Notes: generated by a model from the letters alone, not told the origin. DNA of 64,000 bases from Eledone cirrhosa (GCA_964016885.1 OZ024747.1:25234001-25298000); one strand, 5' to 3'; shown: positions 1 to 64,000, counted from the first letter of the stretch. A program made the numbers and translations.

Positions 1-1410
1 TCCTGAAAACCATAGTTTCAGGACAGCCTCTCTACGTAATTCCTGTGGAGAATTGATGCTAAAAGCACCGTTTTCGCCAAAAGTCACGAATTGTTTTGCG
101 TCTTGTAGTAGTTGTTTAGCATTTGTTATGTCTATTGGCGTGTATAGTTCGTTTTTTTTACAGTCTGTGCAAATGTTGTTTTGGTGTTGTTGTCTTTTTT
201 GTTGCTGCTGTTGTTGTCACTGTTGGTAATATTGTTCAAGTTTTCCTTGGTGTTGCTATTGTTGCAGTTGTTGGTTGTGGTGTTATTGTCATTGTTCTTG
301 TTGTTGGTGCTGGTATTATTTACCGGGTTTGGTTTCGTGGTTTCAATATTTTCAACGTTTTTCGATAATGCGAGGGGGGAAGGCTGCAAGCTTTGTACTC
401 CTACCTTCCCTCCACCACTTTTCTTAGTGAACGTGGCACTCACGACAGTGTGCGAGGTGGAAATGGCATCCATTGCTGACTACCAAGTCTACACAGTTTT
501 GAGATGAAAATGAAAATTTCGCCCCAGAAAGGGGCGAAAATTAGTTGACTCAACGTCTGACAGCCCAGGCAAGGGGTTAAACTAAACAATGCTATTAAAT
601 TGAGCAATGAACTCACAGTTACTTTTGACAATAATCCGTAAAAGTCCGGAGCGAAGTAATTCACGTCTATATCAAGTGGTAATTGATATAGAGAGGAAAT
701 TGGAAGAGAGTGATGTTTAGTTGATGTAGAGAGGGAGAGAGTTTGGTAGTGATGGATAGAGTGAGAAGGGTTGGGAGAGTGTGTCGTATGTTAAATATAG
801 AGAGGGGGAGAGTTTGGTAGTGATGGATAGAGTGAGAAGGGTTGGGAGAGTGTGTCGTATGTTAAATATAGAGAGGGGGAGAGTTTGGTAGTGATGGATA
901 GAGTGAGAAGGGTTGGGAGAGTGTGTCGTATGTTAAATATAGAGAGGGGGAGAGTTTGGTAGTGATGGATAGAGTGAGAAGGGTTGGGAGAGTGTGTCGT
1001 ATGTTAAATATAGAGAGGGGGAGAGTTTGGTAGTGATGGATAGAGTGAGAGGGATTGGGAGAGTGTTGTTATATATTAGATATAGAGAGACATGTGGTTA
1101 GTATGTCTAATTTACTTTTTTAATCAATTTAAAAGTCACTTGACAGACAAGGAGGAGTATCTAGTATTTCTTTTACTGTAGTTCGCTTCCTCTTTGTGCA
1201 CCAGTTGCCGTCGAGACCTCAGGCGTCCTTGGACCCCTTACAACTGACCTCCTTAAAATCGGAATAACAGCAGCCCATCTGAGGAAGGAATACCGCAAGG
1301 TGGGGTGGCTATTGCAGTGGGTGTCGCTGGCCATTGTCCATGGCTATGCCATTACTATTTTTTCCGCGGAGCGCAGCCGAAACACCACTCTGACTTAGGT
1401 GTAGAGACTG
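1..1410 (-). mobile_element. Probable 5' end of a non-LTR retrotransposon (5' UTR with tandem repeats plus start of a disrupted ORF1)
   Basis: Minus strand begins CAGTC at 1410, then a GC-richer leader and 71-bp repeats. ORF from 473 has an Asn/Thr-rich tract and TFAQTVKK (ORF1-like 'SYA..VK' motif) and continues in another frame to the window edge. Confidence 0.45.
727..1090. repeat. 71-bp tandem repeat, about 5 copies
   Basis: gtgtcgtatg recurs at 781, 852, 923, 994. Confidence 0.92.
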
Positions 1411-1419
1411 TCACCCTCT

Positions 1420-2250
1420 CTCCTTCTCCCTTTATTTATTTCTTTGCTTAATAATCCTTGCCCTTCCCTCTCATTTATAGTTTTTTTACGATGCTACTTT
1501 CTTTTTTTTTATATTTGACTAAATATTGATTTCTTTATTATTTTTATATAATTTTATCCTTGAAATAAAAGATCAGTTTTCTTTAACAAAAATAAAAATA
1601 GACAGAGATAAGTGAATAAGAAATAAAATTTTTAAAAAATGTTAAATAAAGAAGGGCACCGCGAGGCAGAATAAGCATAAAAAAGAAAGAAAAACATGGA
1701 AACCAAGAGAAACTGTTAAGCAGCTAGAAGTTTCTGTTGTTGGATCTTTTTGTAACTTAAAGACTTTGTTTATAGTTGGTAGATCGTTTACCAATATATT
1801 GTATCTCCAATCTTGGTAGCTCTTTGATGATCCGCTTCAAGATGTCCTCTTTCTCAAACTGGTAGTTCCTACTGTGGAATAAATACTGTTAAAGTGTTTC
1901 TAAGAAGTCACCACACGAATATAGAGGTAATTCTCTACGACCTGTTCATAGTTCAGTGGTATATGTCCACTTCGAAGCCAGCATAGATTTTATTTATTTA
2001 TTTAACATTGCTCAGTGTCTGATATGTTTTAAATGTTGACAGATCTGGTTGAAAAAGTGGAAGATTGAAATTTGAGAGCTTATCTCTAGATTCTTCCCAA
2101 AATTTTTTCCATCCTTGACTAATTATATTTTTGCTAAATGATTTCGCTTGCGAGATTTGGGATGTAGTCTATATCTATTATTTCCCTCTAAGGAAAGAAT
2201 CACTGAACAGATTCAGAGAAATAGCAGCTCTACCTGGAGCGACTCTCAGA
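1420..2250 (-). mobile_element. Degraded LINE ORF2 C-terminus and 3' UTR (I/R1-like)
   Basis: Minus-strand translation gives GWKKFWEES...WLRSGHIPLN...SCGDFLETL, matching the RLRxGH..CxCG..ET C-terminal region; stops and frameshifts present. Confidence 0.5.
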
Positions 2251-2415
2251 TTTCCAAACTTGAACTTCTCCACCTGCTTCAGTGGAACTCCATTCACATG
2301 CAGAGTGCACTGCGCTGGTTCCTTGAAAAGACGAGAGGCTCAGTCTTCGCAGCACTGATTTTTATTCCAGCTGCTCTTGGCATCAAACCTATCAAGTGCA
2401 TGTTGGAGATCACCT
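2250..2415 (-). mobile_element. RTE-type reverse transcriptase fragment
   Basis: AAGIKISAAKTEPLVFSRN / QCTLHVNGVPLKQVEKFK across a frameshift. Confidence 0.65.
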
Positions 2416-2499
2416 GATGAGTTAAGTAATACCATGTCGTCTGAAAATTCAAACAAACAAACAAACACACACACACATATGAACGGGCGAAGGCTCCCA

Positions 2500-5400
2500 A
2501 AACATCATCTTTGTCCGTTCCTTTGTCGTTTTAGTTTGGATTGCCTCGAGAACGTAACCTTATTATGTAATGAAGCTGCCTGATGAGATCATGGCACTGG
2601 TTAGGCAGAATCGCGTGGCAACTGACGTCAAATTTGGCACAAACATGCGTTATGCTCCTGATCTTCGTACGAACTCATTACATTTTCAGATTTGTGTCTA
2701 CTATAACTTCTACAGTTTACAGCTTTTTATCCATATACTACTTACAGACCGTACTAACAAATGCATTTATTTTATCGGCTTAAACTATAGATCAAAGTAT
2801 ATCAGTTGAAGGTTTAACAATAAGTCGTTTTACAGTCTTTCATTTTACAGAAGAAAGAAAAATTGATACTATTTGAAATTAATCATTGTTAAATCTTCAA
2901 CCGATATACTTTGATCTATAGTTTAAGCCGATGTGTATCTCTGTATAATGGCATATCTCGCTCTTTCTGCCTCTCCCTCTCTGTGTCTCTCTGTCTTTAG
3001 ATGTTTGTGTGTGTGCAGTTTTCGTGTGACTCAACCAATAAACACGGCAGTTTACCGACTAAAAAAAAATCATTTTTGTCAATAACTTGTACACCCTACA
3101 GCCGATTTCCTTCAAATTTGGAACAAACATGCATTATCTTCATTTTGGATTCAGTACATTTTGTTTAGTGCGCCCACTGGACGAGACATAACAAATAAAA
3201 AAAAGCCGCATCGTTATAACGCCTCCAGTTTGCGACTGCATCCTACCTTCCACCTTCACCGGAAGTCCGCGCTATATGCATGAGAGAACTCAGGATGCGA
3301 TGACATATGTACGTCATTACGGCAGGCCTGATCTGTTTATAACTTTCACTTGCAATCCTAAATGGAAAGAGATTGAGGCAGAACTCTTCCTCGGTCAACA
3401 GGCCAAAGACAGACATGACCTCCTAGCCCGAGTCTTTCGACTGAAGTTAATCAACCTTATGGACCTCATCAAGAAAGGGAAAGCCTCTGGACCTGTAAAA
3501 TGTGACATGTACACAATCGAATGGCAGAAAAAGGGTCTTCCACATGCTCACATTCTGATTTGGTTATCAACCAAGATAAATTCCAATGATATTAACAAGA
3601 TAATTTATGCAGAGCTTCCTGACCCATCCAGCGACAAAGACCTCTACGATATAGTGAAGACAAACATGGTACATGGTCCATGTGGACGTGGGTTCAATCT
3701 AAGCTCGCCCTGTTTGAAAGACAATGTGTGCACCAAAAGGTTTCCCAGGAAGTTTCGTATGTAAATAAGGGTTCCGATGCTGCTATGTTTGGCCTTCAAC
3801 AAGAGAACAGCAGGAATGAAGTAACACAGTAGCAGGTTGGACGTTACATCAGCAGCAATGAGGCTTTCTGGAGTATTTTCGGATTCCCTTTACACTAAAG
3901 GCACCCTTCTATCGAGCAGCTTACAGTACACCTGGAAAATGGTTAAAGGGTTTACTTCACCGACGCCAATGCTGCTCAGTTGGCAGAGGAACCAATGGAA
4001 ACCACACTTACTGCCTTCTTCAAGCTTTGTCAAGACGATCCATTCGTACAAACCTTGCTATATCCCCAGGTGCCGTCCTACTATACATGGAATAAAAGAA
4101 AATGGGTTCGAAGAAAGGCAGGTCAAGCAGTTGATGGATATCCTGGCATTAAGTTTGACAATTGCCTTGGGAGAGTTTACACAGTGCATCCCAGCCAGCA
4201 CGAGTGTTTCAATCTCCGTCTGCTACTGCATGAGGTCAGAGGACCACGTTCTTTCAAGCACCTAATAACTGTTAACGGGTATGTGTGTGCCACATACAGG
4301 GAAGCATGCTTTAAACATGGTCTGTTAGAAGATGGTGCATAGTGGGATGCAACTTTGTCAGAGGCTGCTGTATCACAATCACCAAAACGTCTCAGGGCTT
4401 TATTTGCATTATTGTTGCAAACATGTGAATTGCGTAATCCTTCGTATTTGTGGTTCAAGTACAGAGATGATCTTTCTGAGGATTTTAAACGCCTGGCACA
4501 ACTGCAGTACTCTGATATGGAAGGTACCAGCGATGAAGTCTACAACAGAGCACTGATTGATATAGAATACAGGATTGTTTCACCCGGTGGAAATGATTTG
4601 CCCACATATGCCCCAAACATTCCGAACAGGGTCAAACATACTTCCCACAGCCATCCTACGGGAAACATCTTACGGAATTGATGCTCTTTCCCAATATGTT
4701 ATCGACACTGAACCACAACTGCTTCCGGATCAACAACGGGCTTACAGCACTATTGTCGACCATGTGCGCCCCAAAAAGGAGGTATCTTCTTCCTGGATGC
4801 ACAGGAAAAACGTTTGTAACGAAATTCCTCCTTGCAAAAGTTAGGCACCATAGGGATATCGCGGTAGCTGTTGCCTCCTCTGGGATTGCTGCTACGTTGC
4901 TGCCCGGTGGCAGGACAGCGCACTCGACTTTTAAACTCTCCCTGAATTTAGCAACATCTGAAACGTCTACCTACAACATCAGTAAAATCTCAGACCAGGG
5001 TCAGGTCCTCAAACGGTGTCATCTCATTGTGTGGGATGAGTGCACCATGACCCACAAAGGAGCCCTAGAAGCAGTAGCTAGAACCCTTAAAGATATCAGA
5101 GATTGTCATGCCCCAATGGGAGGTGTAACGCTTCTGTTGTCTGGTTATTTCAGACATACTCTTCCCATCATTCCCAAAGGTACCAGGGCAGATGAAGTTC
5201 AGGCGTGCCTTAAATGCTCTCATTGTGGCGACACGTTATGACCCTGACTCTTACCACTAACATGAGAGCTCAACTACACGGTGACCACATGTCCGCCAGG
5301 TTTGCACAGGACATTTTGACACTTGGCGATGGCAAGGTGCCTCTCGACGCTGCCGGAGAAATGGACGTCTGGCCATGTTATACCATTGTTAATTCTGTGG

Positions 5401-7533
5401 AGGAGCTGAAAGATCAAGTGTTTCCGAACTTGACAGAAAATTACCAAAATCACAATTGGCTGCGCGAAAGAGCAATAATGGCTCCAAAAAACATCGCTGT
5501 TAATAAACTCAACGAACAGTTAATGCTCTCTTCCAGGAAATCTTCACACTTACAAGTCTGTCGGCACAATCCCAGATCTTAATGAAGTGGTGAATTATTC
5601 TCCAGAATTTCGCAATTCATTGGAACCTCCCAGACTACCTTCCCACATATTAGGACTTGGCACTCCTGTAATGCTGCTTAGGAATCTAGATCTGCCAAGA
5701 CTGTACAATGGGACACGACTGGTGGTAAAGAAAATGATGTCACATGTTATCAAGGCAACAATTCTTTCTAGATGTGGAAAAGGTGATGACGTCTTCATTT
5801 CAAGACTCCCTCTTATTCTATCAGAAGCGGAAATTCCCTTTTCATTCAGACGTCTGCAATTTCCAATTCGTGTCAGCTTTGCATTAACAAATCCCAAGGT
5901 CAGACTCTGTCTGTGGCCGGATTTCTCTTGGAAGAGACATGTTTCTCACACGGACAATTGTTCGTTGGGTATTCCCGAGTGGGAAGCAGAGGAAACCTTT
6001 TCGCATTTGCACGACGCGGAAAAACAAAGAACATTGTTTACAACGAAGTGTTATAATAAAAAAAATATGAGGAGGAAGGTAAGTATATACCTTTTATTGC
6101 ACAACCCTGATTATTTCTTATTCCTCTTGCTAACCAAAATCAGTTTATCTTGTCTTACGTAAAAGCCGTGAAATAAGAAAGAGATGCTCCAATGGTTAAC
6201 ATACGGAGAGACAGTGAAAAGAGTACGACCAAGTCATTCTCAAACGCGATACTACAAAATGTTTTCTGTTCAGTTACTACTGATTCGTTGTTATCTGTAC
6301 GTAATAAATGAAATAGATGTCTCGATGGCTACTGGCTTATTCCATCCTAGCACTTCTTCTCATTTGGATTTTTCCTACCAATCTCGAGCAACGCCGGGAT
6401 TCACCTTCGTACGAACTCATTACATTTTCAAATTTGTGTCTACTGCGCCCTCTGTAAGAGAAAAACCGACTTTAAAAAAAAATCTTTTTTTAAATAACTT
6501 CTACAGTTTAAGCCCGATTTCCTTCAAATTTTGCACTCATAACATTTTGTTTAGTGCACCCGCTGGACTAGAAAAAACAAATCGAAAAAATCCGATTCGT
6601 TATAACGCTTACAGTTTGCGACCAATATCCTTCAAATTTCGAACAACTATGCCTCGTGTATCAAACATTATTTTGGACTAACCGATTTTTCGAGTTTTTA
6701 TCTAATTCGGGCTCTGTGTAAGAAAAACTAAATATAAAAAAGTATCGACGTCAGTATATACACATACAGATACATATGTGACGAGAAACAGGTGTGCGTG
6801 AATGTATGTCTGTGTGTGTCTGTCTTAGTATATGTTTGTGAGAGTGTGTGTGAGTGTATGTGTGATATTTTTTATTTTAACGTTAGGCCTCAGAGAATTA
6901 AACACACATACATATAGCGTTAGTAAATTGCATACACATTATCTACACACAGACAATTAAACGCACACACACAGGTCTACACATACATATGTGGTGACTG
7001 ACAAGTAATAGGTTTGCGTGATTGTATGTTTGTGTGTCTGTCTTAGTATATGTATGTGAGAGTGTATGTGTGATAATTTTTATTTTCATTTTCATTAAAA
7101 CAATTGAAAGCCTTTGTCAAATTTTGTATCTGTATTTGTCTGTGTGTGTGCGCGCGCGTTCATTAGGTAGTATTAATACACACACATCTACATATTGTAG
7201 CAACTGACCAAAAATGAGGTGAAAAGTTATGCGTGAATGTATGTCTGTCTTAGTATATGTATATGAGAGTGTACGTGTGTGAGTGTGTAGCAACAATTTA
7301 TTCATTTGGACAGCAACAACAAATTACACAATGAATATTGTTTACCCTAAGGTGCTTCAAGATTGACAGATTTTCATTTCTAAATTCTATTATCATTACA
7401 ATTTTGATATTTTAAAAATAAAATATAGATATTTTGAAATAATTATGAGGAAAAAAACATATCTTCATATTTATTGTTTACTAATCTGAATAAGAACAGC
7501 AGTAACCCGGGCAACGCCGAGTAATTCAGCTAG
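2500..7533 (+). mobile_element. Helitron with degraded Rep/Helicase; 5' boundary approximate
   Basis: 3' hairpin acccgggcaacgccgagt followed by CTAG|T at 7530-7534; RepHel pseudogene inside. Confidence 0.8.
3240..6057 (+). pseudogene. Helitron Rep (HUH)-PIF1 helicase pseudogene
   Basis: FITFTCNP, EWQKKGLPHAHILIW (HUH), MVHGPCG, GCTGKTF (Walker A), IVWDEC (Walker B), LTTNMR, VMLLRNL, RLQFPIRVSFA, CFSHGQL. Many stops and frameshifts. An internal deletion joins KRFPRKF directly to YVNKGSD. Confidence 0.93.
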
Positions 7534-7647
7534 TATATAATGTAAGCGATATATTTTTATATACTTCAAGTGCAAACGAAATATATACAAAAAATAGTCA
7601 ATGCAACGGCAAATTTAGTTCCTTTAAAAAAAAAATAATAGTATTTT

Positions 7648-8320
7648 CTGATGCTAAAAAAAACAACACATAATAGTGTATACATCCTTTTAACTGTATA
7701 TATAAATCGTTTTAAAAGTGTAAAAGGTCAGGAAGGGGGATTTAAAAAAAACATGTTTAAACTTAACAAGTGTCGGAATTTGTTGTATCTTGGCAAATAC
7801 ATTTAGGTAGATTATATTAATGTGATTAAGTTCAACATGCTACATTTATATTGTTTTGTATAAATGTGTTCGTGTCCTGAATTTTGCAAGTTGAATAATA
7901 TTAAGAAAATCTGATGCTAAAAAAAACAACACATAATCCTTTTAATAGTGTATACATGCTTTTAACTGTATATATAAATCGTTTTAAAAGTGTAAAAGGT
8001 CAGGAAGGGGGATTTAAAAAAAACATGTTTAAACTTAACAAGTGTCGGAATTTGTTGTATCTTGGCAACATTTAGGTAGATTATATTAATTGTTTCTACT
8101 TTAGGCACAAGGCCAGCAAATACCCAGTGCATTACTGGTACTTTATTTTATCGACCCCGTAAGGATGAAAGGCAAAGTCAACCTCGGCGGGATTTGAACT
8201 CAGGTAGATTATATTAATGTGATTAAGTTCAACATGCTACATTTATATTGTTTTGTATAAACGGTGGTTTGTATGTGTATGTGTTCGTGTCCTGAATTTT
8301 GCAAGTTGAATAATATTAAA
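7648..8320. repeat. About 260-bp tandem duplication; the second copy is interrupted by a SINE
   Basis: ctgatgctaaaaaaaacaacacataat at 7648 and 7911, with collinear downstream sequence. Confidence 0.88.
8091..8201 (-). mobile_element. 5'-truncated SINE family A copy with 17-bp TSD
   Basis: TSD aggtagattatattaat at 8074-8090 and 8202-8218. Confidence 0.88.
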
Positions 8321-9249
8321 AAAAAAAATAGTGTTAAACTTTCTTTTAACTTTGAGAATGGGACGGCAGGAGTGGTGATGATGGCAGTTGTGTATAGTAA
8401 ACTTTGAGAATGGGACATGAGCACGGCAGGAGTGGTGATGATGGCAGTTGTGTATAGTAAGTGGTGGTGGTGGAGATTAGGGGTAGCCTATAACTACTCT
8501 ACTGCTCACTATACAGTGTCGCCACGCAGTCTACCATGAACTGTTTCATTCATACACGCCGGTATTTTTTCTGTTCATGTTTACCTTATTCGCTAATCTC
8601 CCTGGTATGTAAACTTTTCTGTATCCGCGTTATTTAGCATAAGACTTCCTCGCCTTCAATGACATTTCTTATTGAATAGACCTATCTAGGAGTCCCGTTT
8701 ATTCTATCTAGTCCTTCAGATATACCACATGTCTGAGTAGTTAAGGATCATACATTGTATTTCAGTATGCAGTGATTTATCGTATGGAATGCAGTTTGGA
8801 AGTCCGGGTATGTTGAACTTTTTTCTATTGTCCAGTCTGTGTTCTTTTATGTCTCGTTGTTGTTCAGCCTCAGCTCTGATTGAATACATTCCAACCATGA
8901 TCATCCCGTATTTTTTTCTGACTTTGTATACCATGGACTACATTATCCAGCATCTTTCTTTTTTTTTAAATTCTATGTTGTCATTTGAGGGAGTTTTCGC
9001 TGCTATTTCGGTATCATTGACAATAGATCTTGTTTGAAGAAAATAAAAATATTCACCGATTTCATTTCGTATGCTCTGCTCTTTCTCTCTCAAACACACA
9101 CACACATACACTCATGAGCCTTCGATGGATCACTAACCCTAATGAACCCTTATTCAACACTAATCCAATTCATATTCTTTACATAGTGAATCGGTATATC
9201 GTTCTGGCAATTTGTAACACACTCTGCAACTAATGTTATTATTATCAAA

Positions 9250-9465
9250 GGATTAGCAAAATCAGTAGAGCGTCGGACACTATGCTTCGCAACATAGAGT
9301 TACGGCCCTTTAAATTCTGAGTTCAAATCCCTTCAAGGTTAGCTTTGTCTTTCATCCTTAAGGGGTCGATAAAATAAAGTAGCAGTGGCCCACTGGGGTT
9401 GATTTAATCAACTTTCTCTTCCCCCAAAATTGCTGGCCTTGTGCCTAAAGAAGAAACAGTTATTA
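9250..9465 (+). mobile_element. SINE family A (tRNA-derived)
   Basis: B-box gagttcaaatcc, core tttcatccttaxggggtcgataaaataaagta, tail ccttgtgcctaaag. Other copies near 9875-10085(-), 10545-10670(-), 24215-24420(-), 43335-43510(-), 55495-55705(+), 55757-55948(+), 58225-58408(-), 60421-60610(+). Confidence 0.85.
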
Positions 9466-9780
9466 TCATAAAAGAATGGAATAAAAAAAAATGATTAAAA
9501 CAGTAATTTAATATAAAAGAAAATGGGTAAAAATTAAATTATAGGATATTGGAGTCTGATACTTTACAAACATTGCTGGAAAGTATTATGTAAATAACTA
9601 CTGCATCAACAAAATTCCTGTTATTTTATTGATTGGCAGACATGTCTCTGATCTTAAATCAAAAGATTGCCCAATGTATCAGACCAAATATTAGTATTCT
9701 CATCTCGAGATCTATTGTTAAAGATTCCGATTACATTTATGCTCAGTAGACCGGAGATTTTTTTTCTCTAATAGTTACAC

Positions 9781-10314
9781 CAGAGGTTCTCAAACTTTTT
9801 GGGCCCCCGCCCCGCTCACGGCCACGTAATACCCTCAGCGTCCCCCAACCCTATTTATATATAATAAATAATATAATGATTTCTTATATAGGCACAAGGC
9901 CAGCAATTTGGGAGAAGGGGAAAGTCGATTAAATCGACCCCAGTGCGTGACTGATACTTTATTTTATCGACCCCGTAAGGATGAAAGGCAAAGTTAACCT
10001 CGGCGGGATTTGAACTCAGATCATAAAGGGCCGTAACTCTATGCCGCAAAGCATGGTGTCTGACACTCTACCGATTCTGCCAAATATAATATATATAGTA
10101 TGTATAAATAAATATATATATTTTTATTTTACTATATATAATATATATATTTTACTATAAATGAATATATATATTTTCATTTTACTATATATAATATGTA
10201 TCATTTGAAATTTAATATACTATTATATCATCTCTATCGCCCCCTTAGGCCCCAGCGCCCCCTGGACCTTCCCAATGATCCCCTGGTGCGGTAGCGCCAC
10301 TTTAAGAACCTCTG
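9781..10314. mobile_element. hAT (Charlie-like) MITE containing a nested SINE A
   Basis: TIRs cagaggttctcaaa / tttaagaacctctg; 8-bp flanks agttacac / agctacac (one mismatch). Confidence 0.8.
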
Positions 10315-10482
10315 AGCTACACTAACTGAAAGCTAAATATCAGACAAGATAAATATTATAAAGAAAAAGCAAAAAACCTTTAGGCGAGAGAGGGAACACT
10401 AATGAAAGTGAAAACTACTGGTGGAAGGTCCTCGGGAAAAGTGTAAATGGGACATTATACTCCAAGATCTTGTTTTCGTGTA

Positions 10483-10964
10483 CAGTGTACCTACGGCATT
10501 CGCGGTCCCTGTTATTGGCGGAAATTTCCTTAGACACCTAAGTAATAATTGTTTCTATTTTTGGCACAAGGCCAGCAATTATCCAGTGTATTACTGGTAC
10601 TTTATTTTATCGACCCCGTAAGGATGAAAGGCAAAGTTAACCTCGGCGGGATTTAAACTGAGACCATAATTGTTTAATAATATTCGCAGAATCGTAAATA
10701 TCTTCCGCGATTTTTTAATGGCTTTTTTTCGTGGCAATATATGTATTTTTTAACGCTAAATTATTAATAATATACCATATTTGCCGGCCTATTAGATCCC
10801 CCCCCCCCTTAGCATAAGACGTTCCCTCCTTTTTTTTAATTATATATTTACGTTATATTTTGAGGTTTATAGGCATTTTTATAGACCACGTCCAATATTC
10901 GCGGTTTTTCGCTCTTAGCGAGTGCTCTAGGAACGTAACCCCCGCGAATACGGGGAGGCAACTG
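10483..10964. mobile_element. Tc1/pogo (Tigger-like) MITE with nested SINE A
   Basis: TA|CAGT...attcgcgg and ccgcgaat...ACTG|TA ends; a related end lies reversed near 56370-56531. Confidence 0.6.
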
Positions 10965-11731
10965 TAATTGGAAAAAATTGTTTCGTTATATTTCTCTAAG
11001 TTGATATTACAAACAGTATTAAACAGTACTCCACATACTGATAATGGTGCGTCCTCCATCAGTTTCAACTATTTGTTCAATCAACTGAACGTCCAGCTCG
11101 TTAATTTACATATAAGTGATAGAGTATTCCAGCGTGTCACAATATGTGACAAGACTGGGATTTTGAATCAAATACAATCTACCTGACAGTTTTCGATTTA
11201 ACCAATTTCACCTACAAGACTTGAGTCGAGCCGAAGCTTATAGTAAAGAAACTTGTCCAAGATGCCAATCAGTATAATTGACTACAGACGCTGGTTATCT
11301 CGTTACTTTGCGAGAGGTTATTGAACTTGTAGTCAACTTTCGGTGATCAGCAAAGGTCATGAACTTTGCCTCACATTCAAAACAAGTGTTAAGCAAACAA
11401 GTGTTAAGAAAATAAGTGTTGAGGAAACAAAAACCGCAAAATACAATTGTGAAAGGCATTCCAGTCGTTATTGTCTCGTCTTTGTTCTTTTTTTTCTTTT
11501 CATTCATATGGTCTCAAGTAGGACGGCGTTGTAAAGAATATCGCTTCACAGCTACGACGTTTTGCATTCCACTCCACTGCACTCGAGCAGGTATTTTCCA
11601 CCGTAGCCTAAAGCAAGCAGCTCCTAATCTAAGACATCTACATTAATATAAATGGCGAATTGGTAGAGCATCATATCTCGCTCCGGTCAACTTTACGTTT
11701 TATCCTTTCGAGGTCGATAAATAAAATATCA

Positions 11732-11863
<132 letters not shown>

Positions 11864-12062
11864 GGTTTTAAATACCCCCCAAAACGACAACACTTCTACA
11901 GGTCCATACATACATCTTCATTAATAGCCTCCTCTAACACACATTTTTGGATTTCCAGAAATCTTATTGTGCAGTTGCCCAGGAAAACGAAGTCCACTCT
12001 ATTTCCATCTTCTCTAATTGGCATGAAGAGAAAGCTGCACTCTGAAAATTAATTCAAGCAGC

Positions 12063-12299
12063 ATGGCAGATACCAAAAGTTTAGACACCAATGGATTACT
12101 TCCAGAATTTCACAGCGAAGCAAAGAAGATGCGGGTCAGGAAACCTAAAATGGAAGAGCAAAAAACATGTAGTGATGGAGGACTGAAGGAAGATAAGGAA
12201 CAGATTCTGGAGAAGAAAAAAGAAAAGGGTTATAAAAGGAAATCACAAAGCCACCACCAACTCCCTTTGAGCCCCCAGAAAGATCTTGGAAACAAAATC
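12063..12299 (+). CDS. DNMT3: DNMT3 coding exon 1 (Lys/Glu-rich N-terminus)
   Basis: ATG in agcATGg context; MADTKSLD...DLGNKI then donor GTAAGT at 12300. Phase 0 fits the PWWP exon. No domain homology, so assigned by position. Confidence 0.75.
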
Positions 12300-15200
12300 G
12301 TAAGTTCAGCATTTTTTTTTCTTATATTTTGTTAACCCTTTCTTTACCAGATCTCATGATTTAGCTGGTGTTTGGACCGTTTCGATACCGTATTTCTAAT
12401 GATTTTCAAATCATTTTGAAAATATTCAAGAATTTGGAAGGATATAAAACTTTCTTGTTATTAAGCTAGTGTTTGGAACATAACTCAACAAAGATTCTTA
12501 CGGGAAATATGAAGGAAGAGTTTTAAAATAGTTTGTATCGTAAAATCAGGAGCGAATTGGTATTAAGAGGGTTAGGTTGACATCATTTAATGTCGTTCGT
12601 TTATACTGGCGTAGGTTGGGCAGGTCATCACAGATCAAATCAATACTTAATCAGAGTTACCCAGATGGGTCGGATCCACGTCTTGCTTACAATAATGGTT
12701 TTGGCATGGTTTCTACAGTTTTTACCTTTGAAATAATTTATTTAATGCTTGAATGTTCCTGGAAGATAGCAAAAGCTCATCATTTTATCTCTTTGATTTC
12801 TTGTTTATTTTAAACTGTTTTCAACTCATCATTTCAAGGATTTTAATATTTTTTAATCAGTTATATTCAATATCAAAAGAAACGATTTTGTAATTGTAAT
12901 AGCTCATCATCCCCCCCCCCCCCCCCCCCCCTCCTCCTCATCATCATCATCAGCATATGTCTGTTTTTCCATGCTGGCATGGATTAGCTGAGTCGAGGGA
13001 CCTTGTCTCCCTCAAATCAGTTCCATTTTTGACATGGTTTCTACAGCTTCCTAATGCGAATCACTATACAGATTGTACTGGGTGTATTTTTATCATCACC
13101 CCAGCACAAGGGAGGTTACCATGTTCTTCACATGGCTTAGAATGCCAGCTACTTTATGGAATGTATGAAGTGTCTTTTATTGTAGCACCAACCAATCTTT
13201 GGGTGTGCACCTTGTTCCAAAGTATGTTGATCAAGACGAATGGTGGTTAAGGGTTTATTTTATAGCTATTACCTCATTCAAAGGCAAATGAAAACGAGAG
13301 TTGGAACTCCTCTTCTATGGCCCAGAGAACTATGATAAAATAACAGTAGACTGAGGATTGAACATTGGTGGACTCCTACTTGTAAGTTATTCCTGACTCC
13401 TATCTTGCCAACTGCATCTCTCTCTACACAACTTATACAGATCTTTCAACACAAGGTTCTTACATAAAATTATGATGGAAGGTTTTTAGATAAACATAAA
13501 CACTTTAAAATAAACAGTTTTGTATCATAGAACCATGACCAAGTTTTGGCAGTTTGGTATCAAAAGGGTTAAAATTAAGGATGATTTGAAGCAGAATAAT
13601 ATTAAATTTATAAGTGTTTGTCTCTATTTCCTCAGTGTTTTCCTGTTGGCAGTGTAATTTGGGGCAAATTATCAGGTTTCAAACCTTGGCCTGGCTTGGT
13701 AATCAACCACGAAGACATACAGAAAAAGCCATCTCCACTTACAGTCTGGGTGTTATGGTTTGGTGACTACAAAATTTCAGAGGTAATTTATCTTTTTGCA
13801 TTTCATTTGTCATATATAATATCTGACAAGTATGTTAAAATTATTTTCTAGCCATTTGTCTATCCAATCATCTCTGCTTGTCTGTCTAGCTATCTGTGTC
13901 TGTCTGTCTGTCTGTCTATCTGTCTGCCTATCCAATCACCTCTGTCTGTCTAGCCATCTGTGTCTGTCTGTCTGTCTATCCAATCACCTCTGTCTGTCTA
14001 GCCATCTGTGTCTGTCTGTCTGTCTATCCAATCACCTCTGTCTGTCTAGCCATCTGTGTCTGTCTGTCTGTCTATCCAATCACCTCTGTCTGTCTATCCA
14101 ATCACCTCTGTCTGTCTAGCCATCTGTGTCTGTCTGTCTGTCTAGCCATCTGTGTCTATCTGTCTGTCTATCCAATCACCTCTGTCTGTCTAGCCATCTG
14201 TGTCTGTCTGTCTGTCTATCCAATCACCTCTGTCTGTCTAGCCATCTGTGTCTGTCTGTCTGTCTATCCAATCACCTCTGTCTGTCTAGCCATCTGTGTC
14301 TGTCTGTCTATCCAATCACCTCTGTCTGTCTAGCCATCTGTGTCTGTCTGTCTGTCTAGCCATCTGTGTCTATCTGTCTGTCTATCCAATCACCTCTGTC
14401 TGTCTAGCCATCTGTGTCTGTCTGTCTGTCTATCCAATCACCTCTGTCTGTCTAGCCATCTGTGTCTGTCTGTCTATCCAATCACCTCTGTCTGTCTAGC
14501 CATCTGTGTCTGTCTGTCTGTCTAGCCATCTGTGTCTATCTGTCTGTCTATCCAATCACCTCTGTCTGTCTAGCCATCTGTGTCTGTCTGTCTGTCTATC
14601 CAATCACCTCTGTCTGTCTAGCCATCTGTGTCTGTCTGTCTATCCAATCACCTCTGTCTGTCTAGCCATCTGTGTCTGTCTGTCTGTCTATCCAATCACC
14701 TCTGTCTGTCTAGCCATCTGTGTCTGTCTGTCTGTCTATCCAATCACCTCTGTCTGTCTAGCCATCTGTGTCTGTCTGTCTGTCTATCCAATCACCTCTG
14801 TCTGTCTAGCCATCTGTGTCTGTCTGTCTGTCTATCCAATCACCTCTGTCTGTCTAGCCATCTGTGTCTGTCTGTCTGTCTATCCAATCACCTCTGTCTG
14901 TCTAGCCATCTGTGTCTGTCTGTCTGTCTATCCAATCACCTCTGTCTGTCTAGCCATCTGTGTCTGTCTGTCTGTCTGTCTATCCAATCACCTCTGTCTG
15001 TCTAGCCATCTGTCTGTCTGTCTATCCAATCACCTCTGTCTGTCTAGCCATCTGTCTGTCTGTCTATCCAATCACCTCTATCTATCTGTCTAGCCATCTG
15101 TCTCTGTCTATCCAATCATCTCTGTCTGTCTGTCATCTCTGTGTGTCTGTTGTTCTCTAGGTTATGTGTGTCTGTGTTTATCTGTCTGTATATCTGCCTG

Positions 15201-17806
15201 TTAGAATGATTGGATGTAGTAGATACCTAGGGATATATGATGCATGAAATACAATTAGTAAAGTGGATGTTAACATATTTAATTTAACTGTTACTTTGCT
15301 TGTCTAGCTTTCCATAGCGCTTTTTCACTTTCAGTATTTGTCTATTTGTCTCTCCCTTTCTCAACCGCATATTACTGGTGGTTAGTGACTACATTTAGAA
15401 TATGTACTATATTATACCTGAAAATTATTGTTCACATGGTAACCTGTGGATTATTTGATTTTTGTTTCTGGTGTGGTGTATGTGTATGACTGTATTTCTA
15501 TGTACATGTGTATGAAAGGTGGTCAGTTGGTAGTATCTGTTCCTACTGGGTTCTGAGTTGAAATCTCATCTACCATAAAAACTGGGGCCGAATCATTAAC
15601 TCTTTTGTTAGCAAATTTCTAAGGAAATATAATGTAACCAATGAAAGATTTGGAGGGATTTAGTACTAACTTTCTCAATATTAAGTTGATGGCTGGAACA
15701 TAAAGATTCTTTACATAAGATTATAACGGAATGGGATGGTTTGATATTAAAAGGGTTAAAATTCCCAAGAAATCTCCTGTGAGATGAAAACTCATAGGAA
15801 GTAAGTTAAATCAGTGCAGATGTTAGCCTTATTACCAACAAGAACAAATGAGGAAACATCAGTTTATTTTCTTTGTATTTCCAGCTTCCACTTTCTAAAG
15901 TGACTCGTTTTGACCAGTACTTTTATTCAAACTATAAGAATCCTTCCAAAGTATTTAATGTGGCTATTAAGGAAGCTCTAGAGGTAGGTCCAACATGCTT
16001 TCTTTTATGTATTCTTATTGCTCTGTTATTGCTGCTTTTACTGTGTATATATGTCAGGGTTAGTGCTACTATAGGCCAACTAGGCAGCTGCCTTGGGTGC
16101 AAACCTTAGATATATTATTACTGAGCCTTAAAGGATCACATTTTTATACAAATGTATAATTAAATCAAACATATAATGTCCTGCTATTAATAAATAAATC
16201 ACTAATGTACCCTTGTTCTATAGTATTGTTGTGGAAATATCCAAAGCAGTGAAGTTTTGATGTGTCACATGATTTGGCATGGGCGAGTGTGGAAAATATA
16301 GCAACAGACTAAATGCTTAACACTTTAGCATTTAAACAGGCTGTATCTGGCCAGAATTCTCTCACCTCTTTCTTTTCAAACTGGCTATAACTAGCCTCTC
16401 ATACTAACGTTATGGTATGGTATTGTTCTCAAAATAAATAATATCAAAATCTCATAGATTCAATATTATGTGAGACAATTATGTGAAATAAAGACTTTAC
16501 TGTGAAAATACAATAGTAAATATAGAGTAATGTAAATGCTAAAGGGTTAAGCATATTTACTATTTATTTTTACTCTCTAAATTGAAAACTAAAAGGGTTG
16601 GCATAAGAAATGGTATCTGGCTGTAAAACATTGCCTCAAAAGGATACTCATCGTTATTATCACTTAATGTTTATTTTCCTTGCTTGCAAGAGTTGGATGA
16701 GTCATCACAGACAAAATCAGTCCTTAAATGGAGCTATTGTCCTCCTACATATCTCAATAAATATTCTAGTTTTGGGATGGTTACAACAACTTTTTTTTTT
16801 TTGCATAACTATTGGTTGAAATGATATTTTTTATTTTATTTATTTCAGGTTTGTGCAGAGCGTTGTGGTTTGAAACATGATGAACTTGACTCAGAGTATC
16901 TCTTTAGCTGGGCAAAGCAGCGTTTTATGGAAATAGTTGTTGATGGTAAAGATCCATTTCTACCTTTGAAAGGTTAGTTTTGTTTATTTTTTATTTGTTT
17001 ATTCTTTCATTGGTTTCAGTCATTAAACTACAGCCATGCTGAGATACCAGCTTGAAAGGAAATACTTAACCATATTGATTCCAGTATTGAACTAGTACTT
17101 TATTTAGCAATCTTAAAAGGATGAAATACAAAGTTGACCTTGGTGGGATTTGAACTTAATGCATAGAAATCAGAAATGAATACTGGAAAGCATTCTAACA
17201 ACCTTGGCAGTTTGCCACCTCACGGGATCCCATTTAACTTGTCTCAGCATAGAAAGGTGGACATAGAAGTGGTAATAGCAATATATATATATATATTTAT
17301 ATCATCATCATCATCATCGTTTAACATCTATTTTCCACACTAGCATGGGTTAGATGGGAATTGTCCCACTTGAGGCAAGATTGATCGGGTGACCGTGTCT
17401 TGCTCATATAGGACTGTATCTGGTAGGTTTTCTATGGCTGGATGCCCTTCCTAACACTAACTTATATATATATACATGGAGGCACATGGCTTAGTGGTTA
17501 GAGCATTGGCCTTGCAATCAAAAGGTTGTGAGTTCAATTCTCAGACTGGGTGATGTGTTGTTTCCTTGAGCAAGACACTTTATTTCACATTGCTCCAGTT
17601 TACTCAGCTGTAGAAATGAGATGATAGGGACTGGTGTCCCTATCATTCCACTGCAAAGTGGATGTGGAGGTGCCAAGGAAAAAAAGCACCCAGCACTCAC
17701 TGTAAATGAGGTTGGTGTTAGGAAGGGCATCCAGCTGTAGAAATCAAGCCAGAATCAGTTCCCGACCCACCCTTGCAAGCAGGGAAAAGCGGACGTAAAA
17801 TGATGA

Positions 17807-17878
<72 letters not shown>

Positions 17879-18215
17879 CATACACACACACATATATATA
17901 TTCATATCAGGAGTATGACAGCCTGTGTACACATTGATAAATGGCCTCCAGCCACAGAAATCTTGCCAAACAAAGGGTTGAGAGGACCTTCAGTTGTGTC
18001 AAAGACATGACAACCTCTCTTGTGCACTCAGTAGAACGTGAAACTGGACATAAGCAAGATGCAGATCCCTGACCTGTCTGGGAGATCACCAGCCCTGCTT
18101 CAGTACTGGCTTGGTCTATTTAGACCTGTCCAACTCTTACTAGTAGGAAAAGCAGACATTAAAACAACAACGACGATGATGATGATGGTATATACCTTAT
18201 AAATATATATATATG

Positions 18216-18253
<38 letters not shown>

Positions 18254-20616
18254 TACACACACACACACATCATCATCATCATCATCATCATTTTATGTCC
18301 GCTTTTCCCTGCTTGCAAGGGTGGGACGGGTCCTATTCAGCATAGCATCTCTCCACTTGTCACGGTCCTTCATCATCTTCGTGAGCTGCAGCGATCTGAA
18401 GTCTGCTCTCACCACCTTCGCCCATGTTTTGTCTCTTCCTCTACTGCGTCTTCCTTCTACTGGGATTTCTTGGCACTTCTTTACTCAGCGGTCATCCTCC
18501 ATGCGCATCACAACTTATCCCTCTTATACACAGTTTCTCTCTCAACTCATCTATGCTTGGTCGTTCATGCACATTGACATTGCACATCCAACAGAGCATC
18601 TCACACAGGCACCATATAACTGGCCTTTCGTATGCAGGGAGAAACCCTTCTTTGTCAGCAGAAGAAGCAGCTCCCTAAACTTCTTCCAACCCGTCCTTAT
18701 TCCAGATACTATGTCCTTGAACACCTCCCTCCCATGCTAATCTGATCACCTAGGTACCGGAAGCTATCAACCATTTCTATAGAACCCACCTGCATTTGAA
18801 AAATGTGTCTATCACTGTGACTTCTACTGCATACGTAGTGTTCCGTACGTGTTAGTTTGCCTGCTATCCCATTACATCTCTTGTGTACCCAAGATCTGCA
18901 TTGTGTACATTTTATAGAATTTATGCCAGTTCTTTTTCTACATATTGAACATGGCCATATTGAACTAGGTGTTGCTAGGAAATGGCGTACACAACACAAA
19001 TATATTTAACAAGCAGTGGTACCCGGCATTGCACTTGATAAGGTATTTTGGAACGTGGGCCGCCAACAGACCTAATCGTGGAAAAACTGCATGCCTGGAC
19101 AATATGTAAAGAAAATAAACCGAATACTCTGATGGCTGGCTAATCTTTAACATTTTCCTCGATGAAGCAGGAAAAATGCAGAATTTCACCTAATGCGGGC
19201 CCTAGGAGATCAAGAATGTGCCAAATATGCCTTGAAATTTCGGGAAAATGGGCTAGACGTAACACCTCAAAAAAGCCCTAAAAATCTGAAAAAAAAAATG
19301 AAGTTTTTCACCTAATGCGGGCTCTAGGCCATAAAAAAAGTTGGATTTTCTTTGCTCACGGTATGAAGAAGAGACTGACTAATACATAGTTACAATTTCA
19401 AAGAAATCGGTCTGACGTAACGCCTCAAACAACCCCTAAAAACCTGCAAAAACACGGTTTTTCACCTAATGCGGGACCTAGGGGGATCAAAAAGTTGAAT
19501 GTGCATAACACCCTGAAACATAAATAATACACATGTAAAGTTTGAAATAAGTCGGTTGGGTACTTCTCGAGTTTTAGGGATTCAAACTCACACAGACAGA
19601 CATCCTCAGGAAGTGATGTAATGCAGACAGTCAGACATACAGACAGATATTATAGGGGCTCGGCGTTATATGTATGTATCTATCTAAAAAGAGAAAGACT
19701 AAGAATTATAGAGAGAGATCACTAAATCGCCTAATGCGGTCCCTAGGGCATTGAAAATTTGAAATTTCTTTTGCTCAGAACACACCCTGAAACATAAGCA
19801 TTACATGTGTAAAGTTTGAAAACAGTCGGTTGGGTGCTTCTTGAGGTTTAGGGATTCAAACTCACACACACAGACAGACATCCTCAGTTTTATATATATA
19901 GATAACAGCTATATAAATACAAACAGACATTAGTATATATATATATATATATGAAAGACGACAGCTGTATAACAAAGTGCAGGGCAATAAAGATAGACGG
20001 TAGCCACAGAGTAGGCAGACCCAGAAAAACATGGGACGAGCTGATAAATTCCGACCTCACACGCTTACACCTCTCCAAGACAATGTCACTGGACCGAGAC
20101 CTTTGGCGGTACTCAGTAATAGAGAAGTCCCGCCTTACCTAAATACAAAGTAAAAACCTACTACAGTCAGTAGGCATCTCTATCAAAACACACCCCCGTC
20201 CAACCACCTCCACCCCATCCACACCGCCCCTTTCAATGTAAAGTTATGTTGGTCCCACAACATCCAGGCCGAAACAAATGAGATCGTGTAGGTGTCACGA
20301 CAAAAAAACACACAGTCCACGCTGTAAATGTGGCCGTGTAGGCAACCTCCCAGCCCCACACTGTAAATGTGGTTGGTGTTAGGAAGGGCATCCAGCTGTA
20401 GAAAACCCGCCAGACAGTCCACGCTGTAATGTGGCCGTGTAGGCAACACGGTAAAAACTCCCAGCCCCACACTGTAAATGTGGTTGGTGTTAGGAAGGGC
20501 ATCCGACTGTAGAAAACCCGCCAGACAGTCCTATGCGAGCAAGACAACCACTCTTGCCTCAAGTGGGAAAACCCCCGTCCAAACCCATGCAAGCGTGGAA
20601 CACCGGACGCTAAACC

Positions 20617-20647
<31 letters not shown>

Positions 20648-21677
20648 ATAAATAAATAAATATATATATATATAAATAAATAAATATATATAAATATATA
20701 TAAATATATATAAATATAGGCACATGGAGGCACATGGCTTAGTGGTTAGAGCATTGGCCTTGCAATCGAAAGGTTGTGAGTTCAATTCTCAGACTGGGTG
20801 ATGTGTTGTTTCCTTGAGCAAGACACTTTATTTCACATTGCTCCAGTTTACTCAGCTGTAGAAATGAGATGATAGGGACTGGGGTCCTTATCATTCCATT
20901 GTAAAGTGGACGTGTAGGTGCCACGGCAAAAAAGCACCCAGCACTCACTGTAAATGAGGTTGGTGTTAGGAAGGGCATCCAGCTGTAGAAATCAAGCCAG
21001 AATCAGTTCCTGTCCCACCCTTGCAAGCAGGGAAAAAGCGGACGTAAAATGAAATGATGATGATGATGATATATATATATAAATAAATAATAATGAGTTG
21101 ATGGGACTAGCATAGGTTTTATTGCTAGTACTAGTTGTACACATACATATATATCTGTATATATATATATATATATATATAAATATATATATATATAAAT
21201 ATATATATTTATTAAAATAACAGATTAAAGTTTAAGCAAAGAATCGCTGCTTTCACCCTTAACGGGATCTTCTGATCAGAAGATCCCGTTAAGAGTGAAA
21301 GCAGCGATTCTTTGCTTAAACTTTAATCTGTTATTTTAATAAATATTTGCTCTACGGTTCTTATATATTTGATATATATTTTCCTTATCGAACCCTCTTT
21401 GGATTTTAGTCTTCAATTTTATTATTATTACTATAAATATATATATATATATATATATAATGTTTATACACACTCACATATACATATAACCTATATTATA
21501 AGAGCACATATAACCTATATTATAATAAGAGCACTGTCTGTCTGTTCATCCCTACGTCGTCACACTTTATATAAAGAGGGGGACCGTCAAGTGTGAGGTA
21601 TGTACATAGATAGAGAAAAGGGGACGCCTTGAGTTTTCGAGGTGACAGAAAGCAGGAGAAAACATTGAACTCATCTA

Positions 21678-21751
<74 letters not shown>

Positions 21752-21876
21752 GTGTATGTGTGTGTGTGTGTTAGGAATGTATGAGCAAGGTATGGTTACC
21801 TGTCAAATCTCAGTACGTGACAATCAGTCTAACACATGCCAGCATGAAAAATTAGTGTAAAGCAGTGATGGTTATT

Positions 21877-21910
<34 letters not shown>

Positions 21911-22043
21911 AGTGTGTGTGTGTGCATATGTATGTATGTACACATACACATCATCATCATCATCATCATCATCGTTTAACGTCCATGTTCCACGCTTGCA
22001 TGGGTTTATATATATAAATATATATATATATATATGTATATAT

Positions 22044-22112
<69 letters not shown>

Positions 22113-22903
22113 ATATATATATATATATATATATATGTGTGCGTGTGTGTATATATATATATACTCCAAACCCATGCAAGCGTGGAAGATGGACGTTAAA
22201 CGATGATGATGATGATGATGATGATATATATATATATATATATATGTGTGTGTATATATATATACATATATATATCTGTATATATACATATATACATATA
22301 TATATACATATATATATAATATACATATATATATACATATATATATATATACATATATATATAATATACATATATATATACATGTATACACATATATATA
22401 TATATATACATACATACATACATACATACATTATGGAGGCACATGGCTTAGTTGTTAGAGCATTGGCCTTGCAACCGAAAGGTTGTGAGTTCAATTCTCA
22501 GACCGGGTGATGTGTTGTTTCCTTGAGCAAGACACTTTATTTCACATTGCTCCAGTTTACTCAGCTGTAGAAATGAGATGATAGGGACTGCGGTCCCTAT
22601 CATTCCACTGCAAAGTGGTCGTGGAGGTGCCACGGCAAAAAAGCACCCAGCACTCTGTAAATGAGGTTGGTGTTAGGAAGGGCATCCAGCTGTAGAAATC
22701 AAGCCAGAATCAGTTCCCGTCCCACCCTTGCAAGCAGGGAAAGTGGACGTAAAATGAAATGAAATGATATACATATATATACATATATATATATGTGCAA
22801 ACATTCGATTCGATTGCAAACGAATCGAATGTTTTTATTAATATTTGAAAAGCTCAGATTACATTTATTGTATTCAGCCATGTAGAACAAAGTTTCCTTT
22901 TTT

Positions 22904-22939
<36 letters not shown>

Positions 22940-23159
22940 GAACGATCGACTTTCATCAAATCGGACCGAGGTAACAATGTTTCCGTTGGTCTTTCCAATT
23001 GCTAATACTATTCTATCGGTCGCAACTCCAGGTAGAAGGAGCAACGCGAAATAAAGTGTCTTGCCCAAGGACATAACGCATCGCCTGGTCCAGGAATCGA
23101 ACTCACAACCTTACGATTGCGAATATATATATATATATATACATACATATCTATATATA

Positions 23160-23204
<45 letters not shown>

Positions 23205-23535
23205 ATTTCATTTTACGTCCGCTTTTTCCCTGCTTGCAAGGGTGGGACGGGAACTGATTTTGGCTTGATTTCTACAGCTGGATGCCCTTCCTAACACCAA
23301 TCTCATTTACAGTGAATGCTGAGTGCTTTTTTGCCGTGGCACCTCCACGACCACTTTGCAGTGGAATGATAGGGACTGGGGTCCCTATCATCTCATTTCT
23401 ACAGCTGAGTAAACTGGAGCAATGTGAAATAAAGTGTCTTGCTCAAGGAAACAACACATCACCCGGTCTGAGAATTGAACTCACAACCTTTCGATTGCAA
23501 GGCCAATGCTCTAACCACTAAGCCATGTGCCTCCT

Positions 23536-23569
<34 letters not shown>

Positions 23570-26500
23570 GTATGTACATACATACATACATACATATATA
23601 TATATACATATACATACACATATTTATGTAAAAGGTAAACAGAAATAACAACACATTTGGTACAGTATATGGAAGGAATATATTAGGTTAACGTTTAATA
23701 TAACAGCAAGAGAGTCTAAATGTTTTGGACGCTAGTGTTTCATCAGAAGAAAGAATGAGAAACAAGATCGATCGAGGCAACGGGCGAGTTGGAATTGGAA
23801 AATATGTCTTTAGATAAAAATAATTCATGTTGACATCTCTTGGACTGATAGTCATATACTGCGATATGACAGGTCAGGTAACCATGCCTTGCTCATACAT
23901 TTCTAACACCAATAACTTTACACTGTGCACTGGTTGTGTTTTATCATTGCAGGTAGCTACTTTTTATTGTCGCACCAGTTGTTTTACAATCTGACATACA
24001 TATATCATGAACATTTTCCTTATAATATCAACACTTATTTATTTTTGTTTCTAAATTTTTTTTCTTTCAGGAGATCCTTATCCACAATTTGTTAAACGAA
24101 AGTTGCAGCCAATATTCAAATTAGGTGAAAATGTTGAGAAAGAACCAGAGAAAGTATCATCTCCTGTTAATGCTATTTTTGAAAACAGTAAGATGTAGTT
24201 TCCCTTCTATGTAATAATTCTTTCTAACATAGGCACAAGGCCAGCAATTTAGGGGAAGGGGAAAGCCGATTGTATCAACCTCAGTATTTATCTGGTGCTT
24301 TCTTTTATCAAGCCCCGAAGGATGAACGGCAAAGTTGACCTCCGTGGTATTTGAACTCAGAACATAGAAAATGCTGCAAAGCATTTTGACTGACGCTCCA
24401 TTGATACTGCGAATCTATTGCTCCCCCTTCTATCTGATAAAGTGCAGCTGTGTGATAATGACGGTAGTGGTGATGATAGTGCTTTTTTGATAGTGGTGGT
24501 GCAGTTTATTGTTTAACTCCAGATTATAGATGGGTCAATTCAAAAGGTCAATTAAACTTTTGGGTCAAAACCTGACATGAAAATATATAAAATAATACAA
24601 TAAAATACAACTTATTTTTATATAGGTTTCTTATTTATATATAGTATTTACTGTTTATTTGGATAGATATGGCTGCTATTTCTCTGCAGGCCAGTTGTTA
24701 GTTGCCCTAACTTCTTGACAGGTACTTTATTTTATTGATACTGGAAGGATGAACAGCAAAGTTGACCATGGCGAGATTTGAACTCAGAATGTAACACAAA
24801 GCATTAGTCTGGCACTCTTATATTTATAACGGTTTCTGATTAAAGCATTAGTCTGACACTCTTATATTTATAACGGTTTCTGATTAAAGCATTAGTCTGA
24901 CACTCTTATATTTATAACGGTTTCTGATTTAGGCACAAGGCCATCAATTTTAGATTTGAACTCAGAATGTAAAGGGTCGTAGCCATATGCCACAAAGTAT
25001 GTTGTCTGATGCTCCACTGATTCTGCCAAACCGCATAATGATAATAAAATAGTTGGAAATTTACTGAAACATTTTGGTTTTTACTTTCAACAGATGATCT
25101 CATAAATAAACTGAAAAGTAATCAAGTGAAAATTCAAGGTAAGTCAATGATTTGTTAATAAATATTTATTATTATCATTATTATTCATATTCATTTTCCC
25201 AGTGATGATCTTATTAACAATAGATCATTTAATTAACTCCCTATCAAGTTATGTTACCTCAATTAGATAATACTTTCTGCAGGATATTTGCTGTTCTGAA
25301 AAGTGTTTTGTTTGAGTTTTAAATGTTTATCTTTTTTTAGTTTTTGTTATAACCTTTTGTTACACACAAAAACCCACACATTATTGTCCAGTGCTGTCTC
25401 TATGTTTGTTTAATGTCAGCTCTGTGTGGATAATAAAGAAACGAGTATTATTGTCATTGTTGTTGTTGGTCATTATTCTCCTGAATGTAACACATAGTGA
25501 AAGTATTCTTGTGTTTCTTATAGAAATCTGTATTGGTTGCCAGTCATCAGATGAAGTGATAGTGGCACAACATCCCTTGTTTGAAGGTGGACTCTGTGAA
25601 CAGTGCAAGGTAATCATTATTTTCATCATCATCATCCTCATCATCCTCATCATCATCATCATTTAATGTCCATTTTCCATGTTAGCATGGGTTAGGCGTG
25701 TTGTTCCATTGTGAGACAAGCCAGGTCAGATGACCATGTCTTGCTCATACAGAACTGATTTTAGCTTGTTTTCTATGGCTGGATTCCCTTCCTAATGCCA
25801 ACCACTTTACAGTGTGGACTGGGCACTTTTTGTCGTGATACCTACACAACCACTTTACAGTGTGGATTGAGGAATTGGGTTGGAGAAGTGCATGGGGATT
25901 GAGGAGGTAAAATCTAGGGGCATGGGTGAGGAGTGGGGTGTTAGAATGTGGGATGTGTACGGAGGGGAAGGTGGTGCATTCTAGATGCATGCTTCAACCT
26001 GTGCACATGGGAAGGTGGGCCTTTTGTATTACTGCATAATGCCAGAGATCACAGTCCTGTGTCATCACCTTTCAGAGGTACAACTGTGAAAAGTGAGCTT
26101 TTATCACCTTATTCCAAGTCTTCCTAGATCTTCCTACTCCATAGCTTCCATCAACTTTGAGTACTCTGCATATTTTTATACAGCTTATCCTCCATACACA
26201 CCACATTTCATAACACCACAATCTCTTCTCCTGTACACTGCATCTAACTCCTCTTATGCCTAATTTCTTTGTCAGTTCACTGTTACTTTGTTTTATTTAT
26301 ATATTACTATTATACATCCATTGGAGCTTGGAAGCTTTATTTCTTTCCAATCTTCAAAGGTTCTCTGCACACGGCATCCTGGTCTCACTACCATGCCACA
26401 TTTTTGTTTATACATAAGCATTATACAATCTGCCTTTCATTTTGAGGGAAAAACCTTTTGTAGTTAGCAGTGGTAGTAGCTCCCTGAACTTTCCTCTTCG

Positions 26501-29500
26501 GTGACGCTCTCATTAACTTTTCCAGGTTTCACCTGAAAAGGAAAATCAGGGTGGAGAGGGAAGTGCTGCCTTCCAGACAGTTAATTGAAAAAGTTGGTTG
26601 AGCGAGGCAAGAACGGTCCGTGTGAATGGGTTTGCTCTGAATGTGCGCTTGTAGTATTGTAGGAGGAAAACTGGGAGAGGGCACTTCCCCTAGCGGTCTG
26701 GGTGACCGTAGCTTTTGTAGGTTTTCCACACGAGTAACCCTCTGTAGTCTTCCCCCTATTGAGGATTTTTTTCCTGTGTTTCGATTTTTTTTACATCCTT
26801 TGTTTTTGTTTTATTGTTTTGTTTTTACATGCAGAAACGCCTATTTCTACTGTCCTGTGCTGTCCTTAATCATCTTATGCTTTGTGTCAACCCTTGTTGT
26901 TAATAAAGAAAACATTATTATTATTATTACTACTACTAGTATTATTACTATTATTTCTATTATTATCTTTATTAATATTTAAATATTTTTCAGGAGAATG
27001 TTTTGGAAACTATTTTTGCCCTTGATATTGACAATACACATGTAAGTTAACATATTTATCACTTGCTGTAAAAGCTGCCAGCCAAAATTTGAGGTGAATT
27101 TTGTTGTTTTTATTGTATAACCACAGGCCAGGTTTGGTCAAGTAGACAAACTGGTGATCATAATCAGTGTCTTCAGTGATATTGTCCTTTTGGCTATCAT
27201 CATCATCACCATCATTGTCCCTACTATTCTCATTATCAACATCATCATCATCATCATCATCATCAACATTTCTAGCTGTAGCCACATTGGTCATCTCAAG
27301 CTGTGACCACATTGGACAACTCTATTTCTAGTTGTAGCCACATTGGACAACTATTTCTAGCTGTGGCCACATCGCTCATATCTATTTCTAGCTGTAGCCA
27401 CAGTGGTCATCTCAAGCTGTGGCCACATTAGTCAACTCTATTTCTAGCTGTTGCAGAAATTTGGATCATATACCATAAAGTATCCCATCCAAACCTTTAA
27501 CAATTCTGCCAGTCCAGTGCCCTTGGACTGGTATTTTATTTAGAAATCCTGAAAGAATTATAGGCAAAGTTGACTTTGACAAGATTTAAACTCAGAGCAC
27601 AGAGAGATGGTCCAAATGATGAGGCATTTGATCAAGCACTTTATTTGCTGCTTCAAAAACAGTATAAAAATTGTATTTTGATGTTGTACTTTATATTAAT
27701 ACATTAATTTACTTAAAATTTCAGATTTGTGAAACAATCTTATTTCCTATACTTTCAGGCTTTCTGTACTATATGTAGCCAAAGTGGCCAGCTGTGTATA
27801 TGCAGTATACCAGAATGTAACAGGTAACATCCTTTGAAGAGTATTTAATTCTATAAAGAAGATATTTGTCTATGAAAATGTTATTTTCACTATTCTACTT
27901 CCCTTTGTGCCTACAACAATCTCTATAATAAGGATTGTGCTGAATTTTTCATGTCTGTTACACAGATGCTACAAAATCCATTCTCTGACTTAGTGCCAGT
28001 TTTATTTTAGAACCTATATTGTAATAATTCTTCTAAAATGTATTCTTGTCAATGGAGTCATTCCCCCTATAGTCCTGAAGTGAGACTATTGAGCACTCAA
28101 ACAGGTGAGAGGTAGTTGTCTGCATCTCAGATTCTGTCGAGTTCATATGGGGGTTTGTCATGTCTTTGACACAGCTGAAGGGCCCTCCCAACCCTTGTTT
28201 GGCAAGATTTCTATTGCCGAATGGCCAACCACTTTACAGCATGTACTGACTGCATTTATTGTGTAGATCACCAACTCTGTTCAGTTGTGTCCTTGACACA
28301 ACTGAAGGGACCTCCCAACCCTTTGTTTAGCCCTCCACAGTTGAATGTCCTTCCCATCAGTAACTGCTTCACAGGAGAGGGAGGGGGCAGCTGTTTTAAA
28401 TGGTGGGGGTTGAAGTAGTGATGTTGAAGATAACGGTTGGGGAGTGCTAGTGGAGGTGGGGGTGTGGTGGGGTGGGCAATCACCCTGGAACTAATGTTTT
28501 TTACAAGTCAATGTATTTATGTATATACATCAGTGCTAAATGTGCCATATTGTTATTAATCAATGTTTTACTATCTATCTGTAATATTATTGTAACTTTC
28601 TGTTCTATTGTAGAGTCTACTGTATTAACTGTGTTCACAGTTGGGTCGGCCGCGAAGCATGGAATCAGGTAATTTAATACTTTCTGGATACCTTTATAAG
28701 ATTATAGTTTATTGGTCTCGTAACCTCATCTTTGCAGATGAAATATCATGTGTTTTAAGGTTGTTTTTCCTGGTAAAACAGGTTCCATAACACACTTTCC
28801 AAACCTCATAAATGGACTGAAACTCCTTTGTTTTGAGTAAGTTCATCATTGTGAGTTTTGATGAAAGAGGTGGAGAGTTCTTTGGGCTATACACTACCTA
28901 TGTGTTGTTATACTCATCGTGGGGTCCTTCATGAAGCAGTTTTATAGCCAGAAACCCTTCCTGGCACTATCATTTGTATCAGCTCTTATGACATGGAGAT
29001 GAGGTGAACCTATTCTACAATGGACCTGTGTATTATAAGAGGCAACTAATTGGGTTTGCATTAGGAAGGGCATCCATCTATAAAACAATCCCTCTAAAAA
29101 GAATCCCTAATAAGTATGAAACCTATCATGATGCCTGAAAGGCTAATTCCTGCTTTAGCAGGGAAAATGGGGTTAAAACATTTGGTGGTGTTATATTTAC
29201 ATTTACACTACAGTTTCATGTTTTTTTTACTGTTTAGTGAAGAAGGAACAGTAGTGCCTATGACACTTTTCAAGGCCTCCAAGACTGGTGAGTGAGAAGA
29301 AGGAAGGTATCCTCAAGCTGGAGACCTGGCCCAAATGCTTGCAACAGTAGATTCTGTTAAAAGGCAAACGAGGGCCAGTTGGTGCTGTTAATCTGGGTAC
29401 CAATCTTTATCAGCTGTTTTTGATATCTTAAAATATCTCACACTTGGTTAGAGTTTTGTAATTTTAAAATTCATCTTCAAATAGTTTTTGACTTTTAACA

Positions 29501-32500
29501 CCTTGTAATGATTTAGCAGAAAATATCTAAAACCTAGGTTTGTCAATTCAAATGGACAGATCATTTTGAAAATTTGTAGTAAACCAAAGTAAAGACTTTA
29601 TTTTTAATGTGACACAATCATCAGGCTGTTTTATACTTTGCAATAATGTGGTATAGGACGTTAAGAGTTAACTGATGCTGTATTAGAGTAAAGACATAAT
29701 TTTTAATGTGATGCAGACATGGAACTGTTTTATACTTTTGAAGATTACTTTGCTAATTTGGTTTTATGCAATATAGGATGATAAGACCTAAAATTAATTT
29801 TTTTTTTGTAATCTTAGCAAATGCATCAATTCTTTTTATCCTTTCTAAAATGTTAAAGACTAACAGAATATTATTATTTTTATCAACAGATTCTCTCACA
29901 GAACCCCTGGTCTTGTTTCCTTTGTCGAACCCCAAGTAAAAAACGTTCCTGTGGATATCTTCAAGCAAAACGCAACTGGTCCCTTAACATTATGCACATG
30001 TTCAACAGTCATCAGAAATTATCAGTTTGTTATTCTTTATTTCATTCCAGTTCTTTTAGTTAACCCTTTTAATAATAATAATGAAATTATTGTGTAAAGT
30101 GCTCAGGTGCACTACAACTCATCAAAGGTGTATGTATAGGACATAGAATAGTACACAAATGTCAGGGAAGTGAATAGTGTATGAGTCATGGTATACATGT
30201 GTGTATGTGTATGGAGGGGGAACATTAGCTGTAGTATTGGCGGATCTCGGGAAGCATGGAGGCCTTAAAGGATGCAGTGTCTCGACAGCTAACAACTGAT
30301 GCAGGTAATTTGTTCCATGTTTCAGCAACTCTGAGTGTGAAAAAATGTTTCCGAAAGTCATGGGAACTGTGCTGTTTTCTTACTTTGTGGGCATGTCCAC
30401 GTGTGTTAGACACATGGAAATCAAAAAGGTACTCAGGGTTGTTGTTGGCAAGATGGTTAACAATTTTTTGGGTGTTTACCAAGTCAGTTGCCAGGCGTCA
30501 GAGCTTCAATGTATCCATGCCCAGGGAAGCAAGGCGCTCAGAGTATGGTAGATGCCTGATGGAGGGTATCCGCTTGGTTGCACGTCTCTGAACAGTTTCC
30601 AGGCGGTCAATGTTCTGAGCAAGATAGGGGTTCCAGACTGGTGATGCAAATTCTAAGTGTGGCCGCACCATAGCCATGTACAGCCTTAAATAGATATCTG
30701 GAGAGCGGCTAACTGGCTAAGGTCTTGCTGAGTGATGCTAAGACACCCTCGGCTCTCTTGACAATTTTAGAGACGTGCTTCGTCCAACGCAAATCGCTGC
30801 TGACCGTAATGCCCAGGTCACGTTCACAAGAAGACTTCTTGATATTAGTACTGTGGAGGGAGTATGTGGTTTTTACTCCCAAAATGCATGGTGGTGCACT
30901 TGTCCACAGCTAGCTTGAGTTGCCAGTCTGAGATCCATTGTTGCATTGTGTCCAGGTCAGACTGCAAGCAAGATCTATAGTGTTCAGGATCTGTCCTTTT
31001 TATCTCAAGGTACAGCTTGATGTCATCTGCATACTTTAGTACCGTGGCATTCTTTAAGTTGGCATCTATGTCATTAATATATGCCACAAACAATGTTAAG
31101 ATATTTCTAATTAAAGACATTGATCATGATTTTCACATAATCTTTAAAATAATTAAAAAGAGTGATTTAATAATATTACGAACCTTCACATTATATAGTT
31201 TGTGTTGGGAACAAAGATTTTTACAAAATTATGATGAGAGATTTGTAGATTTATAAACATTTTATAAAAGACTGTCATGAATCATAGAACCAGGGGTAGT
31301 TTCAGGCAGTTTTGAAGTAAAAGGGTTAAATTAGCCTTCTCCCATAATAACAGTCTTGGCTGGGTTGGTATCAATAGAATTCATATATATTTTTTATAGT
31401 TTAAAAGTTAAACTTTTAGGTTCCATTTCATTTCATTGATAATTTGAAAACTTTATTTCTTGTGGGTTCTTTTACTTTCAGGAGCCAAATCTGTCTTACC
31501 TCACTAATGCTTCTGAACAACCTCCAATCCAAGTGTTGTCCTTGTTTGATGGTATTGGAACAGGTAATAGATACATATATATTATGCACATACATATGCA
31601 TAGACACACACACACGCACACACACACACACACACACACGCTGGTGCCATGGCATAAAGCACCCAGTCCACCCTGTAAAAGTGGTAGTCCCAGTGTCATG
31701 ATAAAATGCTCTCCATCACTGAAAACCCCATGAAACACCATATGAAGTGTAACCTCGTAGGAGACCAGCTAAATCTACATATATGTGACCTGTAATAACA
31801 GCAACACAATAGGAGTGCAGTCCCTATCACTGAAACATCCAAGAACCCTTCCCCATGAAATGTAACCTCATTGCATTTCATTGCTGAACCTAATAGGTGT
31901 GAGTTCTAACAATAACAACACTCTACCTGGATAATAACTAGAAAAAAATATCTTTAGATTGTCTCTTGTCGAATGTTAAACTGTTTTTGTTGTTACTGTT
32001 GACCTAATTGCTTTTGTTTTTCAGGTAAAGTTGCTCTTGAACAGCTTGGATTAACCATCAAAGAGTATTTCTCTAGTGAAATTGATGCTGATGCTCTGAT
32101 TGTGAAACGGTTTACCTACGGTCAGAGTATCACAGAAATTGGAGACATCACTGAACTTACAGAAGCCAAGGTATCTCACAGACATTACTTGCTCAACTTT
32201 CTAAATACTGTTATGGAATATATAAGACTTGGTCAATTTGACCTGTCTAATCGCATGCCAATATAGAAAATGGACATAAAAGTTGTTGGTTTTTTGTTTA
32301 AGCCATGTAGTTTTTTTTAAATTTATTTTTGTTTGGGTTTTGCAGTGTTTCTGTCCCAAATTTTCTTCCTGATGACACTAATGTTAATAAATCTGTTAGT
32401 GAAAATGTTTATATTTATCTAAAAACCTGTCATCATAAAGACCTCTTGTAAAGTTATGTTCAGACACCAGCTTAATAATGAGAAAGTTAGTCATATTACT

Positions 32501-35500
32501 AAATCCCTCTAAATACTTGATTATTTTTTAAATGATTTGAAGATCACCATTGGCAGTTTGATATTTGAAAGCTTTACACTAAAGAAAACTTTCATAAATA
32601 CTTCATTTGTTCAAGCAACAATATAAATTTCTCTTTCTACTTCTCTGATTTCAGCTGTTAGAAATGTGTCCCTTGGATCTGGTCATAGGTGGTTCTCCTT
32701 GTAATGATTTGTCCCTGGTTAATCCTGCACGCAAAGGATTCTCTGAAGGTATATTTTATGTATCCTACATAAGAAGTAGGAGGGTGCGTAACTTAATGAT
32801 TAATGATTAGGGTGTTTGGCTCGCAACCACAAGTTCATGAGTTTGATTCCTGGTTATGTGTTGTGTCCTTAAGCAAGACACTTTATTTTGCATCACTTCA
32901 GTCCATTCAGCTGGCAAAAATGAGTTGTACCTTGTCATACACTGTTATGCTGAATCTTCCTGAGAACTATGTTAATAGTGCAGCTTTGTGTCAACCGTGT
33001 CATACTGATTCTCCTAAGAATTAGGCTAAAAGTATACATATCTGTGGAATGCTTAGCCACTTACACGTTAATTTCACAAACAGGTTGTTCCATTGATATA
33101 ATCAACTGGGACACTCATTAGAACTGATGGAGGTCCAATGCATAAGAAATAAGAGGCCAGTGTGCTGCTGTTTAGTCCCAGACCATCACCATCATCATCA
33201 TCACTGGGACACTGCACCAATTGCCTCCATCTCTGGCGGTCAAAGGCGAGTGATTGGGTTGTGGCAAAGTTCTTCCCTATCTACCCTGTCTTTTCTTTCC
33301 CCCCACACTGTTCCTTGGAGATTGTCTTAGAGAGTCCAACACTGATCAATCACACCTATGATCAAAGACATTTCATAATGATCACTGGCCCATATAAGTG
33401 TTTGTGTAAACATTACATAAACGTGAATGTATGAGTCTGTATTGAGCGTGTGTATTTATGCAAGATTGCACTCAAAGGACTGTATTTTTCTGTGTTCATG
33501 TGTGTATATATGAAAGTGTGTGACATAATGATTAGAGTTGGATTCACAATTATAAGGTTGTGAATTTGATCCACAAACCGATCAGTGTGTTGTGTTCTTG
33601 AGCAAGAAACATATTTCATGTTGCTCCAGTCCACTCAGCTGGTTAAAATGAGTTATGATACTGGTGTCAAGCTGCATTAGTTTTTTTCCTTTCTCTTGCA
33701 CAACACTGGTGTCCCGGAGAAAGGAAACTAGCATGCATGGGCAACTGCTTGGGAGAAGAACTTTCCTTGTACAAACACATGGTCAGTCATGACGATGTAT
33801 AGGGTCTCTCTCTATAGATGATGATACATACAGATACACACTGATCATGATGATGATACACACAAAAACTGATATAACTAATTATTTCCAATAAAATATT
33901 CTCTTTTCAGAAGGTACAGGTATATTGTTTTTTGAGTTTTGTCGGATTCTGTCCATTGTCCAGAGGTTGTGCAAAGATCGACATGTTTTTTGGCTTTATG
34001 AAAATGTCGCTGCTATGAAAACCAGCTACAAAAACATAATTTCCAGATTCCTAGGTGTAAGTAGTTCATAATTCTATTATTTATTTTTAAAATGATTTTA
34101 CTGGTTTCGTTATAACGGAATTTCACTGTATTCAAAAATATTTGAAAACCATATATAGTGTATTTCTTTGAAAATATGGTAACAAAATATTTCCATTCTA
34201 TTAATTTTCTTGAATGTTATTATAAGCTAAGAAATATGGATGATTAGATAGCATTTATAGTTGTGTAGTTTGGTCCAACTGTTGCTAGCAGGGAAAGTGG
34301 ATGTTAAACAATGATGATGATAGTTTGGTTAAAAATTGTGTTCACTTAACTTCTTCCTGTATTTCCAGTGTAAACCTGCCCTCTGGGATGCAAGGTTTTT
34401 CTCAGCACAACATAGACCTCGATATTTCTGGGGTAATTTACCAACTATATACAGGTATGGTTAACATTCCTTTGACATTTCAATAACTGTGTAATACGTA
34501 TGTGTCCCTGTCCATATGTATGTATGTGATCCCACTTCAGGGGTATGTATGTATGTAAGTGTGTGATCCCACTTCAGGGTGAAAAAAATTGTTTGCTTAA
34601 ACTTTTAAGCTGTTAACAGTAATAATAATAATATTTGTATGTGTACACACGCACACCGTATCCTTGCATGTCATAAATGACTAAAAATGTTAGTGACAGG
34701 AAGTTAATCCAGCAATAAAACATTGCCTCCAAAAGTCATGTTCAACTCGTACTAGTATAGAAAAGTTGATGCAAAAAATTATGATAAGGATGTTTTCAAA
34801 AAATCAAAGGGATATATAGTCTTGATGATAAGGATGATAATGAGATTATACTTGTAAGGTGGTTGGCAGTTGTTGTAAGGTCATCTTACTGGCTTTACAA
34901 CAGTTGTTGTAGGATCACTTTACTGACCTTATAGCAGTTGTAAGATAGCCTTACTGACTTTGTAGCAATTGTTATGAGGTCACTTTAAAACAGTTGGTCA
35001 CCTTACTGGCTGTACAGCAGTTGTTGTGAGGTCATCTTTCTGGCATTTGTTGTAAGGTCAGTAAAATTACAAGAATTATTGCACAACTGGACTGAATTCC
35101 TGGCAGTCTTTATATCATTATCATCATCAACACTGCCGTTTTATGTCCACACTAATACAGGTTGGGCAGGTTCTGTTCTGAGACTGTGGCAAGTCAGATG
35201 ACCACAACTTGAGTATATGTTCTATCTTGGCATTATTTCTACTGTTAGATGCCCTTCCCAACACCAGCTACTATATTTAAGGATTGCCAGTGTTGATTGG
35301 TCTCTCAAAAACCTTTACAACCCTTTCACAACCATATTTCTAATTAATTTGAAGGGATTTTCTAAGATGGTGTTTGCAAAATGTTCTTATATCAAATTAT
35401 GTTGGACAATTTTAATTGGGTGGGTTTGTTTCATAGAATCAGAAGCAGTTTTGTGCAGGTTGGGTTAATTAGTTATTTGTATCTCATCTAATATTATTTC

Positions 35501-37322
35501 ATTCATGAAATCAACCAGTTTTTTTCCCCCCAGCTCACAACCAACAACTGAAGATGACTCTCTATATTTAGATAAAGTTCTCTCACCAAACTGTAACAGA
35601 AAGGCTAAAGTAAGTTGTGTTTTCTATAACTACGTAACAGGAATGAATGTGTTAAGGTATATATGTAGTGATTACAAGTGCAATCCCCACAGTGCACCTT
35701 CTACTATATTCTTAGGTTTTTCTGTGAGTGGAATTTGGTAAACAGAAATTCTTTGTATGTGTGTGTATGTATTTGCTGCAACACTGCTGGTTAAAACAAA
35801 TGTGTCAAAAAAGTAACTGAGCATCTTGGGAAATATAGATTAAAATAACACTTGGGTGAGGTGGAGTTGATTGATTAACCCTATAACATTTTCATGACTC
35901 TATATTTACTACTATATTTTCATGGTAAAGTCTTTACCTCACATAATTATCTCATATAATATCGAATCTATGAGATTTTGATATTATTTATTTTGAGAAC
36001 CATACCTTAACATTAGTATGAGTGACCAGTTACAGCCAGTTTGAACAGAAAGAGGTGAAAAAATTCTGACCAGATACAGCCAGTTTAAATGCTAAAGGGT
36101 TAAAGCTCTTCACAGCAGTTCTCCAGCATGGCTACAATCCATTGTTTGATATAAGTAAAAGAAGAATAGACTATATATTATTCCAGTGATATGAAATATC
36201 AATGTATTTTGCCATCAGGTGAAACAATTACGGACAGTGACTACACGAAGTAATTCACTACGACAAGGAAAACATGAAAATATTTTACCAGTTGAAATGG
36301 ATGGCGAGGAAGATGCTATTTGGATCACAGAATTGGAAAAGTAACTCTACTCTGCTTTTACATATTTTAAGTGCTCAACTCTTAACATCCTGTACAGCAT
36401 GAAATTAGATTAATAAAACATTCTTGAAAAGTATAAAGTAGCACTATAACTGCATGCCATTAAAATGTAGTTTCTATTGTAAATGTTTCCAATGATATGT
36501 CCAGTAGTAAAGATACTATAAACGTTTGAATTAACAAACCCATTTTTAGATATTTTCTGCTAAATCACTACAGGATGTTAAAAGTTGATACAATGTGTAA
36601 TTTATATGCCTGACAAATCAGAAAGCCGTTTAGCTGTAGGCTTACCCTTCAAGCTTTTCATATATCTGCCATCTTTCAAGCTTTACATATAGTTAAAACT
36701 CATCCCTTTTTTTTTCATAGTTTCTTGACCTTTTTTGTCCCTTGCCCAACTTTGTTGTAGCTTTTCTTTTTTCCTTCTTCAAGCAAGAAAAACAACAACA
36801 GTTGACTCTTTTGAGGTTATGACCCTCTTTTCAAGGAAATGTAATGCGATGGTGACGATTGCAGGCTGAAAACTATAGCTGTTAATGTACTTTACTCTAA
36901 TTTTCACTTCCGTATTGCTACCTTCCATTGTACTGGCTTTCCTACGCTCCAATATTTCACAATGTTTATGCGATATAAACTATACTACTTTCTGTCTAAT
37001 ATTGATAGAGAAGGTCAGCATGTATAATTTCTATTTCTTCTCTATAAATTTGAAGCTCCATATTTAGATGCTTTATCCCCCCCTATCTCTTTAAAATGAT
37101 AAACATTCACATTTCCTCTTCTTACAAATTCTATTTTGTTTCAGAATATTTGGTTTTCCAACACATTACACTGATGTACGGAATCTAAACCACAGCCGTC
37201 GCCAACGGCTCCTCGGAAGAGCCTGGAGTGTTCCAGTAATTAAGTTCCTGTTATCTCCATTGACCAAATTATTTCATACTTCCAGTTCATCAATGCATCA
37301 TACTTCCAGTTCATCAATGTAA
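12063..37322 (+). CDS. DNMT3: De novo DNA (cytosine-5) methyltransferase 3, complete spliced CDS (19 coding exons, 2088 nt, 695 aa)
   Basis: Exons joined at GT-AG with consistent phases: 12063-12299, 13636-13782, 15885-15983, 16849-16972, 24071-24187, 25094-25138, 25524-25609, 26994-27041, 27759-27823, 28614-28668, 29890-30024, 31482-31563, 32025-32170, 32655-32748, 33911-34056, 34369-34454, 35534-35609, 36219-36340, 37145-37322. Domains: PWWP ([16 protein letters not shown]), ADD ([27 protein letters not shown]), MTase motifs I ([10 protein letters not shown]), IV (GGSPCNDLS), VI (ENV), VIII ([11 protein letters not shown]), TRD (TVTTRSNS), IX/X ([20 protein letters not shown]). No internal stops. 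Confidence 0.95.
13636..13782 (+). CDS. DNMT3: DNMT3 exon 2, PWWP core
   Basis: ctcag|[22 protein letters not shown]...[12 protein letters not shown]|gtaatt. Confidence 0.93.
13860..15130. repeat. 48-bp compound minisatellite in DNMT3 intron 2
   Basis: Unit tatccaatcacctctgtctgtctagccatctgtgtctgtctgtctgtc, more than 20 copies with variable (TCTG)n. Confidence 0.95.
15885..15983 (+). CDS. DNMT3: DNMT3 exon 3, PWWP C-terminal part
   Basis: ttccag|[13 protein letters not shown]...AIKEALE|gtaggt. Confidence 0.9.
16321..16546. mobile_element. piggyBac-like TTAA MITE
   Basis: TTAA|cactttagcattta ... taaatgctaaaggg|TTAA; other copies near 54497-54718 and 35877-36099. Confidence 0.75.
16849..16972 (+). 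CDS. DNMT3: DNMT3 exon 4, PWWP helical end
   Basis: tttcag|[10 protein letters not shown]...LFSWAKQRF...LPLK|gttagt, phase 1. Confidence 0.88.
17478..17810 (+). mobile_element. SINE family B (tRNA head, conserved central domain, RTE-like tail)
   Basis: A-box tggcttagtgg, B-box gagttcaattc, tail gcggacgtaaaa(tga)n. Near-identical copies at 20726-21070(+), 22435-22768(+), 23207-23534(-), 57262-57533(-). Confidence 0.88.
18270..18960 (-). mobile_element. RTE/RTEX LINE 3' fragment
   Basis: [20 protein letters not shown] (PHD-like insert), [11 protein letters not shown], (CAT)n tail. Confidence 0.8.
19010..19902 (-). mobile_element. Non-autonomous Helitron with internal repeats
   Basis: Minus-strand 5' end A|TCTATATATATAAAA; 3' end GC-rich gcaatgccgggtacc then CTTG|T; cctaatgcggg.cctagg recurs internally. 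Confidence 0.75.
19950..20648 (+). mobile_element. RTE LINE 3' end (ORF C-terminus, repeat-containing 3' UTR, (GAT)n tail)
   Basis: [20 protein letters not shown]...DRDLWR; tail cccatgcaagcgtggaa...(gat)n also seen at 21950, 22164, 43705, 45625. Confidence 0.75.
21205..21346. repeat. Zero-spacer palindrome with 71-bp arms
   Basis: Centre tctga|tcaga at 21275/21276; one mismatch. Confidence 0.93.
24071..24187 (+). CDS. DNMT3: DNMT3 exon 5, linker
   Basis: tttcag|[38 protein letters not shown]|gtaaga; phases 1/1 fit the neighbouring exons. Confidence 0.75.
24798..24930. repeat. 44-bp tandem repeat, 3 copies
   Basis: aaagcattagtctg at 24798, 24842, 24886. Confidence 0.9.
25094..25138 (+). CDS. 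DNMT3: DNMT3 exon 6, pre-ADD helix
   Basis: caacag|[14 protein letters not shown]|gtaagt; phases 1/1. Confidence 0.8.
25524..25609 (+). CDS. DNMT3: DNMT3 exon 7, ADD GATA-like finger
   Basis: ttatag|[29 protein letters not shown]|gtaatc. Confidence 0.93.
26520..26935 (+). mobile_element. Tx1/L1-like LINE 3' end
   Basis: [16 protein letters not shown]-terminal remnant, T-rich 3' UTR, AATAAA and (TTA)n tail. Confidence 0.45.
26994..27041 (+). CDS. DNMT3: DNMT3 exon 8, ADD acidic H3K4-binding loop
   Basis: tttcag|[16 protein letters not shown]|gtaagt; D-x-D aligns to human D529/D531. Confidence 0.88.
27759..27823 (+). CDS. DNMT3: DNMT3 exon 9, ADD PHD-like finger
   Basis: tttcag|[21 protein letters not shown]|gtaaca. 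Confidence 0.92.
28614..28668 (+). CDS. DNMT3: DNMT3 exon 10, ADD
   Basis: ttgtag|[18 protein letters not shown]|gtaatt. Confidence 0.92.
29890..30024 (+). CDS. DNMT3: DNMT3 exon 11, ADD end
   Basis: caacag|[12 protein letters not shown]...[17 protein letters not shown]|gtttgt (weaker donor). Confidence 0.88.
30072..31085 (-). mobile_element. CR1-clade LINE, 5'-truncated (RT domain to 3' end)
   Basis: YINDI...[28 protein letters not shown]...[17 protein letters not shown], (TTA)n tail; inserted inside a TTAA MITE (about 30060-31329). Confidence 0.88.
31482..31563 (+). CDS. DNMT3: DNMT3 exon 12, MTase motif I
   Basis: tttcag|EPNLSY...[13 protein letters not shown]|gtaata. Confidence 0.94.
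32025..32170 (+). CDS. DNMT3: DNMT3 exon 13, MTase motifs II-III
   Basis: tttcag|KVALEQLGL...YFSSEID...[11 protein letters not shown]|gtatct. Confidence 0.94.
32655..32748 (+). CDS. DNMT3: DNMT3 exon 14, catalytic PC motif IV
   Basis: tttcag|[31 protein letters not shown]|gtatat; catalytic Cys codon 32700-32702. Confidence 0.95.
33911..34056 (+). CDS. DNMT3: DNMT3 exon 15, motif VI (ENV) and FF interface
   Basis: tttcag|[14 protein letters not shown]...[10 protein letters not shown]...ISRFLG|gtaagt; alternative acceptor at 33914. Confidence 0.94.
34369..34454 (+). CDS. DNMT3: DNMT3 exon 16, motif VIII
   Basis: ttccag|[28 protein letters not shown]|gtatgg. Confidence 0.95.
35534..35609 (+). 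CDS. DNMT3: DNMT3 exon 17
   Basis: ccccag|[25 protein letters not shown]|gtaagt. Confidence 0.9.
36219..36340 (+). CDS. DNMT3: DNMT3 exon 18, target-recognition loop
   Basis: catcag|[18 protein letters not shown]...DAIWITELE|gtaact. Confidence 0.95.
37145..37322 (+). CDS. DNMT3: DNMT3 exon 19, motifs IX-X and stop
   Basis: tttcag|[39 protein letters not shown]...SSM* (TAA 37320-37322). Confidence 0.95.
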
Positions 37323-37350
37323 CTCATCTATGTTGAAATAACACAAATTT

Positions 37351-37386
37351 AATAAATAATAGCAAACACATCTCAATGAAAATAAA
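37351..37386 (+). terminator. Candidate DNMT3 polyadenylation signals
   Basis: AATAAA at 37351 and 37381, shortly after the stop codon. Confidence 0.4.
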
Positions 37387-40274
37387 ATAGAAGCAATGTT
37401 ACATTGTATTGCTAAGGTGAACATGCTATTCTTTTAATATATCTCTTTCTTTTTTTTTTAAAATGCTGTGTGTGTTGGGGGGGCACCTATCATCAGAGAG
37501 AAACCGCTGGGGCATGAGGTGAGTTTAAAGCAAGTGGGTAATGTTTGACATTCTATCTATATATATATACTAGCTTCAAAGTGCCATGTTTTAAAACACT
37601 ATCTCTTCATTGCCATAGAGGGTCTCCGTAGCTCCTTATTTCCATACTGTGTCACTGAAGCTGTCCAGTTCCATAGTATGCCACCCTATCTCCCCATTGC
37701 CACACTGCAACATCCTAGTTCCCTATTTCCCTAGTGTTTCACTCAAGCTTCTTAGTGTCACAGTGTTCCACCCTAGCTCCATAGTGCCATACTGTAGCAC
37801 CCTAGCTTCCAAGTGCCATATTTTTCACACTATCTCCCTGTTGCTGCTGCAGGTGGTCACCCTAACTACAGATTTCCATAATGTGTCACTGAATGTCCCC
37901 AGTTCCACAGTACCATAGCGCAGGACCCTAGCTCTGAAGTGCCGCATTTTGCCAATGGGGTTGATTCTTCTATAGAAAAATTTGGCTGTGTTCAGACCTG
38001 GAAAGGGTTAGGCCCTGCCAGGTTTAAAAGTGTCCTAGACATACCATATGACTACTTCTACAACTCCACAAGGAGTTATGGGATCTTTATCTTTTATATA
38101 TATATATATATATACATACACACTAGCATAGTACCCATAAAAATGCACTTTCTTAGTAAAGCATTACTTGATTATAACATTTTATGTAAAGATCCTTGAA
38201 TTCTGGAGTTTTTGTTACCTTCATCTCTCTCGTCTGTCCCGTCATCGGCGTATTTTCTTTTTACATTTCTTTAAATCAATTGCAGTATTTTTCGTCCAGA
38301 TTTTCTTTTATCATTATGAAACATATATGCCCTAAATTACGATGACTGTTTTATCTACTCTTATCTTCAAGAAGCTGTTTGGGCTTGTGTTTTGTTGTTA
38401 GAAAATACATAGGTAAATAAATATACATATACTGATAATTATAGACCAACAGACATAGAAAAGTGGATAGAGATTGGTAGTTATATAGACAGTTGGGTAA
38501 ATATATAAATAGATGTTTGTATTGTCTGGAGATAGCTAGCTATAGATAATTGATGTTCTATAACTAACCATCTTGTTAACACTGTTAGAGAGAGGAAGAA
38601 GGAAATATAAAATACTCATTTCCTAGACAGCTTGCACAAAGTAGTTGTGGCAGTCTTGTTTTATTATATATATATATAGAGAGAGATAGATATATTCTTT
38701 AGTTCCGAATCGAGCAGTGGACGACACAAAAGATTACCATTTTGCACGGCTATAAGACGTATCATAGGCCTGCTACCAGCTCATTGTTCCTGTAGCAATT
38801 TTCATAATTGGAGATAATATGCTAACCTCGTTCTCCACCACTCCTATCTCAACTAACTTGGATAGGCGCCCATTTCAGGTTGTTAGCTGCAGTTAGGGAC
38901 TCAAATCACTTCACTCATTTTCAGTGGAACATTAGATGGCACTCTCCTGTATGGAAAAATAAAATGTTTCTTTACATCGTTTAACACTACTTTGGCTATG
39001 TACACCAAAATATGAGACAATATACATTATATTAGATAGAATCTCCTTGAAGGTCGCGTGATTCCGTCTTTATTAAAAAAAAAATCCGAACGTGTCTACT
39101 AATGTACGTAGGGGAGGTCACTCAAATAACGTCAGTTTACAAGGGAGATAATTTTGAACAATTCTTATGAGTTGTCACTGCGTTGCAATTTACTTGAGAG
39201 TGTGAGGCAGTTTTTTACATTACATATGTAACCCGCTTGGTCTCATCAATAGAGTATAGGAAGTAACTTATCAGTTGTGCATTTAAGCCTACCATTATTT
39301 CTTAAGAAAGACACCCACTACAATTTTGAAAATAAAAAATTTGGACGGATTTAGTAATATACATTTTCTGGTTATTAAGTTGGTGTTTGAAACAAAAGTT
39401 TTTAATATAAACAACTTTCAATCGGGCAGTTTGACATCCAACGAAACTCAATGAAAATAGTAAAATAGAATCATTAATCTCGAGTGGTGTACTTATTTCA
39501 AACTAACCTATATTACCAGATCTACAAGACATTTTGACCAGTTCTTTACTGGTTATACCACTACAGTTGTTATTGCTAACTCTTTTGTTACAATATTTCT
39601 AATGAAATGCACTGCCAATGATTTCGAAAATAATGAAAATTATTTGGCGGTATTTAATGATATACCTAACTTTTTCATTATTAAACTGTTCGGAGAATAA
39701 TTTAGTAAAAGTTGGAAGGCTTTTAGATAAACACCCATGCCAGCATGGGAAACAAATGTTAAGTGAATGAAACTTTAAAATAAACTGTTTTACGTTATAG
39801 AACCAGGAGCAGTTTCAGGAGGTGTGGTGTCAAGCTCTGGTTAGCCCTAATCGAGCAACTCTAGGATCATTGTAGGCAGAGTGTCGCAGACCTTACTATA
39901 TAATATGTCATTCCTTTTTTAAGACTTGATTGCTATCTATATTGGGTTGAGTTAATGATTGTGTAGTGACTCTTTCATTGGCTTGAATATTTTGATAAAC
40001 CTTGAGTATCTCATGTCATGGAAGAAGACAACTTGTATTAATATGGCTCAATGTCAAAACCTGAAAAATTAAGTTTGTCAATTTATAACATTTAAAAATA
40101 ATTTGAATTCTAGAAGCTGCAATCAAGGAAAATAATTGACAAAAGAAATTTTGAGAAGTAATTTGTTAAATATATTTACTATCTTGTGTACAAAAAAAAA
40201 AAAAAAAGACATGTATATGTCTAAAGTAATTTTCATATTTTCCGTGAATCCCATTAAATAAATTCTACACAGAA

Positions 40275-40925
40275 TGTGGAGATGGCTCCAAGCTGGTGAC
40301 ACATGGCTATACAGACACATCATCAGTCTTGGGAGGTGACTCCTAGCTGGTGACACATGGCTATACAGACACATCATCAGTCTTGGGAGGTGACTCCTAG
40401 CTGGTGACACATATGGCTATACAGACACATCATCAGTCTTGGGAGGTGACTCCTAGCTGGTGACACATATGGCTATACAGACACATCATCAGTCTTGGGA
40501 GGTGACTCCTAGCTGGTGACACATGGCTATACAGACACATCATCAGTCTTGGGAGGTGACTCCTAGCTGGTGACACATATGGCTATACAGACACATCATC
40601 AGTCTTGGGAGGTGACTCCTAGCTGGTGACACATATGGCTATACAGACACATCATCAGAATGGGTAGATGGCTCCTTGCTGGTGACACATATGCCATAGT
40701 GACATGTCATCACGAGGAGGTGCCTCCTAGCTGGTGACACATGGCTATACAGACATGTCATCAGAATGGGTAGATGGCTCCTTGCTGGTGACACATGACC
40801 TTAGAGACATGTCATCACGAGGAGGTACCTCCTAGTTGGTGACACATGACCATACAGAGATGTCATCACGAGGAGGTACCTTCTAGCTGGTGACACATAT
40901 GACCATACAGACATGTCATCAGAAT
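40275..40925. repeat. 54/56-bp minisatellite, about 12 copies, diverging towards the right
   Basis: Unit ctagctggtgacaca(ta)tggctatacagacacatcatcagtcttgggaggtgactc. Confidence 0.93.
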
Positions 40926-43019
40926 GGGGGCACAAAAAAAAAATAAATTCTCAATAATTATCATTATATGCAATGAAAATAGAATCTTACACTATTTACA
41001 TTGATTACGAACTGTCATACACAAGCCGACATAGGGTGGGAGTTGTACAAGGTGACATTAGGATTTTGTCGGGTAGGATCAGCTTCTTAATTTATTTGCT
41101 TGGAATCAGCTGCAGTTTGCCAATAATAATAATAATAATAATAATGATAATAATTGTTATTATTATTACTATTATAGTAATAATAATAATGGTAGTAGTG
41201 GCAGGGAGAAGAGTCCAAAGAAAAGTCATTACTGTGGCGATTGTCTGTGGAATGAAAGAGGTGAAGGGAATGGATGGGGGGGAATAAAACAACCTACTAA
41301 GTGAGGGCAGCAAATTTCTGAGGAGTCAGGTATCTAATGTGTAATTTCAAGAGTTTGATTAATTTAAAATAAATGAAACTCGATGAATCCCTGTTTCACT
41401 ACATCAAAGAATCTCACATTCCTTTAAACCACTGAGTTTCAACTGCATTAAAAAAATAGAAAAGGACATTTTTCAGTAAAGTTTGTACTTATGTTTCTAG
41501 TTAATTTCTTTGTGCTAGCATATGTTGGATATTTGTTATGAGTTGTTTGAGCAAAAGTATTTTTCTATTTTTCTGCTGAGTTAACTGAAATCAGTAGAAT
41601 GTTTTACCTCAGAGAAAAACACTGCAATGATATGCTTGGAATCCATCTTTACAGTATTTGTGCAATGAAAAATTTAAAGCAGTGACATGTATTGAAAAAT
41701 ATTGGTATGATTCGTAAAACCTAAGTGTAAACTTACAATTGTGTGTCATGATACTTAACACAACTCATAAAAACCTTTCAAATCTCGAATATAAAATATT
41801 TCATATTTTTCCTTACTTTAACATCAATCACTCACATAAAAAGCAAAGTGGTTTCCTGTATATCAGAGCAAAAAACTCATAATGTAGCTATCAACATTGC
41901 ACCATACAATGGAATATTTTGAAACTGATGTTGGGCTATCATTTATCACATCGCCCTCAGTTTCTCTTTCCAGATATCAGATAAGCAGGAATAGCTATTG
42001 TTCAAATCTTTTCTATGTGATGTGCCTTGTTATTTAAAATTTTGAAATTATCTATAATCCTGCAATAACATATCAGTGTTACACTAGAACAGTTATTCCA
42101 CACTTGAGTGCTTAATACTTTGGTGGGATAGAAACTTACTATTCACTGATAACTATATTTGTTCAGCTAATTTAATGCTTCCCACATCATACAATATAGA
42201 ATAATACTAAAGAACTTAACCATAGATTCTTTCATATAATACCAGTGAATTTTTGCTTTCAAAGGAGCTTGAGCTGGTAAAGAAGTTGTGATCTCAACAA
42301 AATACTTAATGACTTTAAAATTGGGATCATATGACAGCATGTACACAGTAAATACTGGATCAGCCCAACAAGAATAGCAGTTAAATTGGTGTACCACAAT
42401 AGAATTGAGATGCTTGGTATTTGCATGGCTGAAGAGCTGGACTTATGAAGTATTGGTCATTTCTACCCCATTGTTCTATTCAGGCAAAGCTGACCAGAGT
42501 TACTAAACAAATTATTTAGGTATATTTGGCTCAGCCTTCTTGTGATAAGCATTACCTCCAATGGCACAAAGATGAAATGTGGGGCCCAAATGGGAGTTAC
42601 ATATATATTGCAATGTGTACTTGAGTAGATTACTCTTGTATGAGGTCCCCCACATAAATACGGGGTCTAATAGGCTAAAGTCTGGCCCTTTCTTTAATAC
42701 TAATCTTTACCATTTCATGGTATAAAAATGGTACTATGAGTTTACAATTACTCCTAGATTCATATTCTATTGACCTGCAGTGTGGAGTTCAAATATTTGT
42801 TAAGAGCTAAACCTATACAATAAGGAAAGATGGGTTAGGAGGAGCACTGGCATCAAATCAGATGAGAATGTGTCAAATTGTAGAAGTTTGCAAAGGAATT
42901 AGAACTGCCATGCCTCACCCTTTTAAAAGCTCATTCTCTTAGCATATCAGTTACTAAGCAACATGATGTCTTGATATTCCTGTTTGGTATGGAAGTGGAA
43001 CCATGCATCAATCACTAGC

Positions 43020-43332
43020 CTGTATATAATGAGGTCTGTACCTCTATATAACAAGATCATTACCTCTATATAATGAGATTATAACCTATATAATGAGATT
43101 ATTACCTCTATATAATGAGATTATAACCTCTATATAATGAGATTATAACCTCTATATAACAAGATCATTACCTCTATATAATGAGATTATAACCCTATAT
43201 AATGAGATTATCACCTCTATATAACGAGGTCAGTACCTTTATATAACAAGGTCAGTACTTCTATATAACAAGGTCTACCTCTATATAACAAGATGATTAT
43301 CTCTATATAATGAGATCTTTACCTCTATATAA
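43020..43332. repeat. 21-22-bp minisatellite
   Basis: Unit acctctatataatgagattat. Confidence 0.9.
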
Positions 43333-45501
43333 ATTCTGATATAGGTACAAGGCCAACAATTTGAAGGAAGGGGAAAATTGATTATAGCAACCTCAATACT
43401 TGACTGGTACTTTGTTTTATTGATCCCCAGAAGGATGAAAGACAAAGTTGACCTTGGTGGGATTTGAACTCAGAACATAGAAAGATGTAATTAAATACTG
43501 CAAATCATTTTGTTCACATAACATTGTAGATAACAGTAAGGGCTACTTACAGGGAATTTAAATGGGGGAATTACTGCTAGTATTTACATCCAAAAGTACT
43601 TCCAAAGTAATTTAATATTGATATTTGGTTTTGAAATGCAAACTTGCACACAATTTACTGATTATGTGTGCGTGTATGTGTGTTAGAATTTCATAATAAT
43701 AATCTAGTCCAAACCCATGCAAGCGTGGAAGATGGACGTTAAGCGATGATGATGATGATGATGATGATGAATCTAGCTAATAACTTTGATAATTTAAGTT
43801 ATGGTAGGGAAGAAGATAAGAATGTAGAGCAATTAGATTATTTATAGTATATAACCCTGCACACATACACAGATATTAAATGTAATATTACTATCTAGTT
43901 TATGGGTAGCTAAAATAAACAGGTGGGATTTAAAGTGTTCTTACTGTATTGTAATGGGAGGGAGGTGGGCTAAAACACTGATACAATCACTTTGTAATTT
44001 TCAGGGTTTGCTTTAAAAATTCCTAAAATTTGGTTTCTTAGAGAAATTAGAAATGATATTGTTGAGAGAGAGATAGGGAGAAAGAGAAGTAGGGTGAAAT
44101 GGATACTGCATTAGCCCGAGGAAGGACAAGAAGAGACAGGTGAAAAGGTGAGTGTAGTATGAGAAAAAAAATGTTAAAAAAATAAGATAGAAAAGATTAT
44201 AAATGTAAGAAAAATATCCTAGAATTCAAAAGAAGGGAGAGATTGAAATGTGATAATCCAACATTCATAATACATATGCACACACACACACACACACACA
44301 CATGAGCATCCTGTTAAATAACGATTATGAACCAAACAGATGCAAAGAGAAGTTAACAACCCTCTCAACACTCATACAAGCTGGTACACAACTATAGTTT
44401 CAGACATTGTCTTATGATTTCTCATTGAAAGAGGACAGGATGAGGTGTCTGAATGAAAAGAAGCTTGTTACACCAAAGATAGAAGCATCAACAATCAGAA
44501 GATAGAAGAGGGACTTTAACTAAATATAATAGATATCTGACTAAAATTAACCCTTCATTTTCATCTTGTTTTCCATTACTAAACTGTTCTGGCTTGGGGG
44601 ACATTGCAGCATATTTTCAAAACAAATTGTTAACCCTGGCAACAGAATAAACCAAATGTTTCTATACCTGTCATGTAAACAACTACAGACTTTCTTGTAA
44701 TTAACGATGACTGGTGAATGTAGCCATCATGATTGGTTAGTGTACAGTTGCTTGTTAGAGTGGTCAAATAAGTGAACAATTGCAGATCACAGTGGATAGA
44801 GGATGAGTATATATATGGGTGGAGGTGGTCGGTGATGAACAGTTGCTGGTCACAGTGGTTAAGGGGATGAGGGAGTGAACGGTTATTAAGTCAATCAGAG
44901 ATCAGTTAACATGTTCAGCATGGCCATTCTTTCTCATTGGCAGGTGAGGGCATTGGTGTCGTTGTATTTTCGTTGGGAGAGGAGGAAGAGGAGGGGAAGG
45001 TTGTGGTGGCATTGGCTGCAGCGTAAAGGATTGTGAGTGGAGCAGGAGGAGTTGGTGGTTAGCCGGGTAGGTAAGTAGGTAGGTGGGTATCATGGTAGTA
45101 GGAGTGGCCAGTGGCCGGCAAAGATAATTCCAGTAGCACAGCTTTATGAAATGTATCGATGGCTACTTTGAAGAAACACTAAAACTCTTGGCAAAGTCTT
45201 CAGAGAGAGAAATCAGTCAGCTCAGTAGTATTAAGTAACCAGCATTACAGCCACTACAGCTTCATTAAATGTTGGCACACAGATGAGTTGCTGGCTTCAA
45301 TATATCTGGGAGAGTTTTTTTTTTGCATTTTTTTTATCTTTCATATTTTCTTTTCTCTATTTTTTTTTTAAAAAAAGGTTCTTTTGTTTTCTTCATGTTA
45401 GTCAGTCTAACAAACGGAAGCACCAAAAGCTTCATTTCTTCATTATCTGTGGCCAGCCCTGTCCTAGGTCCATGAGAGCAGTCAGCAGAGATGTCATCAT
45501 G

Positions 45502-45539
45502 TCATCGTTGATAATCATCGAGGGGCTGGACTACTGTCT
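45502..45539 (-). CDS. PTPN4: PTP terminal coding exon
   Basis: tatttcag|(E)[11 protein letters not shown] in matching phase; resembles the vertebrate EEGxVxPL tail; implies a 13.6-kb last intron. Confidence 0.75.
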
Positions 45540-47462
45540 CTGAAATAAACAAAATGTAAATACTTGAAACACAATATGTGTATGTGTGTGTATGTGTATG
45601 TGTATATATATATATATATATATATCATCATCATCATCGTTTAACGTCCATATTCCACGCTTGCATGGGTTTGGACGGGAGTTTTCCCACTTGAGGCAAG
45701 AGTGGTTGTCTTGCTCGCATAGGACTGTCTGCCTGGTTTTCTACGGCTGGATGCCCTATATATATATCTATATATATATATATATAGTTGAACAAATAAA
45801 ACAAAAACAAGGATGCAAATATACAAAATCCTATTAGGATTACACTTAGAAGGAAGTGGAGGAGGGTTCAAATTAAAGAGATTCACAATGCTGATGCTGA
45901 CGAGTGTAGCAGGCTGTGCCATGCCAACAGCTCGTGTGCATTGTCAGTCTCAGTCTAATATTTGCATCGCAACCAATGTGAAGGGAGACCATATCATCAT
46001 GGCTAGTGATTGCACGAGCGGTCTGCCTGACTGAGCAGGAAGATGGCAGCAAATGACCACACAAACGTTGGCAGAAGACGCGGCAATAACGTGCGACCAA
46101 ACACTGTTTTAGCCCAACTTCTGGGTGCAAGCTGCAAGTGTGAGTACAAAAGAAAGAAAAGAGCAATTGCCACATAATGTGGAAGTTGTATTTATTTTAA
46201 CAGTTTCATTTGTTTCTGCATTACACAGTGAAATTTGGAATACAGTGAATTATATTAGAAATATTTCTAATGGTAATGGAATACACAGTGTTTCATTTAG
46301 TTAATTAAGAATTTGGAGGGATTGACGAAAATAATTTCATTAAAAGATGGTATTTGTAACATAATTTTAAATTATGTTACAAATATATGAAATTATGTAG
46401 GAAGGTTTTAATTTAAATAGGAACCAATTAAAATGGATTTCTATTTAAATCATAATACCAAAGCTGGTTTTAGACAGGTTGGTATCAAAGGAGTGAAGGT
46501 AGTGTAATGAAAAGTATGTTTGAGGTGGGGTTATGAAAAGGTGATGAGAGCCTGTGCTATGCCACTGCCTTATAGGACAGAAAGTGGACCAATGAATTAT
46601 TATTACAACTGTTATTGCTGTATATTTCACACACACACACACACACACACACCATGCATTTTTGTCCTATATGAAAATCACAGGTAGGAGCAATAATTAT
46701 AAATAGGATTATTTATAGTTGCATAATAGATACAACATACATGAAATACATATTTGTACTCAGAGATAAATACATAAAATCATTACAGATCATAGTCACA
46801 GAGAAGATTAATCCTTTCATTACCATATTTCTCATGAAAGACACTGCCCATCATTTTTCAAATAAATGATTAAATAATCAAATATTTGGAGGGATTTAGT
46901 AACATAAAGAACTTTCTCATTATTAAGTTGGTATTTTGGATATACCTTAACAAATGTTCTTACATAAAATTATGATAGAAAGATTTTAGATAAATATAAA
47001 CATTTAAAAATAAACAGTTTTAGGCAGTTTGGTATTGAAAGGGTTACAAGACAAATTATCCCCAGAAACAAATATATTAGAGAAAAAAGAAATAGTAATA
47101 CAGTTTAACATTTAGACTGCTACAAAATATTGAGGATATTTAGACTGTAATATATTAGACTGTTACATATTAAATATTAAAACATTTAGACTACTATAAA
47201 AATATTAAAGTTAAGAAAAGTAATATATGAAAAAAAAAACATTAATGAAAAAGATTGCATTATGATAATTAAATATAAATTAAAACGGTAGCAAAACATT
47301 AGCTTTGAATTAAAGGGATGGCAACATATTACATTGGAAATAGTTACAAGCAAATAATAAAGTAATTTTGAAAATATTTCATTATATTTTTAGCAATAAA
47401 TTCTATCCACATGAATCGTTTTCATCAAATATTAATACAACTGTGCACATGTTGCTGCATGT

Positions 47463-47498
<36 letters not shown>

Positions 47499-47663
47499 CT
47501 GATTCGGGTATTGATCTACTCATCAGACACATAGATGTGAATCAAAACATTTCCATACCAGAGTCAGGTCTATTGAATTAAGACCTTGAGTCAATCATCT
47601 GTGAAACACATGTCAAATTTGATAATGAACACAAATGTTTTAAAGTGAAACTTCCTCTCGTAC

Positions 47664-47709
<46 letters not shown>

Positions 47710-50700
47710 GTACGAGAGGAAGTTTCACTTTAAAACATTTGTGTTCATTATCAAATTTGACATGTGTTTCACAGATGATTGACTCAAGGTCTTAATTCAA
47801 TAGACCTGACTCTGGTATGGAAATGGAAATGTTTTGATTCACATCTATGTGTCTGATGAGTAGATCAATACCCGAATCAGGTGTATGATATTGATCAAGA
47901 CCTTGAGTTGATCATCTGCAAAATGTATCATGTCTGTTAATGACTTAAAATGTTTCGGAGTGACAGTTTGATCTCTCATAAATAATGTAAACACACTGTT
48001 GACTACAAACATATATAATACTGTGATACTGTATCAAGAACATTCTTTCTATTGGAATCACTTGTTTAAGTAGCAGCAGTGGTGCCACCTACAGTAATTA
48101 ACTAACATTACTAGATAACTGACACACACACACAGACATATATATATCAGGAGTTTATCAGTTTAAACTAGTAAGACCATTGTTCAGCAGAGTACTCAAT
48201 ACTTAGGATAATAGACAGCTGAGCTCTTGCCATTTTGACTTGTCTGGAATTTGCTGTGAAAACAGCAAGAGTTCAGCTGTTGGACCCCAACAATCTACTA
48301 TGTATGAACGTATGATATATGTATGTGTTTTCTCCTCTCTATATTGTATATATATATCTATATATCTATTTTCAGTACGTTGAGTACATGACAACCTCCC
48401 CAGTGCCAGTGACACAGTAAAATACACCCAGTCTACTCTGTAAAGGTTTTGCACATTCATACTAACATATATACATGTGTGGATAGAATTTTTTGAGAAC
48501 AACTTAATGTTGCATAAGAAAAAAGACAATATTTAGCAGAACAATATACACAAAATGTAGATTAAGAAAATAGCAGTGATGATCTCACAACATTTAGGTG
48601 GTAAAATATATAGCAACAGCATGCTGCAGTATATTGAACGCATTCCATATTATACATACACATGCACACACACATTTTACACACACATATATGTGCGTAT
48701 ATCATCGTCATGTTTTTATATATATATATACATAATCTCTCTCTCTCTATATATATATATATACATATGGTGGCTGCCAACTCGTTTTCGAGTACGGCCA
48801 CTACTTCACTACTTTATATCCATGTAGGAGAACCCCTACCGATGCGCTGAACGAGTGTGACTTTTTAGTCCAGCCAGTGACTTGAAAACTCTGGTACAAA
48901 CACTACACTTGTGACAATTATTGACACATAGTGCTGGGCCCATGGTACCATGTGACGACAGGTGCAGAGAGATCTCCAGATATAAAGCAATGCCTGTGCC
49001 GTGAAGCTTTTATAGTGAGCAAAGGCACTGCACAAAGCCAGTCCCACTCTCTTAACCAAGATGATATTTACCAAAAAGAAGAACAAGTCAACATCATTGG
49101 ATACCATCAGGGTTGCAGGTGTTATATCAGAGTTTTCCTTCTCCTAGAATTCTGCCTTGACAAAGGCTAAGGGGTCATCTCTCCCGGTGAATTTGGGTGG
49201 CCATTGACTCTTAAGAGCTCCTTTGCCCTTTGACAGGTTTTGTTTTTAGTCCTGCAGGATGTCCAAAGTCACCCTCCTTACCAAGAAACCTTGGTGGGGT
49301 TGCCAGTTTAGTCGCCAACGACCCGACCATGAGACAGGTTACCAGTAGCACCAACTGGTGACCTGATATAAATATATATATATACGTATATCAACATGAT
49401 GATGATGACATATACACATGCACCTGTGTGTGTAGTGAATATCTGTATATTTACATTTAAATATAAAAGTGTATACTTGAAGTTAAGCCACAAGTCAGCG
49501 TATACTTGTATATATACATGAATATCTCATGTAAAATGTGTAACACTAATTCTGTAAGGCACCATATAAAGAGTGTAGGAGTTAAATTCATATAAGGAAA
49601 CATTTATGTTGATAATTATTTTAGGGGTTGTGTGTTACTATTAGTTACGACAATGAGTGTTCCAGTTGTTCACTCAATGGAACAAGTTAAGTTGATCGTG
49701 AAATTAATGTGCATAGCTAATAAAGTATACCACAGACATATGAACACTTAATGTATGCCTCAAGGAGATTCAGTGCAACAGTGTATGTAACAAAGCTGGC
49801 CATTTGAATTACAGATACAACTCATTTTTGCCAGCTGAGTGAACTGGAGGAACATGAAATAAAATGTCTTCCTCAATGATACACCATGCCATCAGGAATT
49901 ACACTCACAATCGTGAACTGAACACCCTAACCACTAAGCAATGTGGTTTCACAAGTTAGGGGTTACGATCCTCAGAGATTGCTAGAGAGCTCATATATAT
50001 TAAGCAATTGGATTTTAGTTTGTCATCAGGCTTAATGTAAAGGGCACAGGCTTTTAGTTGTTTTCTTTTTAGATGGTAGTGCACACTTACTTGTCAACCT
50101 GGGGAACCTTAACCTTGAAATTACTTTACAGCTTGATAAAATGTGCTTTTATTATATATAATATATTTTCTGTCTGCAATCCAAGATCTAGATTTTGTGA
50201 GGCTCTTAGCTATTTAAACCTTGATGCCTCCTAGTTAAAAAGTTACACCAGAAGGTCTCACAAAAGTTGAAAACATACCTTATATACTCATGTTAAGGTT
50301 GAATTTTTAAAACTACTTTTTGAAGTTAAATTTTATGATGTTGGTTATTACATGATTATTACTTTTGAGGAGTTGAAATTCACACTACAAATCAAAATAC
50401 TGTATCAATAAACAGAAGCTCAAATGGATTTTAAATGTATAAAAGTAAATCAATGAATTTCAGTAATAATACCAATGTTTATACACATTAATATACACTT
50501 CCAACTAACAAAATACATAAATAAGGCTGTGTAGTTCTTATGTCAGAACATAATAGAATAGATCAATTAATTTCTTTATTATAATAGAATATGTTGATTC
50601 TCAAATGTGTCTGGAAGAACTAGAGATGACTTTTACATAAGAAAGATGGAAAAATCCAAATTTTGGAGGAAACAATATGGAGTCCACATTTACATATGGT

Positions 50701-53700
50701 ATATCTTTTAATTTGATGAACTTCCGGCAAACCGTGAGGCCTTAAGCTAGAGCTTGTTCAGTTTATGCCTAAATCTGGCACTAGCTATATGGTACCTTAA
50801 ATTAGCGCCAATGAATTTTTATTTCTTTATAGAAAAACTAAATGTTTTTACACACATTTAAGGCATTTACATACACTCATAGCTATTATACACACAATAT
50901 AATACATTCATAACTGTTATACACATTGTATAATACATAGTTATTATACACATAAAGAAAAATATACACACATACAGTGAGTATAAACAACAAAAGCTGA
51001 CTATAGACAACAGATTAAAACACTCAAAGTTACAACAGCAAGTGGTCTCGCTCTGAGATGAGAAGTCCATGGGCACTGTTACAGTGATGCTAGGGTAGCA
51101 GAAACGAATGGCAGGGGAGAAAAAAGTGACATACCTTCCCAATTGTTGAACCATTCTCAGCAGTTATAGGTTTGTTTATTTTTTGTATTTTTTTTATATC
51201 TATATATATAAACCAGGTGGATGATCCAAGAGGGCAAGTCCCTTATAATTATCTCCCTTTTGTGAGAGAAGAAGAAGAAGAAGAAGAAGAAGAAGAAGAA
51301 GAAGAAGAAGAAGAGGAGAACATAAGGGTGGATTTAGAAAAGGAAGCCGACCAGTCTTGAAAAAACAATAACTCCAAGTGAAACTTTAGTAGTAAAGTGG
51401 TTATTTTAGGTTTCATTACATTTTGAAATTGAGCTAATTTAAATATATGCTTTATATATACATCCGGTTCAACCAAGAAACATTGGGAAAATTTGAAATG
51501 TAGTTGTCACAATGTAAATGACTATAATTGCTATTGATTACTATAAATATTAGTGGAGAATATAGGGTACTTGATTTAACTTTCTCAAATATTTACAGTG
51601 ATTGACTATTATTAGAGTAATTTGCATTGGGATGAATATATCTACATGTGTGCGTGTGTATATGTATATATATATATTGGAAAAAGTAAGACCCCGACGG
51701 CAGAGCTCAAGCCGTTTCGACGGCTATATATATAATTATAGTATTATTCAGTTTCCGTTACTATAATCAATTATTTTGATTATGTAACAAGAAACTGAAG
51801 CCACTTACAGCAGTGTTTTACTCAATGGTCGAATTATTTTGTTTGGTAAATCTTATGGTAGTTCCACTATAGGTTCCAAGTGTAACAATTTACGGAGTAT
51901 ATATAGAAATTTACAAAATTATTATTTAAAACACCACATTCCAGAAGAGTGGGAATATCATTTATTGCGTAACACTGACATGTGTTTCTTTGTATGTGTT
52001 ACATATCAGTTTAGCATCGCTAATACTTAACTCCTTCAATCAAATTAAATTGAATCCAAATAATTAAAATATCATATGTAGACACAACAAATTTTCAAAA
52101 TGAAATATAGTGTGCATATATGTATTGACATTAGATGACTCCCTAGAGTAAAGAAAGGAGAGATGTACAGTAATTTATATCTGGAAGATCATAGAGGAAC
52201 TGGTATCAACTGTTTGCATTGAAAGGTATGTTAATTCAAATAGTGGGAGCCACTGTATTGTGGCAAAATGTCTGCTCTTCAGAATTCTAACTAGATACTA
52301 TAATAGGTTATGGAGAAGGTGTATGTCTTAGTGGGTTAGGGTGTTTGGGTGATGATTATAAAGTTATGAGTTCAATGCCTGTCAGCATGTAGTGTCTTTG
52401 AGCAAGACACTATTTCACATTACTTCAGTCCACTCAACTGGCAAAAATATGTTGCACCTGTAATTCAAAGTGACAGATAGCCTTGTCATACTGAATCTCC
52501 CTGAGAATTACATTAAAGGTACATGTGTCTGCGGAATGCTCTGCTGCCTGTACATTAATATCATGAGCAGGCTGTTCTGTTGATAAAAAAACTGGAACAT
52601 TCGTCATTGAAACTGATGAAGGTTCAACTCACACAATTTGTGGTTCAAAGGGCCACAGCTCTTCAATATCCTTCTACAAAACAAGTGAGCGTCAACATGG
52701 AGCAAGTATCAACACATTGAAACAATATTTAGATATTCTACTGAGTTAGATTTTCAATGAATTTGCATCACAGCAACACATTCATATGAGAACAGCAATA
52801 TCAAACTCCCTTCATTCCTCCCCAATATATAAATCATAGAACAAAGAGTTTGAAGATAAATATTGCTAAGCTTCTCATTCATAAATCAGTGACTAATTCT
52901 TTTCTTATACAACTTTAAGTCATTTCTATTTGGATTGCTGGAGTATTTGTCTTTAGAATTGGATATTGGCACCTTTGTAGATACAGCATGGTGAAATGGT
53001 TAAGAAGTCACTTCACAATCATTATGGTCCAGTCCCACATCATGGCATATTGGGCATGTGTCATTTACTATAGGCTTGAGTAGACACAAGCTCTGTGAAG
53101 GAAGTTATGTAGACAGAAATTGTTTGGAAACCTGTCGAATGGACTGTACCTGTAATTCAAAGGGTCAGCCCTGTCACACATTATGTCAAGCTGAATCTAT
53201 TTGAAAATTGCAATGGTCACCACCTCAAATACCCCCCATCACTACTACTAACATAATGTTTTTACCATCATGTTGGTTAATTTAGTTAATATACTGGCCA
53301 TAGCAACAAAGTTATCAACAATTGTTAGTTTCAACAGCACTTAAAGTTCATGATATGCTTTCAATTAATTCTTAATATTCTGTACTACACAAAATCACAT
53401 TGAATACAAAACATCACTATACCCGAACCACATTAAAAATTTAAATCTTGATTCTAATACCGCAATTTTTCACAACAATCTGTCAATTAACCAGCCCGTT
53501 TTTAGGTATTTTCTGCTGAATCAATACATGTTAAGAGTTAATTTTACTAGAAAAGCAGCAATGGATTAGTGAACAGTAGCAAACAATTATCATATGAGAA
53601 ATGGACAGGTTCAGTGGCTCAGTGTGAAAGGTACTTGTTGACTGATAGCAGAAGTCACAAGTTCAAATCTCATGGATTTCACTGATCTGAACATTGAGGA

Positions 53701-56700
53701 ATCACATCTAGAGTGCAAGCTTCCTTAAGAGGACAAGTATCTCAAGTCTTCACAGCTTGATCTTTATTCCTGCCATGCAGCACTTGGCAGCAAACCTATC
53801 TAGTGCACGACTGAAAGAATACGATTGCAAATACAAGTGGTCAAAATAGGGTTTCCCTGAAGAGCCTTTGGAGTAAGGTTACATGGGAGTGTGTGTAGCT
53901 TGGATATCAGAGAGTTGCTTCAGGTAGAGCCGCTACTTCTCTGAATTGAGAGATCACTGTTCCGATAATATGGACATGTGATTAGAATGTTTCAGGAAAG
54001 AATCGCTGAACAGATTTTATGGGCAAAATCAACTGACAGGAGACCCAGGGGTAGATCAAGAGCAAGATGGTTGGATAACATTGATAAGCTTGGCTGGTCT
54101 TGCTTAGGTATCCAGCCAGATCAACTGGAGACGGTTGCTGCTGACAGGTCCTACTGAAAAGCGTGCTTGAGGACTATACTCCCATGAAATAAGTGGGTGA
54201 AGAAGAATTAGAAAAAGAAGCTTTTAAATATTTTCTATGAAATCATTACCGAGATTAAGGTTTAAAGGCTGGATGGTTAATGTGTTAGGATTATCTCCTT
54301 TGTTCTTGAGCATTCTGCTGTCGCTTTTTCAGACAGATTGAGGGTCTAACTTTTCATCTCACAAGGATGGAGAAGCTTCATACTGAAGCTGATTTAGTTG
54401 ACTACATTACCTCTTTGCAAAAGTTGGAATTGGCAAGTAGAATCATGTAGATACCAAACCACCCCTGGTTCTATGATACAAAACTGTTCATTTTAAGCCT
54501 TTAGCATTTAAACTGGCTATATCCGGCCAGAATTCTCTCACCTGTTTCTGTTCAAACTGTCCGTAATCGGCTGCTCATACAATCGCTATGGTATTTTTTT
54601 CAAATAAGATAACATCAAAATCTCATAGATTCAATATTATGTGAGATAATCATGTAAGATAAAGCCTTTACCCCCAAAATACAATAGTAAATATAGAGTA
54701 ATGTAAATGCTAAAGGATTAAGGTGTTTATATTTATCTAAAAATCTTCCATCACATGTAAGAACCTTTATCAAGTTGTTTCCAACAACAGCTCAATAACG
54801 AGAAAGTTAGTTATATTGAATTCCTTTAATTGCTAAATTATTTTCATCATTATTAAAAGAAACTATAGGTACTGTATTTTATTAGTAACAAAAGGGTTAA
54901 ATTATTTAGTTCTGAGTTCAGATTTCACCAGGGTTATTCCCTTTATCCTTCTGAGATTTTTATATTAAGTACCAGTCAAGTATTTCATTTGATCCAATCA
55001 ACTGGTCTTTCTCTCACAATCTTTGGCCTTGCAGCTATGTTAGTAATATGGTTAATTTTAGTAATAGTGATGGTGCATGGCCTAGTGGTTAGGGAGTAGG
55101 GGTCATGATCATAAAGTTTGATTTCAGGACCAGGCGATGTACTGTGTTTTTAAGCAAGACACTTCATTTCACATTGCTACAGACAAATCAGCTGAAAAAA
55201 AAGGAGCACCAGAAACAACAGCATGGAGTTAACACTGTGACGGGCTGGTGTCATGTCCAGAAAGAAGTATCATATACTCTCAGTTGCTTACCACCAATGA
55301 TACTGGGTAAGCTCTGTCCTGATGAGCCTCTGGTCTTGGGACAGACTAATAGTAACAGAGTGATGTAAGGCAGTATCGGTAAAATGCTGGTCTTGCAGTA
55401 TTTTTTTTACATTTTATTACATTCAGAGTTCAAAATCTGCCAAAGTGAAGCCAAAAATGTTTGGATTTCTGCCAAAGATAGCATTTATTATTGTGATTGG
55501 CAGTATCGGTAGAGAGTCAGACGCCATGCTTTGCAGTATAGAGTTACGGCCCTTTACGGTCTGAGTTCAAATCTTGCCATGGTTAACTTTGCCTTTCATC
55601 CTTACGGGGTCGATAAAATAAAGCATCAGTCACACACTGGGGTTGATTTAACCGACTTACCCCCTCCCCCCAATTGCTGGCTTTGTGCCTAAAGTAGAAA
55701 TCATCATTATTATTATTATTATTATTATAATTATAATATATTATTATTATATATAAGGGCGGTGGATTGGTAGTAACGGCAGAGGGTCGGACGTCATGCT
55801 TTGACGCAGAGTTACGGCCCTTGCCATTCTGAGTTCAAATCCCGCCGAGGTTAACTTTGCCTTTCATCCTTACAGGGTCGATAAAATAAAGTACCAGTAA
55901 TACACTGGGTAATTGCTGGCCTTGTGCCAAAAGTAGAAACAATTATTATATATTTGGCCAGTTTGGGTGTGAACAAATATCAATATCAATTTACAAGCTG
56001 CACTCAATACTAGTCACTAGGTATAGTAATTCTCTACCAAATATTAACAGTCTGTACTTCAGGAGCCTAGTTACCAACTCAGGGATGTATGAAGCCACAT
56101 TAAAAACATTTGCAAACTGTACAGCTACCTTTGTTAACGAGATGAGAACATAGAACCTCTCATTAAAGGTATTAAAAATAAAAAAAGAATAAAATATTGA
56201 ATAAAAAAACACAAAACAAAACAGAATATCCATAGCAATGTTTGAAACATGAATCCAACTGTCAGAAGCCAACACATTATAAGCCTTATAAGCCACCAAG
56301 CCTCCACAGAACTACAACAGGCACACAACAACAATGGAATAGTGACAAATTGCGAATGTTGTTGGATGTGGTCCATAAAAATGCCTATAAAAAAGCATGA
56401 AAAAAGTCATAAAAAAGCGTGAAAGATATTTATGGTTCCACGAATATGCGGTGGTTTCCACGAACAGTTATAGGTTATGTTCTAAGGAAAATTCCGCAAA
56501 TAACTGAGACTGTAAAGCCAGGGGTACACTGTGTATATATATATAACCAAAAGTTTATACGGTTCGTTGATTATTCAATGAATTCTATTTTACAATAGAT
56601 TAGAAGCACTCGACAGATATTTATCTGGAGTATCTATAATATTATTCAAAATATTAATAAATGAGAAATATCATAACCAAAGTATATATTTTGTTATACA

Positions 56701-58939
56701 TATTTCAAAGGTACAATGGTGTTTCAGTACGTTTTCATCAGATAAAATATATAAGAGATTGGATATGTGACATACCGCTAAGGTACTTGAATCTTCAATT
56801 CCTGTAGTGGCAGTAAGTTATTTCACCAACCCTGAACATTTATATACCACAAATAATGATAAACTTAGAGAAGAAGAGGATGTAAAGCAACAAAAAAATA
56901 TAGAAGGGGAGTTGAAAGGGAAGATTCGGAGAAAAAGAGAGGGAAATAAAGAAAAGAAGAAAACGGAAGATGCGGAGAGAAAAGAAGGGAAATAAAGAAA
57001 AGAAGAAAAGGTAAAGGAGAGAATAAAAAACCTGTTGTATTCAAATGCTAGACAAAAATTCAAAAATTCAAAAATTCTTCATATTATTTATCAGTGAATA
57101 CCACTTGTATTGGATTACGCTTCAGTTAATTATAAGTTTATAATATATCTAGATTATTAGGCATAGCTTAATTTCTACGGCAATCGAATATTTAAGTTCA
57201 TTACAAATTTATATGCTTAAATTAATTTAATTTAATTTAACTCATTTTAGATTATTATCAAGGCATGATTTCTACAGCTGGATGCCCTTCCTAACACCAA
57301 CCTCATTTACAGTGAGTGCTGGGTTCTTTTTTGCCATGCCACCTCCACAACCACTTTGCAGTGGAATGATATGGACCCAGTCCCTATCATCTCATTTCTA
57401 CAGCCGAGTAAACTGGAGCAATGTGAAATAAAGTGTCTTGCTCAAGGAAACAACACATCACCCGGTCTGAGAATTGAACTCACAACCTTTCGATTGCAAG
57501 GCCAATGCTCTACCCACTAAGCCATGTGCCTCCACATTGTCCGTGAATTTTATTAGCTTGCAAAAAAATATAGATTAATAAATAATAATTAATAGTTTAA
57601 TAATACATAGTCTATCATTAAACTTAAACTATATATATTAGAATAATTAAGTATTGAAGTAAATATAACCATAGTTAGATTTTAAAAAATAAATTAAAAT
57701 TAAAATAATAACAAAGTTTTACATAAAGTAGAATTTTGAATTAATTTAGATGATAAATGAACAAAATATGGGCGGAGGTGGTGAGAGCAGACCTCAGATC
57801 GCTGAAACTCACCGAGGAGATGATGAAGGACCGTGACAAGTGGAGAGATGCTGTGCTGAATAGGACCCATCCAACCCTTGCAAGCAGGGAAAAGCGGACA
57901 TAAAATGATGATGATGATGATGATGATGATGATTGATGTGGATATATGCATTTTTAATATATCTTAATACATATTTAATAAGCATTAAAGATAATTTGTT
58001 TAATTGTTACATTATAATGCTAAATAGAATATCTTACCTTATAATGAAACATTGTCATAATCTAAAATGAGTTAAATTAAATTAATTTAAGCATATAAAT
58101 TTGTAATGAACTTAAATATTCGATTGCCGTAGAAATTAATCTATGCCTAATAATCTAGATATATTATAAACTTATAATTAACTGAAGCGTAATCCAATAC
58201 AAGTGGTATTCACTGATAAATAATTGTTTCTACTTTAGGCACAAGGCCAGCAATTACCCAGTGCATTACTGGTACTTTATTTTATCGACCCCGTAAGGAT
58301 GAAAGGCAAAGTCAACCTCGGCGGGATTTGAACTCAGATCGTAAAGGGATGTAACTATGCTGGAAAGCATGGCGTCCGACCCTCTACCGATACTGCCAAT
58401 CCACCGCCTTCACTGATAAATAATATGAAGAATTTTTGAATTTTTGTCTAGCATTTGAATACAACAGGTTTTTTATTCTCTCCTTTACCTTTTCTTCTTT
58501 TCTTTATTTCCTTTCTTTTCTCTCCGCATCTTCCCTTTTCTTCCTTTCTTTATTTCCCTCTCTTTCTCTCCAAATCTTCCCTTTCAACTCCCCTTCTATA
58601 TTTCTTTGTTGCTTTACGTCCTCTTCTTCTCTAAGTTTATCATTATTTGTGGTATATAAATGTTCAGGGTTGGTGAAATAACTTACTGCCACTACAGGAA
58701 TTGAAGATTCAAGTACCTTAGCGGTATGTCACATATCCAATCTCTTATATATTTTATCTGATGAAAACGTACTGAAACACCATTTTACCTTTGAAATATG
58801 TATAACAAAATATATATTTTGGTTATGATATTTCTCATTTATTATATATATTTTGAATAATATTATATATATATATATATATATAGGAAAAAATATGACC
58901 CCGACGGCAGAGCTCAAGCCATTTCGACGGCTATTTCTG

Positions 58940-58985
<46 letters not shown>

Positions 58986-61900
58986 GGAGGGGGAGGTCAT
59001 TCATTTTTCATCACTAAATGTTTGTAACTGATTCTATCCAGCTATTTTGAAATTCTTCAAAAGTTAAAAGGACAGAAAAAAGGTAAGAAGGAAGATGTGA
59101 GAGAGAAGAAAAAAAAAAGGAAGATCAAAGAAGAGAGAGGTCAAAAGTGAATAAGGATTTGTATAACTCACCATGGTATACTCGCAGGATGGCTTCACAG
59201 ACAAATTTGTACTGACTCTGAAAATAAAGGAAAAAAATAAGTTGTATAAATAAATAATTAAATCTGTTTCATCATCGTCATTTTATGGCCACTTTTTTCA
59301 CTGGTATGGACAGTCTGTCACAGTCCGAAACCAAGAGGGTCAGAGTGACCAAACTTGTTAATACGTTCCATATTAAGCATGGATTCTATTGCTAGATGCC
59401 CTTCCTAACACTGTGCATTTTTTCATGGTACCATATACTAACGCACACAAGGATACAATGCACTAGTTCAGGAATCAAACCCATGACTTTATAATTTTGA
59501 GTCCAACACCCTAACCCCCGAAGTCATGCACCTTCAATCAGGTGGCAAAAGTGAGTTGGGGCAGCTTTATTACATACTACATCACTGGTTATTATATAGC
59601 AAAGGCGATGTAATCGACTTCCCCTTCTCTTCAAATTGCTGCCCTTGTGACTAAAGTAGAAACAATTATATAGCAGCATTTCAACTCAGTAATTCAGTTT
59701 TTTATAACTACCATATTTCTCAGCGCCGAAGACGCTCATCCTCGAGGACGCAGGTTAATTTTGACAAAAAAAAAATTAGAAAAAATATATTAAACAACCT
59801 CGGCCTCCAGGACGCATGGTAGATTTTTGAGACTTATTTTAGGAAAAAAGTAGCGTCTTCGACGCCAGGAAATACCATACTCTGATCTTATACAAATTTA
59901 ACTGGAATCAATACTTCTCTAACATGATAGATATTGCCATGCCCACTACCTCCAAACAAGTTTTTACACTTACAGCTGTCTGTATAAGCATTGCTCGCTG
60001 ATCTCTCATCTGGCGTACAATTGCAAGAGGAAATACAGTTTGATTGGCTTCCACTAAACACATAGCTGTTTCCATGGTGATTAGAACTCCTGTCCGACCA
60101 ATTCCAGCGCTAGATGGGGAAGGAAGAAAAAAAGGTATTTCAATGACTAGAAATAGAAATCAAGAAAATGAATAATATTAACTTGAAAGACACTGTCTAT
60201 GGTTTCAAAATAATTTTGAAAATAATCAAGATATTGTAGGAATTTGGTAATTATTAAATTGGTGTTTCGAACATAACTTAACAAAAGTTCTTACACAAAA
60301 TTGTGGTGGAAGATAAATATAAACACTAACTCTTTTGTTACCATATTTCTAAAGAAAAACACTGTGTAATAATTTTTAAAATAATCAAGAATTTGAAAGG
60401 ATTTAGTAATATAACTTTTTTGGTGGATTGGCAGTATCAGTAGAGGGTCGGACGCCATGCTTTGCAGCATAGAGTTACGGCCCTTTAGGTTCTGAGTTTA
60501 AATACTGCCAAGGTTAACTTTGTCTTTCATCCTTACGGGGGTCGATAGAATAAAATACCAGTATATGCACTGGGATAATTGCTGGCCTTGAACCAAAAGT
60601 AGAAACAATTATTAAATTGCTGTTTGGAACACAAAGGTTCTTACATAAAATTATGGTAGATGGTTTTTAGATAAATATGAATATTTAAAAACAGGATGAA
60701 TATAACTTCTTTATTTGTTTAGTTTCCTAACTATCTAAAAGTTTAAAGTCTGTCTCAAGCCTAGAATCTCGCCAGGCCAGTGTTTAACCCAGTCCAGTAA
60801 TTGAACCCAGGCCAGTGTTTAACCCAGTCCAGTAATTGAACCCACAACATCATGATTCTAACTCCAACATTTCCTCTGTTAAAGCCTGGGTTAGTCGTGC
60901 AGACACCATAACAGGTTTAATTATACTCATCATGGGGTGCCTTTGACGGCAGTATATAATGGTCAGATGCCTTTCCTTGCAGTTGCCTCCTATAATGTGT
61001 TTAGTTGTTGAAATAATGGAGAAATAAAACACCTACCTGCAATGCACCACAGTAGGCTCAACCATTCCAATCCTATTCTTCCGAACCCGGATCACAAAAT
61101 CTAAAAAGTCGGCTGGATCATCAGGCACTCCATGATCTGGCCAAGCAATGTACTGCATATGTTTTATATGTCTTTCTTGGTTAGTCTACAAATAAACAAA
61201 AATAACAATAACATGCTTTATATGTCTCTCTTGGTTAGTCTACACATAAACAAAAATAACAATAACATGCTTTATATGTCTCTCTCTTGGTTAGTTGACA
61301 AATAAAGGAAGATGACAATATACAAAGAATTTGAGAACATTTTTTTTTTACAAAGTTTTGACTGAAATAAAATGTTAAGAATGGGTTTAGAAGTTTAGCA
61401 AGTACCAATAGGGTAGAGAGGATTACAAGAAAATGCACCTAGTACACTCTATAAAGTGATTGACATTAGGAAAGGCATCCAGCCATAGAAGCCATGCCAA
61501 ATATGGAAGATATGAGCAAAATATGGTTCCCTGACCAGTCTAGTCTTGGTCTGCAATGACCTAACACAAATGGAGAATGGAAAATGGGTGTAAAATGATA
61601 ATATTGATCAATATATTACAATCCCCCAATAGTCTAATTTGAAGAATATTACAGCCTATGATAATAGTGATAGAAAATTACATCATGTCTAGAGTAAACT
61701 GGAAAAGTTGTATATCTATGTTATTAAAAGCTCTAACATACTTCAACAATATATAGAATTTCAAAAGCATATAATTAAAAAAATTTTTTTTTAGAACTAA
61801 ATATCAATAGCAAGTATTTTGAAGCCATTTCCTATTGCTAAAGCAGGGATTAATCTTGAAGGTCTTGTGAAAAGCTTCATGCTCATTATGGGGTGCTTTT

Positions 61901-62705
61901 TGAAAAAATATTTTATGTCCAGATGCCCTTCCTAGCATCAATGCTGTCAGTCACCTCTTATAACATGTTGTGATATGGTTTATGTATTCTAAACTGGATA
62001 TATACAGCATAGAGAATTAAATATGAATATGAAGGTGATCAATTTTACTGTTTAATTCAATATTCAATGTATATTTTCAACTCTAGAAACCAGATACTTC
62101 TGTTGGCCAGCTAATAAGTTAGTAAATATGTTTGTTTAGAGCCTGCAGAACAGTGACTTGAAATTGACAGAGGACTGTGAAAACTGATAAAGAAGATTGT
62201 GATTCTCTAGTTTAACTCATAACATACTGTATTGATTTAGCAAAAAATATCTAAAACTGGCATTTGTTAATTCAAATCTTTACAGTATCTCTACAAATGG
62301 ACAGATTGTGTGAACATTTTCAGTAGACTAAAATAGATACTTTAATTTTCAAAGTAATGCCAACATAATGATGGTTTATACTTTTCAAGAATGTTTTGCT
62401 AATGTGGCTTCAATGCAGTACAGAACGTTAAGAATTAAAAGAGTCTGAGAGAGAGGGCTGTGAAAATTAATAAACAAAATCATGATTCTCTAGTTTAAGA
62501 GAGTCTGAGAGAGGGTTGTGAAGGTTATGAAAAGACAACACAACCCCAATTATTACAATAGCAACATCAAACTCACCTCTACATGTGTTAATGTGAATTC
62601 TCTGAAAGCAAATGATATAGTTTCTTCTTCTTTGACACAAGTGATCTGTAAAATGCCGAAGTCAGTTGTTTCATATAAGTCCGGCCAGTATTGGTGGCAT
62701 TTCAC
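45502..62705 (-). CDS. PTPN4: Non-receptor protein tyrosine phosphatase of PTPN3/PTPN4 (PTP-MEG) type, last five coding exons; the 5' part lies beyond the window
   Basis: Minus-strand exons 62577-62705 (VKCHQYWPD), 61037-61185 (WPDHGVP..VVHC), 59974-60109 ([19 protein letters not shown]), 59172-59217 ([15 protein letters not shown]), 45502-45539 ([12 protein letters not shown]). Intact [13 protein letters not shown] loop and Q loop. The C-terminal FVCEAIL.VY...V.PL pattern is PTPN3/4-like. Confidence 0.9.
47493..47886. repeat. Long inverted repeat centred on (TA)n
   Basis: About 175-bp arms, identical by eye except a 6-bp ggaaat duplication in the right arm. Confidence 0.93.
48768..49365 (-). 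mobile_element. Internally deleted (bipartite) RTE element of about 600 bp
   Basis: RTE-like 5' UTR motif ctaggagaaggaaaactctga fused to a C-terminal zinc finger [23 protein letters not shown] (stop 48836-48838); flanked by (TA)n. Confidence 0.65.
53760..54210 (+). mobile_element. RTE LINE 3' fragment
   Basis: [33 protein letters not shown]; short (GAA) tail. Confidence 0.75.
56635..58867. repeat. Foldback-like structure: about 620-bp inverted arms (56635-57255 and 58057-58867) around an 800-bp spacer
   Basis: Arms are reverse complements with scattered substitutions; the right arm carries a SINE A insert with a 16-bp TSD. Confidence 0.9.
59172..59217 (-). CDS. PTPN4: PTP penultimate coding exon
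   Basis: tttcag|[15 protein letters not shown]|gtgagt, phase 1. Confidence 0.92.
59974..60109 (-). CDS. PTPN4: PTP exon (P-loop and Q loop)
   Basis: atctag|[19 protein letters not shown]...[12 protein letters not shown]|gtaagt. Confidence 0.94.
61037..61185 (-). CDS. PTPN4: PTP exon (WPD loop to catalytic HC)
   Basis: ttgtag|[31 protein letters not shown]...PTVVHC|gtaggt. Confidence 0.94.
61164..61296. repeat. 54-bp tandem duplication spanning a PTP splice acceptor
   Basis: ttggttagt recurs at 61177, 61231, 61287. Confidence 0.88.
62577..62705 (-). CDS. PTPN4: PTP exon (KCxxYWP motif)
   Basis: tttcag|[23 protein letters not shown]...THVE|gtgagt. Confidence 0.93.
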
Positions 62706-63459
62706 CTGAAATAGAAAATATACACCATTAAACATCACACCTGGGGATTTTCACAAGTTACAAAAACAAAAAACAAAACAAAACAAAAAACAAATAAACA
62801 AAAACAATGAAAAGACATACCACAAAAAATAGGTGAGATGGAAAACTAATACAAGGAAAACAAATAAAAATAAGTATAGACAGTGTCTTTCATTAGAAAT
62901 ATAGTAAGGAAAAGGTTAAAGTGTTTATCGGTATCTAAAATAACCTTCCATCATAATTCTATGTAAGAACATTAACTTATATTCCAAACACCAGATAAAT
63001 AAGAAGAAAGTTAGTTATATTACTAAATCTTTCCACGTTCTTGATTATTTTCATATCAAAATTATTTGAAAATCATAGGCAGTGTCTTTTATTAGAATTA
63101 TTGTGACAAAATATGTAAATATGTAAAATTTGTAAATAAAATGACATTCATTATCATTGTTACCATCATTAACCATTTTGTCATGATATTTCTAATGAAA
63201 TGATTTTCAAATAATTTTGGAAATAATGAAATATTTGGAGGGATTTAGTAATATAACTGTTGCATTACGATGTTGGTGTCATACATAAAACTAGGTTGGA
63301 AGTTTTAAAATAAATATTAATAGTTTAAAACAAACAGTTTTATATCATAGAAGTAGAGGTGGTGTCAAGTGGGTTGGCATTGAAAGAGTTAAAAGCAATT
63401 TCTAACCAAGCATAAACAAGTGGAGGCTGTTTACAGTCAGTGTTCATCCAAATGGGTTA

Positions 63460-63645
63460 TACATTACATACATTACATAAATCATATACAATACATACAA
63501 CGCACACAACATATATTACATACATTGCATACATCACACACAACATATATTACATACATTGCATACAACGCACACAACATATATTACATACATTGCATAC
63601 AACGCACACAACATATATTACATACATTGCATACATCACACACAA
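63460..63645. repeat. ACAT-rich minisatellite of about 32 bp
   Basis: cacacaacatatattacatacattgcatac repeated. Confidence 0.85.
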
Positions 63646-64000
63646 CAAGATAAAGAGTTGTGTCAGTACTTACACGGCCCCTCTCTACTTTTGTAGTTAA
63701 CATAACAACCAATGTACAATGTTGTTCCCATACCATCTGAAAAAATTATGAGTAAAAAACAGATTATTAACTTGAAAATAATGAAAGAGGTAAGGAAGAG
63801 AATCATCATTATCATTGCTTCAATTACACCAATACACACACATATGTATGTGTATATATACATATATATATTGTTATACTTTGGGAGGGTCATGTTGCCA
63901 ATAAGAAACACACGCACCAGTTGCTTTCACTTCAATTTATTATAATAAATTTATAAATTTAGGAATAAATCTATAAATTTTTGGTTGGTTGGTTCCACAA

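Follow-up and report, generated by a model that had tools for sequence, protein, structure and literature searches.

In human DNMT3A, the filaments of the R882H mutant consist of alternating RD and FF interfaces, as observed by cryo-EM (PMC13535186). The sensitivity of DNMT3A to R882H, relative to DNMT3B, is partly traced to the contact between R676 and E820′; both R676K and M674T/R676K result in fewer R882H polymers, and R676K weakens the R676–E820′ contact (Lu et al., PMC11006857). In the case of DNMT3B, whose numbering is offset by 59 from that of DNMT3A (from R823/R882), R670Q at the R729 site reduces the oligomer to dimers or monomers, and the FF interface is bridged by Y676, the counterpart of Y735 (PMC9307851). 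Positive charge near position 882 has been shown by others to guard against macro-oligomers.

The DNMT3 of Octopus bimaculoides (obDNMT3) contains His882, with arginine at the S878 and A884 sites, and this trio together with its test is already known (Garcia et al. 2025, bioRxiv 10.1101/2025.09.24.678339). In that preprint, R882 is not conserved among invertebrate DNMT3 proteins, and only a handful of sequences, that of O. bimaculoides among them, have histidine there. Both obDNMT3 and DNMT3A R882H/S878R/A884R silence a cell reporter better than R882H; the gain persists without endogenous DNMT3A, and the rescue is partial. According to a deep scan in the same work, loss of the arginine, rather than gain of the histidine, matters. 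R882K is tolerated, L883R, a nearby positive charge, partly rescues, R676K/R882H alone exhibits little reporter activity, and DNMT3B R823H is near-normal. An AlphaFold2 overlay is also given there. Natural enzymes that tolerate the residue of a human cancer hotspot point to suppressor mechanisms, which Garcia et al. have already exploited. Hence S878R/A884R, put forward in an earlier note on this DNA as suppressors of human R882H, do rescue, but only partially, and the idea is not new.

Garcia et al. was the sole match in the literature on R882H and octopus. A search on R882, invertebrate DNMT3 and protostome gave no match, with most subscription journals outside its scope, and neither Y735 nor R729 nor the string "protostom" appears in the main text of Garcia et al. 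Sequence logos in their Fig. S1 may already show that 884 is basic. The proposed protostome-wide remodelling of the interfaces and a cuttlefish Cys882, described below, remain as leads that may be new, as may the octopod enzyme's likely freedom from R882H-type polymers.

The DNMT3 gene and its His882 codon

The window is a 64,000-nucleotide stretch of Eledone cirrhosa DNA (GCA_964016885.1 OZ024747.1:25234001-25298000), and it contains an intact, spliced octopod DNMT3 gene (Table 1). The exons were modelled by tblastn with O. bimaculoides DNMT3 and by inspection of the splice sites; the modelled start is that of the first modelled exon, the true 5′ end not being located. All introns are canonical, with 18 GT donors and 18 AG acceptors. 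The model comprises 698 codons with zero internal stops, and 596 of 687 residues (87%) are identical to O. bimaculoides DNMT3 (P0002, i.e., A0A0L8HNR6, the octopus entry in the methods of Garcia et al.).

Table 1. Features of the DNMT3 gene in the window; residue sites are numbered as in human DNMT3A.
Feature	Position	Strand	Details
DNMT3 gene	12054..37322	+	19 modelled coding exons, PWWP-ADD-C5 methyltransferase; tblastn, O. bimaculoides DNMT3 query
PWWP exon	13636..13782	+	PF00855 match (E 2e-9) that passes the curated cut-off
ADD (GATA/PHD zinc finger) exons	25524-25609, 26994-27041, 27759-27823, 28614-28668, 29890-30024	+	Aligned to P0002 and human DNMT3A/B
Methyltransferase exons 1-4 of 8	31482-31563, 32025-32170, 32655-32748, 33911-34056	+	
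Methyltransferase exons 5-8 of 8	34369-34454, 35534-35609, 36219-36340, 37145-37322	+	
Arg at M674 site, Thr at R676 site	32108..32116	+	Alpha2 helix, RD interface
Catalytic Cys, C710 equivalent	32700..32702	+	TGT
FF-interface helix	33922..33942	+	Ile at R729 (33922-33924), Phe732 kept, Cys at Y735 (TGT 33940-33942)
Ser at E820 site	35583..35585	+	Adjoining a 2-residue insertion
Last coding exon (RD interface)	37145..37322	+	Stop TAA 37320-37322
Arg at S878 site	37179..37181	+	CGG
His at R882 site	37191..37193	+	CAC
Arg at A884 site and conserved R885	37197..37202	+	CGT (37197) and CGC (37200)

The protein follows the domain order of the DNMT3 family, i.e., PWWP, ADD and C-terminal methyltransferase, although two single ADD exons searched alone against Pfam gave no match. 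All six catalytic and cofactor residues (F640, E664, C710, E756, R790, and R792) are present, as are the RD-interface residues D876, R885, H873, and W860, and the product is predicted to be a de novo CpG methyltransferase of the DNMT3 family. The two DNMT3 exons that were searched in the Eledone genome itself (G000) have one match each; this search, in which only the best candidates were scored, revealed no second copy with Arg882, a result short of proof.

In the last exon, translation of 37149-37241 reproduces the reading of the earlier note. A gapless alignment with human DNMT3A 866-909 (9lq1_A) places the histidine on R882, and the codons directly yield the retained equivalents of D876 (GAT at 37173) and R885 and the arginines at 878 and 884. 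Among 177,635 PDB sequences, the best three matches of this exon are R882H mutant chains (6w89, 8te1, and 11nz; E 1e-15 to 4e-15). A 1554-nt spliced contig from a different sample (X4, library type not on record) spans 37145-37369 with 0 differences and runs on into the preceding exon, with the junction 36340/37145 observed. Its pieces lie on four methyltransferase exons, separated by gaps of 94 and 86+76 nt, i.e., the lengths of the intervening exons. The check in raw reads was less informative: the X6 RAD reads list no difference at the codon, but their depth of 3 is too shallow to count alone. X1 yields 0 contigs, X5 only touches the 3′ flank with a short piece, coverage of the codon by X7 and X8 is scant or absent, the contig comparison consists mostly of repeat noise, and no RNA run is listed as a match.

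An assembly error, a private variant or a pseudogene was rejected as the source of His882, with a likelihood that is practically negligible. The low raw-read depth would leave room for such an artefact, against which stand the identical X4 contig from another sample, the intact frame, and the same residue in the proteins of O. bimaculoides, O. sinensis, and Argonauta. Histidine at the R882 site is thus confirmed, and the natural, wild-type His882 DNMT3 proposed earlier is supported by the alignment, the X4 contig and the octopod relatives.

Several further features were observed in the window. At position 33951, the X2 and X4 contigs read A against G in the window, a synonymous difference at the third base of Leu738. 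A 24-bp exact tandem duplication (1.9 copies, 37274-37319) lengthens the C-terminal tail in the last exon and is also present in the X4 contig. A Helitron-like remnant occupies 3947-6159 (+) in several frames, with a PIF1 helicase (PF05970, E 9e-42) and a Pif1 2B domain. Broken intronic frames at 30228-30909 (-) resemble by eye the terminal portion of a LINE reverse transcriptase, the tested piece having no Pfam match, and an exon of a protein-tyrosine phosphatase gene lies at 62556-62750 (-; PF00102, E 2e-5).

Residues 882, 884, and 878 across animals

The alignment of metazoan DNMT3 proteins called for by the earlier note contained 235 proteins (the window model and database matches), six isoform rows having been left out beforehand; 13 without coverage of the site were dropped, leaving 222 rows. 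Group labels were taken from the source names, and 36 rows without a label stay outside the group counts. The 94 non-protostome rows comprise 88 vertebrates, 4 invertebrate deuterostomes, 1 cnidarian, and 1 sponge, and 89 of them have Arg882. None of the 92 protostome rows, to which the window belongs, has it, and 12 residue types occur there at the site. The rows are redundant and vertebrate-heavy. Lysine is found at 882 in two protostome rows (two wasps, adjoining a deletion) and histidine in seven. Meanwhile, Lys/Arg884 occurs in 74/92 protostome rows versus 0/94 non-protostome rows. The split at 882 is clean for named rows only, and some of the non-Arg representatives below may be non-protostome.

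A less redundant set of 150 representatives includes 131 that span the site, 122 of them without an indel. In these 122, position 882 displays 15 residue types, whereas R885 is conserved in 120 and D876 in 113; at 882 and 884 alike, 44 lack a basic residue. Free variation of 882 among invertebrates had been named in the earlier note as counting against its proposal, and the wide variation found here goes half of that way.

All four octopod rows combine His882 with Arg878 and Arg884. Arg878 is also found in P0004, a cuttlefish-type DNMT3 whose 177 of 177 residues are identical to the truncated Acanthosepion pharaonis model (P0047), and all 13 non-cephalopod molluscs have Gly878. In P0004, the two arginines accompany Cys882. 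In this single sequence, the R836 site, which reads the CpG, is likewise cysteine. None of the database matches used is named as a protein from Nautilus, squid or vampire squid.

Independent His882 without Arg878 was also observed in Mya arenaria (P0061), Mercenaria (P0163), and Frankliniella (P0206); Mya and Mercenaria have Gly878, and basic 884 is absent in Mercenaria, which has Gly884, and in the thrips (Frankliniella) paralogue. Mya is a clam with a transmissible leukaemia-like cancer, and no link to His882 is implied. Two vertebrate gene models contain His882, P0175 (Phyllobates, a DNMT3A-like paralogue) and P0211 (Coryphaenoides), each a single model.

In a quick tree of 91 rows (SH-aLRT support only, midpoint root), the window protein clusters with the octopods Octopus and Argonauta (support 99) and lies inside a mollusc set, away from the vertebrate DNMT3A clade; the supports for this placement among octopods within molluscs are 99 and 96. 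P0004 branches as the sister of the octopods (SH-aLRT 99). On this tree, His882 needs five changes (octopods, Mya, Mercenaria, the thrips paralogue, and a frog paralogue), and basic 882 needs three. Co-evolution of 882 and 884 is not claimed: the Fisher p of 4e-5 over the 122 representatives is pseudo-replicated, and the tree gives 3 independent pairs, which are not significant (p 1). Likewise, the association of His882 with Arg878 or Arg884 comprises 4 independent pairs and is not significant.

The simplest history inferred from these sequences, with an order of events that rests on one decapodiform sequence and the midpoint-rooted quick tree, is that Arg882 was lost and basic 884 gained early in protostomes, Arg878 arose in the coleoid stem, and His882 followed in octopods. 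The arginines likely preceded the histidine, because the cuttlefish-type sequence combines the same Arg878 and Arg884 with Cys882, so that they probably permit His882 rather than compensate for it. A recent Arg-to-His change in the octopod lineage with subsequent compensatory S878R and A884R would produce the co-occurrence of the three residues in the four octopod rows. Such a history is very improbable and largely refuted, given Arg882 in none of the 92 protostome rows, the widespread Lys/Arg884, the Arg878 common to octopods and the Cys882 sequence, and independent pairs in which histidine is never accompanied by new charge at 884. Of the compensating charges suggested earlier, the charges themselves are present, but their later origin in response to Arg-to-His is unsupported.

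RD and FF interfaces and the probable tolerance of His882

At the RD contact sites of vertebrate DNMT3A, the window protein possesses Arg674, Thr676, and Ser820, and it contains neither the M674/R676/E820/H821 nor the R729/Y735 contacts. With Thr676 and Ser820 in place, a DNMT3A-type R676–E820 contact would be missing. In the FF interface, Ile729 and Cys735 are accompanied by the retained F732, F772, E733, R736, and R771. Where a residue is aligned at 729, arginine is present in 3/90 protostome versus 86/92 non-protostome rows. Y735C and R729W are among the fittest clonal-haematopoiesis variants (PMC9410004, citing Watson et al.), and Y735C is also named in a figure legend of PMC13364711. Cysteine at 735 is, however, common in protostomes, being present in 18 of the 92 rows, so the match to Y735C is not special to octopods.

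The preferred reading, to which a probability of about 0.6 is assigned, is that prior charge at 878 and 884, together with the missing R676–E820 contact, keeps the octopod enzyme active and unpolymerised. Arg878 and Arg884, likely already in place, would supply the positive charge given by Arg882 in human DNMT3A, and the enzyme would still pair through D876–R885. Without the R676–E820 contact, it is likely DNMT3B-like, a background in which the same change to histidine is nearly neutral. Judged from these residues, octopod DNMT3 likely does not form the inactive polymers of the R882H type. Since Arg882 is missing from molluscs, arthropods, and worms in any case, His882 probably does no harm in the octopod enzyme. 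Against the preferred reading, the rescue of human DNMT3A by S878R/A884R is partial only, charge at 884 is not obligatory, as the 44 of 122 representatives demonstrate, and Mya and Mercenaria combine His882 with Gly878. The non-significant 882/884 pattern on the tree and the little reporter activity of R676K/R882H alone also speak against it.

Alternatively, position 882 may be relaxed in protostomes, with a weak FF interface leaving mostly RD dimers unable to chain and the charges at 878 and 884 being incidental. The need of R882H filaments for RD and FF interfaces in alternation (PMC13535186), the R670Q and Y676 data on DNMT3B (PMC9307851), the scarcity of Arg729 together with Ile729 and Cys735 in the window, and the representatives charged at neither 882 nor 884 agree with such relaxation. 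However, five FF residues are kept in the window, the joint loss of R729 and R882 falls on roughly one tree branch and is hence not independent, and the S878R/A884R pair does rescue human DNMT3A; relaxation is accordingly considered rather unlikely. A broader and tentative proposal, with the odds against it, is that protostome DNMT3 was remodelled on one ancestral branch, by loss of Arg882 and Arg729 and gain of Lys/Arg884, and would work without the tetramer-to-filament assembly of DNMT3A. If true, the wild-type octopod enzyme would contain two residues known as human clonal-haematopoiesis drivers, His882 and Cys735, and that of cuttlefish would contain Cys882. Furthermore, polymerisation of R882H/C would be suppressed by Thr676/Ser820 and Ile729/Cys735, in addition to the S878R/A884R pair already published. 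The protostome pattern suggests that sensitivity at R882 is a property of DNMT3A interfaces, not of DNMT3 enzymes generally.

In contrast to the preferred reading of a tolerated histidine, His882 might make the octopod enzyme R882H-like, with lower activity and a +1 purine preference that shape a sparse methylome. In human DNMT3A, R882H lowers DNA contact and shifts the preference to CG(G/A), with a purine at +1 (PMC7210271), and in O. bimaculoides methylation affects fewer than 10% of CpGs (PMC9476566). Octopus methylation is, on the other hand, sparse and gene-body centred as in other invertebrates (PMC9476566), and CpG depletion is flat over the +1 bases. The observed/expected ratio by +1 base is 0.96-1.07 in the window and 0.88-1.06 in the gene body, and thus displays no flank signature; this is a weak, low-power test with no comparator, the GpC control for CGG being confounded and ignored. 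An R882H-like methylome imprint is therefore regarded as improbable. The overall CpG observed/expected ratio falls from 0.74 upstream (1-12000) to 0.33 within the DNMT3 gene, and to 0.33-0.34 over the gene plus the sequence beyond it (12054-64000), as expected for gene-body methylation.

Comparison with known systems

Compared with obDNMT3 (A0A0L8HNR6 / XP_052827281.1), the window encodes the same orthologue, identical over 866-909 including His882, Arg878, and Arg884. Differences are found elsewhere: histidine replaces asparagine at the D845 site, and the C-terminal tail is longer, owing to the 24-bp duplication.

In the case of human DNMT3A R882H (6w89, 8te1, and 11nz), the window protein shares His882, H873, D876, N879, R885, W860, and R836. 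The human mutant represents a somatic loss of a conserved arginine in the DNMT3A background, whereas the octopod lineage is without Arg882, and the octopod enzyme differs from DNMT3A by Arg878, Ser883, Arg884, Ile859, Arg674, Thr676, Ser820, Ile729, and Cys735. The cuttlefish-type Cys882 sequence is, correspondingly, a natural counterpart of R882C.

Human DNMT3B tolerates histidine at the hotspot (R823H) and, like the octopod enzyme, is without the DNMT3A-type R676–E820 pair. Both have lysine at the S828 site, one of five DNMT3B-type rescue changes. However, wild-type DNMT3B utilizes Arg823 with lysine at the 676 and 836 sites, whereas the octopod enzyme possesses Thr676 and Arg836.
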